A stretch of 62,496 nucleotides of DNA, filler included, from Methanobacteriota archaeon (GTDB taxonomy: Archaea; JACRDV01), in NCBI GenBank assembly GCA_024860865.1. It is 5 parts of 5 records of this genome, joined end to end, with 100 filler letters (N's around TTAATTAATTAA, not from the genome) between each part and the next. Parts side by side here need not be neighbours in the genome. Positions count along the whole stretch, not along the records: positions 30,700 to 47,618 come from JACRDV010000095.1; 4 more parts are not named here. One strand, given 5' to 3'. The notes under the pieces were generated by a model that did no database searches, was not told the DNA's origin, and saw only the letters and a program-made list of their open reading frames with translations. This document shows, in pieces, positions 1 to 62,496 of this stretch (position 1 is its first letter; each line of letters begins with the position of its first letter). A program made the translations under genes and the position numbers.

Positions 1-117
1 ACTTATGGGTAGAATATCTAATTATCCAATGAGAAAAATAACTTAAACAAAAGTAGGTCGTACTCGTAGAAGACCAAATGTTAGGATTTTTCTTAGGTGA
101 ATGAAGGAGCTAAATAC
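1..117. repeat. Dispersed ~117-bp repeat, copy 1 (inverted relative to 24413-24528; may extend beyond the window start)
   Basis: The reverse complement (gtatttagctccttcattcacctaagaaaaatcctaacatttggtcttctacgagtacgacc...) aligns by eye with 24413-24528 with few mismatches. Confidence 0.85.
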
Positions 118-147
118 ATACATTTCTATTGGATTAGGTTTATACGG

Positions 148-1420
148 TGAACTACCTACTGGCTAAAGCCAGTGGCATCACAGATGCCTTATGGTTTCCA
201 AGGTCGCACGCTGGTTGGCTAGCCTCTCGCTATCGAGGCGTAGCTGCACAAAGCCTTGGTTATGGGCTGGTTCACAAACAGCCCTGTTCCAAACATATAG
301 TCTAGGAACCTGTTTGCAATATTTATTGCTCCATTTAAATCTGCACTATATTCTAAGCCACAAGAGCACTTGAATAATCTTTTTATTCTAACTCCTTTCG
401 CTCCACATTTATGGCAAGTTATTGAAGTGTGATTCTCTGGTATCAATTCAACTGGAATTCCTTCCCAGTTTGCTTTGTAAGTTATGAATTTTGTTAATTG
501 AGCAAAAGCCCAACTATTTATTTTTCTATTGTTCTTTCTGCACCTAGTTTTCCCCTTTATCCTCGGCTTTCTGATTTTCTTTAATTTTCCTAAAACAATT
601 GCTGGCACGTACCCTTTGTTTTTTAGCTCAACTGCTCTGTTTACGATTTCTCTGCTTATCTTATGGTTTACATCCCTAACAATTCTCTGCTCTTTATTTC
701 CAATTCTTTTGATGATTCTTATTGCCTTCTCTATTTTTGCCTTGCCTAGGCTTTTTCTTAAATTGTTGTAGTGAGCTCTTATGGCTCTAATTTTATTTCC
801 GTAGAACCTTGGGATCATTTTCCCATCCAACAACTCCACAGAAGTTGCTGGATTTCTTTCTCCTAGGTCTATGGCAATTATAGCAAGCTTAGAAAAATTT
901 TGAGGGTGTTTAATTTCAACCTCTTTCTTAACAGCAAAATGCAGGAAATATTTTTCATTTTTTCTGGTTAACTTTGATTCGCAAATCTCGAAGTTTTCGA
1001 AATTGCAATGGGGCTTGATTGCGACCCACACTCCTCCCCTTCTTCCAGCAACTGGAATCCTTGACCAATACTTTGCAATTTTTGTTTCTTGCTTTTCAAT
1101 TTTTATTAAGTCCTTTCTTATAGATATTGGGTATTCTTTTCCTTGCTTTATTTTTTTGTAAAATCTTAAAGACTGCTGCTTGTTTGCAGAGTAAAGCTTT
1201 GCGCCTTTATTCCCTCGAAGGAAGAGCTGGAGGTTTTTGTATTCTTGATCTAAAATTTGCTTCTTAATTTTTGTTAAAGCAACAACCTTTGCTTTTATTG
1301 TTTTCTTAACTTCCATGGTTTTAACTGAAACATAAATTTTATTTAAAAATTTCCGAACAAAAAGCAAGTGGAGGGGGTGACCGAAAGTATTCAATTCATC
1401 TCTCCAGCTAAAGCAAAGAG
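148..1420 (-). mobile_element. Non-autonomous IS200/IS605-family (IS1341-like) element: tnpB only, with hairpin ends
   Basis: Right-end hairpin ctactggctaaagccagtgg (~156-175), followed by ...gtagttca on the minus strand. Related left-end motif caagaatactctttgctttagctggagagatgaattg (~1392-1428, minus). No tnpA inside. Boundaries approximate. Confidence 0.7.
219..1316 (-). CDS. tnpB: RNA-guided endonuclease TnpB (~365 aa)
   Basis: RuvC-I IAIDLGERNPA, zinc ribbon TSITCHKCG...CSCG, RuvC-III ADLNGAINIA. Likely start ATG 1316 (MEVKKTIKAK). Confidence 0.9.
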   Translation of the reverse strand: MEVKKTIKAKVVALTKIKKQILDQEYKNLQLFLRGNKGAKLYSANKQQSLRFYKKIKQGKEYPISIRKDLIKIEKQETKIAKYWSRIPVAGRRGGVWVAIKPHCNFENFEICESKLTRKNEKYFLHFAVKKEVEIKHPQNFSKLAIIAIDLGERNPATSVELLDGKMIPRFYGNKIRAIRAHYNNLRKSLGKAKIEKAIRIIKRIGNKEQRIVRDVNHKISREIVNRAVELKNKGYVPAIVLGKLKKIRKPRIKGKTRCRKNNRKINSWAFAQLTKFITYKANWEGIPVELIPENHTSITCHKCGAKGVRIKRLFKCSCGLEYSADLNGAINIANRFLDYMFGTGLFVNQPITKALCSYASIARG

Positions 1421-1636
1421 TATTCTTGCAAAATTATTTATAAAAACGTTACTTTAAAAGGCTTAGAGTTAACGAAATCTACCGATATAGTTATGGTAAG
1501 CTCTACACAAGTTTGTTAACTAATACAACTATTCAGAGAATAGGACAGCTACCCCTATGTATTGTTCCAGTCAACCTCATTTTATGGGGCAGAAGCACTA
1601 GTTAGATTTGAGCCAAAAGAAATTTGGAGAAGAAAT

Positions 1637-1996
1637 ATGGAAAAAAAGAAAGGTAAAACATTCATTGTAGTAATTGAAGCCCCGTGGTTAGTTCATCATA
1701 CCAAGAGTATCTCTGATTCTGTTAAAATTGCAGTTTCAGAGGCTGGAAAAAAACTAAACGAAGCTAAAATGCAATTTGTAGATGTTGAAGTTGGAACAAC
1801 TCCCTGCCCCATCTGCAGCGAGAGCTTTGAAAGCGCATTTTTAGTTGCAGGAACAGCTCTAGTTGGGCTACAAATGACTATGAAAGTCTACAATGCACAA
1901 AGCGATGAACATGCAAGCAGAATTGCTAAACTTCAAATCGGAAAGGCATTAAAGGATGTTCCATTGAAAGTAATCGAAACTCGTTCCATCGAGTGA
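1637..1996 (+). CDS. DUF555/UPF0212 family protein
   Basis: VIEAPWLV...IAVSEAGKKLN...VDVEVG.TPCPIC...ALVGL...A.S.EHASRIAK pattern. ATG 1637 follows GGAG. Confidence 0.85.
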   Translation: MEKKKGKTFIVVIEAPWLVHHTKSISDSVKIAVSEAGKKLNEAKMQFVDVEVGTTPCPICSESFESAFLVAGTALVGLQMTMKVYNAQSDEHASRIAKLQIGKALKDVPLKVIETRSIE

Positions 1997-2000
1997 TTCT

Positions 2001-2957
2001 ATGGATTTGCTTTGCATTGGGAGAATTATATTCGACCATATCTTCAACGTGCCGATGTTTCCACATCCAAATAGCTGCATAAAAATAGACGGCATCGAGC
2101 CCTACTTTGGGGGGTCGGCTGCAAATGTGGCTGCAATTGCTTCTAAGCTCGGTTTAAAAACAGGATTAGTTTCAGCTGTCGGTGAAGATTTTAGAGGGTC
2201 AGAATATGAAAAAAATCTGAAAAAGCTTGGAGTTGATTTAACTGGAGTAAAAATTATTCCGGGCACAAGAACTTCTAGGTCTTGGATTTTCACTAATAAA
2301 CAAAACAATCAAATTACTTATATCTATGAGGGAGCTGGCGATTATTTCGAAAAGGTTAGCCCTGAAAACGATTTGCATAACAACCTGAGAATTATGCATA
2401 TTACAACTGGAAATCCAGTTTTTAATAAAAAAATTGCAGAAAGTGCGCGCAACACTGGAACTGAAATAAGCTTTGACCCTGGGCAAGATTTGTATCGATA
2501 CTCAAAAGATGACTTGCTAAGTATAGTTCGAGCGTCTAAATTTCTATTCTTTAACCGGCGTGAAGCGCGACAGACTTGTAAGAAGCTCAAACTAAGGCCA
2601 ATCGATTGTTTGTTAGAAATGGGACCAAAAGTAATAGCAGTAACAATGGGAAAGAAAGGAAGCTTAATTTATACAAATGGATCAAAATTAAAGGTCTCAG
2701 CAGCTACTCCAAAACAAATAATTGATCCGACCGGAGCAGGGGATGCGTACAGAGCAGGATTTTTAGCAGGATACATAGGGGGATATAGCATCGATATTTC
2801 TGCACAGTTAGGCTCGACTGTGGCATCGTTCATTATCGAGTCACTTGGCTGTCAAACTAATGCTCCCACTTGGGAAATGGTAAAAGAGCGCTATTTTTTA
2901 GCATATGGTGAGGAACTTGAAGAAAAAAATCAGAGTAATGGCAAGTGGAGTATTTGA
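2001..2957 (+). CDS. PfkB-family carbohydrate/nucleoside kinase
   Basis: GGSAANVA and DPTGAGDAYRAG signatures. Confidence 0.9.
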   Translation: MDLLCIGRIIFDHIFNVPMFPHPNSCIKIDGIEPYFGGSAANVAAIASKLGLKTGLVSAVGEDFRGSEYEKNLKKLGVDLTGVKIIPGTRTSRSWIFTNKQNNQITYIYEGAGDYFEKVSPENDLHNNLRIMHITTGNPVFNKKIAESARNTGTEISFDPGQDLYRYSKDDLLSIVRASKFLFFNRREARQTCKKLKLRPIDCLLEMGPKVIAVTMGKKGSLIYTNGSKLKVSAATPKQIIDPTGAGDAYRAGFLAGYIGGYSIDISAQLGSTVASFIIESLGCQTNAPTWEMVKERYFLAYGEELEEKNQSNGKWSI

Positions 2958-3351
2958 TTTACTCCATACGGGTCATCTTTTCTATCTCACTGAGTGCAAA
3001 AAGCTTGGAGATGAGCTAACAGTTGTTATAGCTCGAGATTCAACGGTTAAAAAGCTGAAGAATCGCCCTCCAATAATTCCGGAAACTAATCGCTTGCAAA
3101 TGGTTCAAGCTTTAAAACCAGTGGATGAAGCAATCCTTGGAAGTGAAACTGACCCACTTGAAACCGTTGAAAAAATTAAACCAAACATAATCGCGTTAGG
3201 CCCAGACCAAAGCTGGAGTGAAACAGAACTTGAAGTTAAGCTTAAAGCCAGAGGATTAAGCCCTAAAATTGTAAGAATTGAAAAAAGAGAAATTAGTCAG
3301 CTCAGCAGCACTAGCAAGATAGTTGAAAAAATTTTAAAGCGTGGAAAATAA
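2905..3351 (+). CDS. ribL: FAD synthase (cytidylyltransferase superfamily)
   Basis: GVFDLLHTGH (HxGH), VVIARD, ALGPDQ motifs of the archaeal RibL type. Confidence 0.8.
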   Translation: MVRNLKKKIRVMASGVFDLLHTGHLFYLTECKKLGDELTVVIARDSTVKKLKNRPPIIPETNRLQMVQALKPVDEAILGSETDPLETVEKIKPNIIALGPDQSWSETELEVKLKARGLSPKIVRIEKREISQLSSTSKIVEKILKRGK

Positions 3352-3504
3352 CCGCAAATAGTTCAATCGGCTTTTCTTCCTCTTCAAAAATGAGTAATCC
3401 AACTTAAGACCGTACTCACTTCATGATGTCCAAGGCTGCAGGAGAGTGACAACAAAATTTAAATTTAATGAAGTTGAGTAGGCTAAGGCAAAGTTATTTA
3501 TAAA

Positions 3505-3541
3505 GTCCCTAAGGTATTTATATCACTCAGGTCCCTTAGGG
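3505..3541 (+). promoter_or_regulatory. TATA box flanked by a repeated operator-like motif
   Basis: gtccctaagg (3505-3514) and gtcccttagg (3531-3540) surround tttata(t) at ~3517-3523, just upstream of ATG 3549. Confidence 0.5.
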
Positions 3542-3548
3542 GTTAAAT

Positions 3549-4184
3549 ATGGTTAAAATTAAAGTCGACATACCAGAGAGCGTGAATAAAACCTTCAAAA
3601 AGCGAGTAGCCATAAAATATGGCTTCCATAGAGGGGCATTGAGTGCAGCTGCAACTGAAGCGTTTCGATCATGGGCTGAAATGAAAAAACCAGTTGACCC
3701 TTATTTCTATGTAGATAGCAATCTTTCAATTGAAATTGATCCAGAGCGCACATTAGAGTTCCTAAAAGCTTTAGTTTCAGATGTAGCATCCAAAGAATTG
3801 GAAATCTCATTTGACATGGACAAAAAAGATATAGCAGGTTTGCCTAGAAAACCTACTTCAACTGTGCAATTCAACAGAAGTTTACTCGTTATCTATAAAC
3901 TTAAAAAGCAAGATGCTGCTCAATTGTTGGAAAAAATAAATTCGCTGAAGCCATTAAAAGAAATATTTTCTTTAATGCTAGAATTCGATGGGCTTAAGCT
4001 AATAACGGGCGGAGAAGGTTGTTTTTCAATCCATGGAGCAAAAGAAAAATCATTAGTTGAAAAAATTGTTGCAATACTCTTAAAAATTCACAATTTAAGT
4101 TTATTTGAGAGTTTACCCGAGCATTTCGCACTTATTTTAGAAAAGCCCAACTATGAACTTGAAGTGATTGAACTTGGAAGATAA
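3549..4184 (+). CDS. Hypothetical protein with an N-terminal ribbon-helix-helix-like domain
   Basis: KIKVDIPESVNKTFKKRVAIKYGFHRGALSAAATEAFRSW resembles archaeal RHH proteins. C-terminal part not recognised. Confidence 0.55.
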   Translation: MVKIKVDIPESVNKTFKKRVAIKYGFHRGALSAAATEAFRSWAEMKKPVDPYFYVDSNLSIEIDPERTLEFLKALVSDVASKELEISFDMDKKDIAGLPRKPTSTVQFNRSLLVIYKLKKQDAAQLLEKINSLKPLKEIFSLMLEFDGLKLITGGEGCFSIHGAKEKSLVEKIVAILLKIHNLSLFESLPEHFALILEKPNYELEVIELGR

Positions 4185-4395
4185 GCTTGTAAAAAGAGCT
4201 ATCGGTCATTTTAGGAATATAATAGACCATTCGCTAAAGCCTTATGAACCGACTCCAGAGCATGTATTAAAGAGACTTATAACTCCTTTATGTGCTGATC
4301 TAAAATTATTAAGCGAAGTAATGACGGGTAAGGACGCAAAAGAAGTTATTACGGGATTTAGTTCAGAGTGCCACCAAATCTTTAAGAACAAATAA
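4168..4395 (+). CDS. Hypothetical protein
   Basis: 75-aa ORF overlapping the upstream stop, operon-like. Confidence 0.5.
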   Translation: MNLEDKLVKRAIGHFRNIIDHSLKPYEPTPEHVLKRLITPLCADLKLLSEVMTGKDAKEVITGFSSECHQIFKNK

Positions 4396-4476
4396 TCCAC
4401 TTTGTCTGGGATTTAAAACATGTTGGCTCCTTTAAATTCACTAAAAAGAAATTAAAACAAATCAAAGGGTGATGGA

Positions 4477-4802
4477 ATGCCTAAAAAAATTGATTTGGAT
4501 AGGATGGAGCTCAAATGTGAGCTTGGGAAATTCTCAAGAAAACAACAGTGGATTACGAAGGGTTTCAAATGAGAGGATGGAAGTGCAAAAAATGCGGGAA
4601 TGAGCTAGCAGATCCTAGAGATGCTCAACGTATACTTGAGATTAAAAAAGCAGTAAGCAAGGGAGCGACTGTCGGAAAGGTTGGGAAGAGTCTAGCAATA
4701 AGGATTCCAAAATCACTGGTCACTTTTTATAATATAAAACCGGGGAACAAAATAAAACTTGCTCCAAAAGCGAAGGAAATTTCAATCCTAGTTGGAGATT
4801 GA
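4477..4802 (+). pseudogene. Zinc-ribbon + AbrB/MazE-like antitoxin, apparently frameshifted near 4540
   Basis: ATG 4477 gives MPKKIDLDRMELKCELGKFSRK. The sequence continues in another frame as TTVDYEGF..WKCKKCG..KVGKSLAIRIPK (AbrB motif). One base is missing in the A-run. Confidence 0.55.
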
Positions 4803-4999
4803 TTGAAAACATTACAATTAAAGGATTGTAAAAAATAAATCGTTTTTTTCTCACTGGAAGACACGGCTTTAGCTAGCCCATCAGATGAAACCATTTCAGC
4901 ACACTTTTAATTTCTTCTTTTCTAACAGTTTTTGTAAAGAAAATCAAAACTCCATAAATAACAAAAGTAAAGATTGAAAATGGTATAAGGCTTAATTTA

Positions 5000-5218
5000 T
5001 CATCTAAGAAAAAACATAAAACAAAAAAATTGCGGAACAAATTTACCTTCCTTCTCCGCAGTCTCCAACCATAGGCCAATGGCTATCCTAATCTCCTTTA
5101 AAGCTTCTTCTTCGGTTTTCCCAAAGGCTGAACAACCTGGAAGCTCTGGAGCCACAGCAATATAGCCCTCATCATCCTCGCTATAAAATATTTCTACAGT
5201 ATACTTATGACCATCCAT
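5000..5218 (-). CDS. hicB: HicB-family antitoxin (UPF0150)
   Basis: YSEDDEGYIAVAPELPGCSAFGKTEEEALKEI motif. Confidence 0.85.
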   Translation of the reverse strand: MDGHKYTVEIFYSEDDEGYIAVAPELPGCSAFGKTEEEALKEIRIAIGLWLETAEKEGKFVPQFFCFMFFLR

Positions 5219-5343
5219 CTTTTATTCATCCAAGGTTTTCATATATTTTCTTCCTATCCATTTTCATAGCTTAAACCTCAAGGAAACCCGCTGCTTTGCG
5301 TTAAATTTATTTTTTCATACCTAGAGTGTAGACTTTTATGGTG

Positions 5344-5778
5344 CTATGGATTGACTTTAAAAGAAGTTTTTGCTTCGTATTTAGGCTTGCTTGTTATGAT
5401 TCCAATTAAAGTATAGGTTCCAACTTGAGTTGTTTTCCAAGTTTCAAAATAACTTTGCTTTTCTCCCGGTTGCAGAGTGACTGAGCCAATCACTTGAGCG
5501 AATGCTTTATCAGCTGACCAACGCCAAATCTCATTGTTGTTTTTTAAAATGATGAAATCGTAACGTTGCGATGAAGCAAATTCAATAGTTATTGGATTAG
5601 GTCCATTGTTTAAGATAGTCACTGTCATATTGACAATTTGACCAGACCAATACTCGGGCTTGTCGGCTGAGATTGTTACCTTCAGCCCTCCTTCAGCAGG
5701 TTTAGGCTTCAAGTATAAAACTAAAGCTATAGCCAAGATTGCTGCAATCAAAACTATTAAAATTCTTAAAGCTTTCAA
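5344..5778 (-). CDS. Membrane-anchored BsuPI-like (proteinase inhibitor-fold) protein
   Basis: N-terminal hydrophobic anchor; F.SSQRYDF...IWRWS.DKAFAQ..TLQPGE motif. Probable TTG start at 5778. Confidence 0.7.
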   Translation of the reverse strand: MKALRILIVLIAAILAIALVLYLKPKPAEGGLKVTISADKPEYWSGQIVNMTVTILNNGPNPITIEFASSQRYDFIILKNNNEIWRWSADKAFAQVIGSVTLQPGEKQSYFETWKTTQVGTYTLIGIITSKPKYEAKTSFKVNP

Positions 5779-5834
5779 TATGGCCCCTATAAAAAATATT
5801 ATTAGCTGGTATAAATCAATTATTAACGCCCAGA

Positions 5835-5876
5835 GCGGAGCCGAACTCCGCAATGACATCAAATTCTGCGGAGGTT
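5835..5876 (+). promoter_or_regulatory. Structured 5' leader with mutually exclusive hairpins covering the Shine-Dalgarno sequence
   Basis: gcggag (5835-40) or tgcggag (5867-73) can each pair with ctccgc(a) (5846-52). The second pairing buries GGAGG (5870-74). Confidence 0.5.
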
Positions 5877-6603
5877 GGTAGGTTTGATTGAAATAGTAGC
5901 TTGGATACTGGCAATAAGTGCAATAACATTAATTGGAGCCGAATATGCTCGAAGATTTGATTCCTCCACACTTTTAGTTGCATTGTTCACTACATTCATC
6001 TTGCTTAGCGAAATAATAGCTGTCAAATTTGCAAAATTTGAGTTACTAGACTACCCTATTTTTGCGCCTGCAGCAGTTTTAATTTTTTCAGTTACCTTTT
6101 TGTTAACAGACATTGTCAATGAAAAATTTGGGCGAATGGAAACTCATAAGATGATTTTCATAACTTTCGTTTGCCTTTTAGCTATGGTGTTTTTTATTCA
6201 GATAGCCAGCATTTGGCCAAATGCCCCATTCTGGGCAAACAGTGAAGCATGGAATAAAATTTTAGGTTTAGTTCCTAGGATTACCATTGCCTCAATGATT
6301 GCCTATTTGGTCTCAGAAAACTTTGATGCCTGGAGCTTTGCTAAACTAAAAGAAAAAATTGGGAAACATCTCTGGATTAGAAATGCCTTTAGCTCAATTC
6401 CAGCATTAGGATTAGACACTATCATTTTTATTACTATTGCTTTTTATGGAACTATGCCAGTCTACCAAGTGTATCAGATTATCCAAGGACAATTTATTTT
6501 AAAATGGTTAACTGCAGTTATAGATATTCCGTTCATGTACCTTGCACGCTATAGGTTAGGAGTCAAATCAAAGCCTTCGCTGACTGGTCAAGCCTACGCT
6601 TAA
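5875..6603 (+). CDS. Queuosine/archaeosine precursor (preQ0/preQ1) transporter, VUT/YhhQ family
   Basis: Multi-TM protein with TFLLTDIVNEKFG, RITIASMIAYLVSENFD, WIRNAFS, LDTIIFITIAFYG, DIPFMY. The true start may be TTG 5884. Confidence 0.85.
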   Translation: MVGLIEIVAWILAISAITLIGAEYARRFDSSTLLVALFTTFILLSEIIAVKFAKFELLDYPIFAPAAVLIFSVTFLLTDIVNEKFGRMETHKMIFITFVCLLAMVFFIQIASIWPNAPFWANSEAWNKILGLVPRITIASMIAYLVSENFDAWSFAKLKEKIGKHLWIRNAFSSIPALGLDTIIFITIAFYGTMPVYQVYQIIQGQFILKWLTAVIDIPFMYLARYRLGVKSKPSLTGQAYA

Positions 6604-6765
6604 CATAATAGTTAGGCTGAAATTTGAGTGCAATGACTTTGGAAGAATGTTTCTACCTTGGGTATTTAGAAAATCCTAACAAATAAAGCTAAATAGAGAG
6701 AAAATTTCAAATAAATTTATAGAAAACTTTGAACTGTAATCGCTGCTCGAAAGTAAGAGATCAAT

Positions 6766-7851
6766 ATGCCACCTAACTACTATGACAAGCTAATTCGAAA
6801 ATTTAAGATGCAAAAAGGTTTTTCTGCTATACAGGCACGACCGGCCAAATTTAACTATGATGAGCTTGTTCGAGGATTTAGAACACAAAAAAATACTCGC
6901 CCAGTATCAGAGCCGGTTGCTTATTGGGTTGAGAACGAGGTACTATATGATAAGCGCAGCCATCCAGTTGGAACTATCATTCTTAACACAAAGGAATGCC
7001 CATATGCATGCACAATGTGTGGCTACTGGAAAGATTCATTAGATTTTACCCCATCTCATGAAGCGCTAATTGATCAAGTTAAATTTGCATTAGGGAAATT
7101 AAGAGAAATAGATGCTATAAAAATTTATAATAGTGGAAGCTTCTTTGACGATGAAGCAGTTCCACCTGCTGTTAGGAATGAAATTGCAAATTTAGTTAAA
7201 GACATTAAATTAGTCACAGTTGAATCGAGATGGAACTATATTAGTGATCAAGCAATCGACTTTGCAAATAAGTTAAATGGAGCGCTAGAAGTTGCTATTG
7301 GACTGGAGGTAGCTGATAACAAAAAGCTGGCTCAAATCAACAAAAAAATGACTTGCAAAACATTTAAAAAAACAGTAACTTTCCTAGAAGGAAATGGAAT
7401 TTATGTAAAAGCATACATGTTGGTTAAGCCACCGTTCACAACAGAAAAACAAGCGTTTTTGCTTGGGAGACAAACAATCGATTTTGCTTTCGATTGTGGA
7501 ATTTATACACTAAGTATTTTACCAACTGCTGTGATGGATGGATTTATTGACCATTTAGCTCAAACTGAATTTTTTAAGCCGCCAAATCTATGGACAGTAT
7601 ATAAATTAGTTCAATATGCACTTCAAAAAAGATTTGAGCGCGTTCTAGTTGATACATCTGATCTAGAGCAGTTGGTCAAATGTAAAAATTGTGCTGAAAT
7701 TTTTAAGCGCTCTTTTAGCTTTATGAATCAGCGGCAAATTCTTCTTGAGTTCGATTGCGCATGTAAAAAAGACTGGTTAAACCTGCTTAAGCAAGATAGT
7801 ATTAGGCCTTTTAAAGAATTGGTGAGAGAAGTTATTGCCAAAAAAATTTGA
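6766..7851 (+). CDS. raSEA: Archaeosine biosynthesis radical SAM protein RaSEA-like
   Basis: CPYACTMCGY (CxxxCxxC), KIYNSGSFFDD, VESR, LEVAIGLE, KAYMLVKPPF, PPNLW and a C-terminal Cys cluster. Confidence 0.8.
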   Translation: MPPNYYDKLIRKFKMQKGFSAIQARPAKFNYDELVRGFRTQKNTRPVSEPVAYWVENEVLYDKRSHPVGTIILNTKECPYACTMCGYWKDSLDFTPSHEALIDQVKFALGKLREIDAIKIYNSGSFFDDEAVPPAVRNEIANLVKDIKLVTVESRWNYISDQAIDFANKLNGALEVAIGLEVADNKKLAQINKKMTCKTFKKTVTFLEGNGIYVKAYMLVKPPFTTEKQAFLLGRQTIDFAFDCGIYTLSILPTAVMDGFIDHLAQTEFFKPPNLWTVYKLVQYALQKRFERVLVDTSDLEQLVKCKNCAEIFKRSFSFMNQRQILLEFDCACKKDWLNLLKQDSIRPFKELVREVIAKKI

Positions 7852-8485
7852 GATTCCAGAAAAAGATTGGGATGTTATAGGAATTAACGGAGTTAGTGAA
7901 AAACAGTTAACTCATCCACACTTTGAGGCTTGGCATAAATGGATCATCTCTGAGTACCAGCCGCCGAAAAAGAAAATTGCTGTTTTTATCCCATGCGCAG
8001 CAATTAAACCTTATTTCAATTCTCCGATCCACAAGGCATTTAATTCGATAATTGACAAGTACGATTCTCATAAGATTGTAATTTCAAATGCTGGAGTCAT
8101 ACCCTACGAGTTCTCGAATTGTTGGCCATATAATGCATATGATTGGAATCCAGCTTTTGAAACTAAAAAAATTAAAAAAAGTTATATCGAAGTTACAATG
8201 AAACGCATAAAAAATTTTCTAATTAAACATAGTCCAAAATATAAAAATTATGTGGCTTATTTACATCCAAATTCTGAAAGTTTAAAAGCATTAAGAAAAG
8301 CTTGCGCTGAATTGAATGTACCATTAAATATTGTTAAAGTCAAAAAAATTCGATTACATAAAACTGCTGATCGCGATTTAATTTTAGCTATATCTGTTAA
8401 CCTAAAGAAATTAGAGCAGGTATTAGAAAAACTTTCTAAAAAAATCAAAGCTAAGGAAAGCCATTACTCCTCAGCTTTAATTTAG
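7835..8485 (+). CDS. Stand-alone DUF5591/ArcS-motif protein
   Basis: PCAAIKPYFNSPIH matches the ArcS PCx3KPYx2Sx2H motif. No TGT-like or PUA domain at 216 aa. Confidence 0.75.
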   Translation: MPKKFEIPEKDWDVIGINGVSEKQLTHPHFEAWHKWIISEYQPPKKKIAVFIPCAAIKPYFNSPIHKAFNSIIDKYDSHKIVISNAGVIPYEFSNCWPYNAYDWNPAFETKKIKKSYIEVTMKRIKNFLIKHSPKYKNYVAYLHPNSESLKALRKACAELNVPLNIVKVKKIRLHKTADRDLILAISVNLKKLEQVLEKLSKKIKAKESHYSSALI

Positions 8486-8486
8486 T

Positions 8487-8909
8487 CTATACTATTCCAA
8501 CGCCAGTTCTCTTTGTACCGTCTACGATACCTGGTGGTGAAACATCACCGTAATATAATGTGCCATAGACTTTGTATCTATAACCAGCTGTTAGATTAGT
8601 TTTACTCCAGTTAGTAGCTATCTTCCAAATGCCAGGTGTTAACCATTGTATGGTCGAATTGAACTCTTGGACTGTTTCGTTGGTAGCAATTCTAATGACC
8701 ACATAATGAACCTGACAGAACGCGTTGGCATCTACAACTGAAATCTTAGCATAAAGCGTGTTATCCACCTCAGCAAGTACCCAATGGTGCTTTGCCGGAT
8801 AAATCCTAGCGAGCGTAGCGGTTGGAGAAGATAAAGCTGTAATCGATATGCTTCCTACCATGGCTATAGCTACAATTAAGATAGCGATCGCTTTATTCAA
8901 AATTCTCAC
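8487..8909 (-). CDS. Hypothetical secreted protein
   Basis: Signal-peptide-like N terminus, beta-rich body, several N-x-S/T sequons. Confidence 0.6.
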   Translation of the reverse strand: MRILNKAIAILIVAIAMVGSISITALSSPTATLARIYPAKHHWVLAEVDNTLYAKISVVDANAFCQVHYVVIRIATNETVQEFNSTIQWLTPGIWKIATNWSKTNLTAGYRYKVYGTLYYGDVSPPGIVDGTKRTGVGIV

Positions 8910-9024
8910 CCATTTTTTTTATAAAGTTTTATTTATTTATAATTTTTTTTATAATTTATGATTTAATAAATTAAATTTTATTTTTTAAAATTCAAACTAT
9001 CGTTAAAAAACAAAAAAGAGAAAT

Positions 9025-9301
9025 CTATTTTAATCTCTGAACCATTTTAACAGCTGACTCAACTGCTCGCTTTGCATATTCGTCAATCCTTTCCATTGCT
9101 TGAAGCCTAGTCATTCCAGGGCCCGAAATTCCAAGCCCAATTGGTTTGTTATACTGTAAACTCAAATCAATAATCTTTCGAGCTGCATGCTGCATTATCA
9201 CCTCATCGTGAGCTGTTTCTCCTTCAATTACTGCTCCTAGAGTTATCACAGCGTCTATCTCTTTCTTTTCTATCAATTTTTTAACTCCCAAGGGAATTTC
9301 G
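9025..9301 (-). CDS. ribH: 6,7-dimethyl-8-ribityllumazine synthase (5' truncated at contig end)
   Basis: [41 protein letters not shown]. Confidence 0.9.
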
Positions 9302-9401
9302 NNNNNNNNNNNNNNNNNNNNNNNNNNNNNNNNNNNNNNNNNNNNTTAATTAATTAANNNNNNNNNNNNNNNNNNNNNNNNNNNNNNNNNNNNNNNNNNN
9401 N
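9302..9401. other. Artificial contig linker
   Basis: N44-TTAATTAATTAA-N44. Confidence 0.98.
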
Positions 9402-10230
9402 TGAAAGGTCCAGTTAATAATAGATATTCTTGGGCGAACTTTGAAGGATTAATAATTGCTGTAATTACCTTCCAAGAAGTAAACAATAGACCTAAGGCAA
9501 TTAAGAAACCAAAAACTTTACCCAATTCAAACATCAGATTTTTTAATTCTAAACTCATTTCTCTTTTCGATACAGCATAAGTTAAAATTGTGACCAAAAT
9601 CAACCAAGCTGATCCAGAAATGAGGGCAGTCAAAATAAAGTACAATGGCATATGTGCTCCATACCATAGTGCCCTCTCAACGTTGCCAAATACAGCTCCA
9701 AGAGTGCTGTGGGCTGCGATAGCTGAGATAACACCTGCTAACCCAAAAATCATTACCCATCTCATGTCCCTTTTAAAAGAAGCCTCTGATTCATCAGTGC
9801 TACCGAGTGCTAACAACCTGTAAAATGATACCTTTAATCCTGAAGTTGTTTTGGCCAATCTTACTATATCCAGTCTGCTCAAGAACCATAGTTCGATTAT
9901 TAAGAAAACAAAATAAAATGCATAAAAGAAACCCATCCACCACATTGCAGACGATAGATTAGCAGTGAGAATATAATAGATAGGGAGTCTCTCCATACGC
10001 CCTAGATGTATTAGAATTGCAATCCATCCTGAAACGAGTGTGACTATAGCAAGGAAGACTCCTCTTCTACCAATGACTTCGTATCTTTTAACACCAAAGA
10101 CGTGCCCAACTGAAGTGATCATACACATGCCAGTACTTGAAACCACAAAAAAGACATAAGTTGATACGAGGATATCCCAAGATACTTTTACTTGTGGCAA
10201 TTGCGTCAATTGTAATGTATCGATAAGCAT
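9402..10230 (-). CDS. NrfD/PsrC-family membrane subunit (HybB-like), 3' truncated
   Basis: WDILVSTYVFFV, HLGRMER, SSAMWWMG, AAHSTLGAVFG; multiple TM helices. Confidence 0.85.
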
Positions 10231-10257
10231 CGCTCATTCCCTCTCATTATTTTTTAA

Positions 10258-11082
10258 TTATGTTTTTGCTTCAATTCTTTTTTCTCTCCAATAGAGAGCA
10301 CCCTTTATCAAGCCAATTCCAATCATCGACACTATTCCTAATAGCGGAGAAGGAACAACTGGGTAAATTTTTCCTATATCTGGTATTAACCCAGCTTTAA
10401 CTGGATCAACAGGTAAAACATAAATGACATTTAGTCCACCCCGTTCCTCAAGGCCATAAATGTATGAACCAGGGTTCCTAGCAGCTATATCTTCAGCCAT
10501 TTTTACTATTTCATCTCTCTTTTTGAAATGTAATGCATTCCAAGGGCACTGCTGAACACAAGCAGGTTCTAAACCTTTTTCAACTAAGTCATAACAACCA
10601 GAACATTTTCTCGTAACGTTATGTACAGGATCAAATTGAGGCACTTCATATGGACAAGCTACAACACAATATTGACATCCTATGCATATACTGGGATCAA
10701 TATAGACTAAATCAGTTTTTTCGCTTTTTGTAGCAGCACCAACAGGGCAAACCTCTACGCATTTCGGTTCATGACAATGCATGCATGAATAGCGCATTCG
10801 GATTTGTTCGCCGTCATGTGCACCTGTGGAAACATATAGCCAAGTTATAGGCGACAAAAAAGTTTCGAAATCATGTGGAAGTTCATTGCGCTCTTTACAT
10901 CCAAATTGACAAAGTTCACACCCTGTGCATGCAAACCCATCAAAAAGGATAGCATAACGCTCGCTACTAAATGGTTCGGCAGAAATTTCTTTTAAGCTAC
11001 TTGCCATTATAGCTCCAGTTGCAACGCTTGCAATTGATACTTTGATGAACTTGCGCCTAGAAATTTTTATCCTGTTTGGCAT
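10258..11082 (-). CDS. Tat-exported 4Fe-4S dicluster subunit (HybA/NrfC-like)
   Basis: SRRKFIK Tat motif; CTGCELC, CMHC..C..CP, CIGCQYC..CP, CSGC..C..CP; C-terminal TM helix. Confidence 0.9.
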   Translation of the reverse strand: MPNRIKISRRKFIKVSIASVATGAIMASSLKEISAEPFSSERYAILFDGFACTGCELCQFGCKERNELPHDFETFLSPITWLYVSTGAHDGEQIRMRYSCMHCHEPKCVEVCPVGAATKSEKTDLVYIDPSICIGCQYCVVACPYEVPQFDPVHNVTRKCSGCYDLVEKGLEPACVQQCPWNALHFKKRDEIVKMAEDIAARNPGSYIYGLEERGGLNVIYVLPVDPVKAGLIPDIGKIYPVVPSPLLGIVSMIGIGLIKGALYWREKRIEAKT

Positions 11083-11609
11083 CGGGCCTCCTCCTTTGCC
11101 ATCTCAATAAGTTTAGGCAAGTTCTTTTGGACTGGAAGTGAGAGCTCAATACCCGCCTCCAGTTTAAAAGGCTCGACGCCTAACACTACAATTTTTTGCG
11201 GAAGACGGTATATGTCCTTCGCTGAGAGAATTGCATCAGCAAAAGTTAGCTCATGTAAGCTGAGCGATATATCAAAACCAGGTTTAAAATCTTGTATATT
11301 GAATACAAAACGATGAAGAGCGCCGGGTTCTTTGCCTCCTCTATAAGCATCAATAATTATTGCTTTTTTTCGTTCATTTAAACATTCAAGAAGATCAAAG
11401 ACCCTTGTCCCAACCTCAAAGATATCCACTTTGCTATTAATAGAAGAGTCTTTCATTAACTCATAAGCAACTTGAACTCCTGCGCCATCATCAGACATTG
11501 TTAAGTTTCCGATACCTATTATCACAACAGGTTTTCGAGGTTTATTGTAATCAAACAAATTTTTGCTTGCACTTAACCTCTCAATATCTTGTAGTGTAGA
11601 ACTATCCAA
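11067..11609 (-). CDS. Hydrogenase maturation protease (HyaD/HycI family)
   Basis: IIGIGNLTMSDDGAG, IIIDA, SLHE, LGVEP motifs. Confidence 0.9.
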   Translation of the reverse strand: MDSSTLQDIERLSASKNLFDYNKPRKPVVIIGIGNLTMSDDGAGVQVAYELMKDSSINSKVDIFEVGTRVFDLLECLNERKKAIIIDAYRGGKEPGALHRFVFNIQDFKPGFDISLSLHELTFADAILSAKDIYRLPQKIVVLGVEPFKLEAGIELSLPVQKNLPKLIEMAKEEARCQTG

Positions 11610-11628
11610 TTGATTACCTCAAATTTTT

Positions 11629-13236
11629 TCACCTAATTTGTATCTGGTACCTTTTCTTGTTATCAGCATCGAAAACATGTACTGTACATGCAAGGCATGG
11701 ATCGAAACTTCTAACAGTTCTTCCTATGTTGGTAAGTATCGGGTTCCCTTTAGCATCATTAGGAACTGGCACACCAATTAGTGCTGACTCTATTGGCCCT
11801 TTTTGGTCTAAATGATCTCTTGGAGCAGCATTCCACGAAGTGGCAGCAATGATGTTGTACAAAGAAATTTTTTTGTCCTTGACAGTAACCCAGTGGCCAA
11901 GAGCTCCACGCGGAGCCTCCCAAAGACCAACGCCTTTGTAAGTTCCATCCTTCATTATGTTTGGAGATTTAGGAAGTGCTGTTGGAAGACTTGGATCCAA
12001 CTCTCCTATCCATCGCAATAAAACGCCTTCAACTCCAAAGGACGGTGCACCAATAAACCATAGTGTTTCTTGGACTCTTGCCATAAAACGGCTGAGAGTA
12101 TTTGCAGCAGTATCAGAAGGTTTCCCATTTTCATCGACCCTTAAGTCAAATGGATTTTTGTACATTTTTCTATTAATTACCAACCTTGCCAGTGGACCTA
12201 CTTCAAGTGGGACCCAATTTTCCGCCAAATTATACCGCACGCCTTTAGCCCAGGAATATTTCGGATACTCGGGTGTAGGAATCGGACTGTTCAAGCCAAT
12301 TGACTTGACATTTGGATGCGGTGTTGCTTCCTCACCTATATAAACAGCAGTTTTTTCATTCCCCATGTCCGGATTATACCATGAACGCGCTATCGTTTCG
12401 CCAACATTTTTCTGATCAACCAAGTAATCGGAGCCAGCATGATATACTCCACCAGGCACAATTAGTTTGCCTGTCTCTCCAAGTGCATCCAACCATCCAT
12501 AGGCAATAAAGTTGTTTAGTCCTTTACCGAAGGTATTCGCACCAACATATTTTATCATAATCTCTTCAAGATTTGCTACAGCAGGCACTAGTGTTGAATC
12601 AACCCATTGCTGAACGCTTAGAACTCGAGTCATAATTTGCCCGGCTAGTTTGACAGTTATCGCTTGTCCTACCCCTCCTGGTGCCCAAGTATGATCGAAA
12701 ACAGCTCTCCCACCCAATAAAGCAAGACAAGTCATCATGGTGCGCTGATGGAATACCGCTTCTTTGTAGATTTTACCGGTTAAAAAGTTAAATGCCTTCA
12801 CCGTCTCGATGTATTTTGAGGGCCAACCTGACATATCCACGCCATCATTTCTTAATACGTCATAGCTATAGTCTGGTCCCGCTAATGCCACCACATGCAA
12901 CGCATGATCATAAACTATCTCTATCGCTGCCTGAAGGTTCCTCAGCATTATGGCACCTTTAGGGATTTCATTAGTGATTCCAAAGGCATTTTCTATAGCA
13001 CGCGTAGATGCAGTTCGGTGAACGTTATGACAGACACCGCAAACTCTAGCAGTTATTACGGGCGCATCCCTTGGATCTCGACCAAGAAGAATTTGTTCAA
13101 CGCCGCGGTACATCATTGCTGTGGACCAAGCATCTGTGACTTTACCATCTTCAACTTTAACATTAATCGCTAGTGCTCCTTCAATCCTAGTCATCGGATC
13201 TATCGTGATGATCTGAGGGCTAGCCATATCCATCAC
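11629..13236 (-). CDS. [NiFe]-hydrogenase large subunit (group 1 type)
   Basis: DPMTRIEG, L1 RVCGVC, EAPRGALGHW, L2 SFDPCLACTVH with a cleavable C-terminal tail. Confidence 0.95.
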   Translation of the reverse strand: MMDMASPQIITIDPMTRIEGALAINVKVEDGKVTDAWSTAMMYRGVEQILLGRDPRDAPVITARVCGVCHNVHRTASTRAIENAFGITNEIPKGAIMLRNLQAAIEIVYDHALHVVALAGPDYSYDVLRNDGVDMSGWPSKYIETVKAFNFLTGKIYKEAVFHQRTMMTCLALLGGRAVFDHTWAPGGVGQAITVKLAGQIMTRVLSVQQWVDSTLVPAVANLEEIMIKYVGANTFGKGLNNFIAYGWLDALGETGKLIVPGGVYHAGSDYLVDQKNVGETIARSWYNPDMGNEKTAVYIGEEATPHPNVKSIGLNSPIPTPEYPKYSWAKGVRYNLAENWVPLEVGPLARLVINRKMYKNPFDLRVDENGKPSDTAANTLSRFMARVQETLWFIGAPSFGVEGVLLRWIGELDPSLPTALPKSPNIMKDGTYKGVGLWEAPRGALGHWVTVKDKKISLYNIIAATSWNAAPRDHLDQKGPIESALIGVPVPNDAKGNPILTNIGRTVRSFDPCLACTVHVFDADNKKRYQIQIR

Positions 13237-14501
13237 TCCTTTTTACTCCCAACTTTTTCTTCCTCCTCGACTTTTTTTCGCCGCGTTGCATAAGCATAAA
13301 GCGCATATAAAGCAGTAGCCGCTGCAACGGAGCCCAAAAATATTCCGGAAGATTTTGTTCTAGTTATAAGTGGGGGAGTGGGTAACAGAGGTGGTTTAGG
13401 CAAGATCGCTATTCTCTCAGATAACGGAACATAGAAATCTCTAGTTGGACTATCTGGGTAATTTGGATTTGCGCAACCTTCACAAGGTACGCCTGACTGG
13501 TTAAACCAGCTAACCCCTTCTGCTTGAGAATTCCATTTACGAGTTGGGCAATCATTGAATGTAACTGGACCCTTACAGCCTAGCAAAAGAAAGCAACCAG
13601 CGCCTTTCTCACCAGGCTTAGTTGGGAAAGGATCATTCAGATTGCCGCTGTACTGGTCAAAACTAGTTAAGAATTCTCCTCTATCAAAGAAACCACGGTA
13701 TTGGCATTGATCATGAATTAATCTCCCATAGAAAGCCTTTGGTCTTCCAAGCTCATCGAGTTCTGGTATGTTACCATAAATCAAATCAACCACTGTTAAA
13801 AAGAAGTGGTCAGGATGGACTGGACAACTTGGTAAATTCACAACGGCTGGGACTACTTTCTTGCTCACATCGACACCGAGCTGTTTTAAAGCATCTGCAA
13901 TACCTAATGCACCAGTTGGATTTGTATTCTCTGGAAGTCCATAAATTGGAGACACTGATCTATATCCATAAATTTGAGCTGAACCCCTTGGTATCCCTCC
14001 AAAAGCTGCAGCCGTGCCAACTGCAACTATAGCATCCGCAGCACCTGCAGCCTGCTTCAGAAGGTCTGTGAATGGACGCCGTTTATTTTCTCTGTAATCC
14101 CAGTAAGTTTCAAAAAGGCCGTTCTCAGCCATTGGAACTGATCCTTCAACAACGAGCACTTTAGGATGAAGTGGTCCTTCTATGAAATTGTCGATCTTCT
14201 CAGCTGCATTTTTGCCCATCTCGACAGTGATGGGGATTAGAAAATCAAGTTGGGTACCCAATTGAACAGCTGCATAGAGGTCAGGATTTGCTCCCTGCAG
14301 TAATGAAACTGCACATCCCTCGCAAGCTTGCCCGTCTAAAATTATAACTTGATTCCTAGCGAAAGCCTGTTTTAAAGCCCTAGCTATTTCAACTGAGTAA
14401 TTTGATAGAACTGTTGATGCACCAACAAGTGCAGCTAATTTTAAGAATTCTCGCCTAGTAACTCTCCATTCAGGTTTTAAAAGTGTTGGAAAGTTTACCA
14501 T
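13233..14501 (-). CDS. [NiFe]-hydrogenase small subunit with Tat signal and C-terminal TM anchor
   Basis: TRREFLK; CEGC, SCP, HDQC, GC..LGCKGP, NDCP, PCEGC. Confidence 0.92.
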   Translation of the reverse strand: MVNFPTLLKPEWRVTRREFLKLAALVGASTVLSNYSVEIARALKQAFARNQVIILDGQACEGCAVSLLQGANPDLYAAVQLGTQLDFLIPITVEMGKNAAEKIDNFIEGPLHPKVLVVEGSVPMAENGLFETYWDYRENKRRPFTDLLKQAAGAADAIVAVGTAAAFGGIPRGSAQIYGYRSVSPIYGLPENTNPTGALGIADALKQLGVDVSKKVVPAVVNLPSCPVHPDHFFLTVVDLIYGNIPELDELGRPKAFYGRLIHDQCQYRGFFDRGEFLTSFDQYSGNLNDPFPTKPGEKGAGCFLLLGCKGPVTFNDCPTRKWNSQAEGVSWFNQSGVPCEGCANPNYPDSPTRDFYVPLSERIAILPKPPLLPTPPLITRTKSSGIFLGSVAAATALYALYAYATRRKKVEEEEKVGSKKE

Positions 14502-14741
14502 ACTTTTTAACCTCCAAAATCTTTCGTTAATAAAAAGATCATTTCGGATTTATGTGTCGTAACCCTTAGTTCTGCAAAATTAAATTGAAAACAAAAAGAA
14601 CCACAGCAATAACTTTGAGCGCCTAAAAATTTAGAGAAATCTCGGCTAGAGAGCATAGAACTCTCTTTATTGCTCATGATTTCCTCTATTTAAATTCAAT
14701 ATGCATCCAAAAAAACAAAAGTCTGTTTATTACATAGAGAA

Positions 14742-14765
14742 TAAGTTATATAAAGTTATATAAAA
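14742..14765. promoter_or_regulatory. Tandem TATA-like repeat in the divergent hydrogenase/hypA intergenic region
   Basis: aagttatata occurs twice in tandem. Confidence 0.35.
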
Positions 14766-14847
14766 ATGTCTTTTTTTGATTATAATAAAAATCTTAATAT
14801 AAAATTCTAAATAATTTTTTATCAATAATTTTTTTAGTTGGATTAGG

Positions 14848-15225
14848 ATGCATGAGTATTCGATAACTTCACAAATAGTGGAAAATGTTCTTCAGGAAGC
14901 AAAAAAACATGATGCTAAGAAAATTTTTGAAGTACACTTAGTTATAGGCAAATTTACATTTCTTGGCATAGAGCAAGTTAGATTTTCGTATGAAATCTTA
15001 GTAAAAGGTACGATAATGGAGGGCTCAAAGCTCTACATCGAAGAAAGAAATGGCGTAGTGAAATGTGCTGGTTGTGGTTATGAAGGTACAATCATGTACG
15101 AGGATGACCCAAAATATCACATTTTGTTTCCAACGCTTTATTGCCCTAAATGCAGGAGCAAAGTTGACTTGATTGAAGGGAAAGAATGCATAATAAAAAG
15201 TGTCAAGTTAATGCGTGATAAATAA
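14848..15225 (+). CDS. hypA: Hydrogenase nickel metallochaperone
   Basis: MHEYSI N terminus; two CxxC motifs. Confidence 0.93.
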   Translation: MHEYSITSQIVENVLQEAKKHDAKKIFEVHLVIGKFTFLGIEQVRFSYEILVKGTIMEGSKLYIEERNGVVKCAGCGYEGTIMYEDDPKYHILFPTLYCPKCRSKVDLIEGKECIIKSVKLMRDK

Positions 15226-15227
15226 TT

Positions 15228-16316
15228 ATGTTTAGATACAGAAACAAAGAAGTTGCTCAAAAAATTGTTAAACGATTAAAAGAAATGAACCTCAATATTC
15301 GAATTATGCACGTATGTGGTACACATCAAGACACTCTTGTTCGCTACGGGTTAGATACCTTGTTTAGAGAATGCGGCGTTGAAATGAGACAAGGACCTGG
15401 TTGCCCCATCTGCGTCACTACGCCCAAAGAGTACGAAGAAGCAATTACCTTGGCTAGAGAAGGGAAAGTCGTTGCTACTTTTGGAGATGCTATTCGGGTT
15501 CCGGGAATAACGAAATCTTTAGCAGATATGCGCACAGAAGGCAATGATATAAGGGTTGTTTACAGCATTGAAGATGCGGTGAATAGCGCGAAAGAAACTC
15601 AAAATGACGTAATTTTTCTGGCAATTGGATTTGAAACAACTGCACCCAGCACAGCTGCTACACTATTAAGTGATTTGCCGAATAATTTCTCTATCCTTAC
15701 TTGCCATCGTTACGTTCCGCCTGCACTAAAGGCATTAATGGAGATGGGTGAACTTAAGTTGCATGGACTTATCGATCCAGGCCATGTGAGCACAGTCATC
15801 GGCATGAAGCCATATGAAGAAATTTCTAAAAAATATCACGTTCCACAAGTTATAGCTGGATTTGAACCTTTAGATATGTTAATGGGAGTATACATGCTTG
15901 CTCGTCAAATTAAAAATGGTGAAGCTAAAGTAGAAAATGAATACACACGATCTGTTCGATATGAAGGCAATGCCAAAGCGATTCAAGTTATGAATGAGGT
16001 CTTTGAACCATTTGATTTAGTTTGGCGTGGATTTTCGATAATTCCAAATTCTGGCATGAAATTAAAACGAAGATTTGAAGAATATAATGCGAAAAAAATT
16101 TATGAAGATGAACTTAAGAGCGTTGAAGAAATTAAATTTGAAAAGCCAAAGGGATGCAGATGCGATGAGATTTTAAGGGGATTAGTTGAATCGAAGGATT
16201 GCCCGCTATTTGGTCGAGCATGTACTCCACAGCATCCTGTTGGACCCTGCATGGTTTCTGTAGAAGGCTCTTGCAATATCGAGTATAAGTATGGAACAAA
16301 AAAAATCCAAACTTAA
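15228..16316 (+). CDS. hypD: Hydrogenase maturation factor HypD
   Basis: MHVCGTH, GPGCPIC, GFETT, PGHVS, GPCMVSVEGSC. Confidence 0.95.
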   Translation: MFRYRNKEVAQKIVKRLKEMNLNIRIMHVCGTHQDTLVRYGLDTLFRECGVEMRQGPGCPICVTTPKEYEEAITLAREGKVVATFGDAIRVPGITKSLADMRTEGNDIRVVYSIEDAVNSAKETQNDVIFLAIGFETTAPSTAATLLSDLPNNFSILTCHRYVPPALKALMEMGELKLHGLIDPGHVSTVIGMKPYEEISKKYHVPQVIAGFEPLDMLMGVYMLARQIKNGEAKVENEYTRSVRYEGNAKAIQVMNEVFEPFDLVWRGFSIIPNSGMKLKRRFEEYNAKKIYEDELKSVEEIKFEKPKGCRCDEILRGLVESKDCPLFGRACTPQHPVGPCMVSVEGSCNIEYKYGTKKIQT

Positions 16317-16320
16317 GCAT

Positions 16321-17385
16321 TTAGCAAATTCTTGGAACCGGATCTCCCGCTGGAGGTGCAAGAATCCTCTTGCCTCCAACACTTGTCTCAAGTACAACTT
16401 CTTTAAATTTTTTAGTCGCTTCTCCTATTATTTGAGCATCTTTGCCTTCTTTAGTCTCTTTTAAGACAGCTAATACTTCTTCAGCCTTTGGGGGTACAAC
16501 TGCTATCACAACTTTTCCCTCATTTCCGATTTCTAGCGGGTCTATGCCCAACATTTCACAAGCAGCTCTAACGCCTCCGTGGATTGGAATGTTATCTTCC
16601 TGCACCAATATCCCAATATTTGACTTTTCGCTCCATTCATTAAGCGTATTTGCTAAGCCACCTCTAGTTGGATCTTTCATTGCTACAACACCACCTACAT
16701 CCAAAAGTTGTGCAATCAATTTGTTCAATGGGGCCACATCAGAAGTAATTTCACTTTCAAAACCGTAACCTTCACGGAATGATAATATAGCTATTCCATG
16801 ATCTCCCACTGCTCCAGAAACGATTATTTTATCTCCTTCTTTCAAATTTGAATCGAGAAGCCAACGTGAATTAAATTCTCGGTACTTCTTCACTTCTGTA
16901 ATATTTTTTTCTAATGCATTATTTCGCTTGCCAATTCCAGAAGTGTTTATAAAAAATTTTTCTAAAGCTCCTTTTTCAACTACTTTCGTGTCACCAGTAA
17001 TGATGTGTATACCAGCTTCTCTACAAGTTTCACTCATACTTTTTAAAATTTTTTCAAAATCGGTCACTGGAAAACCTTCTTCAAAAATAAACCCTGCAGA
17101 AAGTGCTATTGGCTCAGCACCCATCACAGCTATATCGTTAATCGTGCCCGCAACAGCTAATCTTCCGATATCTCCGCCTGGAAAAAATAGAGGTTTCACT
17201 GTATGGGAATCAGATTTTAAAACTATGTCATCAATTACAGCCGCATCATCAAGCGCTTCAAGCGGAACTTCAGCATCACTTCCGCCTAAATACTTTAGTA
17301 TGTATCTCTTGATCAGCTCTTGCATGATTGTTCCGCCAGCACCATGCGCAAGAGTAATGCGCTTCAATGTTTCATCGTTTTTCAT
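16321..17385 (-). CDS. hypE: Hydrogenase maturation factor HypE
   Basis: HGAGG, FFPGGDIG, GDTKVV, DPTRGG, C-terminal PRIC. Confidence 0.95.
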   Translation of the reverse strand: MKNDETLKRITLAHGAGGTIMQELIKRYILKYLGGSDAEVPLEALDDAAVIDDIVLKSDSHTVKPLFFPGGDIGRLAVAGTINDIAVMGAEPIALSAGFIFEEGFPVTDFEKILKSMSETCREAGIHIITGDTKVVEKGALEKFFINTSGIGKRNNALEKNITEVKKYREFNSRWLLDSNLKEGDKIIVSGAVGDHGIAILSFREGYGFESEITSDVAPLNKLIAQLLDVGGVVAMKDPTRGGLANTLNEWSEKSNIGILVQEDNIPIHGGVRAACEMLGIDPLEIGNEGKVVIAVVPPKAEEVLAVLKETKEGKDAQIIGEATKKFKEVVLETSVGGKRILAPPAGDPVPRIC

Positions 17386-17547
17386 GATAACACTTTATTG
17401 TATAAGATATTATTAAATTTGATTAACAGTTTTACAATAGAAATATTAAATAAAAATTAATCCTATGTTTAATTTATCTTTAGGTCTTTAACTTATCTTA
17501 AAAACTGAACTGCTTTGAAACATCCAAAAATAACGAACAATTCTTCT

Positions 17548-18105
17548 TTATTTAATAAGTTTGAGTTCTTTCAGTTTTTCAGCGAGTTTAGCAACAGCAA
17601 TTTCTGCATCTTTTGGATGCTTTGCCCCTGTACAGACAAGTTTGCCTGTGCTAAATATCAGAATTACAACCTTTGGCTCCTTTAACCTGTAAACTAAACC
17701 AGGAAACTGCTCAGGTTCATATTCAACATTTTCTAAACCAAGGCCAACAGCAACTGTGTTAAGGTCGAGCTCAGCTTCAAGCTCAGACGAGGAAACTATA
17801 TTTTGCACTTGAATGTTTATTACATCGACATTAAGTCCACCAATCCTCAAATTCTCAATGATTTGAGCAATTGATTTATTAACATCATCAATGACTTTCG
17901 CTCCAGTGCAAACTATCTTACCTGAGCTGAAAATCAGTGCTGCAGTTTTCGGCTCACTCAAACGATAAACTAAGCCTGGGAACTGTTCGGGCTCATATTC
18001 AATATTCTTAAGTGCCTCAGCAACTTTTTCAAGTTCAAGTCTCTTATTTAGCGTTACAGATGCGACTATATTTTCAACTTTGATTTTATGCTCAATTTTT
18101 TCCAA
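17548..18105 (-). CDS. tbp: TATA-box-binding protein
   Basis: Two repeats of NIV..; YEPEQFPGLVYRL..PK...LIFS.GK.VCTGAK. Confidence 0.97.
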   Translation of the reverse strand: MEKIEHKIKVENIVASVTLNKRLELEKVAEALKNIEYEPEQFPGLVYRLSEPKTAALIFSSGKIVCTGAKVIDDVNKSIAQIIENLRIGGLNVDVINIQVQNIVSSSELEAELDLNTVAVGLGLENVEYEPEQFPGLVYRLKEPKVVILIFSTGKLVCTGAKHPKDAEIAVAKLAEKLKELKLIK

Positions 18106-18239
18106 AAAAACTATCCCGCATGAAACTTTCTATTATGCCATGAATAACTAGATAACCTCCATTTTTAACTTTCGCAAAAATTGCTTCTTTTAGTGTTGCC
18201 ATGGTTAATCTATTTTCTCAATTTATGTTACATGGCGGA

Positions 18240-18428
18240 ACGCTATGCAATAGCAACTTTACTTACGAGAAATACAAAGATATAAAGAAGCCTGTGCTTC
18301 TATCCTGCGGCAGAAAGCCAAACCCCATAACTCAGGAAGAGGTTGAGCTGATTATGTCAGTTAGAAAAGAGCATCCCGCCTTGCGGCTTCTAAGGCAGCT
18401 CTTGCCTAAAGGACTGAAACATCCCTAA
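18240..18428 (+). pseudogene. Probable transposase (IS481-like) remnant
   Basis: YEKYKDIKKPVLLSCGRKPNPITQEEVELIMSVRKEHP resembles the HTH region of archaeal IS481-type transposases. No catalytic domain follows. Confidence 0.4.
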
Positions 18429-18604
18429 CATCTAAGATACGAGAGCGTACCAATCTTTTATCCGGCACAAAAAGCAACTTGTTTTAGAGCAAAAGCCACT
18501 TTTTTATTTCATTGATTTTCCTTAGCTCGGTCGGCCTTTCTATAATAATGGTAAGTATAATATAAGTTATACTTTTGAAAGCTTACTGTCGGCTGACGAT
18601 TGCA

Positions 18605-18732
18605 ACTAACTAACGTTTCGAGCGTATCTGAAGTTCCGAGCGAAGCGAGGGATTTTGATGAGCGACCAAAGGGAGCGAACCGCATACCTTGTCCGACCCA
18701 TAGTGGCGAGCGGACGCGGTGAGCGAAGAGTT
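18605..18732 (+). repeat. GC-rich imperfect palindromic element (attC-like or REP/MITE-like, degenerate)
   Basis: ctaacgtttcgagcgtatctgaagttccgagcgaagcgaggga... with gagcg(a) repeated several times in an otherwise AT-rich intergenic region. Confidence 0.4.
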
Positions 18733-19327
18733 GACAAACTGCCTCATCATCCTTTTGTTCACGTTCACAGAAATTTTGGAATTTAGAACGCCATAGAATC
18801 TTAAAAGCGTTTTATACGAACCCTCCCAGTCCCATCACGCGTATAACATACCATCTCATATCCTCTTGGGTATCACATCTACTTTCTCAAAAAATTGTTG
18901 TGATGGTTTGCATATCTCAGCATTTGTTATTTTAGTCAACCGCCCATCGGGAGAAACATAAAATAAATTGTAAGCATTTACGAAGCCAACATAGAGAAAA
19001 ATTAGCAATAGCAATGCTAGATAGAAGAATATTTTTGTAGTATCATTGATACAAAGTATCTTAAAATTTTGACTTTATTTTTAAGATCCGATTTGAACTT
19101 TAGCCGAAAGTGCTTTTAAGAATACCCTTAATGAAATCGATGATCTTAGTACTTCATGCAAAGTTGTTAGAGAAGCGGAGATACCCGTATTCTTGTCAAA
19201 AAGAGAGAGCTTGTTCTAGTATGAAAATGCTACTTTCACATTTCTCCATAATTTGATAATGTCAGGTGCTAAATGCGGTTTATGGCGTATAATTAACTAT
19301 GTTGGTATAAAAAATCTTAATAGAAGA

Positions 19328-22297
19328 TTATTTTATCCCTTCTTTCTGCATTATCCCTTCAGCAGCTAAAATCCCAGTTGCTGCAGCACCAACAATACCT
19401 CTAGAGAGCCCTGCCCCATCTCCAGCCACAAAAAGATTTTCAACAGATGTTTCTAGATTTTTTCCAACTTCAACTCTCATTGCATAGAATTTTATTTCAG
19501 GAGCATAAAGTAAAACAGAGTCAGAAGCAACTCCAGGTATGACTTTATCTAACTTCTCAAGCCCTTCTATAATATTTGTAACCACTCGGTGTGGTAAAGC
19601 CATTGCAATATCCCCAGGCGTAACTGTTTTAAGAGTTGGCTCAATCCCAGATCTTGCTATCCTGTCCCAGTAGGATCTTCTTCCCTTTCTTAAATCACCT
19701 AATCTTTGCAAAATTGGCTTTCCTCCTCCAATTGTTGTTGCAAGCTCAGCAATTGACCTTCCATATGCTGTTGTATCCTCAACTGGCTCAGTTAATTGAA
19801 CTCTTGTTAAAAATGCAAAATTAGTATTAGGCGATTTAATATCTCGCAATGAATGACCATTAACTCCAACAAATCCATCGTACATTTCTCTTACCACATA
19901 ACCTGACCAATTGGTACAATTATGAATTACAACTGGTACATTACCAACTACAAATGTCCGATAAGGCGGAATTGAAAAGTCATAAACTGGACCCTCGTAA
20001 TTAAAGACTTTAATTCCAGTTATTTTTGTATCTAGCAATGGTTCATTCGAAAAAAGATCTTTCATATATCGAGGAGTCTGAACTTGTCTCCAGTACTTTG
20101 GTTTGTGACTTAATAGATTTTTTATTCCTGCACCATCCATGGCTAACATTTCTTTTGCAAAATTAATTTGATGCGCTCTTCCGCCAACATAAATATAATG
20201 TTCAAATCCTCGGCGGAAAATTTTTTGATTTGGAGCTGCACTCAATGTATTCTTTCTATATGTTATAGGATAACCTAGTCGCATGAGTAAATATCCTAAT
20301 TGAGCACGAAGCATTTTAGAAGTTGTCATATAATAAACGCCAGTTCTCCCGACATGCCAATCTCCCTTAAAAAGTGCCTTCAATAGGCTAAATATTATGT
20401 TTTTATCAAAGTTGAAAATATATCTTGGTAATTCTTTATTTTTTGCTCCACTTGGAATTCTGAAGACATATTTTAATAATAAACAATGCAAAAGGGATGG
20501 AAAAGTGACTTGGTTATGATAACGACTAGTTAAATAATGCGCAACATCTTTTCCAATAATCTTCATGCTTTGTATGATTTCTTCTCTAATTGTTTTGCTA
20601 TTATTTGTAAAAGCGATGAAATAATTATGGTGATGTAAATTAAAATTGTAATTTCCATCTGAAACAAAATAACCCAAAATTCTTGCTAGGTCGCGCGTAA
20701 TTGGTAAAATAACAGGCAGCTCAATAATACTACCGGTAAGTCCAAGCCTAAATTTTCTATAATAAGAATCCTTAACGCCATATTTTTCTATTAACTTAAT
20801 TAACTTTAAAAATCTCAGTCTGTTATGGTCATATTTGCAATAGAGTTGCTCATAGGTCGCTGTTAGATCCTTTCGCTTAATCTCATCAATATAATCTTCA
20901 GTGCCTCTAACAATTATCTTAGTTAAAAATTTTCTCGGAACATATTTCTTAAATTCTTCAATCAAATTTAATTCAGCAATGATTTTAGCCGTATCTGGCA
21001 AATTGCGAATTCTTGGCAGGAGTTGACCGGTTTTAACTTCAGTAGCTTTTTTTGGTGTATACTTTAAAATAGGGTCTTTCACCCACTTATAGAAAACGAA
21101 TTTACCTTGCATGCTTTTCCAGACGTATCCGTGCTTTAGTAAATGTTTTAATCGTTCTCTAACTAATGCAACATGAAGTCCAATTTTTTTTGCAATTTCT
21201 TCTGAGCGCACTAGCCCGCTTTTCCTTAAAAGTGTAAGTATCGACATTTCTTCTGGTGTTATATTATCACGAATGAGCAATAAGTGATCAGCAGTTACGC
21301 AAATCTCGCCTCCTTTGAATAACTTCAATCTTACCATTTTACCCTTATAAAAGCGCTTAGTTTTGCATTCTGGTTTTAGCATTTTGATTTTTTTATTATC
21401 TAAATCAACAGAAGCTATGCTCGCTCCACTTGGAACATTTTTAATTCGATCAATATGTAATATGCCATTATCTTCGTAAAAGATCGGTTCATTTGGATGG
21501 AGGCAGAAGGTGCGAACGAAATCATCGTAAGTTTCAGTAAAAATATGAAACTTTGGATCGCGATTGATCTTAATAACCGGTTCAATTACTATATTTGGTA
21601 CTTCTACTCTAACCCCAACATCAATTGGCTCATGAGAAAATTTGATTCCTAATGAACTTGCTTTTTGCTCCAACCAATTTGCTCCGATCCTACCTGTAGC
21701 CGCGATGATGTACTTGCACTTAATCTCTTTTCCATTTATACGAACAAATCCTTTTCCAAAATCTTCAACTTTGGTATCAGCAAGTATCTTCACACCATTT
21801 TTTTCTAAAGTGTTTTGGATAGCTTTCAAAACTTTTGGGGTATAGTCCGAACCAACTAGCCTTTGTGGAATTTGGATGAACTTAACTCCAGCAGCAGCTG
21901 CTTTTCTGGATAACTCGAGCGCTGTATTGCTCGGCTCATAAAGCTCATTAGGAGCTCCATGCTTCAAAAAAACATCATCAACTTTCTTAACCAAATCCCA
22001 GGCTTTTTTCTCATTTTTAGTTAGATCTATTAGGTTACCACCGATATCTGGCCTTAAATTTAAAATACAGGATGAAAGCCCGCCAGCCCCTCCAACTCCA
22101 GACATAATATTGCATGGCTTACAGCGTTTGCATTCGCCAATTGCTACTCCAATTATGCCTGCTGGACAATTGCGTTTATCGACCGGTTTACCTTGCTCTA
22201 AAACCAAGACATTCAGTTTGCTTTTCTCAGAAAGCTCATAAGCAGCAAATAGACCAGCTGGGCCTGCTCCGATTATCACAACGTCGGCTTTTTCCAT
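19328..22297 (-). CDS. NAD(P)/FAD-dependent oxidoreductase (COG2509-like) interrupted by an intein; ~460 aa after splicing
   Basis: GAGPAG Rossmann motif, [44 protein letters not shown]. Confidence 0.92.
19919..21505 (-). mobile_element. Intein (529 aa) with LAGLIDADG homing endonuclease and an inserted wHTH
   Basis: Starts CLHPNEPI (Cys1 = residue 265); block [14 protein letters not shown] and LKALFKGD motifs; block F VYDFSI; ends VIHN followed by +1 Cys. Confidence 0.93.
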
Positions 22298-22426
22298 AAA
22301 AATAGTTCCCTTGTCTATAGCAGCGCTTCCTACTCTTTAATTTTTCGAATGTAGAGTTGTTTGATTATTATACATTTGTATAAAATTTAGAAATATTTAT
22401 ATACATCAGTATAATGTGGATTTTAC

Positions 22427-23029
22427 ATGCTGATCTCAGAGAAAATAACCAATGATATTATCAAAAGATACTTAAATGGCGAGAGCCCGCGACTTATTGC
22501 AAAAGATATAGGAGTCCATTATCAGACAGTATATTACCATCTAAAGAGAACAGACGCAATAGGTCAACGAAAGGAATTTTGGAAGAAAAAAGCAGAGGAG
22601 CTCGAAGATAAACTTGTTAAACTTGGCGAAAAAAATCTCGGCTTGCTGTTTAAATCCATGTCAAAATTTGTAAAACCAGTGCAATCAAGTCTTAATCCAA
22701 ATGATACTATTCAAGATGCTCTGCGAATAATGTTACAGGGAATACGACGAATCCCAGTTTTAAAAGACAAAAAAGTCGTTGGCACTTTGACTTCCATTGA
22801 TATAATTAGAAACTTAACTGATTTAATTACTGGCGATAAAGTTAAAGAGGTTCAACATTATATGACCGAGCCAGTAATAATTAGTTCAGATAAAAATCTG
22901 ATTGAAGCTGCAAAACTTATGTGCGAAAAAAATGTTTCGGGTTTGTGGGTTATAAATAAACATGGTAAATTAATCGGCTCTATATCACAAACCGATTTAG
23001 TCTGTGCTATTGCTGATTTAATGAGGTGA
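22427..23029 (+). CDS. HTH + CBS-pair protein (putative regulator)
   Basis: N-terminal HTH (SPRLIAKDIGVHYQTVYYHLKR); CBS motifs IRRIPVL..GTLTSIDI and GSISQTDL. Confidence 0.8.
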   Translation: MLISEKITNDIIKRYLNGESPRLIAKDIGVHYQTVYYHLKRTDAIGQRKEFWKKKAEELEDKLVKLGEKNLGLLFKSMSKFVKPVQSSLNPNDTIQDALRIMLQGIRRIPVLKDKKVVGTLTSIDIIRNLTDLITGDKVKEVQHYMTEPVIISSDKNLIEAAKLMCEKNVSGLWVINKHGKLIGSISQTDLVCAIADLMR

Positions 23030-23033
23030 GAAA

Positions 23034-24401
23034 ATGATAGAAAGAAGAGAAATGCAAGAAATGGTTGCAAAATATAAAGAGCCTATAGTACTATCCATAG
23101 GAAGCCATTCTGCACTCGATGTGCTTGACGGAGCACGAGCATATGGTTTTAGAAGAATAGTGTATGTTCCACTTAAAAGAGCAAACATTTACTTAAGGCA
23201 TCCAATAGTTGGAGACCAAAATGAGGAAATTGAAGACTTGCCAGAAATTGTGAAAAGAGACTTAATCGTAACTAATGACGTTGCTCAAATTAAAAAGAAA
23301 GGAAATTGGAAGCTTGCAATTTTAATTGTAGATAGATATGATGACGTACTAAAAAATGAGTATCAAGATGCGTTTACTGAGCTTGAAACCATTCAAATCC
23401 CAAATAGAGCTTTTGCAGTTTATGTGGGAGGATATGCCTGCGAAAAAATCGAACGGAACTTTAAACTTCCAATACTTGGAAGCCGAAATTTGCTTAAGAT
23501 TGAAAATCGAGAAGAAGTGAAAGAGAACTACTACTATCTTTTGGAGAAAGGAGGAGTTCCACACCCGGAGGAATATAAGTACAAAGTTATTGGAAGTGGA
23601 ATAGAATTTGAACAGGAAGTGCCTGGACCAGTTGTATTTAAAGTGCCACATGCAGTTAGGAGACTTGAAAGAGGTTTTTTGTTTGCAGCTAACGGAAAAG
23701 AAATGGAAAGAAAAGTGAGAGAGGCAATTGAACAGGGAGATATTGACCCAAATGATTTAAAGGATGGACGTGCTGAAGAATATGTTCCTGGAGTAACTGC
23801 AAATTTGAACTTCTTTCATTCGCCTATTGATGCTAAAGCTGACTTAGGAGAACTTTCAAAATATTATGAAAATAATTTAGGTACACAATTTATTTCAGTG
23901 GATATGAGATTCGAAGCTACTCACGATGGAATTTCAAGAATGCATGCTAAAGACCAAATCCAATGTGATTGGAGTAAAACTCGATATTCAGAAACATTTG
24001 AAGTAGTCGCACATGGCGGAGAAAGCGTTAGAGAATCTTTGTTAAGATTAGTTTTTCCTATTGTGGATAAATTTGATAAAATTTGCAAAGAAGAGTATCC
24101 GCCAGGAATGATTGGTGCATATTGTATTCAGACTCTAATCACTTTTAGGCAGCAAGCTCTCATGGAAGGCGCTACCATTGGGGTTTATGATGTTCCAGAA
24201 GGAAAAAGAGTCACCGATTTTGATTTTGTTTGCCAGGATGTAGCAACAAGGTTAGGAGGCGGAACAAATGCTCACATGGGCCTTGGGGGGCAATATGGGA
24301 TCGTACTATACAATAAACAAGGAATGTCAATGGGAAAGAGAATTGCATTAGAGCTAAAAAAAGCTAAAGAGAAGAAAATGTTAGAAGAAATTGTTACTTA
24401 A
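23034..24401 (+). CDS. purP: PurP-like ATP-grasp ligase (DUF1246/DUF1297)
   Basis: IGSHSALDVLDGA, IPNRAFAVYVG, LERGF, RESLL, PPGMIGAYCIQ, MGKRIA.E; longer than usual because of insertions. Confidence 0.8.
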   Translation: MIERREMQEMVAKYKEPIVLSIGSHSALDVLDGARAYGFRRIVYVPLKRANIYLRHPIVGDQNEEIEDLPEIVKRDLIVTNDVAQIKKKGNWKLAILIVDRYDDVLKNEYQDAFTELETIQIPNRAFAVYVGGYACEKIERNFKLPILGSRNLLKIENREEVKENYYYLLEKGGVPHPEEYKYKVIGSGIEFEQEVPGPVVFKVPHAVRRLERGFLFAANGKEMERKVREAIEQGDIDPNDLKDGRAEEYVPGVTANLNFFHSPIDAKADLGELSKYYENNLGTQFISVDMRFEATHDGISRMHAKDQIQCDWSKTRYSETFEVVAHGGESVRESLLRLVFPIVDKFDKICKEEYPPGMIGAYCIQTLITFRQQALMEGATIGVYDVPEGKRVTDFDFVCQDVATRLGGGTNAHMGLGGQYGIVLYNKQGMSMGKRIALELKKAKEKKMLEEIVT

Positions 24402-24412
24402 AATTTTTGTAA

Positions 24413-24528
24413 GTATTTAGCTCCTTCGTTTACTTAAGAAAAATCCTAACATTTGGTCTTCTACGAGTACGACCTATTTCTGTTTAAAGTTATTTTTCTT
24501 ATTGGATACTAGATATCTATTTATAAGT
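24413..24528. repeat. Dispersed ~117-bp repeat, copy 2
   Basis: Near-identical inverted match to 1-117. Confidence 0.85.
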
Positions 24529-24649
24529 AGTTTCCAGTTGGAAAAAGAAGAATAAAATAAATATAGCTAAATCCGTACTAAAATTTTTTGTTAAATATCT
24601 AAATATCCACTTTTGTTATAAGGTTTAGGATTTTTTCTGGGTTAAAATT

Positions 24650-25111
24650 ATGTATGAAAGATTTGAAAAATTATTCAATAAAGTTATAGAATTAGCATCT
24701 AAAGAATACCCAAAAGATAAAACAAAATTCATTTTAACTCCATTAGACACTGAAACCTGGAATAAAACTATAACTTTAGAAAAAATTCCAACTGAAACAT
24801 TAGCTTTTATTAACCTTAATCCATGCAAAAAAGAGGATAAAGAAGAACATTTTCATATTTATTTTAATCCAGAAAAATTGTTGCCATACTCTGATACAGA
24901 AATTTTATATTTATTTTTACATGAGATAATTCATGGAATAGAGCACAATAAAATTTTTTTGGGAATTGCGGAGCGAGAGACTTATCCTATGCAACTTATA
25001 GAATCTATCGTAACCTTAAGAGCTAGACAAATTTTAGAAAGAAATAAAATTTTTCTCCAAGAAAAACAAATTCAAATGCTAGCTTCCAAATTAGCTAAAA
25101 GCATCAGCTAA
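24650..25111 (+). CDS. Hypothetical protein with HExxH zinc-metallopeptidase motif
   Basis: LFLHEIIHG. Confidence 0.55.
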   Translation: MYERFEKLFNKVIELASKEYPKDKTKFILTPLDTETWNKTITLEKIPTETLAFINLNPCKKEDKEEHFHIYFNPEKLLPYSDTEILYLFLHEIIHGIEHNKIFLGIAERETYPMQLIESIVTLRARQILERNKIFLQEKQIQMLASKLAKSIS

Positions 25112-25122
25112 CTGATTTGTTG

Positions 25123-25596
25123 CTATCTATACATAATATCCCAAATTTCTAGCTCTGGTCTCCTTAATTTAGGCGGCAAGGGCATTCCCTTTAAATGAAT
25201 GTACAAACCAGTTTCATCCCTGACTATATAATAGTGCAAATAATCAAGAATCATTAAAATATCTTTTGGATATAGCACAAATTCCTCTACAAATTCTTCT
25301 GGTGTAAAACTTCCATCTGGCACTCTTGCTATGATAATCCCTTTAAAATTTAATGACCGATCTAAAATATCCAAATACTGCTCTTCTATTTGAACGCAGT
25401 TAATTGCCTTATTTGTTAACCAAAAAAGTTTATACAAATCTTTATAATCAAAAATTTGGCGTGTTAATGTGGGTAAAATAACAAATTCGCTATCTTCAAG
25501 CTCTTTTTGGAGTAATTCTAATAACTCTATCAACTTCTCTTTTGTTGGATTTTTCTCGGCTTTTAATATTTTTTCACTAACTTTTTCTTTATCCAA
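25123..25596 (-). CDS. Hypothetical protein
   Basis: 157-aa ORF with coding-like composition and an upstream GGGAAG. Confidence 0.55.
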   Translation of the reverse strand: MDKEKVSEKILKAEKNPTKEKLIELLELLQKELEDSEFVILPTLTRQIFDYKDLYKLFWLTNKAINCVQIEEQYLDILDRSLNFKGIIIARVPDGSFTPEEFVEEFVLYPKDILMILDYLHYYIVRDETGLYIHLKGMPLPPKLRRPELEIWDIMYR

Positions 25597-25822
25597 TCTC
25601 TTCCCTTAATTTACTCCAATACTCGAAATTTTGACTGCTAAAAACGTACATGAAGCATATTAGTAAATTAACTAGACTTTATTTAATATTGTTGAATTTG
25701 ATTTAGAATAATCTAAATTTTAAAATAACTTACTTTAATATAAATATGATACAATAAAAAAGAGCAAGCAGTATACTAAAAAATTTTAAATAAATACATC
25801 AATAATTTTGAATATATAAAAA

Positions 25823-26329
25823 ATGGTGGAGAATTTGTCATCTACTTTAAATGAATTGAAAAATATTGGTGATGGTCATATCTATCTACAAAGTGGAGAT
25901 TATCAAAAAGCCGAAGAGATTTACAGAAAAATCTATAAAGGTTTACTCGAGAAGCAATCCTCAGAAAATAAGCGGTTTTCAAAATCGAATATTTTATTTT
26001 TAATAGGTATTTCACTTTTCTTTCAAAAAAGAGTGAAAGATGCCATCCATTATTTCATTCTTGCTTGCTCAGAACAGCTTTTAGATGCCCCAATTGGTAA
26101 AGAAGACCCAGTAATATGTGCACCGGTAGGTCCGGGCAATGTACTTAAGTCCCTTTTTTGCTTTAATGTGCAAAGCCTTGAATTGGTTAAGGATATTGCC
26201 ATAGTAAAAAAGAAAAATGGAAAAATCCCACCTGATCCAGAGGAAATTTTTAAAGAATTTCTACAAAAGCAAAATATTAGTGAAGATAAAATATTGACCC
26301 TCTGTGAAAAATTTCCAATTCAAGTATAA
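25823..26329 (+). CDS. Hypothetical TPR-like protein
   Basis: GHIYLQSGDYQKAEEIYRK helical-repeat pattern. Confidence 0.55.
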   Translation: MVENLSSTLNELKNIGDGHIYLQSGDYQKAEEIYRKIYKGLLEKQSSENKRFSKSNILFLIGISLFFQKRVKDAIHYFILACSEQLLDAPIGKEDPVICAPVGPGNVLKSLFCFNVQSLELVKDIAIVKKKNGKIPPDPEEIFKEFLQKQNISEDKILTLCEKFPIQV

Positions 26330-26390
26330 TATTAATTTTGCAAATTTGATAATTTTTTTAAATTTTAGTGGGATATGAAAGGAAGAAATA

Positions 26391-26747
26391 ATGGGAATAG
26401 TTCAAAAAGCTTTGCTATTTGAAAGTGGCGCACTTAGAAACCAGGCTTTCAATTTATTGGGTTCAACCGTATCACTTAGAGAAGAAATTCCTTTGTTTGA
26501 TTTAGCTGTCAGAACAATTGATTGCAAGACCCATAGCCGCAGAGAATACTATTTATTTATCACTGGTGAATTAGAAGATGTTGCAAATTGCCTTAAGTTC
26601 TTGGAAATGAATAAGTTTTACTTTAGCGTTCCTGAACCAATTGTATATAGGGAGCCTGATTTTGAATGGGTTTTTCCAAAGCTAGAACCTTTACCTCAGG
26701 AGAAAAAAGGTGAAAAAGTAGAGATTATGCTCGCTTACAAAGGGTGA
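26391..26747 (+). CDS. Hypothetical protein
   Basis: 118-aa ORF with a purine-rich RBS. Confidence 0.55.
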   Translation: MGIVQKALLFESGALRNQAFNLLGSTVSLREEIPLFDLAVRTIDCKTHSRREYYLFITGELEDVANCLKFLEMNKFYFSVPEPIVYREPDFEWVFPKLEPLPQEKKGEKVEIMLAYKG

Positions 26748-26894
26748 TATAAAACCCAACAGAAAGTTCTGCATTTCAATAATTTAACAATATTTGGAAC
26801 TAAAAAATCTCTAAATCAAAGATTTTTGGTCCTTTTTTTGTGTAATAATTATTAAGTTCATTTTTTAATATGAGATTAAAATGGTTGCATTGGA

Positions 26895-29510
26895 ATGGCT
26901 AAGAAAGTAGCTTTTTATATGGACTATGATAAATACGGCCGAAATGAAGCTCCTGGTATTCTGCTTTTCGTTCAACTGCTTAGAGATAAAGGATATGAAG
27001 TGGATTTTATAACTTCAGAGCAAGAGCTACTCCATAAATTAGAGCATAATAGATATGATGCCGTTGCTGTTTCTGCTTTTAGCAGTTTAGAATTGCGTGA
27101 TATTTTAAAGACGGCAATTAAGATCAAAAAGCAAGATCCTTGTATTGTCACTATTCTTGGAGGGCATGGAGCATCGACAAATGCCCAAAAATTATCTCAT
27201 GCTACAGGCATCGATGTAGTTGTAGAAGGTGAAGCAGAGAATTCTCTCCCCCTTATTTTAAAAAATGTTGAAAGGGCTGAAGTACCTGCTATAGAATCGA
27301 TTAATGATCGAGCTGAACTGGACCTAACACAAGAGCAAATCGAATTTTTAGGTATAGAAGCTGTTAATTTGTTACTAATGGATAGAGTATATTATAGAAG
27401 CCCAATAACCAAGGAACAGGCTGAAAGACTGATAAATTCTTCATTTGAAAGAATAACCACAAAAGATGGCGAACAAATAAAATTAAATGTACCTCTATCA
27501 GGTGTAATTTTTAGCACGCGAGACGGTAATTTTTTCGATATGAGTAAGATAACCAAAAGTACTGACCATAGCTGGACAGATGCACATCAAAGGAATAAAC
27601 TGGTGTGGGAAAAAGAACATTCTAAAAAATTTCCACTAATCTTACAAGAGTTTATCCATTACATGCATCTACATCCAACTGACGAAGAATGGAACAAACA
27701 AACTACAAAATATCCATGGGACATAGTAAAAGAAAAGAACTGGACTAATATCAGTTTATATGTGCAAAAGGGATGCTCCTGGCGCAATTGTGCATTTTGC
27801 GGTGTAACTACAGTGGGAGGTAGAAGGCTCAAGGTTAAGTCAAAAGAGAGTTTAAGCGTTATTCAGATGTTGGAAGAAGCTAGAGACAACGGCATTAAAG
27901 CAGTTACATTTGATGATGATGAATTTGTTCAAGACCAAGAATGGGTAAAAGAACTATGCAATGAGATAATGAAGCGCAAATTAAATGAAAAATTAGTTTT
28001 CAGTGCAATGATAAGAGTGGAGTCAATTAAAAGAACACAATTGTCAAAACATCATATCAAGAAAGCGATAAACAGCATCAAGGGAGAAGAAAATAAAAGA
28101 ATAGTTTCAGAAATGTTAAAATACATAGAAGATGAAGGACTTAACAATTTTTTTAAAGAACTTAATTTTGGTGGTAAGTTTGGTAAAGAACAAGCAATAG
28201 CAGAGCTGATAGGAAAATTAAATGAATTCTTGCCAGAATCTGAGAAAATAGCACTTAACGAATATCTTTCTGATAAATTAATAGAACATTTTCTACTGCA
28301 ATTGCTAAAAGATGCAAACTTTATAAAACTTCAAATTGGAGTAGAAAGTTTCGTTCCAGAGAAAATAAAATATTTTCAAAAAACGAGGGAGGGAAAAGAA
28401 GAAAAATACATTGAAAAAGCAAAAGAACTAATTCGATCTTGTTTAGAAGCAGATATAATCCCTGGAATATTCGTAATTACAACAAGACCTAAGCAGAAGC
28501 GCGCCTTAAGTGAAATTGCTGAAGAACTAAAAATAATTTCTAGTATACTTAAGGAGTCTTATGAAAAGTATAACATAATTCCAATTTTTAGTTTTAATGA
28601 TATGCTGATGGCATATCCCGGTGCTCCGTTGCTTAAAAAAGAAGGGATAAAAAAATTTTTGGCTCCATTGAGACCGGTTATAGTTGCTAAAGGAGAAAAA
28701 GTAAAAATTGAAATTGAAACTTTAGAAATTCCGTATATTTTTAAACTTAAAAATATGGCGCTAACTAATTTTATTAGCAATCTATTTGCCATCAGTAAAA
28801 GCAGAAAATTACCTCCTGAAGAACTAAACGAAACGATAGAACACATTAAAGATGCAACAAGTGCTCTTGAAATATCTGCAAAGCAATTAGGCACCCTTTC
28901 AAGCATAATTTACGAATTTATAAGAGAACTTGGTTCCGATGGCAGGTTTGCTGGAGAACAAGCTGCTGTTAAGTTGCTGATTGAACTTAACGAATTTTTG
29001 CCTGAGTGGCATAAAATAACTCTGGATGATGGGTCCGCAATCAAACCAGATGCCCATTTAATAGGGCACGATAAATCAATTCCTGATAAATTGAAAAAGT
29101 TGTTGGTACGTAACATTTTGACGCCAGAGAATGTTGTTAATGCAATTAAAAATACCCAAAATAATGGGAACAAAAAGATGTTAGAATTTATCAATGATGA
29201 AGTAACCAAACAACAATTAGCAGAAAAGGATGAAGTTTTAGACAAATGCGGCGAGATAAATAGGAATATCCTAGACTTAGAAAACTCGATTGACGAAAAC
29301 ATAAAAAAATATCTTAGCCAATTAAGAGATGAGTTAGAAAAATTGAATGAAATTAGAGATACAAAAATATTTGCTCAGAAAATTAATGAAATGTGCGAAA
29401 GAACTAAGGACTTTATAGAAAAGGTATTTCCTTCACTTAAAGGAAGAACAACATTAAATTCAGTTATAAATTGGCTTTCAACATACTCTATTAAAGAAAA
29501 AATTTTATGA
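26895..29510 (+). CDS. Large cobalamin-binding radical SAM protein
   Basis: N-terminal B12-binding fold (ILGGHGAS, DVVVEGEAE); KGCSWRNCAFC; TFDDDEF; IGVES; AYPGAPL; long helical insertions and tail. Confidence 0.85.
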   Translation: MAKKVAFYMDYDKYGRNEAPGILLFVQLLRDKGYEVDFITSEQELLHKLEHNRYDAVAVSAFSSLELRDILKTAIKIKKQDPCIVTILGGHGASTNAQKLSHATGIDVVVEGEAENSLPLILKNVERAEVPAIESINDRAELDLTQEQIEFLGIEAVNLLLMDRVYYRSPITKEQAERLINSSFERITTKDGEQIKLNVPLSGVIFSTRDGNFFDMSKITKSTDHSWTDAHQRNKLVWEKEHSKKFPLILQEFIHYMHLHPTDEEWNKQTTKYPWDIVKEKNWTNISLYVQKGCSWRNCAFCGVTTVGGRRLKVKSKESLSVIQMLEEARDNGIKAVTFDDDEFVQDQEWVKELCNEIMKRKLNEKLVFSAMIRVESIKRTQLSKHHIKKAINSIKGEENKRIVSEMLKYIEDEGLNNFFKELNFGGKFGKEQAIAELIGKLNEFLPESEKIALNEYLSDKLIEHFLLQLLKDANFIKLQIGVESFVPEKIKYFQKTREGKEEKYIEKAKELIRSCLEADIIPGIFVITTRPKQKRALSEIAEELKIISSILKESYEKYNIIPIFSFNDMLMAYPGAPLLKKEGIKKFLAPLRPVIVAKGEKVKIEIETLEIPYIFKLKNMALTNFISNLFAISKSRKLPPEELNETIEHIKDATSALEISAKQLGTLSSIIYEFIRELGSDGRFAGEQAAVKLLIELNEFLPEWHKITLDDGSAIKPDAHLIGHDKSIPDKLKKLLVRNILTPENVVNAIKNTQNNGNKKMLEFINDEVTKQQLAEKDEVLDKCGEINRNILDLENSIDENIKKYLSQLRDELEKLNEIRDTKIFAQKINEMCERTKDFIEKVFPSLKGRTTLNSVINWLSTYSIKEKIL

Positions 29511-29547
29511 TAATTTTTGGTTGACTGAAGTTAATGAAGGCTTAACT

Positions 29548-30144
29548 TTAAAATTTATGACCACCCTTGCAGTAAAATGCTGCCGGCTGAAACCATTCTA
29601 GTTCAGGGATGACTAAAACTTTTATTTTTTCTTTTTCTATATAGGTAGAGAGTTCATCAAGTGTACCAAACTTTCTTGCTTTATATGGACACTTTGACAC
29701 ACAAACTGGCACTTGACCTCTATCCACTAGATGCGCACACATATTACACTTATCAGCAATGCCAATTTTGTCGTTGAACTGTATAGCTCCATATGGGCAG
29801 ACCAAAATACATTGCTTGCAACCGATGCACTTGTCTGCTACTATGTGAACTATCCCATCTGCACGCCTTTCTATCGCTCCCTTAGGACAGGATTCGATAC
29901 ATGGCGCTCTGCCACAGTGGTAACAGTTCTGGGGTACAAACAGTTTTTGGGGTACCCCCCATCTTTTGTCTATTTCCTTGTTTTCGGGTTCAAATGTAAC
30001 TACACTGGAGGATGGATCAAGCACTGTCACGCGTATTCGCCATATGGTCTTTGGAAGATTGTTTTCTCTTCTGCACCAGACCTCGCAGGCATGGCATCCA
30101 GTACAGGTATTTATATCAGTAAGAAAGCCGTACTCTTTTGAGAT
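29548..30144 (-). CDS. 4Fe-4S dicluster protein (DmsB/NrfC-like); frame extends 38 codons upstream of the listed ORF with no canonical start
   Basis: In-frame upstream SKEYGFLTDINTCTGCHACEVWC supplies the first Cys motif. ATC at 30144 follows a GGGGGT RBS-like run. Confidence 0.8.
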   Translation of the reverse strand: MSKEYGFLTDINTCTGCHACEVWCRRENNLPKTIWRIRVTVLDPSSSVVTFEPENKEIDKRWGVPQKLFVPQNCYHCGRAPCIESCPKGAIERRADGIVHIVADKCIGCKQCILVCPYGAIQFNDKIGIADKCNMCAHLVDRGQVPVCVSKCPYKARKFGTLDELSTYIEKEKIKVLVIPELEWFQPAAFYCKGGHKF

Positions 30145-30291
30145 ATTTAAACCCCCAAATCTCTTTAGACGGGATTATTTTCCCTAATACCTTATATTTT
30201 CTTTCCCCGCATGGTTCTGTTGCATTTTCGGGACTTAATACTTCCGGTGACCTCTGTCAAGTTATATACTTAAAGAATTGCATAATAAGGT

Positions 30292-30599
30292 ATGCAAGCT
30301 ATTAAAACAGTTCAGATATCTTATCAACCTACCCACGAGATTCTCAACCTGCTTGAAGCCTTCAGGGACATGGTCAATTATTCCATTTTTATTGGCTTAG
30401 AGAAAAACATAACCTCTAGGTTCAAGCTTTCAAACGAGGTCTACCACAAGTTAGCAGAGTCCGGATTGCACACTTGGTATGTGCTTTCTGCAATTGAGGT
30501 TGCTTCCACTATTTTGAAGAACTATCGGAAAGCGGTTGGGAGGGGAGAAAAACCAAAGAAACCGCATGCTAAAAAACTTATGGCCAAACTTGGGAACCA
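30292..30599 (+). CDS. tnpB: TnpB/Cas12f-like protein, N-terminal part (cut by contig end)
   Basis: KTVQISY...LLEAFRDMVNY...SRFKLSNEVYHKL...SAIEVASTILKNYRK resembles archaeal TnpB N termini. Confidence 0.65.
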
Positions 30600-30699
30600 N
30601 NNNNNNNNNNNNNNNNNNNNNNNNNNNNNNNNNNNNNNNNNNNTTAATTAATTAANNNNNNNNNNNNNNNNNNNNNNNNNNNNNNNNNNNNNNNNNNNN
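30600..30699. other. Artificial contig linker
   Basis: N44-TTAATTAATTAA-N44. Confidence 0.98.
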
Positions 30700-31659
30700 G
30701 AAAAATTGAACGCAAGCATCATGGGTTGGTCAAGAGCAGCTAAAGAGGATGTAAATGCTGTTATAGAGTCTGAGGCAGATGCTATAGCAATTTCTATTGC
30801 GACTTCTGATATTCATTTGCAATATAAGCTAAGAATGACTAGAGAGGAAGTAATTGAAAAAGCACTATCGATGGTAGAATATGCAAAATCACATGGATTA
30901 TATATTTCATTAAATGCTGAAGATGCAACTAGAACTGATTTTGCTTTCTTAAGGGAGTTTGCAACAAAAGGGAAAGAGGCTAAGGCAGATAGATTTAGGT
31001 TATGCGATACTTTAGGAGTCTTAGTTCCAGTCTCTAGCAGATACCTCACTAAAAGGATAATTGATGAAGTCCGCATACCAGTAGAGATTCATGCTCATAA
31101 TGACTATGGCTTGGCTGTTGCGAATACATTAGCAGCGTTTGAGGCAGGAGCTGAGTGGGCTTCAACAACTGTTAATGGACTTGGTGAAAGAGCTGGCAAT
31201 GCATCCTTAGAAAGTGTTCTAATGAGTTTGATTAAGCTTTACAATTTAGATGTATCTTTTAAAATAACTAAAATTTGTGAGCTCTCAAACTATGTGGAAA
31301 AAGCTTCAGGAATTCCTGTGCCTGTAATTGAAGCAATAGTTGGGAAGCATGTTTTTACTCACGAATCCGGTATACACGTAGATGGTGTGCTAAAATTTCC
31401 ATATACATACGAGTCCTTTCTGCCTGATGAGATAGGGAGAAGTAGAAGTATTGTAATTGGAAAGCACTCTGGGAAGCACGCTGTATGGGCTAAACTAAAT
31501 GAATTAGGAATCAGTGTAGACAAAAGTGAGTTAATTAAGATAGTTGAAGTAGTTAAACACCGCTCTGAAGAGAGAAAAAGAGCAATAACAGATGAAGAAC
31601 TGAAAGAGATAGCTCGAGAGATTATCGAACAAACAAAGAAAGAGAGCGAGTCTGAGTGA
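30700..31659 (+). CDS. Homocitrate synthase-like DRE-TIM enzyme (AksA/NifV-like), 5' truncated
   Basis: EDATR, CDTLG, HAHNDYGLAVAN, NGLGERAGN, HESGIHVDG, GKHSG; lacks the LeuA regulatory domain. Confidence 0.8.
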   Translation, partial: EKLNASIMGWSRAAKEDVNAVIESEADAIAISIATSDIHLQYKLRMTREEVIEKALSMVEYAKSHGLYISLNAEDATRTDFAFLREFATKGKEAKADRFRLCDTLGVLVPVSSRYLTKRIIDEVRIPVEIHAHNDYGLAVANTLAAFEAGAEWASTTVNGLGERAGNASLESVLMSLIKLYNLDVSFKITKICELSNYVEKASGIPVPVIEAIVGKHVFTHESGIHVDGVLKFPYTYESFLPDEIGRSRSIVIGKHSGKHAVWAKLNELGISVDKSELIKIVEVVKHRSEERKRAITDEELKEIAREIIEQTKKESESE

Positions 31660-31662
31660 GGC

Positions 31663-32916
31663 ATGGGCAAAACCATCGCAGAAAAAATTCTAAGTGAGCA
31701 TTCCAACAAAGATGCTTATGCCAATGATATAGTTGTGGCTAATATTGATATTGCATTTGTGCAAGATGGAACTGGGCCTCTTACAATTCAAGAATTGCAA
31801 AAACTTGGTAAAGAAGAAGTTTTTAATTCCAATAGAACTATGTTATTTATTGATCATGCGGCACCAAGTCCTCGAGAAGAGCTCTCAAATGCGCACTCAA
31901 TTTTAAGAAATTTTGCTAAAAAAACTGGCGTTAGGTTGTATGAAATAGGTGCTGGGATCAGCCATCAAATTTTAATTGAAGATCACGTGAACCCTGGGGA
32001 AGTTATAGTCGGAGCCGATTCGCACACTTGTACATCAGGTGCGATGGGAGCGTTTGCAACTGGAATGGGATCAACTGACATAGCTATTGCAATGGCATTG
32101 GGCAAAACATGGTTTAGAGTTCCAGAAACTTTTAGGATAAATATTGATGGAAAACTATCCAGAGGAGTTTACTCAAAAGACTTGATGTTACATTTCATTG
32201 GAATTATTAAAGCTGATGGCGCTACTTACAAGTCATTAGAGTTTGCTGGCGAAACGATAGAGAACATGATAATGTCTGAAAGACTTACTCTAGCGAATAT
32301 GGCGGTAGAGACCGGAGCAAAGACTGGGTTAATTGCTTCGGATAAAAAAACCAAACAATTCCTGGAACAGCAAGGGCGGGGTAATAGATTTAAAACAATA
32401 AGATCAGATGAGGATGCTATTTATGAGCGCAATATCGATATAGATGCTTCAAATATTGTGCCCATGGTTTCAGCACCCTATGCTGTAGATAACGTTAAGA
32501 CAGTTGAAAAAGTTACTGGCATAAAAGTAGACCAAGTCTTTATAGGAACATGTACGAATGGTCGCTTAGAGGATTTGCGAGTTGTGGCTGAATATTTAAA
32601 AGGGAAGAAAAAGCATGTTGATACCCGCTTGATCGTTGCACCGGCCTCTCGGACAGTGTATTTTCAGGCAATAAAAGAGGGTATTATCCAAATTTTAGTC
32701 GAAGCAGGGGCTTTAATTTTCCCCCCTGGATGTGGAGCATGTGTTGGGATCCACGGGGGTATCCTTGGAAATAACGAAGTCTGTCTGTCAACACAAAATC
32801 GTAACTTCAAAGGAAGAATGGGCAATCCTAGAGGAGAAATTTATTTGTGCTCACCAGCAACTGCTGCAATCTCAGCAATTAAGGGTGAGATTACGGATCC
32901 AAGGGAGAGAATATGA
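31663..32916 (+). CDS. leuC: Homoaconitase/3-isopropylmalate dehydratase large subunit
   Basis: GADSHTCTSGA, IGTCTNGR, PGCGACVG, NRNFKGRMG. Confidence 0.88.
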   Translation: MGKTIAEKILSEHSNKDAYANDIVVANIDIAFVQDGTGPLTIQELQKLGKEEVFNSNRTMLFIDHAAPSPREELSNAHSILRNFAKKTGVRLYEIGAGISHQILIEDHVNPGEVIVGADSHTCTSGAMGAFATGMGSTDIAIAMALGKTWFRVPETFRINIDGKLSRGVYSKDLMLHFIGIIKADGATYKSLEFAGETIENMIMSERLTLANMAVETGAKTGLIASDKKTKQFLEQQGRGNRFKTIRSDEDAIYERNIDIDASNIVPMVSAPYAVDNVKTVEKVTGIKVDQVFIGTCTNGRLEDLRVVAEYLKGKKKHVDTRLIVAPASRTVYFQAIKEGIIQILVEAGALIFPPGCGACVGIHGGILGNNEVCLSTQNRNFKGRMGNPRGEIYLCSPATAAISAIKGEITDPRERI

Positions 32917-33413
32917 AACTTATAGGCAAAGCACTGAAATTCGAAGATAACATAAGCACGGATTTGATTATTCCTGGGCGTTATTTTCATTTGCGAACAG
33001 ATCTTCAGGAACTAGCTAAGCACGTTTTAGAGGATGCTGATCCAGACCTCGCTAAAAAAGTTCAAAAAGGAGATTTTGTTGTAGCTGGCAAGAACTTTGG
33101 AATGGGTTCGAGCAGAGAACATGCTGCAATAGTAATCAAGCTTACAGGAGTTAGTGCAGTTTTAGCAAAATCTTTTGCTAGAATTTTTTACAGAAATGCT
33201 GTAAATATTGGTTTGCCAGTTTTGGAATTAGATACAAATGGAATTGATGAAGGTAATGAGCTTGAAGTAGACCTCTCTAGAGGTATAGTTTTTAATAAAA
33301 CTAAAAAGTTTGAGATGAGAGTGAAGCCATTGCCTAAGGTAATGGTCAATATACTAGAAGATGGCGGATTAGTAGCGCATATCAAAAAACATAGAGATTT
33401 CAAGTTAGATTGA
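32913..33413 (+). CDS. leuD: Homoaconitase/3-isopropylmalate dehydratase small subunit
   Basis: [34 protein letters not shown]. Confidence 0.88.
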
Positions 33414-33420
33414 GGATTTT

Positions 33421-34428
33421 ATGGTGCATAATATAACTTTAATCCCTGGTGATGGCATTGGGCCTGAAGTAACAGATGCAGCTGTAAAAGTTTTAGAAGC
33501 AAGTGGAGCAGATATTGAGTTTGAAAGAGTAAAAGCAGGCGAAGCAGCAATAAAGGAATATGGCACGCCTTTGCCTGATGAAGTCCTCCAGTCTATAAAG
33601 AAAAATAAAGTTGCTTTAAAGGGTCCAGTAACCACACCAATTGGTTATGGCTTTCGCAGTGTTAATGTTAGTATTAGACAGGCGCTTAACTTGTATGCAA
33701 ATGTAAGGCCTGCTGAATCCTTTGAAGGCGTAAAATCTCGTTATGAAAATGTGAACCTAGTTATCATAAGAGAAAATACAGAAGGTCTTTACTCTGGAAT
33801 TGAACGATTAAAGGACCAGAATACAGCTGAGAGCATAAGAATAATCACAAGAAAGGCTTCCGAGAGGATAGTAAGATTTTCTTTCGAATATGCTATCAGG
33901 GAAGGGCGGAAAAAAGTAACAGCTGTGCACAAGGCGAATATTCTGAAGGTCAGTTGTGGTTTATTTTTAGAGTCAGCTCGTAACATTGCTAAGAATTATT
34001 CTCAAATTAAGTTTGAAGATTGTCTTGTAGACAATATGGCAATGCAACTTGTAAAGAACCCTGAACTTTATGATGTTATAGTTACAACAAACCTCTTTGG
34101 AGATATATTATCCGATTTGTGCGCCGGGCTAGTTGGTGGCTTGGGTATGGTTCCTTCTGCAAATATTGGGGATGATATTGCAGTTTTTGAGCCAGTTCAT
34201 GGATCAGCCCCAAAATATGCGGGATTAAATAAAGTAAATCCAACAGCAATGATACTTTCTTCAGTTTTAATGTTAAAACATATCGGTGAGAAAGATGTCG
34301 CTATGAAAATTAGGAGTGCTCTAAGACAAGTATTGAGGGAGGGTAAAACAGTAACTTATGACTTGGGTGGAAAAGCTTCTACCACTGAGATGGCTAATGA
34401 AATCATAAAAAAAATAGAAGAGAGTTAA
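33421..34428 (+). CDS. Isocitrate/isopropylmalate/homoisocitrate dehydrogenase family enzyme
   Basis: [40 protein letters not shown]. Confidence 0.9.
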
Positions 34429-34517
34429 GTGAAATAAAAACATATGATTTTCAAATAATTAATGGTCTTTTTTTACTATAAATTTAAATGAGTAACAATG
34501 AAGGTTAAAACCTGAAA

Positions 34518-34967
34518 ATGGTGAGAGAGATGAAATGCGTATTTTGTAATTTCGAAAAAATAATGAATCAGATATTTTTTGAAACTGAAAATTATTGTTG
34601 TCTGTATAACATAAAACCAGTTCTACCGGGGCATTCTTTAATTATACCGAGAAAACACGTGGAAAGTTTTCTAGATTTCAAGGAAGATGAATTGAAAGAG
34701 ATGTTTTTGTTAGTACAAAAAATTGTTAAAGTATTAATGAAAACTTATGGTTCTAATGGATTTAATTTAGGCATACAAGAGGGAGAAAGTGCTGGGCAGT
34801 CAATTCAACATTTTCATATACATCTGCTTCCAAGAAGGACAGGGGATATGGAAGGTGACCCGAGCAAGTGGTTTACTCGATTGTTTGATAATAAAAATTT
34901 ACCGATTTTTTCAGAGGAAGACATAAAGAGAAACATCTCAATGATAAAAAAACAATTAAGTGATTAG
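34518..34967 (+). CDS. HIT-family hydrolase
   Basis: CVFC; AGQSIQHFHIHLLPR histidine triad. Confidence 0.9.
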   Translation: MVREMKCVFCNFEKIMNQIFFETENYCCLYNIKPVLPGHSLIIPRKHVESFLDFKEDELKEMFLLVQKIVKVLMKTYGSNGFNLGIQEGESAGQSIQHFHIHLLPRRTGDMEGDPSKWFTRLFDNKNLPIFSEEDIKRNISMIKKQLSD

Positions 34968-35026
34968 CAATTGTTCAAATAAATCGAAAGCCTAAAAATA
35001 TTACTAAATATTAATGAGGTTTATAG

Positions 35027-36076
35027 TTGATCCTAACTTTTGAACAAGAAAAGCGAATTATTCAAACTTTATTAAAAAAATTAAACGCTTCAGGCGAAGA
35101 AGCAGGTATTGTAGCTGAAGTTCTTGGTGAAGGGGACCTTAGAGGTTTTGGTTCCCATGGAATTTTAAGATTGCCTTATATCATCCGCGGAATAAAAAGA
35201 GGAACAATTGTTCCGCAATCAAAAATAAAAATTGTTAAAGAAACTCTTGCAACCGCTTTGATCGATGGCAATCATGGATTAGGACACCATGTTGCAGTTC
35301 AAGCTATGAAACTGGCAATTGAAAAAGCAAAAAAGCATGGAATTGGAGCAGTAGGAGTTTTTAATTCAAATCATTTTGGAATAGCAGGTTACTATGCTGA
35401 GATGGCGATTAAGGAGAATTTAATTGGAATTGTTATAACTACTACTGATCCTCTTGTCCATCCTTGGGGCGGAGTTGAACCAATCCTCGGAACCAATGCT
35501 TTAGCGGTTGGAATTCCAGCAGAACCAATTCCAATTCTTATGGACATGGCAACAAGTGTAGCATCACGAGGAAAAATTCTTGAAGCTATGAAAAAAGGGC
35601 AAAAAATTCCGGAGGGTTGGGCTATTGATACTGAAGGCTATCCAACAACTGATCCGGAAAAAGCTGCAAAAGGTGCTCTCAGTCCATTTGGAGGAGTTAA
35701 AGGATATGCTTTAAGTTTTATCCTTGAAATTTTAGCAGGGTCTCTTGTTAACGCAGCCGTTGGCAAAGAAGTTCATGGGACTCTGGAGCCAAAGAGTTTC
35801 TGCACTAAAGGAGACTTTATGATTGCATTGGATCCTCAAGCGTATACCCTAGTTGAAGAATTTAAGTCGCGGGTAAAGAATTTCATAGTAGAATTAAAGA
35901 CTTCAAAGAAAGCACCTGGGTTTAACGAAATTTTGGTCCCTGGCGAACCAGAATTTAGAACTAGAGAAAAGCGATTGAAGGAAGGTATTCCAATTGCTGA
36001 TGAGGTTTGGAATGAGCTGAAACAGATTTCTCAAGAATTAGGAATAGATTTGAATTATTTGAAAGATTTGGGATGA
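35027..36076 (+). CDS. Ldh_2-family dehydrogenase (L-sulfolactate/malate dehydrogenase, ComC-like)
   Basis: GFGSHG, NSNHFGIAGYY, LGTNA, MDMATS, FGGVKGY, VPGEPE. Confidence 0.85.
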   Translation: MILTFEQEKRIIQTLLKKLNASGEEAGIVAEVLGEGDLRGFGSHGILRLPYIIRGIKRGTIVPQSKIKIVKETLATALIDGNHGLGHHVAVQAMKLAIEKAKKHGIGAVGVFNSNHFGIAGYYAEMAIKENLIGIVITTTDPLVHPWGGVEPILGTNALAVGIPAEPIPILMDMATSVASRGKILEAMKKGQKIPEGWAIDTEGYPTTDPEKAAKGALSPFGGVKGYALSFILEILAGSLVNAAVGKEVHGTLEPKSFCTKGDFMIALDPQAYTLVEEFKSRVKNFIVELKTSKKAPGFNEILVPGEPEFRTREKRLKEGIPIADEVWNELKQISQELGIDLNYLKDLG

Positions 36077-36183
36077 ATTTTATTGATTCTGATTATATTC
36101 TGAAATTGGTATTGCACCAACAAAAAAGGGGCAATGATTTTGTAATCCCAAAACCTTTATCCTTTTAAACCTAAGATAACACC

Positions 36184-36576
36184 ATGAAATCAAATTTTAC
36201 GATGAAAAATACGGACCCGCTCAAAAAACTTGTATCTAAGGCAGAGAAAGATAGGGATGTCTTAGCTGTTGTCATATACGGTAGCTACGCGAGGGGTGAG
36301 AAATACAGGGATATCGACGTATGCCTTGTACTTGACCCACGAGTTCATGCAAATGCTTTTGAGAAGCGGCTTGGGTATTCGGGTCATAGAAATATAGATG
36401 TCAATATTTTTCAGGCGCTGCCTCTTTACATACAAAAAAGAATCCTCCAAGAAGGAATTGTAGCGCTTTGTAAAGATGAAGATGCCTTATACGACATAGC
36501 TATAAAAGCTGTAAAGGAGTTCGAGCTCTTTAAACCAAAATATGAGCTTTACCTTGAAGGTGTAGCTAATGGATAA
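36184..36576 (+). CDS. Minimal nucleotidyltransferase (MNT antitoxin)
   Basis: YGSYARGE..DIDV motif. Confidence 0.85.
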   Translation: MKSNFTMKNTDPLKKLVSKAEKDRDVLAVVIYGSYARGEKYRDIDVCLVLDPRVHANAFEKRLGYSGHRNIDVNIFQALPLYIQKRILQEGIVALCKDEDALYDIAIKAVKEFELFKPKYELYLEGVANG

Positions 36577-36988
36577 AGAGCGCATACTGGCAAAGCTCGA
36601 CGAAATGGAGCAGTATCTTAGCGAGCTGCAAAGTATAATTCCTGATAGCTTCGAGGAATATCAGAGAAGCATCAAGACGAAAAGAGCGACGGAAAGGCTT
36701 CTCCAGATAACCATAGAGGCAGTAATGGATACCTGTGCCCTGCTGGTAAAAGAATTGAAGCTCGGCTTGCCCTCTGCTGAGGAGGAATTTCTTGAAAAGC
36801 TTGAAGGCAAAGTCCTCGAACCTGCTACACTCGAGAATCTCAAAAGAATGAAAAGCTTCAGGAATTTGCTTGTGCACGGCTACGCAAAAATAGACGATGC
36901 TAAGGTTTTTGAAATTCTTGAAGACAGGCTGGGAGATTTTGAAGATTTCAAGGCACAAGTATTGAAATTTCTTAAAATAAAGTCATGA
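36569..36988 (+). CDS. HEPN (DUF86) RNase toxin
   Basis: ERLLQITIEA..D; FRNLLVHGY (Rx4HxY). Confidence 0.88.
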   Translation: MDKERILAKLDEMEQYLSELQSIIPDSFEEYQRSIKTKRATERLLQITIEAVMDTCALLVKELKLGLPSAEEEFLEKLEGKVLEPATLENLKRMKSFRNLLVHGYAKIDDAKVFEILEDRLGDFEDFKAQVLKFLKIKS

Positions 36989-37245
36989 GCATCATAGGAG
37001 TAATGGTCCAGTACTATAAGGCATGCAAGCGAGAGCTCTAGTTTTTTGCGCCCAGATAAATATGAACTACGACGACGAGAACATTTCCATAGGTAGATTG
37101 ACCACGAGAAGAGCTTTTCGAGGGAGAAGAAGAACATAAATCTTGGCGAGGTTGCCTTCGACTTCGTGCGGAAAGAGGGTGACTTGACCATCTTCGAGAT
37201 TAAAAAGTCCAAAAAGCTTGGGAAAAACAAAAATGTTTGAGATGA
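36985..37245 (+). pseudogene. cas4: cas4 pseudogene (premature stop, frameshifts, 3' truncation)
   Basis: Piecewise translation MSIIGVMVQYYKACKREL*FFA..INMNYDDENISIGRL..HEKSFSREKKNINLGEVAFDFVRKEGDLTIFEIKKSKK matches the Cas4 N-terminal Cys and D..EIKKS motifs. Confidence 0.75.
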
Positions 37246-37366
37246 ACTAAGTTAATGCAAAGTATTTTCTCTCGTGGCCGCTACTGTTCCAAATGCGGGA
37301 TGGTTTTGATCTCGCCTGATTCTCTCAAAAATAGCTAAAAAAAAGGCTTGGTTTATTTAAGATTAG

Positions 37367-37427
37367 TGGTGGGGCCCGCCGAGATTTGAACTCAAGTTCT
37401 GGTTATAATCCCTGGCGACCCAGACCC
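37367..37427 (-). ncRNA. tRNA-like RNA or tRNA pseudogene lacking the anticodon arm
   Basis: Acceptor GGGUCUG/CGGGCCC; T arm UUGAG-UUCAAAU-CUCGG; 3' CACCA; TTATATAA box ~23 nt upstream (37450-37457). Confidence 0.55.
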
Positions 37428-37517
37428 TTGGCTACATTTCTTGGATGGCTTATATAACTGAGCCAATTGTTGAAAGAGACCAGTTGAGAGCCAACCACAA
37501 AGAGACTAAAGAGGAAG

Positions 37518-38105
37518 TCACTCTACGATTGGGTGCATTTCTTTTAAGTCCTTTTCAGTTTTCCCAAGCTTTTCCATAAGCTCAGCAATTATTCCATCAA
37601 GAAAAACAAGAACACTAACTTCAAATAATGTTCCAAGTGGACTTAGAGGCTGTCTTTGACCGAGAATTTGTCTTGTAACATAGTTTTTATCAACATCAAG
37701 TTTTGTTCTGCCTTTAACCAGTATTACAACGTTTGCAAGCTTTCCGAGAACTGAATCAATATTTGAAGTAATCCCAATAATTTTGCTTCCAATTTTATTA
37801 GCAACTTGAACTGCTTGGACTACTGACGAAGTCTCACCTGAACCAGAAATCGCGATTAAAACATCGCCTTTTTTCATTGATGGAGTTACTGTTTCACCTA
37901 TTACAAAGACTTGAAACCCGAGGTGCATAAGTCTCATTGCAAAAGCTCTGCCAACTAGACCCGAACGCCCTGCTCCAAAAATAAAAATCCTACTAGCACT
38001 TATAATTGTACTGATCATTTCATCGACTTTAGTGGTATCAATCTCTTGAGCAACCTTTTTTAAGTGCTCTGAAATTTCATCCATTGCAATTTGAAATCTA
38101 GGCAT
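37518..38105 (-). CDS. hxlB: 6-phospho-3-hexuloisomerase
   Basis: GAGRSGLVGRAFAMRLMHLG, SGSGET, PLGTLFE. Confidence 0.9.
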   Translation of the reverse strand: MPRFQIAMDEISEHLKKVAQEIDTTKVDEMISTIISASRIFIFGAGRSGLVGRAFAMRLMHLGFQVFVIGETVTPSMKKGDVLIAISGSGETSSVVQAVQVANKIGSKIIGITSNIDSVLGKLANVVILVKGRTKLDVDKNYVTRQILGQRQPLSPLGTLFEVSVLVFLDGIIAELMEKLGKTEKDLKEMHPIVE

Positions 38106-38110
38106 ATGAA

Positions 38111-39772
38111 TCAGTATAGTTTCTCAAGATTTATTTCAAATCCAACAGTTGGACTGCCGAGCTCAAAGTTAATCAATATTTCAGGATGAAGTTCTCCGAA
38201 AATTCCAATTTTCTCACTATCGCGATAAATTGCTGCAACTCTGCCTTCGATAAATGAAGGATGCTCTATTGCTTTTACCTTCCAATCTTTAATTTGTAAG
38301 CTGTGTAAAAGTGTTTCTACTATTGATTTAACTTCAGTAAAACTTGCCTTTGAATGTGTAACCATACCTGCAACTTTTCGAATTTCTCTAGCCCCTGTTT
38401 CAAAAGTTTGGTTCAGTATAAAGATATCACCAATTTCAAAGATTTTTTGAGGCAAGTCATAGTGTTTGTTGAGTTTAAGTGTTTCAAGCAAACCTGGCAG
38501 TAATGAAACTCTTGCTATCGTAAATTCGTCAGAAACTGGATTTGCTATCGATACGCCTTCCATTTTAGATATGCACATTTTATCAAATTGAATATTTGGA
38601 TTACTCAATATCATATTTGTTACTTCATTAAATCCCAATCCAATCAAAATTCTTTGTGCCCGCCTTGAGATGATTTCTGAAGGATGTTTCTGCCCAATCC
38701 CAACTGTAGCTGGAATTTCTGGAATGATTTTTTCATAACCATAACCTATTGCAACATCTTCAACTAAATCGATTTCGTGGAAAACGTCTACTCTATATGG
38801 GGGAACAAATACTTCGATATAATCATCAACTTTCCCCACTCCAAACCGCATTTTTTCTAAACAATGAGCTATTTCTGTTGGAGTGAGGTTTAATCCTAGC
38901 ATTTGATTAGTATAGTTCACTCTAAGTTCCTTTTTGCGCGGGTTTAGATTAGGAGTGATTTCCTTTTTATTTGAATAAAGCAACTTAACCGCTTCAATTG
39001 TTGCCCTCCGCTCTGCGAGAGCTGTAGTCAATATATCTAGTGCATAATTAAGTGCTGTCCAATCAGTTCCAGTCATCTCAATGAACAAATTTTTAGTATG
39101 GTTAGTTACTCGAGTAAGTTCCCCATTTATTACTGGGGGCATTGAAAGAACATCTCCATTACTGTCTAAAATAATTGGATAACGTTCGAATGATTTTAAT
39201 AAATGTGCAAAATCCTTGCCCTTCGGGTGTTTTTCTAGGATTTCAGCTAAGGTGAGCGGTTCTGGGTAATCAAGGGGTAAAAATTTAAGCTCGTTAGGTT
39301 TAACAGCCTTATAGAAATATGGTGGCTTGATTTTGTCAAAGTCGTGCACTCCAATAGCTACTTTTTTTCTATTCCTACCTATTGCCCAATGAAGATCTTC
39401 TTGGAAATCCATTAGCTCTTGGATAAACTCTAAGGTGATTTTCACTCCCCTAGCAACTGCTCCAACTATGAAAGGTCGAATTCTATCCACGGAGTGGTCA
39501 ATGTTTATTTCAATTTTTGGGGATACTACAGAATATTTTGATAAACCAGTTTCAATTTCTAAAAAGCCTCTTAATGCTCGAGCAATTCCTTCAATTGAAT
39601 ACAAGTCTGGTCGGTTTGGAAAGAATTCAGCGTAAATTTCATTTTCAGTAAAATTTTCAATATCAGATCCCATCATCGGTATAATTCTCAGTAAATCATC
39701 CATCGGGATTCTCTTCCCCAGCAGTTCACAGAGTTCTTTATAATCTATCTTAATTACTGGCATTTTAAACAC
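38111..39772 (-). CDS. pheT: Phenylalanine-tRNA ligase beta subunit
   Basis: PNRPDLYSIEGIAR, PPYRVDVFHEIDLVEDVAIGYGY, FGELHP. Confidence 0.95.
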   Translation of the reverse strand: MFKMPVIKIDYKELCELLGKRIPMDDLLRIIPMMGSDIENFTENEIYAEFFPNRPDLYSIEGIARALRGFLEIETGLSKYSVVSPKIEINIDHSVDRIRPFIVGAVARGVKITLEFIQELMDFQEDLHWAIGRNRKKVAIGVHDFDKIKPPYFYKAVKPNELKFLPLDYPEPLTLAEILEKHPKGKDFAHLLKSFERYPIILDSNGDVLSMPPVINGELTRVTNHTKNLFIEMTGTDWTALNYALDILTTALAERRATIEAVKLLYSNKKEITPNLNPRKKELRVNYTNQMLGLNLTPTEIAHCLEKMRFGVGKVDDYIEVFVPPYRVDVFHEIDLVEDVAIGYGYEKIIPEIPATVGIGQKHPSEIISRRAQRILIGLGFNEVTNMILSNPNIQFDKMCISKMEGVSIANPVSDEFTIARVSLLPGLLETLKLNKHYDLPQKIFEIGDIFILNQTFETGAREIRKVAGMVTHSKASFTEVKSIVETLLHSLQIKDWKVKAIEHPSFIEGRVAAIYRDSEKIGIFGELHPEILINFELGSPTVGFEINLEKLY

Positions 39773-39773
39773 T

Positions 39774-41348
39774 TTAAAGAATATGAGTTGATCTTAACCA
39801 CTCAAGGTCACAAAAGTATAATGTGCGAATATCCTCTAATCCAAATTTTAACATTGCTAATCGTTCGATACTTAATCCCCACGCGAGAACAGGGTATTCA
39901 ATACCTAAAGGTAAGGTAACTTCCGGTCTAAATATTCCAGATCCACCTAGCTCTAACCACTTTCCCTTCTCTGGAAAGAAAATATCAATTTCTAAACTTG
40001 GTTCGGTATATGGGAAATAACCTGGCCTGAATCGAACTTGCTCAAAACCCATTTTTCTATAGAACTCTTTTAAAACTCCAAATAAATTGCTGAATGTAAC
40101 TCCTTTGTCCATAACAATTCCATCAACTTGATAAAACTCTGGCAAATGTTTAAAGTCTACCCTCTCACGCCTGAAAACTTTGCCTACACAAAAAACTTTA
40201 ACAGGTGGTTGTGTATGTTCGGCAAGATGATGTATGGTTGTGGCAGTAGTATGTGTGCGCAAAATAACTTGTTTTGATATCTCTTTGTTCCATTTATATC
40301 CCCAACCAATAGATCCTGTTGTGCCCCCATTTTCATGGGTTTTCGCGATACTCTCAACCAAACTCTCGCTTGGAAGTCTAGCAGTTTTGGGCTGAGATAA
40401 ATATAAAGTATCCATCATTTCCCTGGCTGGGTGGTCTTGGGGCTGAAATAACGCATCAAAATTCCAAAATGCTGACTCTACAATCGGACTTTTAATTTCT
40501 GCAAATCCCATTTCTAAAAAAATTTCTCGAATTTGATCGATAATTTGAGTCAATGGATGTGCTCTACCAAGATGCAAGAGCGGAGCTGGTGCTGCGACAT
40601 CATATTTTCTAAACTTTACTTTTTTCCAAGCTCCAGTTTGGATGATTTCTGGGGTTAATTGAGAAATCTCTTCAGTTACTTCGATTCCAAGATTAAGCAA
40701 CTTATTGCCTGTTTCCGTTAACTTGAAAGTTCGAGATGTTCTCCTTACAATTTGAATTACATTCTTACGACTTTTAAGTTGTTCAACCGCCAGCTCAAAA
40801 TATTGAACCTCTGGCTCCAACTCATTTTCAGATTTTTCTTCAGTTTGGCTAAGCGAGCTTAAAAGTTCTTCATCTGAGCCCTTAGATCTAGCTGATCGTT
40901 CACCAACATCTGTTATTTTCAATGCGGCAATGCGGACTCCAGACTCATCTGGCTCATATACCAATTCAGCCCATCGCTTCCTTTGTAACCAAATTAATGC
41001 AATATTGATTTCATTGCTTTCTAGTCCACATTTTTTTGTCAGATCATCAAATGAGATTTTTCTCTCTTTTACCAATACATTTAGAACTCGGCGCTCTGGG
41101 AGATTATTCTTTTGATATTTTACTCCCTCGCTGCCAAGCCTAAAAAAACGGACAATTTTCTCTTCAATAGCCTCAATTAAACCTTTTTTTTGTAGCCAAG
41201 AGCAAGCTCTCATTACTGAAACTAATTCTTTAAGATCGGTTTCAGTTAATATCTGATCCGGAGTAGCCTGACCGCGCAATTTATTAAGAGCAAGCAAAAC
41301 TTTTCTTTCATGAGGATGAATCTCTTCCCTAATTTTTTCTAGATCCAT
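39774..41348 (-). CDS. pheS: Phenylalanine-tRNA ligase alpha subunit
   Basis: WNFDALFQPQDHPAREMMDT, LRTHTT, YFPYTEPS, GSGIFRPE. Confidence 0.95.
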   Translation of the reverse strand: MDLEKIREEIHPHERKVLLALNKLRGQATPDQILTETDLKELVSVMRACSWLQKKGLIEAIEEKIVRFFRLGSEGVKYQKNNLPERRVLNVLVKERKISFDDLTKKCGLESNEINIALIWLQRKRWAELVYEPDESGVRIAALKITDVGERSARSKGSDEELLSSLSQTEEKSENELEPEVQYFELAVEQLKSRKNVIQIVRRTSRTFKLTETGNKLLNLGIEVTEEISQLTPEIIQTGAWKKVKFRKYDVAAPAPLLHLGRAHPLTQIIDQIREIFLEMGFAEIKSPIVESAFWNFDALFQPQDHPAREMMDTLYLSQPKTARLPSESLVESIAKTHENGGTTGSIGWGYKWNKEISKQVILRTHTTATTIHHLAEHTQPPVKVFCVGKVFRRERVDFKHLPEFYQVDGIVMDKGVTFSNLFGVLKEFYRKMGFEQVRFRPGYFPYTEPSLEIDIFFPEKGKWLELGGSGIFRPEVTLPLGIEYPVLAWGLSIERLAMLKFGLEDIRTLYFCDLEWLRSTHIL

Positions 41349-41360
41349 AAAATCATCTAG

Positions 41361-42482
41361 CTAGTCTCTCACCATGAATTTCTCTAAAAGATCTTTGGCT
41401 TTTTCCCGCTTTCTTTGATGCTCGCTTAAAAATTTGTTTACATAATTGGCAAGTATCTCTTTGTCCTCGCCACAGAGTATCTCTCCATTTTTACATTTTC
41501 TATAGATTTCTTTTATTTTTCCATCATCTTTTTCAAAAAGAATGTAAAGCCAATGATAGACAGAGCAAATCTCTGGGATTCCCCCTTTCTCTCTTTGCTC
41601 TTTAACAGTTGCACGGCCTCCAGTAAAGGCGTTCCAAACTTTTTTCTTAGCATATTCAAGAGAATCTGTTGTATATACACAAGTCTCTGGGAGACTTGCG
41701 CTCATCTTGCCACCTTGGCCTAGTCCAGGTAAGAACTTGCAATAAATTCCAGCTGGTTTGTGAAGTCCAAGCTTTGGGGCAACATCTCTTGCTACTCGCC
41801 AGTAGGGTTCTTGGTCCACGGCGCAAGGAATTAAACAACGCTCGTTTTGACCCTCAAACAACTGGGCCATGAATGCTGGGACTGCTTGCATAGCTGGAAA
41901 AAATATGATTCCAATATTTGAAGTACTATTAAATCCAAAAACAGCTTTAGCCGTAGAAAATGGAATATGTTTTGCTATTTGAAGCGCCATTTTATATTGT
42001 GTCTTTGCGTATTCTATATTTGAAAAGATTTTAGTTTTTTTCGGGTCGAAGCCAAGAGCAATCACATCTAGCGCGTTATCATATGTAAAACCAATTGTTT
42101 GCTCTAATGTAAGCTCTGGTTTGATTAGAAATTTTTCATCATCCGTCATTTGGAAGTATAATTTAGCATCAAAAACATCTTGCAAGTGTTTTGTAAATAT
42201 CCACGGTATAATATGGCCAAGGTGAGTATGTCCAGAAGGCCCTCTACCTGTATAAAGCACAAATTTTTGTCCGCGCTCATAGGAATCAAGCACGTGATTA
42301 AAGTCTCTATGGGAAAAGAAAAATTTTCTTCTTAAAAACATGTGCAATTCTTTTGTATGCTTCTTTATCCTTTTCAGTAACTTATCTGTTATCGGTTCAA
42401 CACCAAATTCTTCAATCAGTTTTTCATAATCTATTTCTCCAGAGACTTCCCAAGGAGTTACGACGAACTTCTTCTTTTGCAT
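41361..42482 (-). CDS. trpS: Tryptophan-tRNA ligase
   Basis: YTGRGPSGHTHLGH, KMSAS, AFTGGR. Confidence 0.95.
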   Translation of the reverse strand: MQKKKFVVTPWEVSGEIDYEKLIEEFGVEPITDKLLKRIKKHTKELHMFLRRKFFFSHRDFNHVLDSYERGQKFVLYTGRGPSGHTHLGHIIPWIFTKHLQDVFDAKLYFQMTDDEKFLIKPELTLEQTIGFTYDNALDVIALGFDPKKTKIFSNIEYAKTQYKMALQIAKHIPFSTAKAVFGFNSTSNIGIIFFPAMQAVPAFMAQLFEGQNERCLIPCAVDQEPYWRVARDVAPKLGLHKPAGIYCKFLPGLGQGGKMSASLPETCVYTTDSLEYAKKKVWNAFTGGRATVKEQREKGGIPEICSVYHWLYILFEKDDGKIKEIYRKCKNGEILCGEDKEILANYVNKFLSEHQRKREKAKDLLEKFMVRD

Positions 42483-42547
42483 TCTCCCACCTTAATAACA
42501 AAAAAACAAAAATATTATTGTGAATAAATGGTAAAATACCTTTTTAA

Positions 42548-43096
42548 CTACGGCTTAACTCGCTCGAGCCGATAATAAGTAACATCGCCTTCTTCATCAA
42601 CTATTCCTAAAAATAATTCTTTACGAACTGCTCTTGCCAGTCTGGTCATCCCAGAAAGATCTTGTGTAGTTAAAGAGTCGCCTTCTTTAATAGCATGGAC
42701 TAAGTAATCTGAGTGAGCTTCACCTGGTTTACCCCCTCTATAAACCCTAAAGTGAGTGCCAAATTTAAACCCAGTTTTGACGTAGTACCCTCGACTCTTA
42801 AGCTCCCGATAGACTACAAAACGAGTTCGAATGTCCGGTTCAAGCTGAGATGCCTTCCTTAACAAGTCATCAAAATTTAGTTCTTTACCAGTTTCTTCGT
42901 CTTTTACTTTAATCCTCCCTTTTTCAAACAAAAAAAGGGCTTCAACTAGAGACACCTCCAACTTGCTGCCTGAGAGAGGGGTGCCAAAGTAACCCTTTTG
43001 ATAAAGTTCGTTTCCAGCTACTTCATCCCAAACTATTACCTTGTCCTTTAATAGGGTAGCTTCAACGGGTGGAGGTAGGGGGAGTTGTTGCTCCAT
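42548..43096 (-). CDS. endA: tRNA-splicing endonuclease (single catalytic-type subunit, alpha4-like size)
   Basis: SLVEALFL, KTGFKFGTHFRVY (Y), EAHSDYLV (H), AVRK (K); 182 aa. Confidence 0.93.
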   Translation of the reverse strand: MEQQLPLPPPVEATLLKDKVIVWDEVAGNELYQKGYFGTPLSGSKLEVSLVEALFLFEKGRIKVKDEETGKELNFDDLLRKASQLEPDIRTRFVVYRELKSRGYYVKTGFKFGTHFRVYRGGKPGEAHSDYLVHAIKEGDSLTTQDLSGMTRLARAVRKELFLGIVDEEGDVTYYRLERVKP

Positions 43097-43181
43097 ATTT
43101 AATCCTCATTTTCTTCAATTAATGATGCGATTCCTTTAAGAAGATTTTGTTGCTTAATTATTACTAGCAGAGGTGCTTAAA

Positions 43182-43367
43182 ATGTGCGAATCGAAGCTTT
43201 TTATGGAGAGAAAGGGCGGTCGAGAAAAGCTAATGGATGAGGTAATTCTAATTCAGGTTAAAAATGGAGTTATTCGAGCTGTAAATCTAACTGGTGAAGA
43301 AAAACTCCTCAATGCAAAAATTAAAGAAATCGATTTTGATCGCCATCAAATAATACTAATGGAGTAA
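43182..43367 (+). CDS. cooT: CooT-family nickel-binding protein
   Basis: MCES N terminus; ..IDFDRHQIIL. Confidence 0.8.
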   Translation: MCESKLFMERKGGREKLMDEVILIQVKNGVIRAVNLTGEEKLLNAKIKEIDFDRHQIILME

Positions 43368-43383
43368 TTCTATTGGTGATAAG

Positions 43384-43956
43384 ATGGTTGTAAATTTTCT
43401 TAAAACAGTTGGTAAATTAAAACATATTCCAAGGATTGGTTGGTTGTTAAGAGGTAAAAGTAATCATGTTGAGTCAGTAGCTGAGCACAGCATGCGAACT
43501 GCAGTGGCTGCCATATTAATAGCAGATTTAGCTCAATTAAATGGAATTAAAGTTAATGTTGAGCGCACAATTAAGATGGCAGTACTGCATGATATGGCAG
43601 AGGCGTTAGTAGCTGATATTGATAAGGAATCTTTAAAATACCTTGGTTCTAAAGGTGAAGAAATTAAAAAAACTATAGAATCAAAAGCTATTGATGAAAT
43701 ACTGAGTCAGCTGCCATCTACAAGGCTGGGGCAAAGCTACGCTGAACTTTTAAAAGAGTACCGAGAAAGAAAAACTGTCGAAGCAAAAATTGTAAAAGCT
43801 GCAGATAAACTTGAGACGGCCATTCAAGCTTTGGAGTATAAGGTATCTGAGCATGAATTTTTAACAGATGCGAAAAAGGCACTAATGCAATTAGATGCCA
43901 AAACATCCGGGTTTATAATAGAGGAATTAAAAAAGCTAAAAATTGCTAAAAATTAA
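43384..43956 (+). CDS. HD-domain hydrolase (YfbR-like 5'-deoxynucleotidase)
   Basis: LKHIPRIGW, ESVAEHS, LHDMAEA, ADKLE. Confidence 0.88.
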   Translation: MVVNFLKTVGKLKHIPRIGWLLRGKSNHVESVAEHSMRTAVAAILIADLAQLNGIKVNVERTIKMAVLHDMAEALVADIDKESLKYLGSKGEEIKKTIESKAIDEILSQLPSTRLGQSYAELLKEYRERKTVEAKIVKAADKLETAIQALEYKVSEHEFLTDAKKALMQLDAKTSGFIIEELKKLKIAKN

Positions 43957-44049
43957 TTTTTTAAAAGAAATTATAAAACAAACTTTGCTAGCTCAATACA
44001 CATTAGACTTAAACATGAAAAAAGTTTTAAAATTCTTTTAGGTGAGTAT

Positions 44050-44265
44050 TTGATGTGTGAAGCTATTCCGATAAAACTAACTAAAAAAGAGAAAGATTTT
44101 TTGCAACTCAAAATGAATTTAACTGAAGAACAAATGAAAAAAATCGATAAGGATATTGAAGAGAGAAAGAAAATACCTAATAAAGTGTTTTTAAAACTGA
44201 TTGAAGATACATTGAAATTGAGAATGAAATATGGTTCTAGAAAAACTTTGTATGGAATTGAGTAA
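44050..44265 (+). CDS. Small hypothetical protein (putative antitoxin partner)
   Basis: Overlaps the downstream nucleotidyltransferase gene. Confidence 0.5.
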   Translation: MMCEAIPIKLTKKEKDFLQLKMNLTEEQMKKIDKDIEERKKIPNKVFLKLIEDTLKLRMKYGSRKTLYGIE

Positions 44266-44785
44266 CAAATTGAATAAATTAAAACTGAAATATTGCGTAA
44301 TAAGAGGTTATGCCGGCATATTGTATGGTTCTCCAGCTATGACAACTGATTTAGATATTTTAATCGAAGAATTTAATGAAAAATTTTTAACAGAATTAAA
44401 AAAAATTGGTTGGAATTTGCATCCGTATAATACAACTTTATTTCAGATAAAAACTCTTGGATTTGCAAATTTTTTAAATAAAAAAACTCCAGTTTGGCTG
44501 CATGTTTTCGAAAAAGTACCTGGCTTAGAAATAGATAAAATTAGAATAAACAAAAAACGTATGAACCATACTTTAATAAATGTTGCTAGCAAAGAAGATT
44601 GTATTATCTCGTTGCTTAAAACATGGGATTCAAGCAGATTAGAGCCCCAAAAAGCATTGTATTTGATGAGATTAGGAAAAATAGATCTAAAATATTTAAC
44701 AAAAAGAGCCAAAGAAGAAAATGTTTTGATCAGGCTCAAATGGTTATTAAAGCAAAGAAAAATTTGGATAACTGGCAAAAAATAG
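44231..44785 (+). CDS. Nucleotidyltransferase (DUF6036/AbiEii-like)
   Basis: YCVIRGYAGILYG.PAMTTDLDIL; C-terminal IDLKYLTKRA. Confidence 0.65.
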   Translation: MVLEKLCMELSNKLNKLKLKYCVIRGYAGILYGSPAMTTDLDILIEEFNEKFLTELKKIGWNLHPYNTTLFQIKTLGFANFLNKKTPVWLHVFEKVPGLEIDKIRINKKRMNHTLINVASKEDCIISLLKTWDSSRLEPQKALYLMRLGKIDLKYLTKRAKEENVLIRLKWLLKQRKIWITGKK

Positions 44786-44839
44786 GTAATAATAAATTGA
44801 AACTTGTGTTTGAATGAAAGACTAAAATTGTAGTCTAAA

Positions 44840-45340
44840 TCATTTTTCGAAGCTTAGATTAGGTAGTAATTTTAAAATGCCCACCTTCTCTTTTGGATGG
44901 CATTCCAATTCGCAGCTTTTTCTTGCATACTGCTCCTCACCAACTGCTATGTTCTTCTCTCTCTGTAAAACTTCGCCGGTTTCTGGATCCACATGGATAA
45001 CCATAGAATTTAGGGTAACTTTACCTCCGCATCCGCATTTTCTCTCTATTATTTCAACCTTCCAAACATAACCAAGAGATTCGTTCTTTATCAATGAGGC
45101 TTGTTCGATCCTTAATTTAGGATCCTTAAAGTATTGACTTGAAAAATTTATAAAAATAGGATCACTTTTTGCAATTTCAACTGCTTTCTCTGCACTGATG
45201 GGAAGATTAACGCTTCTTTGGGTCGTTTGTAGCTGTGCTTGCAGTTCGTTTGTTTTTGCAAAGAGATAAGTGGCAAATACAGCTAGAGCAATGCAAAGAA
45301 TGCCCAATAAAATACCAACGTAATATATCTTTTTCTCCAA
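44840..45340 (-). CDS. Membrane-anchored PepSY-like protein with Cys clusters
   Basis: TM anchor; ISAEKAVEIA...VWKV...VDPETGEVL; CGCGG and CELECH. Confidence 0.6.
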   Translation of the reverse strand: MEKKIYYVGILLGILCIALAVFATYLFAKTNELQAQLQTTQRSVNLPISAEKAVEIAKSDPIFINFSSQYFKDPKLRIEQASLIKNESLGYVWKVEIIERKCGCGGKVTLNSMVIHVDPETGEVLQREKNIAVGEEQYARKSCELECHPKEKVGILKLLPNLSFEK

Positions 45341-45413
45341 GTTGTTACCCCATTATTTTAATTTATTATGAGCTATTAATAACTATAAGGAACCTTTTCA
45401 ACATTTTAATAAT

Positions 45414-45572
45414 TCATGTAAAAATAGTTGATTCAATCGTAGCAAACATGCTGCCTGCACAAAATCGGCAGATATCCATAAATTGATCGAAACAATGTTC
45501 ACAAACTGGCCTATAGCAGATTCTGCAAATAAAAATAGCCGAGAGATGTTTACATATTTGGCAGAGTACCAT
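45414..45572 (-). CDS. Small zinc-finger protein
   Basis: CQIC..CRIC.RPVCEHC..CRFC; ATG 45572 follows GAGGTG. Confidence 0.7.
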   Translation of the reverse strand: MVLCQICKHLSAIFICRICYRPVCEHCFDQFMDICRFCAGSMFATIESTIFT

Positions 45573-45631
45573 ATTCACCTCAAAAATAATATAACTTTCC
45601 TTGTATTTTGAAATCTCGAAAGGCTTAAGTT

Positions 45632-46357
45632 TCAAGCATAACCAGGTATTTTTTTGAGGGGCTCTTCTTTCTCTTCGACTTCTAATTCTGAAGTATTAAT
45701 GCTAATTTTAAGTATCTTGCTGAGCTTATCTAACAAAGTTTTTGTAGCAAGCGGATCTGGATGCTCCGGATTTTTAAAATTTGGGGCAGTCATTCCAAGC
45801 AAGCATATCCCTTTCATATCTTTTAACATGCTTAAGCCTAAAACAAGTCCTGAAAAACCATAGAATGGGCCTTCTTCTGATTTTTCAATTCCAAATTTTT
45901 TCATTTCTTCAACAATTTCGGGATTAGTTGCAACACATTGAACTCCTTTCCCACCTCGTGCATGCCCTCCAAGCACAATTATTTTTTTAACTCCAAATTT
46001 TTCTAAAAAATCTAAAACTTTAAGAGCTGTATCATATTGTCCATAAAAATCAGCTTGATAACCTTTAACAATTATTAGATTTTTTTTATGTGAATAAAAT
46101 TTGATTTTAGGTAGTTCTACTGCATCATTTTCTACTTTAGCGCCTGCTTCACCCGGTGTTCCAACATAAGAAGGACTAAAATAATAAACCACTGGAAAAT
46201 TAGGAGAATATAATTCAGCAAATAGTTCTGGTTTAAGATCTTTTATTAAATGGTCTATTGCTATTTTTCCAACTGACCTTAAACCAGGCGCTCCTAGTAT
46301 GGCTATAGGGTTCTTAAACTTTGGTTTCTTCCCAATGAATTCTATCCAAGCCTTCAT
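45632..46357 (-). CDS. PAC2-family proteasome assembly chaperone
   Basis: GAPGLRSVGKIAIDHL, IIVLGG, GFSGLVLG, PDP. Confidence 0.85.
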   Translation of the reverse strand: MKAWIEFIGKKPKFKNPIAILGAPGLRSVGKIAIDHLIKDLKPELFAELYSPNFPVVYYFSPSYVGTPGEAGAKVENDAVELPKIKFYSHKKNLIIVKGYQADFYGQYDTALKVLDFLEKFGVKKIIVLGGHARGGKGVQCVATNPEIVEEMKKFGIEKSEEGPFYGFSGLVLGLSMLKDMKGICLLGMTAPNFKNPEHPDPLATKTLLDKLSKILKISINTSELEVEEKEEPLKKIPGYA

Positions 46358-46507
46358 GGATTCTCACTTTAAATTTAATTATCGAGGTAATTCTATTTAA
46401 AAGAGTGTACAAATGCTCGAACAAAGTGCCTAGCTTAATGGAACAAGGAGATAAAATTAGAGGATAAAACAGTTTGAGGAGTTAAATTTTAATACTCTGA
46501 CTAAATT

Positions 46508-46999
46508 CTAAATTCCCTTGACGTAATCCTTCAATAGCTCAGAAACCATCTCTTCCTTCACACGCTTGTTCAAATATTTTTTGTCTATTATTTTCCAGTA
46601 GCCTCTTAGCAACAGAATAGCCTGTTCACAGTCAGATTGCGATTTCCAAAATTTGCATGCGCATAGCCTATCTACGAGGGCATCTTCGACTCCAATTATT
46701 TTAATAGCATATTTCGTTCCGCTCAACTTTATTCGATTCACTTTTTTTCTAGTAGATAAATTACCAACTATATCAATGCAAACATCTTCACGAAAGAATA
46801 CTCTTCCTTGTTTTTCAAATTTCATTTCTTCTAAAATTTTTGATAATACCTCCCTGTCACCTAGGATATCCATATCTAGGCTCTTGTAGGCTCCACCGGT
46901 ATATAGTTCAACAGCAGAACCACCCACTAAAATCGGTTCTTTACCTTTTGGGCAGCGTGCTGTTATTTCGCCGAGGATTTCGAATTTGTTTCCTACCAA
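46508..46999 (-). CDS. Nucleotidyltransferase (DUF6036-like)
   Basis: ILVGGSAVELYTGGAYKSLDMD; EDALVDRL. Confidence 0.7.
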   Translation of the reverse strand: MVGNKFEILGEITARCPKGKEPILVGGSAVELYTGGAYKSLDMDILGDREVLSKILEEMKFEKQGRVFFREDVCIDIVGNLSTRKKVNRIKLSGTKYAIKIIGVEDALVDRLCACKFWKSQSDCEQAILLLRGYWKIIDKKYLNKRVKEEMVSELLKDYVKGI

Positions 47000-47124
47000 A
47001 CCTTAATCTCCTTAATCTTACCTTTAACTATCTTAACGCCTTTTTTTATCCTCATTTCAACTATCCTAGCTATTGCCTCAAACTCATCTTTATCTCTAGG
47101 TCTTGTTCGAATCGTCTCAGTCAT
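46993..47124 (-). CDS. Small partner protein of the nucleotidyltransferase
   Basis: ATG 47124 follows GGAGTG; overlaps the downstream start. Confidence 0.45.
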   Translation of the reverse strand: MTETIRTRPRDKDEFEAIARIVEMRIKKGVKIVKGKIKEIKVW

Positions 47125-47242
47125 GAAATCACTCCTAAAAATGAGTTTTGATAGCTTAGACTTATTTAGACTTTGGTTTTTTGAGTTTCTTAACATAAGT
47201 TTTTAATTTTGGATTTGAAAATAGTAAAAGTGAGGCATAAAA

Positions 47243-47618
47243 TTGAGGACATATCCACGCTGTGTTACTCCTGGATTTACTCCATTTGACCCAGTGGAGC
47301 TAGCGAAAGAAACTGAGAAAATTGTTTGTGTAGGGAATAAACGCAAGTATACTAATTTCTATGCCACTGGCGTATATGTATTGTAAAAGTTTTTACATTG
47401 CAATATAGCGCGAACGGTGGTATAGCTACTGGATACGCGATAGGCTGCATGTTGCGCTGCGTATTTTGTTGGATTGATTTCTCTCGAGAATTTCCGGAGA
47501 AATATGGAAATTTTTACTCGCCAGAAGAAGCATTTAACAAACTAAAAGAAGCTGCTCATAAATATGGAGTTCGCAAACTTCGCATCTCAGGAGCCGAGCC
47601 AACTCTTTGCAAAGAACA
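47243..47618 (+). CDS. Radical SAM protein (COG5014-like), two exons 47243-47375 and 47414->47618; 3' truncated at contig end
   Basis: Spliced translation LRTYPRCVTPGFTPFDPVELAKETEKIVCVGNKRKYTNFYATGVYGGIATGYAIGCMLRCVFCW...KLRISGAEPTL, with CxxxCxxC. TTG start follows GTGAGG. Confidence 0.85.
47376..47413 (+). other. Putative 38-nt bulge-helix-bulge (BHB) mRNA intron
   Basis: Canonical hBHBh': exon helix 47359-69/47415-25; central helix GCGU/GCGC; 3-nt bulges AUA and GAA; intron helix 47377-86/47398-407. Removal restores the frame. Confidence 0.85.
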
Positions 47619-47718
47619 NNNNNNNNNNNNNNNNNNNNNNNNNNNNNNNNNNNNNNNNNNNNTTAATTAATTAANNNNNNNNNNNNNNNNNNNNNNNNNN
47701 NNNNNNNNNNNNNNNNNN
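47619..47718. other. Artificial contig linker
   Basis: N44-TTAATTAATTAA-N44. Confidence 0.98.
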
Positions 47719-48042
47719 AAGTGCGCCTGCTCCGCTTGCTCCAAATCCAAACTTCATTGGAACCTCGAGCAAATGAGCAACCGATATAGAATATTGCAGA
47801 CCTGCCATTTCAAGCATTGTTTTGACAACTGTTTCAGTAACTGGAGCTGGAACCTGCTTTTCATCAATTGTTATGTTGATTGAAGTTGAGCTCGATTTTT
47901 CAGCATTAACTTCGGTTAAAACTCCTTTTGTGATTACAACACCTGCCCCGCGGGACCCAATTTGAGTTGCATCAATCGCCTTTTCATCACAAATTTCAAA
48001 AAAACCAGTTATATGTCCTGGAACAAATGCAACTGCTCTCAT
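47719..48042 (-). CDS. Pantoate kinase (GHMP family), 3' truncated
   Basis: AFVPGHITGFF, GSRGAG, PMKFGFGASGAGAL; directly follows coaBC. Confidence 0.85.
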
Positions 48043-49274
48043 TTTAAGCGCTCAACTACAATATCAAAAATCTTCTTTGCGATTTCGCGTTTGGAGGTTA
48101 GAGGGACATGGACAACCTTCTTATTGGGGCCAATAATAAAAACCTCGTCTGTATCAGAACCGAAGTGACAGCCAGTTCTGCCAACGTCATTTGCTACAAT
48201 TAAATCTACGTTTGTATCTTTCATGCAGTAATAAGCTGAAGCAATTAGATCCTCATCAGTTACTTGAAATTCTGCTTTAAACCCAACTACAAAAATGTTT
48301 GGGAAATCTTCTTTTATTTTTTTAATAATCTTTGGTAAGGGTTTGAGAACAACTGTGTGCTCCCGAGAAGAATCAAGTTTTAAGCTAGAAGGATTTTCTA
48401 CAAAAAAGTCTGCCACTGCAGCTGCTCCAACCACTATGTCGTATTTATTTGGTTTTAGCTCAGCGATTACTGCATCGTTCATCTCTCTAGTTGTTACAAC
48501 ATTGATAACTCTCATATACTCTGGAGGCTTTTGAGCACCTGGCCCATAAACTAAAGTTGCCCTTCCTCCTCGAGCTGCTGCCTCTTCTGCAATTGAAATC
48601 CCCATCTTCCCTGAACTTTTGTTTGTTATAGTTCTAATTGGGTCAACGTGCTCAACCGTTGGTCCAGCCATCACTAAAACTTTTTTCCCACTCAAATCCT
48701 TTTGATGATGCAACTCTTTTATTACAAAATTAACGATTGTTTCCATTGGTGCAAGCTTCGCCGTTCCTTCCTCAACTTTTGGCTCAATGAATTTCACTCC
48801 AATTGACTTTAATTTCTCGATGTTTGCCTTTAAGATCGAATTTTCATAAAGAGAAATATGCATAGCTGGTGCTATTGCAACTGGAATTTTTGAACCGAGC
48901 GCGGTTAAGGCTATACAGGTTACCGGTGTATCATAAATCCCGCAAGCGATTTTAGAAATAGTATTTGCAGTAGCAGGCGCAACTAAAACAAAATCAACTT
49001 TTGATTGCCCCTCTGTAAGTTGGATATACTCAAGTTTTCCGGTCAACTCAGTTACAACAGGATTGCCAGTTCCAAACTCTAACGTGTCTGGATGAATTAT
49101 TTTTTGAGCAGCAGAGCTCATAACTCCAAAAACTTCAGCACCATTCCTAATCAATTCCCTTGAAATTTTCGGAGTCCCAATTGCCGCAACGCTGCCAGTA
49201 ACACAAAGTGCGATCTTTTTGTCCTTTAGGAGCTGGCTTTTGGCGCCCTTAATAATCTTGGTTGGGTGTTCCAA
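48039..49274 (-). CDS. coaBC: Phosphopantothenoylcysteine decarboxylase/synthetase
   Basis: TGSVAA, APATANT, PAMH, AGPT.EHVDPIR, NKSSGKMG, AAVADF, GFKAE. Confidence 0.92.
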   Translation of the reverse strand: MEHPTKIIKGAKSQLLKDKKIALCVTGSVAAIGTPKISRELIRNGAEVFGVMSSAAQKIIHPDTLEFGTGNPVVTELTGKLEYIQLTEGQSKVDFVLVAPATANTISKIACGIYDTPVTCIALTALGSKIPVAIAPAMHISLYENSILKANIEKLKSIGVKFIEPKVEEGTAKLAPMETIVNFVIKELHHQKDLSGKKVLVMAGPTVEHVDPIRTITNKSSGKMGISIAEEAAARGGRATLVYGPGAQKPPEYMRVINVVTTREMNDAVIAELKPNKYDIVVGAAAVADFFVENPSSLKLDSSREHTVVLKPLPKIIKKIKEDFPNIFVVGFKAEFQVTDEDLIASAYYCMKDTNVDLIVANDVGRTGCHFGSDTDEVFIIGPNKKVVHVPLTSKREIAKKIFDIVVERLK

Positions 49275-49285
49275 AATTAGTGCAC

Positions 49286-49792
49286 CTACTCAATGGAAAT
49301 TTTCATGGGCTTATTGGTTAACTGAAGCAACAAGTTCTCAATTATTGGAACTGGTATGGGCAATCTGTCAGCGTCATTTTTCGATACCCTTATCCTATAC
49401 TCTTCTTTACCATCTGGCAAAAATCTAACGTTGAGTCCTAATAATCTCACCGGAAGAATTAACTCTTGGATCATTAATTTTTCATTTTCACTTCGCTCAA
49501 CTATCCTTATGCGCTTGCCTAGCTCTGTTGAAAGGATTTTTGCAATTTTTCCGCTCTTCCCAATAAGCAAACCGGCTTTTCCTCGCTCAGTTATAATTAT
49601 GAGCAAATCATCAGCTGCGATTGCCCGCTCAAAAGATGCCTCTCTAAACATCTTTGACTTCTGCTCGAGCGTATATAGGGTCCTGGCTACATTTACCTCG
49701 AGATCGCTGATTTCACCCTTCCTTAGCTTGCTCTCGCAAGCAGGGCACAGGATGCCGCTTCTCAAGCATACTTCACAGATAGGCGTGCGCAT
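49286..49792 (-). CDS. NusA-like KH-domain protein with N-terminal Cys cluster
   Basis: PICEVCLRSGILCPAC; LIGKSGK (GxxG). Confidence 0.8.
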   Translation of the reverse strand: MRTPICEVCLRSGILCPACESKLRKGEISDLEVNVARTLYTLEQKSKMFREASFERAIAADDLLIIITERGKAGLLIGKSGKIAKILSTELGKRIRIVERSENEKLMIQELILPVRLLGLNVRFLPDGKEEYRIRVSKNDADRLPIPVPIIENLLLQLTNKPMKISIE

Positions 49793-49993
49793 TTAACCAC
49801 CAATAAAAAAAGCTTTGAGATGTTTCTTTTTACTTGGTTCAATTATAATAAAAATATTGTTCATAAATACCCAGTATAAAAGACTCAAAATGTTTTAAAC
49901 CAAGCTCCGGCCTTAGTTTGACTCATCCTATGTTTTAATGCCACGGTTAGACTATCATAAGATTTATATGGTTTTGCCATCTTCATTATTTAC

Positions 49994-52360
49994 ATGAAAA
50001 ATTCTATCATGAAAAATTATGATAAATCTACTACTTCAGACTTGCTTATCAAAGGCGAAGGTTTAGAGGTATACATAGGAGAAATTGCGGAAGAGACCTG
50101 GAAAGAGGAAAAAATTGGACCGACTCCAGAGCCAAATGTGACTGCTCTGCGAGAATGGGATTTCAAACTTCTTAAGCGCTATCCTCCTTTTTATTCGCCA
50201 GTTTGTGACCTGTGTTGTTTGTGCACTACTGGGAAATGCGATTTGTCCAAAGGAAGAAAGGGAGCCTGTGGAATTGACATAAAAACCCAGCAAGCGCGTG
50301 TGAGTTTATTGACTAGCTGCATGGGAACCTCTGCTCATGCTGGTCACGCACGCCACCTTTTGGAGCATTTAATCGAGAAATACGGCCCTACCCACCCGAT
50401 TGACCTCGGTTTAAACATTGAAGTGGAGGCCCCACTTATCCGGCTCGTATTAGGGATTCGCCCTAAGAAGCTGATTGACCTCCGAAAACCGGTCGATTAT
50501 GTTGAAAAACAGCTCATTCATTTGATGTCTGCCACAAATATTGGGCAGGAAAAAAGTCACTTAGACTTTGAGTCCAAGGCATTGCATGCGGGCATGCTCG
50601 ATTTAATTGCCCTTGAAGTTGCTGACATTGCACAAATTGTTTCGCTCAAAATGCCAAAGGCTGACCCTGAAGCTCCATTAGTTGACTTTGGGCTTGGAAC
50701 AGTAGATACTTCAAAGCCAGTTGTATTATGCATCGGGCACAATGTGTTGCCAGCCGCATCTGTCGCAGAGTATCTTGAGAAAACTGGTTTAAATGATAGA
50801 GTTGAAATATGTGGAGTCTGTTGCACCGCTCAAGATATCGCAAGGATAAATCCAAAGGCAAAGGTCATTGGTTCTTTAGCTAGACAGCTCTATGCAGTTA
50901 AATCAGGAATTGCTGATGTAATTATTGTTGACGAACAATGTGTTAGAACAGATACTATGGAAGAAGCGCAGAAAATTAAGAGCGTTGTGATTGCAACTAA
51001 TGACAAAATTTGTATGGGATTACCCAACCGAACAGATGATGACCCGGATAAAACAGTTGAAGAATTAGTTAATGGAGTTATACCTGGGGCTCTAATTCTC
51101 GATCCTGAAGTTGTAGGTGAAGTAGCAGTCAAAGCAGCTCTTCGGCTCTCTGATCAAAGGGCTCAATTTAAAAAATTGATAAAAAAAGAAGAGTTAATCG
51201 AGCTCGCTAAAAAATGCACTGAGTGTCAGATGTGCAACCGTGCTTGCCCAAACAACTTGCCGGTCTATGAAGGAATGAGACTAGCAAAAGAAGGTTATTT
51301 AGAAAAACTTGCGGAGATTTATGAACTATGTATTGGATGTGGAAGATGCGAGGTTGAATGTAAAACCAAGCTTCCGATAATCAGCATGCTTTCAAAGGCT
51401 GGAGAGAAAAGTTTCAAAGATGAAAAGTATAAGCTAAGGTGTGGAAGGGGACCAATTCAAGACGTTGAAATTAGAAATGTTGGGCGCCCAATTGTTTTCG
51501 GAGAAATCCCTGGGGTTATTGCATTCGCAGGCTGCCCTAACTATCCAAAAAGTGGAAAAGAACTCGTTGAGATAGCAGAGGAATTTTTAAAGCGACGCTA
51601 TATAATTGTGGCAACTGGGTGCTCAGCCATGAGCCTTGCAATGCATAAAGATGAGGAAGGAAAGACCATTTATGAAAAATATCCCGGAAATTTCGATGCA
51701 GGCGGCATTGTTAACCTCGGTTCTTGTGTTACAAATTCACATGCAGCAGGAGCTGCTGTTAAAATAGCGAGCATATTTGCTAGAAGACCTCTCCGTGCAA
51801 ATTATGAAGTTATTTCAGATTATATACTCAACAGAATTGGAGCGGTTGGCATTGTCTGGGGAATCATGGCGCAAAAAGCATTTGCAATTACTACTGGTCT
51901 AAACCGGCTTGGGATCCCAATTATATTTGGACCATATGGGTCAAGATTCAGGAGGCTATTCCTTGGAAGAAAAGATCTCCCAGAGAATTGGGAGATATAT
52001 GACTATAGAACTAAAGAAAAAATGCTGGGTGAACCTGCACCAGAACATCTTTCTTGCGTAGTTGAAACAAAAGAGGAAGCAATTGTTATGGCCGCCAGGC
52101 TCTGTATTAGACCAAATGATACAGCTATTGGCAGAAAAATTAAACTCTCCCATTATATCGATCTCAGCAAAAAGTATCTTGGAGAAACGCCGTCTGATTT
52201 AGATTTATATGTTCGATCTGAAAATGATATACCAATTACAATTAAAGAGGAAGTCCTTCAATTCCTGAGTGCAAAAGGATGGAAACCGCGAAAAATTCCA
52301 CTAGATCCAACTATATTGGACCCTGCTAAATTGCATCCATCTCTATTAAGGCCGGAGTGA
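49994..52360 (+). CDS. cdhA: CO dehydrogenase/acetyl-CoA synthase alpha subunit
   Basis: CDLCCLCTTGKC, AHAGHARH, IGHNV, CGVCCT, two 4Fe-4S motifs, GCPN, GSCV. Confidence 0.95.
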   Translation: MKNSIMKNYDKSTTSDLLIKGEGLEVYIGEIAEETWKEEKIGPTPEPNVTALREWDFKLLKRYPPFYSPVCDLCCLCTTGKCDLSKGRKGACGIDIKTQQARVSLLTSCMGTSAHAGHARHLLEHLIEKYGPTHPIDLGLNIEVEAPLIRLVLGIRPKKLIDLRKPVDYVEKQLIHLMSATNIGQEKSHLDFESKALHAGMLDLIALEVADIAQIVSLKMPKADPEAPLVDFGLGTVDTSKPVVLCIGHNVLPAASVAEYLEKTGLNDRVEICGVCCTAQDIARINPKAKVIGSLARQLYAVKSGIADVIIVDEQCVRTDTMEEAQKIKSVVIATNDKICMGLPNRTDDDPDKTVEELVNGVIPGALILDPEVVGEVAVKAALRLSDQRAQFKKLIKKEELIELAKKCTECQMCNRACPNNLPVYEGMRLAKEGYLEKLAEIYELCIGCGRCEVECKTKLPIISMLSKAGEKSFKDEKYKLRCGRGPIQDVEIRNVGRPIVFGEIPGVIAFAGCPNYPKSGKELVEIAEEFLKRRYIIVATGCSAMSLAMHKDEEGKTIYEKYPGNFDAGGIVNLGSCVTNSHAAGAAVKIASIFARRPLRANYEVISDYILNRIGAVGIVWGIMAQKAFAITTGLNRLGIPIIFGPYGSRFRRLFLGRKDLPENWEIYDYRTKEKMLGEPAPEHLSCVVETKEEAIVMAARLCIRPNDTAIGRKIKLSHYIDLSKKYLGETPSDLDLYVRSENDIPITIKEEVLQFLSAKGWKPRKIPLDPTILDPAKLHPSLLRPE

Positions 52361-52364
52361 TTCA

Positions 52365-52895
52365 ATGGAAGACCGGGTTGTCCCTTGGCAAATTGGTAAC
52401 ATTGCTTATTCAACTCATGCTAAAGTATTATATCCGCCGGAAATGGCTCGTGTAATTAATCGAGCAAAGAGACCACTAATTGTCGTTGGCTCAGGCCTAA
52501 CGGAAAAACTTGAACTAAATTTATTTGATTATGTTATTGAGCTCTCAAAAACACGAAATTTACCGGTTGTTGCCTCTGGAAACACCTATAAAGAATTTAT
52601 TGCGCGCAATTTTAAACCAGTTGCGATTTTGGGCATCCTTGAGTTAATAAACCTAATTAAAGACCAAAATTGGCGCGGATTCGATGGGAAAGGGCAATAT
52701 GATGTATTAATCTTGCTAGGAATTTTCCCTCTCCTTGCAAATCAGGCTTTATTTGCTGCTAAACACTTTGCTTCAATTATAACAATTAGCATTGATCAGC
52801 ATTATGAGCCCAATGCGACATTTTCCTTCTCAAATTCAACGGTTGAAGAATGGAAAGAAAATTTAAATGAGTTATGCGCCAATCTGAAAAAATAG
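52365..52895 (+). CDS. cdhB: CODH/ACS epsilon subunit
   Basis: AKRPLIVVG, WRGFDGKGQYD, PNATFSF. Confidence 0.9.
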   Translation: MEDRVVPWQIGNIAYSTHAKVLYPPEMARVINRAKRPLIVVGSGLTEKLELNLFDYVIELSKTRNLPVVASGNTYKEFIARNFKPVAILGILELINLIKDQNWRGFDGKGQYDVLILLGIFPLLANQALFAAKHFASIITISIDQHYEPNATFSFSNSTVEEWKENLNELCANLKK

Positions 52896-52906
52896 AGGGT
52901 GAAGTG

Positions 52907-54319
52907 ATGTTCAAGGACCTTCCAGTTGATGTTGGAGTTGTTTATGAAGGAGAAAGAATTAGAAGCAAAGAGATGTTTGTTGAATTTGCTGGACCAAAAT
53001 CATTTGGAGCTGAACTGGCTCAAACAAGAAGGATGGATGAAATACAAGATGGAAAGATAACAATAATTGGTCCAGAAATTACCGAAATGAAAGAAGGCGG
53101 CCGGTATCCATTTGCAATTTTAGTTGAAGTGGCTGGGGAAAAGGTTGAGAAAGATTTAGAGGGGATTTTAGAGCGCAGAATTCATGAATTTATTAACTAT
53201 GTTCAAGGGGCCATGCACTTAAACCAACGCGATGCAATTTGGTTGAGAGTCAATAAAGAGTCACGAAAAAAAGGCCTCACATTAAATCATATAGGCAAAG
53301 CTATAACTAGATTGTTTAAGGCTGAATATCCTTTTATTGAAAAAGTCCAAGTTACATTCATCACTGATGAGTCTAAAGTTAAAGAATTTGTTAAAAAGGC
53401 AAGAGAGATCTATGGTGAGCGCGATGCAAGGGTTAGGGGAATAAAAGAAGAAGAAGTTGATAAGTTCTATGGCTGTGTGCTTTGCCAATCATTCTCCCCC
53501 TCTCACGTTTGTGTTATAACCCCTGAGAGAATTTCGCTTTGTGGAGCAATCTCTTGGCTGGATGGGCGTGCTGCTGCTAGGATTAACCCAGAGGGAGCGA
53601 ATTTTGAGGTTGAAAAGGGTAATCTCTTAGACCCAATAAGAGGGGAATATGAAGGGGTGAACAAAGTTGTTGAAAAGAGGTCGGGGGGGTCTGTAAAAAG
53701 ATTTTTCTTGCACAGTATCTTTTCATTCCCCCACACAAGTTGCGGCTGCTTTGAAGCAATCGCATTCTATATTCCAGAAGTGGATGGGATTGGAGTAGTT
53801 ACCAGGGACTTCAACGGTTTAACTCCATTTGGGATTCCCTTTTCAACTATGGCTGGCCAGGCAGGCGGTGGAGTTCAGATTAGTGGTTTCACTGGGATTG
53901 GAACAGAATATTTCCGCTCTAAAAAATTCTTCCAAGCAGATGGAGGATATAATCGCCTGGTTTGGTTACCAAAAATTTTTAAAGAGAGAATAAAAGATGC
54001 GATCCCCCCAACGCTTTATGATAAAATTGCAACTGAGGAGACTGCTCCAGATTTGAAAGCGCTAAAAGAATTTTTACAAAAAGTCAATCATCCTATCACT
54101 GAACGTTGGAAAGAAAAGGTACCTGCAGCTGTACCTCAAATGGCAGAAGTTGTTGAAGCGAAAAATGAAGCTAAGGCTAGCGAGAGACCTGAAGTTGTAG
54201 CTCCGGTTGCTTTGCCAACTGCAATGGTTCCAGCTGCTGGCGGGATTAAAATCATCCTAAAGAATGCAAAGATTTACGCTGAAAAAGTGATTATTGTCCG
54301 CCGGGAGGAGAAAAAATAG
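52907..54319 (+). CDS. cdhC: Acetyl-CoA synthase beta subunit
   Basis: YEGERIR, GCVLCQSFSPSHVC, SLCGA, HTSCGCFE; likely ATG 52907. Confidence 0.95.
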   Translation: MFKDLPVDVGVVYEGERIRSKEMFVEFAGPKSFGAELAQTRRMDEIQDGKITIIGPEITEMKEGGRYPFAILVEVAGEKVEKDLEGILERRIHEFINYVQGAMHLNQRDAIWLRVNKESRKKGLTLNHIGKAITRLFKAEYPFIEKVQVTFITDESKVKEFVKKAREIYGERDARVRGIKEEEVDKFYGCVLCQSFSPSHVCVITPERISLCGAISWLDGRAAARINPEGANFEVEKGNLLDPIRGEYEGVNKVVEKRSGGSVKRFFLHSIFSFPHTSCGCFEAIAFYIPEVDGIGVVTRDFNGLTPFGIPFSTMAGQAGGGVQISGFTGIGTEYFRSKKFFQADGGYNRLVWLPKIFKERIKDAIPPTLYDKIATEETAPDLKALKEFLQKVNHPITERWKEKVPAAVPQMAEVVEAKNEAKASERPEVVAPVALPTAMVPAAGGIKIILKNAKIYAEKVIIVRREEKK

Positions 54320-54322
54320 CAG

Positions 54323-55084
54323 ATGCAAAAAAGAACAGTTATAGCAGTTAGCGGCAAAGGTGGAACAGGGAAGACAATTGTCGCTGCTTTGTTAGTTAAA
54401 ATTTTGACTGGAAATTCTAAGAGCATTTTAGCAATTGATGCTGATCCAGATTCAAACCTGCCTGAGGCGCTTGGAGTTGAAGTCAAAGGAACTGTTGGCG
54501 GAATTCGAGAGAAATTGCTTTCTGGAAGGGATCAAATCCCACCTGGTGTAGTGAAGCGTGACTTGCTTGAATATCAGATTATGGAAATACTAACAGAGAC
54601 ACCAAATTTCGATCTTTTAGTTATGGGGCGCCCAGAAGGACCGGGCTGCTATTGTGCAGTCAACCATTTGTTGCGCGAGATAATCGATACTTTTGCAAAA
54701 AATTATGATGTGGTAGTTATTGATACAGAAGCTGGGCTAGAGCATTTGAGCAGAAGGACTACTCGAGATGTAGATACCTTATTGGTTGTGACTGATCCGA
54801 CTAAGCGCGGACTAATGACTGCAAAGCGGATTAAAGACTTAGTCAAAGAGCTGAACATTAGTATAAATAAAATATATGTAATCGCAAACCGCGTTACTGA
54901 ACCAACAATTGGACCGATAAAAAAATCTGCAGCTGAACTTGGATTAACATTAATAGGTATAATCCCGGAAGATCAAAACATAACTCAATTTGATTTAAAT
55001 GGCAGACCAATAATTGAGCTATCTCCAAACTCGCCAGCATTAAAATCGATTGCTCAAATTGCACAAGCATTGGAGTTATTTTAA
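54323..55084 (+). CDS. cooC: CooC/AcsF nickel-insertion ATPase
   Basis: GKGGTGKT, DADP, GPGCYC, DTEAGLEH. Confidence 0.9.
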   Translation: MQKRTVIAVSGKGGTGKTIVAALLVKILTGNSKSILAIDADPDSNLPEALGVEVKGTVGGIREKLLSGRDQIPPGVVKRDLLEYQIMEILTETPNFDLLVMGRPEGPGCYCAVNHLLREIIDTFAKNYDVVVIDTEAGLEHLSRRTTRDVDTLLVVTDPTKRGLMTAKRIKDLVKELNISINKIYVIANRVTEPTIGPIKKSAAELGLTLIGIIPEDQNITQFDLNGRPIIELSPNSPALKSIAQIAQALELF

Positions 55085-56250
55085 TGAAGAAAGATTTAGC
55101 TGAATTGCTTAAGCTGTTAAAAGATGTAGATTCACTCGAGCTTGAAAAGGTTAGAATAGAAGCTGAAGAACTTGAGCTTGATTTATCATCACCTGCAGTC
55201 CAAACTATATTAACTGAGCTCCCCAAGGTTGTTCCAAAACTTGTTGAACAAAAATTCCAGTTTCCAGTTGAATCTTATCTTGGCCAAGTTGCAGAAGTCC
55301 AACTTGGAGCTGCGAGAGCTGAAGGTGGAACAAGAGGGAAAATTGTAAAGGTTGGTGGAGATAAAGCCCCTCCATTTTATAGGTTTGATTCAACTATAGT
55401 TAACAGACCAGTAATTGCTTTTGATGTTTTTGATACACCCCAACCACAATTTCCAAAAGTTCTCAAGGAAGAATGGAAAGATGTTTGGGAAGACCCAGCT
55501 GCTTGGGCAAAAAAAGCAGTTGAGAGGTATGAAGCAGATTTAATAACTATTCACTTAATTAGTGCTGATCCATTAATTAAAGACACCGCGCCAAAAGAAG
55601 CTGCTAAAACTGTTGAAAAGGTCCTGCAAGCTGTTGATGTCCCAATAGTAATAGGAGGCTGTGGTGCTCCAGAAAAAGATCCTTTTGTGCTCGAGGCTGC
55701 GGCTGAAGTTGCTCAAGGAGAACGATGCCTGTTGGCCTCAGCAACCTTGGATAGTGATTATAAACGGGTGGCTCAAGCTGCCCTAAAATATAATCATGTT
55801 GTTCTGTCCTTCACTTCAATGGACATCAACAACCAAAAAGAGTTGAACAGATATCTTCTGAAAGAGGGATTACCTCCAACCTCAATAATTATGGATCCAA
55901 CTACTGGTGCACTTGGTTATGGACTAGATTATACCCTAAGCCTAATGGAACGGATTAAACTCAGTGCACTTAGAGGAGAGAAAGAGTTACAAATGCCAAT
56001 ATCTAGTGGAACAACAAATGCTTACGGAGCGAGAGAGAGTTGGAAAAAGAGGGATGAGTGGGGGCCCAGAGAATACAGGGGTCCACTCTGGGAAATTGTA
56101 ACCGGTCTAACTGCTACACTGGCAGGCGCTAATATGCTAATGATGCTCCACCCAACTGCAGTTCGAATTTTAAAAGAGATTATTGATAGCTTAACCACAA
56201 CTGAAGGGTATGGACCACTTATTGAAAATTGGATTGCTCAAATCAGGTGA
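55084..56250 (+). CDS. cdhD: CODH/ACS delta subunit (corrinoid FeS protein small subunit)
   Basis: GGTRG, DINNQKELN, MDPTTGALGYGLDY, ARESW, MMLHP. Confidence 0.92.
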   Translation: MKKDLAELLKLLKDVDSLELEKVRIEAEELELDLSSPAVQTILTELPKVVPKLVEQKFQFPVESYLGQVAEVQLGAARAEGGTRGKIVKVGGDKAPPFYRFDSTIVNRPVIAFDVFDTPQPQFPKVLKEEWKDVWEDPAAWAKKAVERYEADLITIHLISADPLIKDTAPKEAAKTVEKVLQAVDVPIVIGGCGAPEKDPFVLEAAAEVAQGERCLLASATLDSDYKRVAQAALKYNHVVLSFTSMDINNQKELNRYLLKEGLPPTSIIMDPTTGALGYGLDYTLSLMERIKLSALRGEKELQMPISSGTTNAYGARESWKKRDEWGPREYRGPLWEIVTGLTATLAGANMLMMLHPTAVRILKEIIDSLTTTEGYGPLIENWIAQIR

Positions 56251-56717
56251 ATTTTTTGCCATCAGCAATTGAAATTTACAAATATCTCCCAAAAACCGAT
56301 TGTAAGTTATGCAAAGAGATCACTTGCATGGCATTCGCCATTAAGGTAGCTAAGGGTGAACTAGCAATTGATGATTGCCTCGTATTGAAAAGCCCTGATT
56401 ATAGCGGGCAATATCAAAAACTCCAAAAAATGTTGCCAACAAAGAGAGAAGTTACTGGATTGATCATTTATGGAGAGAAATGCAATGGCTGCGGAAATTG
56501 TGTGATAGCTTGCCCAGTTAATGTTTCATCAAACTTAATGATTGCTGGCGGAAAAGGTCCAGAAACTGGAGATGTTGTGCTAAGGATTGAAAATGGGAAG
56601 GTTATTATTGCTGATTTAAAAAAGTGCAGGAGATTTGAGGAAGGAGGAGACGAGGCGGCTAAATCCTGCAGAGTTTGTGCTGAAGTTTGCCCAACTGATG
56701 CAATTGATTTCAAGTAG
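56247..56717 (+). CDS. FeS-domain + ferredoxin protein in the cdh operon
   Basis: YKYLPKTDCKLC..TCMAFA (CdhE-like N domain) plus CNGCGNCVIACP and CRVCAEVCP. Confidence 0.8.
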   Translation: MNFLPSAIEIYKYLPKTDCKLCKEITCMAFAIKVAKGELAIDDCLVLKSPDYSGQYQKLQKMLPTKREVTGLIIYGEKCNGCGNCVIACPVNVSSNLMIAGGKGPETGDVVLRIENGKVIIADLKKCRRFEEGGDEAAKSCRVCAEVCPTDAIDFK

Positions 56718-56727
56718 GTGGCTCGAT

Positions 56728-58125
56728 GTGAAGCGAATTTCTCCCATTGAAATCTACAACCTATTGCCAGGAACGAATTGTGGAGAATGTAAAGAAAGCT
56801 CTTGCATGGCATTTGCAACCAAATTGCTCAATCGAGAAGCAAATATTTCGCTTTGTGCTCCAATTGAAAAACCAGAATACAAACCAAAAAAAGAAAAATT
56901 AATTGAAATCCTGTCACCACCGATCAAAGAAGTGACTATTGGTACTGGAGAAGGTGCGGTTGCAATCGGCGGAAAAGTTGTTATGTACAGACATGACCTT
57001 ACTTTTCATAATCCTACTGCATTTGCAATAGATGTCCATGATGAAATGCCAGAAGAAGCTTTAATTGATCGAATAAAATTTGTTCAAAACTTTAAAGTAG
57101 AAAGGATTGGTAAAGTTCTAAAATTAAATTTAATAGCTGTTCGCTCAGTTTCTAATGATCCTAAAAAGTTTGCAAATACAATTGATATTGTTCTCAAAAA
57201 CTCAAACTTTCCGCTAATTCTATGTTCATTTGATCCGACCGTGCTTGAAGCTGGATTAAAACTTTCAAGTGAAAGGCGGCCTTTGATCTATGCAGCTACA
57301 AAAGAAAACTGGGAGCAAGTTGCAGGGTTAGCTAAAAAATATAAATGCCCAGTTGCAGTTTTTGTGCCAAACAACCTTGATTTGCTCACATCGATAGCTT
57401 CTTGGCTAAAAGAAAGGGGAGTTGAAGATTTAGTTTTAGATCCAGGTACTCTAATATTGGGAGCATCATTGGCAGATACTCTTGACAACTTTGTGATGCT
57501 GAGGCGAGCTGCGATTGAAAGAGGGGATAAAAGAATCGGTTATCCACTATTGGGGGTGCCAGCGGTAGTTGGGCTAATTATTCAGGATCCAGTTGAAACA
57601 CCGCTTAGAGAAGCGACTATTGCGGCGATCTTAATGAATAGATATGCTGATGCTCTAATATTGCATACAACTGAAATTTGGGCTTTATTAGGTTTAATGA
57701 CCATTAGGCAAGATATATACAGTGATCCAAGGATCCCAAGTAAAGTTCAGCCAGGAGTGTATACATATGGACAACCCGATGAAAGAAGCCCTGTGTTGGT
57801 GACCTCTAATTTTGCTTTAACTTACTATACTGTTGTTGGGGATATTGAAAGCGCAAAACTTAACTGCCATCTTTTAGTTCTTGATACAGAAGGCCTTAGC
57901 GTGGAAACATCTGTGGCTGGAAGAAAGTTTACAGCTGAGAAACTTGCAGATTTAATTAAAACTTCTGGAATAGAAAAAAAAGTTAAACATAAAAAATTGA
58001 TTATTCCTGGATTTGCTGCTCGATTAAAAGGAGATATTGAGGATGCAACTGGTTGGGAAATAATGGTTGGTCCAAGGGATTCTTCTGAAATTCCAAGTTA
58101 CTTAACAAAACACTGGAGCAGCTAG
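56728..58125 (+). CDS. cdhE: CODH/ACS gamma subunit (corrinoid FeS protein large subunit)
   Basis: LPGTNCGECKESSCMAFA, VMYRH, TSNFALTYY, VGPRDSS; probable GTG 56728. Confidence 0.93.
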   Translation: MKRISPIEIYNLLPGTNCGECKESSCMAFATKLLNREANISLCAPIEKPEYKPKKEKLIEILSPPIKEVTIGTGEGAVAIGGKVVMYRHDLTFHNPTAFAIDVHDEMPEEALIDRIKFVQNFKVERIGKVLKLNLIAVRSVSNDPKKFANTIDIVLKNSNFPLILCSFDPTVLEAGLKLSSERRPLIYAATKENWEQVAGLAKKYKCPVAVFVPNNLDLLTSIASWLKERGVEDLVLDPGTLILGASLADTLDNFVMLRRAAIERGDKRIGYPLLGVPAVVGLIIQDPVETPLREATIAAILMNRYADALILHTTEIWALLGLMTIRQDIYSDPRIPSKVQPGVYTYGQPDERSPVLVTSNFALTYYTVVGDIESAKLNCHLLVLDTEGLSVETSVAGRKFTAEKLADLIKTSGIEKKVKHKKLIIPGFAARLKGDIEDATGWEIMVGPRDSSEIPSYLTKHWSS

Positions 58126-58126
58126 A

Positions 58127-58903
58127 TTGAAAGTTGCAATTGCTGGTAAGGGTGGAACTGGAAAAACAATTGTTGCAAGTACTTTAGCGAGAATTCTTGC
58201 AAGAAAGGGATTTAGAGTTATTGCAGTTGATGTTGATCCAACCCTCAATTTAGCTTCGAGCCTTGGAATCGAACTTAAAGAAAAGAAGCCTATCTCACAA
58301 ATGAAAGAATTGATTGAAAACCGAACGGGAGCTAGGCCTGGAGAAGGGTTTGGTGGCTTTTTTAAACTCAATCCAAAAGTTGATGATGTTCTCGATAAGT
58401 TTGGAATAGCTGGACCTGATGGAGTCAAACTTTTGCTCGTTGGAACAGTCGAGCGCGGTGGAGAGGGTTGCTTTTGCCCAGCTAGTGCATTTCTGAGGGC
58501 ATTATTAAGGCATTTAGTTTGGAAAGAAAAAGACATGATAATACTGGATATGGAAGCTGGTATTGAGCATCTAGGCAGAAAAACTGCTGAAAATGTTGAT
58601 GCGTTTATAATAATGGTTGAGCCTTCTCAAAAGTCAATTGAGGTTGCTAAACAAATTAATCAATTAGCACAAGATATTGGAATTAAAAAAATTTTTGCAA
58701 TAGCTAATAAAGTCCTAAGTGAAGTTGATGTAAAAAATATCTCGAATTCGCTTTCTGCTGTTGGAATTAAACTAATTGGAACAATTCCATTTGACCAAAA
58801 TATTACAAAGGCAGATGCTATGGGGAAAGCATTAATTGATTTTGCGCCATCAGCCCCTTCTGTTCAAGCTATTGAAGAGATTTCAATTAAATTGGCTGGC
58901 TGA
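58127..58903 (+). CDS. cooC: Second CooC-type ATPase
   Basis: GKGGTGKT, GEGCFCP, DMEAGIEHLGR. Confidence 0.9.
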   Translation: MKVAIAGKGGTGKTIVASTLARILARKGFRVIAVDVDPTLNLASSLGIELKEKKPISQMKELIENRTGARPGEGFGGFFKLNPKVDDVLDKFGIAGPDGVKLLLVGTVERGGEGCFCPASAFLRALLRHLVWKEKDMIILDMEAGIEHLGRKTAENVDAFIIMVEPSQKSIEVAKQINQLAQDIGIKKIFAIANKVLSEVDVKNISNSLSAVGIKLIGTIPFDQNITKADAMGKALIDFAPSAPSVQAIEEISIKLAG

Positions 58904-59051
58904 CTTGCTTTTCGATCTTAATGTCCCATTAAATAGCACGAACAAACCAATAGTGCTACAATTATGGAACCTTCTACAAACTGGTCCGACGTACGTCTTA
59001 ATCAAATTTAAATCTCTAAATTGAATCATAATCATAAATTGGTGGTTAGGA

Positions 59052-59591
59052 GTGACAAAAGCAGAAGCAACAAAAATAACACAGTCAAAAGCAGATGAAG
59101 AAAAATTTGAAAAATATTACATGCATTTTCTTGCTGGAGAATTGATGCACGAAGTTTTGTTTGGTACTTTACCAAACAAACTTAAAGCGTATGAAGGAAT
59201 GGAAGAAGAGGAAATCTCCCGCATGTTAAGAGAAATCTCTGCTGAGGCTATTGTCAATGCTATTAATCTAGGTGGTGTTGTTTCATCCCATGTTGCACTA
59301 CTTGAAAGTTTTGAGGATAAAGTGACACTCTGTTATAAGATTTATGAATCAATGGGATTCAAATTTTGCCATAACATCTTTAAAGAAACCAAGGACTCTA
59401 TCACAATCCAAGTAACCGAATGCCCGCACATAGAATATACAAAAAAGAATCCTCTTGCATGCTTTTCTTGCATGGGTTTAAAGCTAGGAATTTTGAAGGT
59501 AGTTTTTGGAATTGATATTAAAAAACTAAATGTTCCAAAAAGGTTGGCTCTTGGAGACGATTGTTGCCTGATAGAAATCCCAAAGAAATAA
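59052..59591 (+). CDS. V4R/MetOD1-like ligand-binding protein
   Basis: TIQVTECP...CFSCMG...LALGDDCC pattern. Confidence 0.55.
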   Translation: MTKAEATKITQSKADEEKFEKYYMHFLAGELMHEVLFGTLPNKLKAYEGMEEEEISRMLREISAEAIVNAINLGGVVSSHVALLESFEDKVTLCYKIYESMGFKFCHNIFKETKDSITIQVTECPHIEYTKKNPLACFSCMGLKLGILKVVFGIDIKKLNVPKRLALGDDCCLIEIPKK

Positions 59592-59632
59592 GAAAAACCA
59601 AATAAAAAGTCTTAAGAATCTCTCTACTGTTT

Positions 59633-60004
59633 ATGAACTTTAGAACTTTTAAAGGTGAAGTAGCCTTGGTAAGTTATATAGAAACTGGAATTGGGTTAAT
59701 TACGATTTTTATCGGACTTATCTCTATAATCTTAATTGGGCGCTATGTGCCAGAATTAAGTAAAGGTGCACTCAAAGAATTTTGTAATAGGTTTGCAATT
59801 GCTATTGTATTCGTGTTATGTTTTTCTATTTGGCATACTCTGAGGGAGTACTTTGAGTGGAAAGAGAATATAGGGGAATTTATGGAATATCCTGAGTATA
59901 TTTTCATAGTTTTAGCTTATATTTCATTTTTCATCTCTGCTCGGAAAGTGGTTCAGATAGCCAAACTTTATGGATTTGAGAAAATATTCCAGAAAGAACA
60001 GTAA
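59633..60004 (+). CDS. Small multi-TM membrane protein
   Basis: Three to four hydrophobic helices. Confidence 0.6.
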   Translation: MNFRTFKGEVALVSYIETGIGLITIFIGLISIILIGRYVPELSKGALKEFCNRFAIAIVFVLCFSIWHTLREYFEWKENIGEFMEYPEYIFIVLAYISFFISARKVVQIAKLYGFEKIFQKEQ

Positions 60005-60049
60005 ATAGCGAATTTAAACTCAAATCCAAATAGTGGTGATAATAAGTCA

Positions 60050-60216
60050 ATGTTAATACCAAGCGGAATACCAGGTTTAGATGATTTATTATATGGTGGA
60101 TTTAGTTCCGGCTCAAATATCCTTGTAGTAGGACCACCAGGTTCAGGTAAATCGATTTTCAGCAGGCAAATTCTGTACAATGGGTTGAATAAAGGCTTTT
60201 CTTCAGTTTATATTAC
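60050..60216 (+). CDS. KaiC/RAD55-family ATPase, N-terminal fragment
   Basis: SGIPGLDDLLYGGF..GPPGSGKS (Walker A). Confidence 0.85.
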
Positions 60217-60316
60217 NNNNNNNNNNNNNNNNNNNNNNNNNNNNNNNNNNNNNNNNNNNNTTAATTAATTAANNNNNNNNNNNNNNNNNNNNNNNNNNNN
60301 NNNNNNNNNNNNNNNN
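60217..60316. other. Artificial contig linker
   Basis: N44-TTAATTAATTAA-N44. Confidence 0.98.
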
Positions 60317-61227
60317 AAAATTTTGGTAAAGAAATCGAATTTTATCTTTCTAATTTTCCGAATATTTCTTTGACAGGCACCGGTTGTAGTTTATCATGTA
60401 AACACTGTAATAAAAAATTTTTAGATAGAATGATTCCCGCAACCACTCCTAAAAGATTAGTTGAAATTTGCAAACAATTGGACCAAAAAGGAGTTGTTGG
60501 TTGTTTATTAAGCGGAGGCTCTAGAAAAGATGGCACTGTACCATTAGATCGATTCACCAATGCAATCGCTCAAATTAAGAAAGAGACAGATTTGGTTTTG
60601 ATTGCCCACACAGGCCCGCTTAATGAAAAACAAGTAAAAGCCATAACTAAAGCTGGACTAAATGGCGCTCTGGTGGATATAATAGGAGCTAAAGAAACAA
60701 TTAAGGAAATCTATGGACTTAATTTAGATCCTAACAATTTTAAAAAAACTTTAAAAGCCTTTGAAAAAGCTGGAATTCCAAATCTCTCGCCGCATGTAAT
60801 AGTTGGTTTGCATTATGGAAAACTGCTTGGCGAATTTAAAGCTCTTGAAATGATTTCTGAAGTTGAACCTACAAATATCGTTATTGTTGCATTTATTCCG
60901 ACTAAAGAAACTCCATTTGAAAAGATTAACCCTCCAATGCCGGAAGATGTTGCAAAAGTAATTGCTCAGGCAAGAAAAATGTTTCCAACTACACCAATTG
61001 CTCTAGGATGTATAAGGCCTGGAACTAACCGATCAAAAATGGATGAGCTAGCAATTAGAGCCGGGGTAAATAAAATCGCAGTCCCTAGTTCGCACGCAAT
61101 TAAGGTTGTTAAATCATTAAATCTGAAAGTGAAAATTTATGACACGATGTTATGCTGTGTTTGTAATGAAGATGAGATAAAAAAAGATCTTACAAAAGGT
61201 CCTAAGCGCTGGTTTTCAAAAGTATAA
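60317..61227 (+). CDS. Biotin-synthase-like radical SAM protein (COG1856-like), 5' truncated
   Basis: ISLTGTGCSLSCKHC, LLSGG, AHTG, PHVIVGLHYG, LGCIRP. Confidence 0.8.
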
Positions 61228-61283
61228 AGTTGAAACTTATGAGTATATTATAAATCACTATATGAGAAATTCTCAATTTCGCT

Positions 61284-62496
61284 TCAAGTAGTTATTTCAC
61301 CACTTATATTAGTTAACATCATTCTTCTAATATCCTCTATATCTTTATAATGAGCAAGCAACCATCCTAGCTTAATATACGCAACCTCCGCAAGCATATC
61401 TCCTCCAGGAATTACCCCTCGGGCTAAAAGCTCTCTGCCAGTTGAGTAAACGCTCATATTAACTCTCCCAAAGATTGTCTGAGAAGTCATAACAACTGGA
61501 ATTTTGTTTCTAATTGCTTTTTCGATTGGATCAAATAACCATTCAGGGGCATGACCCAATCCAGTTCCTTCTATTACTATCCCCTTATAGCCAGCATTAA
61601 TTAAAAGGTCAATTATATCAGATCGAATGCCTGGATATGTTTTAACTAATGCAACTTTTGGTTCAAACTTATCATCAACTAGAATTTTTCGCTTGCTTCT
61701 TGGGATATAGTCATTTCTAAATAGGGTAATCTTGCCGTTTTCAACTTTCCCAATTGAAGTTGCATTAATGGTTTGAAAAGCATCTCTTTTGGAGCTATGC
61801 ATTTTCCTAACTCGAGTCCCAGGATGAATCAAACAATAGGAGTCGCTTTTTTCACCATGCATCACAACAACAACTTGAGCGAATGGGGCATTTGCTGCTA
61901 CAGCCACACCATCAACTAGATTAATTGCAGCATCGCTCGAGCCTCTATCAGATGACCTTTGAGCCCCAATTAAAACAACTGGCACAGGCAAATTTTTTAG
62001 CATAAAGCTAAGAGCCGCACTAGTATAACCCAGTGTATCAGTTCCATGAGTAATAACAACTCCACTTACATTGCTTTCGATCTCTTTAGTAACTTCATGC
62101 GCAAGCTGTATCCACTTCTCAGGCGACATGTTTTCGCTAAGAATATTAAAAATCGGACGACCTTTGATATTTGCAAAATTTACAAGCTCTGGAACAGCTT
62201 GAAGCAAATCTTCTGCAGAGAATGCTGGACTAACCGCGCCTGTTTTATAATCAACTCGACTGGCAATTGTACCACCTGTGCTTAAAATAGAGACCGTTGG
62301 TTTAGTTGGATCTTCAATTATCTTAAATGGAAATTTAATGGCGAACTCCTCTCCAACGGCAACCTTTTCAACAGGAGTTTTTTCTGAAACTTCAATTCCA
62401 ACATTATATCCATTATCGAGTTTAATCACGATGTGTTTGTCATCACCTAACTCACTCCGAGGCATCAAAATGCCCTCATAAGTTACACCTTTGCTC
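61284..62496 (-). CDS. gatD: Glu-tRNA(Gln) amidotransferase subunit D (5' end beyond window)
   Basis: IKLDNGYNVG, TGGTIASRVDY.TG, HGTDT, QRSSDRGSSDA, GTGLGH. Confidence 0.95.
   Translation of the reverse strand, partial: SKGVTYEGILMPRSELGDDKHIVIKLDNGYNVGIEVSEKTPVEKVAVGEEFAIKFPFKIIEDPTKPTVSILSTGGTIASRVDYKTGAVSPAFSAEDLLQAVPELVNFANIKGRPIFNILSENMSPEKWIQLAHEVTKEIESNVSGVVITHGTDTLGYTSAALSFMLKNLPVPVVLIGAQRSSDRGSSDAAINLVDGVAVAANAPFAQVVVVMHGEKSDSYCLIHPGTRVRKMHSSKRDAFQTINATSIGKVENGKITLFRNDYIPRSKRKILVDDKFEPKVALVKTYPGIRSDIIDLLINAGYKGIVIEGTGLGHAPEWLFDPIEKAIRNKIPVVMTSQTIFGRVNMSVYSTGRELLARGVIPGGDMLAEVAYIKLGWLLAHYKDIEDIRRMMLTNISGEITT

Follow-up and report, generated by a model that had tools for sequence, protein, structure and literature searches.

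An intron in the pre-mRNA of cbf5, the gene for a pseudouridine synthase, was reportedly described by Watanabe in 2002 and by Yoshinari in 2006. The passages of Yokobori 2009 (PMC2738675) that we draw on assign the cbf5 pre-mRNA intron to the Desulfurococcales and Sulfolobales, and state that splicing had been confirmed for no gene other than cbf5; unconfirmed predictions in other genes are noted there with reference to a SIRV1 paper and a book chapter. The relevant part of a 2025 NAR paper still cites three cbf5 papers only. [quoted passage not shown] The same literature search yielded no report of a BHB intron in an archaeal radical SAM gene. The family of the radical SAM gene described here would very probably be just the second in which an archaeal mRNA intron of this kind is known.

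According to the excerpted text of PMC6379350, a BHB consists of two 3-nt bulges on opposite strands, with a 4-bp helix between them. The tRNA-intron endonuclease EndA cuts between the second and third residues of each bulge, as given in the cited passages of PMC2738675. The DNA that we analyzed, referred to below as the window, is a stretch of 62,496 nucleotides from an archaeal genome (GCA_024860865.1) and consists of five contigs joined by linkers of the form N44-TTAATTAATTAA-N44. A BHB motif lies near the end of the third contig, which spans positions 30700-47618. We consider it highly likely, on the combined sequence evidence, that positions 47376-47413 form an EndA/RtcB-spliced BHB intron in an archaeal radical SAM pre-mRNA.

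The predicted intron resembles that of cbf5 as described in the cited passages of PMC2738675. Both are bounded by a BHB whose predicted cut sites lie between residues 2 and 3 of each bulge, both split a codon in a highly conserved motif of the catalytic region, and both have a patchy distribution that implies gain and loss, in a host gene that has been mis-annotated. The cbf5 introns measure 16-44 bp according to the same passages, and the radical SAM intron falls in this size range. The hosts differ: there the intron sits in cbf5, at the codon for the catalytic Asp, whereas here it interrupts a radical SAM enzyme. The host being a PF04055 radical SAM protein, in a gene family different from cbf5 as originally proposed, the intron would work like the cbf5 intron without being a member of the cbf5 intron family. 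Its carriers are a groundwater archaeon, Hadarchaeota-like organisms and a metagenome-assembled genome (MAG) labelled Korarchaeota, in contrast to the Desulfurococcales or Sulfolobales that carry the cbf5 intron. The cbf5 motifs are for the most part unconventional (relaxed) BHBs, for which the heteromeric EndA of crenarchaea is believed to be necessary (PMC2738675, in the part cited), whereas the window motif is of the fully canonical hBHBh' form and the EndA encoded nearby most closely resembles those of M. kandleri and M. jannaschii.

With a length of 38 nt, the predicted intron also lies within the range of 11-175 nt stated for tRNA introns in the cited part of PMC2738675. It shares with the BHB introns of archaeal tRNA and rRNA the 3-4-3 geometry, the flanking helices and the expected processing by EndA and RtcB. 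Unlike these introns, it has no tRNA or rRNA context, and its exon helix is built from codons. The RNA motif recognized in HAC1/XBP1 splicing, a process of eukaryotes, is a pair of twin stem-loops. The excerpted text of PMC13149111 describes this splicing as independent of the spliceosome, with a protein endonuclease acting at structured sites, a tRNA-type ligase and a change of reading frame, all of which would apply here as well; HAC1/XBP1 splicing relies on IRE1 plus RtcB or tRNA ligase, whereas EndA is the nuclease expected at our locus. Splicing of cbf5 is backed by cDNA and enzyme evidence and HAC1/XBP1 splicing has a known stress-regulated role, whereas the radical SAM intron is predicted from DNA sequence.

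All elements of the motif are on the plus strand. The 11-bp exon-exon helix (h) is formed by 47359-47369 and 47415-47425 and includes two G-U pairs. Within it, the 4-bp central helix (H) pairs the exonic GCGU at 47370-47373 with the intronic GCGC at 47408-47411. The 5' bulge AUA occupies 47374-47376, with a predicted cut between 47375 and 47376, and the 3' bulge GAA occupies 47412-47414, with a predicted cut between 47413 and 47414. The intron helix and its 11-nt loop extend from 47377 to 47407, with 10 bp between 47377-47386 and 47398-47407 and the loop at 47387-47397. The strict hBHBh' form is present at 47359-47425, with outer, central and inner helices of 11, 4 and 10 bp, and all coordinates and pairings given for it earlier were correct on re-check. 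To our knowledge, all archaeal EndA types accept a canonical hBHBh' as substrate.

The segment 47355-47429 folds with a minimum free energy (MFE) of -28.3 kcal/mol (z = -4.9), and none of 200 shuffled sequences folded as well. The exact BHB structure has an energy of -26.4 kcal/mol, or -27.2 kcal/mol with the bulges forced open; at 1.1-1.9 kcal/mol above the MFE it is near-optimal, and the MFE structure absorbs the 5' bulge, which we count against the intron. A strict BHB scan of both strands identified 47359-47425 as the sole motif in the window with at least 21 bp in the outer and inner helices together. Sixty first-order Markov simulations of the window, from which we estimated chance occurrence, gave 0.033 motifs per window with at least 18 bp (outer plus inner), and none reached 21. 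A second strong BHB-like motif at 48870-48975 (+) lies antisense within an intact CoaBC gene and was judged to be due to chance or driven by codon repeats. ARAGORN found no tRNA in the window, and the sole Rfam match was to a miRNA hairpin, below threshold with 23.5 bits where the gathering score is 70.

The motif interrupts an open reading frame. Translation from TTG at 47243 reads ...KRKYTNFYATGVYVL and stops after ...YATGVYVL in the ORF listing, at an in-frame TAA (47384-47386) that lies inside the predicted intron, and GGIATGYAIGCMLRCVFCW picks up at 47416 in another frame and continues to the contig end. Both the stop and the resumption in another frame are as first described. Exon 1 (47243-47375, +) would comprise 44 residues, from the TTG to the first base of a split Tyr codon, T|AC. 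The predicted 38-nt intron (47376-47413, +), which is defined by the cut rule and matches the extra bases relative to homologues, is followed by a partial exon 2 (47414-47618, +), which starts with the AC of the Tyr codon and continues with GGIATG and the CX3CX2C cluster motif, here CMLRCVFC. Exon 2 leaves the contig at 47618, with the N-linker beginning at 47619, and this truncation of the gene by the contig end counts against the intron. Exon 2 matches the Pfam radical SAM family PF04055 with 41.2 bits against a gathering score of 29.5 and is 75-81% identical to homologues. When intronless homologues are aligned to the window, their residues 1-45 fall on 47243-47377. No further pieces of the gene were found in the window by tblastn with seven homologues.

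Removal of 47376-47413 in silico according to the cut rule yields GTA T|AC GGT GGT, restoring V-Y-G-G and FYATGVYGGIATGY in frame, as had been predicted. The spliced junction would read ...GGCGTATACGGTGG.... In all 12 intronless homologues examined, ...GVYGGIATGY... is contiguous at the point of insertion, and FYATGVYGGIATGY is present in ten of the 12, the other two having substitutions upstream of GVY. Alignment of seven homologues to the window by tblastn places residue n (Tyr) at 47375-47377 and residue n+1 (Gly) at 47416-47418, and the window therefore contains exactly 38 extra bases. Of all 38-nt deletions, just three restore the protein, and one of these is the deletion specified by the BHB rule, which splits the Tyr codon as T|AC.

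A search with the exon 2 peptide returned 380 proteins at E <= 0.001, the best of them 81% identical, from a well-conserved archaeal family of about 270 amino acids. In NCBI, both carriers and homologues go by the name MoaA (GTP 3',8-cyclase). Full-length homologues score 35-52 bits on three NCBIfam models of MoaA with equivalog cut-offs of 231-325, well outside MoaA as these models define it. No specific NCBIfam model matched the family, and a PDB sequence match was not found at E <= 0.001. Judged by these profile comparisons, the radical SAM family of about 270 amino acids is a distinct, uncharacterised group and not MoaA.

The runs listed as containing the locus include no RNA run, which counts against the intron, and we compared positions 46900-47618 with Logan contigs of four DNA runs. 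A contig from another study (X1) spans the whole of this region including the insert, with 12 differing positions plus one gap, and continues for about 460 nt past the contig end of the window; a contig from a third study (X2) covers 47209-47477 with the insert unchanged. Differences between X1 and the window comprise five substitutions and a 1-nt deletion inside the 38-nt insert against seven substitutions in the other 681 bases. The deletion, which shortens the insert to 37 nt, would be harmless if the insert is spliced out. Two of the substitutions, T>C at 47377 and A>G at 47407, are compensatory and convert a U-A pair to C-G, and G>A at 47378 converts a G-U pair to A-U. We count two uncompensated changes against the intron: T>C at 47381 in X1, which gives a C.A in the intron helix, and T>C at 47360 in X2, which turns an exon-helix U-A into C.A and Tyr into His.

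Inserts at the same codon also occur in relatives. We searched with a degenerate pattern that allows 16-46 extra bases between ...GTNT and GGNGGNATH...; its matches are limited to loci with TAT as the Tyr codon and an insert length of 14-44 nt, and other forms are missed. A scan of metagenomes gave five loci, three of which are true carriers: L023 and L025, each with an insert of 23 nt, and L026, with 17 nt. The remaining two candidates were rejected, L024 as an unrelated chance match and L027 as a duplication containing NN. One of 66 genomes in the Hadarchaeota phylum, to which the Hadesarchaea loci belong, has an insert (genome G427, locus L028, 31 nt), whereas the pattern has no match in the 401 genomes sampled from the phylum that includes the Methanomethylicia. 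A search of genome contigs with the exon 2 peptide gave 22 loci, 19 of them archaeal; the insert is absent in all 19, which are contiguous. By these three counts the BHB intron is rare.

The four other inserts, of 17, 23, 23 and 31 nt, are all located at the codon interrupted in the window and all splice in silico to full-length proteins, with both exons intact at each locus. One of these loci is in a MAG labelled Korarchaeota and one in a genome of the Hadarchaeota phylum. With a strict scanner, a single canonical BHB was identified in each of the window, the X1 variant, L023, L025 and L026, and each of these splices in silico to ...FYATGVYGGIATGY.... The BHB of L028 is relaxed, its outer helix containing one G.A mismatch and its inner helix being weak, and L023 contains a U.U mismatch; we count both against the intron. 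The L028 gene has two interruptions, 77 nt apart, in this one Hadarchaeota genome, the second being an insert of 40 nt. Relatives thus have same-site BHB inserts, three canonical and one relaxed, which differ in sequence and length and show compensatory changes.

An alignment of four carrier sequences, two of them near-identical, has 96.5% of its cells paired, and its covariation was reached by none of 500 shuffles. Four pairs of the inner helix have changed on both sides, and controls with slid partners pair in only 18-48% of cells. All 11 pairs of the exon helix are standard in the four aligned carriers. Considering the codons that form this helix, 11 of 11 positions are paired in five carriers and 10 of 11 in one, compared with 6-9 of 11 (mean 7.2) at 16 in-register intronless loci; 17 of 19 loci were matched by regular expression in this comparison, with L004 and L016 unmatched and L001 out of register. 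The codons of YATG and GGIA thus pair at 6-9 of 11 positions even without an intron.

Conceptual splicing of L023, L025 and L026 gives proteins of 269, 269 and 273 amino acids; for L023 and L025, identity to P0021, an intronless protein of Hadesarchaea, is 83-85%. Of the 269 codons of L023 and L025, 70 differ synonymously and 33 non-synonymously between the two, and codons 40-55 around the motif are identical. By this pattern both exons are under purifying selection, and the synonymous sites of the helix are frozen. A spliced, structure-dependent gene predicts selected exons and frozen helix sites; a pseudogene does not. The bases of the exon helix, which belong to codons, would be constrained by the RNA fold as well as by the protein sequence.

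An intact gene for EndA, of 182 amino acids, is encoded at 42548-43096 (-), 4.2 kb from the motif on the same contig (30700-47618), with scores of 105.8 bits for PF01974 and 77.1 bits for PF02778. Its best relatives of solved structure, by PDB sequence match, are the enzymes of M. kandleri (5x89; 8e-42) and M. jannaschii (1a79; 6e-33). At the aligned motif positions it has Tyr, His and Lys, which we take to be the catalytic residues. A scan of 31 ORFs of the window gave no RtcB; RtcB and one EndA match are present in the carrier genome G427.

The intron had been suggested to belong to a different lineage from that of cbf5. This is partly borne out, in that the carriers are not Desulfurococcales or Sulfolobales, but the window itself is unplaced. 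Its PheRS-alpha is matched at 99% in a Logan contig from the strain of the window, whereas the best match outside that strain is 54% identical; it is 40-53% identical to PheRS-alpha in five genomes, and its Atlas matches come from mixed phyla. The best named relative of the EndA, with 51%, is from Hadarchaeales. Genes for CODH/ACS and for a NiFe hydrogenase are likewise present in the window.

In the mechanism that we propose, the codons of FYATG would pair with those of YGGIA in the transcript to form the outer helix, the 4-bp central helix would arise from pairing between the GV codons and the intron's 3' end, and the interior of the intron would fold as a hairpin of its own. The EndA encoded 4.2 kb away would cut after the second base of each 3-nt bulge. 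A ligase of the RtcB type would then seal the exons into GTA TAC GGT, by which VYGG and the reading frame are restored, and the intron would probably leave as a small circle. Translation of unspliced transcript would end at the TAA at 47384, giving a peptide of 47 residues. Here we infer cleavage, ligation, circle formation and any regulatory role, as we do any dependence of expression on EndA/RtcB.

It is conceivable that EndA cuts the transcript mainly in the course of regulated cleavage and decay, or that only a small fraction is spliced, the motif acting as a brake on expression and not as a constitutive intron. The motif is a perfect EndA substrate and ligation is only predicted, and cleavage of CBP1 mRNA by the yeast endonuclease outside tRNA splicing is described in the excerpted text of PMC6379350. 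We regard this explanation as unlikely, because the conserved protein can be obtained only by exact ligation at the BHB sites. Exons 1 and 2 are under selection together, which implies a ligated product, and RtcB is encoded in a carrier genome, G427.

The insert could instead be an inert, hairpin-forming lesion that stays in the RNA of a pseudogene, as might be suspected from the truncation of the window gene by the contig end and from the two interruptions in the L028 gene. This is very unlikely in view of at least five independent sequences that have different inserts at the identical codon, with BHB cut sites that restore the frame. Intact exons in L023, L025, L026 and L028, the ratio of 70 synonymous to 33 non-synonymous codons between L023 and L025, and exon-helix synonymous sites fixed so as to pair 11 of 11 are likewise at odds with a pseudogene.

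A stable hairpin with a stop codon near the take-off point is a feature of phage T4 gene 60. The window motif, also a stable hairpin with a stop codon near the would-be take-off point, is reminiscent of it, and translational hopping or programmed frameshifting might carry a ribosome past the insert without any splicing. We find this highly improbable: the insert lengths of 17, 23, 31, 37 and 38 nt fall into two modulo-3 classes, which no single frameshift fits, matched take-off and landing codons were not seen in the sequences inspected, and the conserved feature is the 3-4-3 BHB geometry and not a hopping signal. That the 38 bases are an artefact of assembly or sequencing, a concern raised at the outset and prompted by short MAG contigs joined by linkers and by the duplication artefact with NN at L027, has next to no probability and is already refuted as far as contigs can show, since the insert recurs in run contigs of two other studies, whose strains are not identical to the window elsewhere in the sequence, and homologous inserts are present in unrelated assemblies.

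Among the 120 homologues listed, three (P0013, P0027 and P0096) have nonsense N-termini directly before GGIATG, which read as exon 1 or intron translated in the frame of exon 2, and P0248 is a longer gene call of the same kind. P0096 corresponds to RLG51497.1 and P0243 to RLG51298.1; both are named MoaA and come from a MAG labelled Korarchaeota or Thermoproteota, and the exon 2 frame of L026 reproduces the N-terminus of P0096. Gene callers were expected to miss the intron, and RLG51497.1 and RLG51298.1 indeed start within the exon 1/intron region. The locus exposes a systematic annotation error, in which carriers are called as truncated or mis-started 'MoaA' (RLG51497.1, RLG51298.1, P0013, P0248, P0027).

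The radical SAM gene would represent a second host gene, with a fully canonical motif and in lineages outside the Desulfurococcales and Sulfolobales. Archaeal mRNA splicing would then depend neither on one gene nor on a crenarchaeal EndA of relaxed specificity. The 67-nt motif and its cognate EndA, encoded on a shared contig, offer a clean substrate for biochemistry, as well as a natural case in which RNA structure and codon choice would be jointly constrained. Further cases might be sought by a simple screen for conserved protein motifs that a BHB interrupts. It is possible, although we hold it to be doubtful at present, that EndA-spliced mRNA introns are a wider and still active class in deep-branching archaea and not a curiosity of crenarchaeal cbf5.

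We calculated a quick IQ-TREE gene tree from 117 of the 120 listed matches (three shorter than 225 amino acids were dropped) plus the spliced carriers. The intron label needs five changes on this tree, and well-supported branches force at least four; the window row fills 40% of the tree columns and its placement is weak. In one relative that lacks the intron, 3 nt are missing precisely at the splice junction, possibly as the scar of an imprecise intron loss. As read from these sequences, the pattern is one of patchy gain or loss at one site, as described for cbf5. It would fit mobile introns that target an exon sequence already self-complementary, or a very old intron that was repeatedly lost. 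With either process, an enzyme encoded beside tungsten aldehyde oxidoreductase genes would come to depend on the tRNA-splicing machinery. Kletzin is said to have described, in 1995, a MoaA-like gene termed 'cmo' next to aor in Pyrococcus, and a literature text search on the link between 'cmo' and aor gave nothing useful. Among the 11 loci examined here, a tungsten-type aldehyde:ferredoxin oxidoreductase (AOR) is the convergent neighbor of the radical SAM gene in three (L002, L023 and L025).

The Hadarchaeota-phylum locus L028 (genome G427), which carries a 31-nt insert at the codon of the predicted BHB intron, contains a second insert of 40 nt in the same radical SAM gene (L028:1625-1664), between the segments encoding ...WSRD and FPEK.... 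It lies downstream of the first insert, from which it is separated by 77 nt, and folds into a relaxed BHB with an AUA bulge on the 5′ side, an (G)AAU bulge on the 3′ side and a central helix of GGG/CCC plus an A.G mismatch. Its MFE of -33.2 was equalled by none of 200 shuffles. Conceptual removal of both inserts yields a 272-aa protein with 88% identity to the intronless Hadesarchaea homologue P0021.

The gene of the Hadesarchaea archaeon DG-33 contig (L001) is 99.6% identical to P0021 and otherwise intronless. At about position 300-330 the Tyr codon of the splice junction alone is missing, giving GTA-GGT versus GTA TAC GGT. This gap could be the scar of an imprecise intron loss; alternatively, it could be a simple small deletion.

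The metagenome-assembled genome labelled Korarchaeota provides a direct example of an annotation error caused by the intron. Publicly, its gene is represented by RLG51497.1 and RLG51298.1 (L026:7473-7529), which comprise a mis-started exon 2 only ('MATWRAH-GGIATG...') and are named MoaA in NCBI. The JGI and ENA gene calls for this locus start further downstream still, at MSWSRD.

In the intronless locus L002 and in the insert-bearing metagenome loci L023 and L025, the radical SAM gene is convergent with an aldehyde:ferredoxin oxidoreductase (AOR) gene (PF01314 and PF02730; L002:3666-5477, L023:681-2498 and L025:2278-4170), and the stop-codon ends of the two genes share four bases. This arrangement hints at a role in tungsten-cofactor or AOR maturation.

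In the second-strongest BHB-like motif of the window (48870-48975, plus strand), the outer helix has 10 bp and the inner helix 8 bp, and 79 nt separate the cut sites. The motif is antisense within an intact CoaBC gene (48039-49274, minus strand) and probably stems from repeated Ala, Ile and Thr codons; motifs as strong occur at 0.033 per simulated window. The metagenome pattern match at L027:1672-1732 was rejected as an intron, the match being an assembly artefact in which ...GGCGGCATCGCAACTGGCTACTGT... is tandemly duplicated on either side of NN.

An intein containing a LAGLIDADG domain (PF14890, PF14528) interrupts a 989-aa FAD-dependent oxidoreductase (19328-22297, minus strand), giving the genome that bears the predicted BHB intron an intervening sequence of another type. 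Four artificial linkers (N44, TTAATTAATTAA, N44) occupy positions 9302-9401, 30600-30699, 47619-47718 and 60217-60316; the window therefore consists of five separate contigs, and neighbourhood across the linkers is meaningless. A 391-aa TnpB/Cas12f-like ORF (PF07282) is found at 219-1394 on the minus strand.
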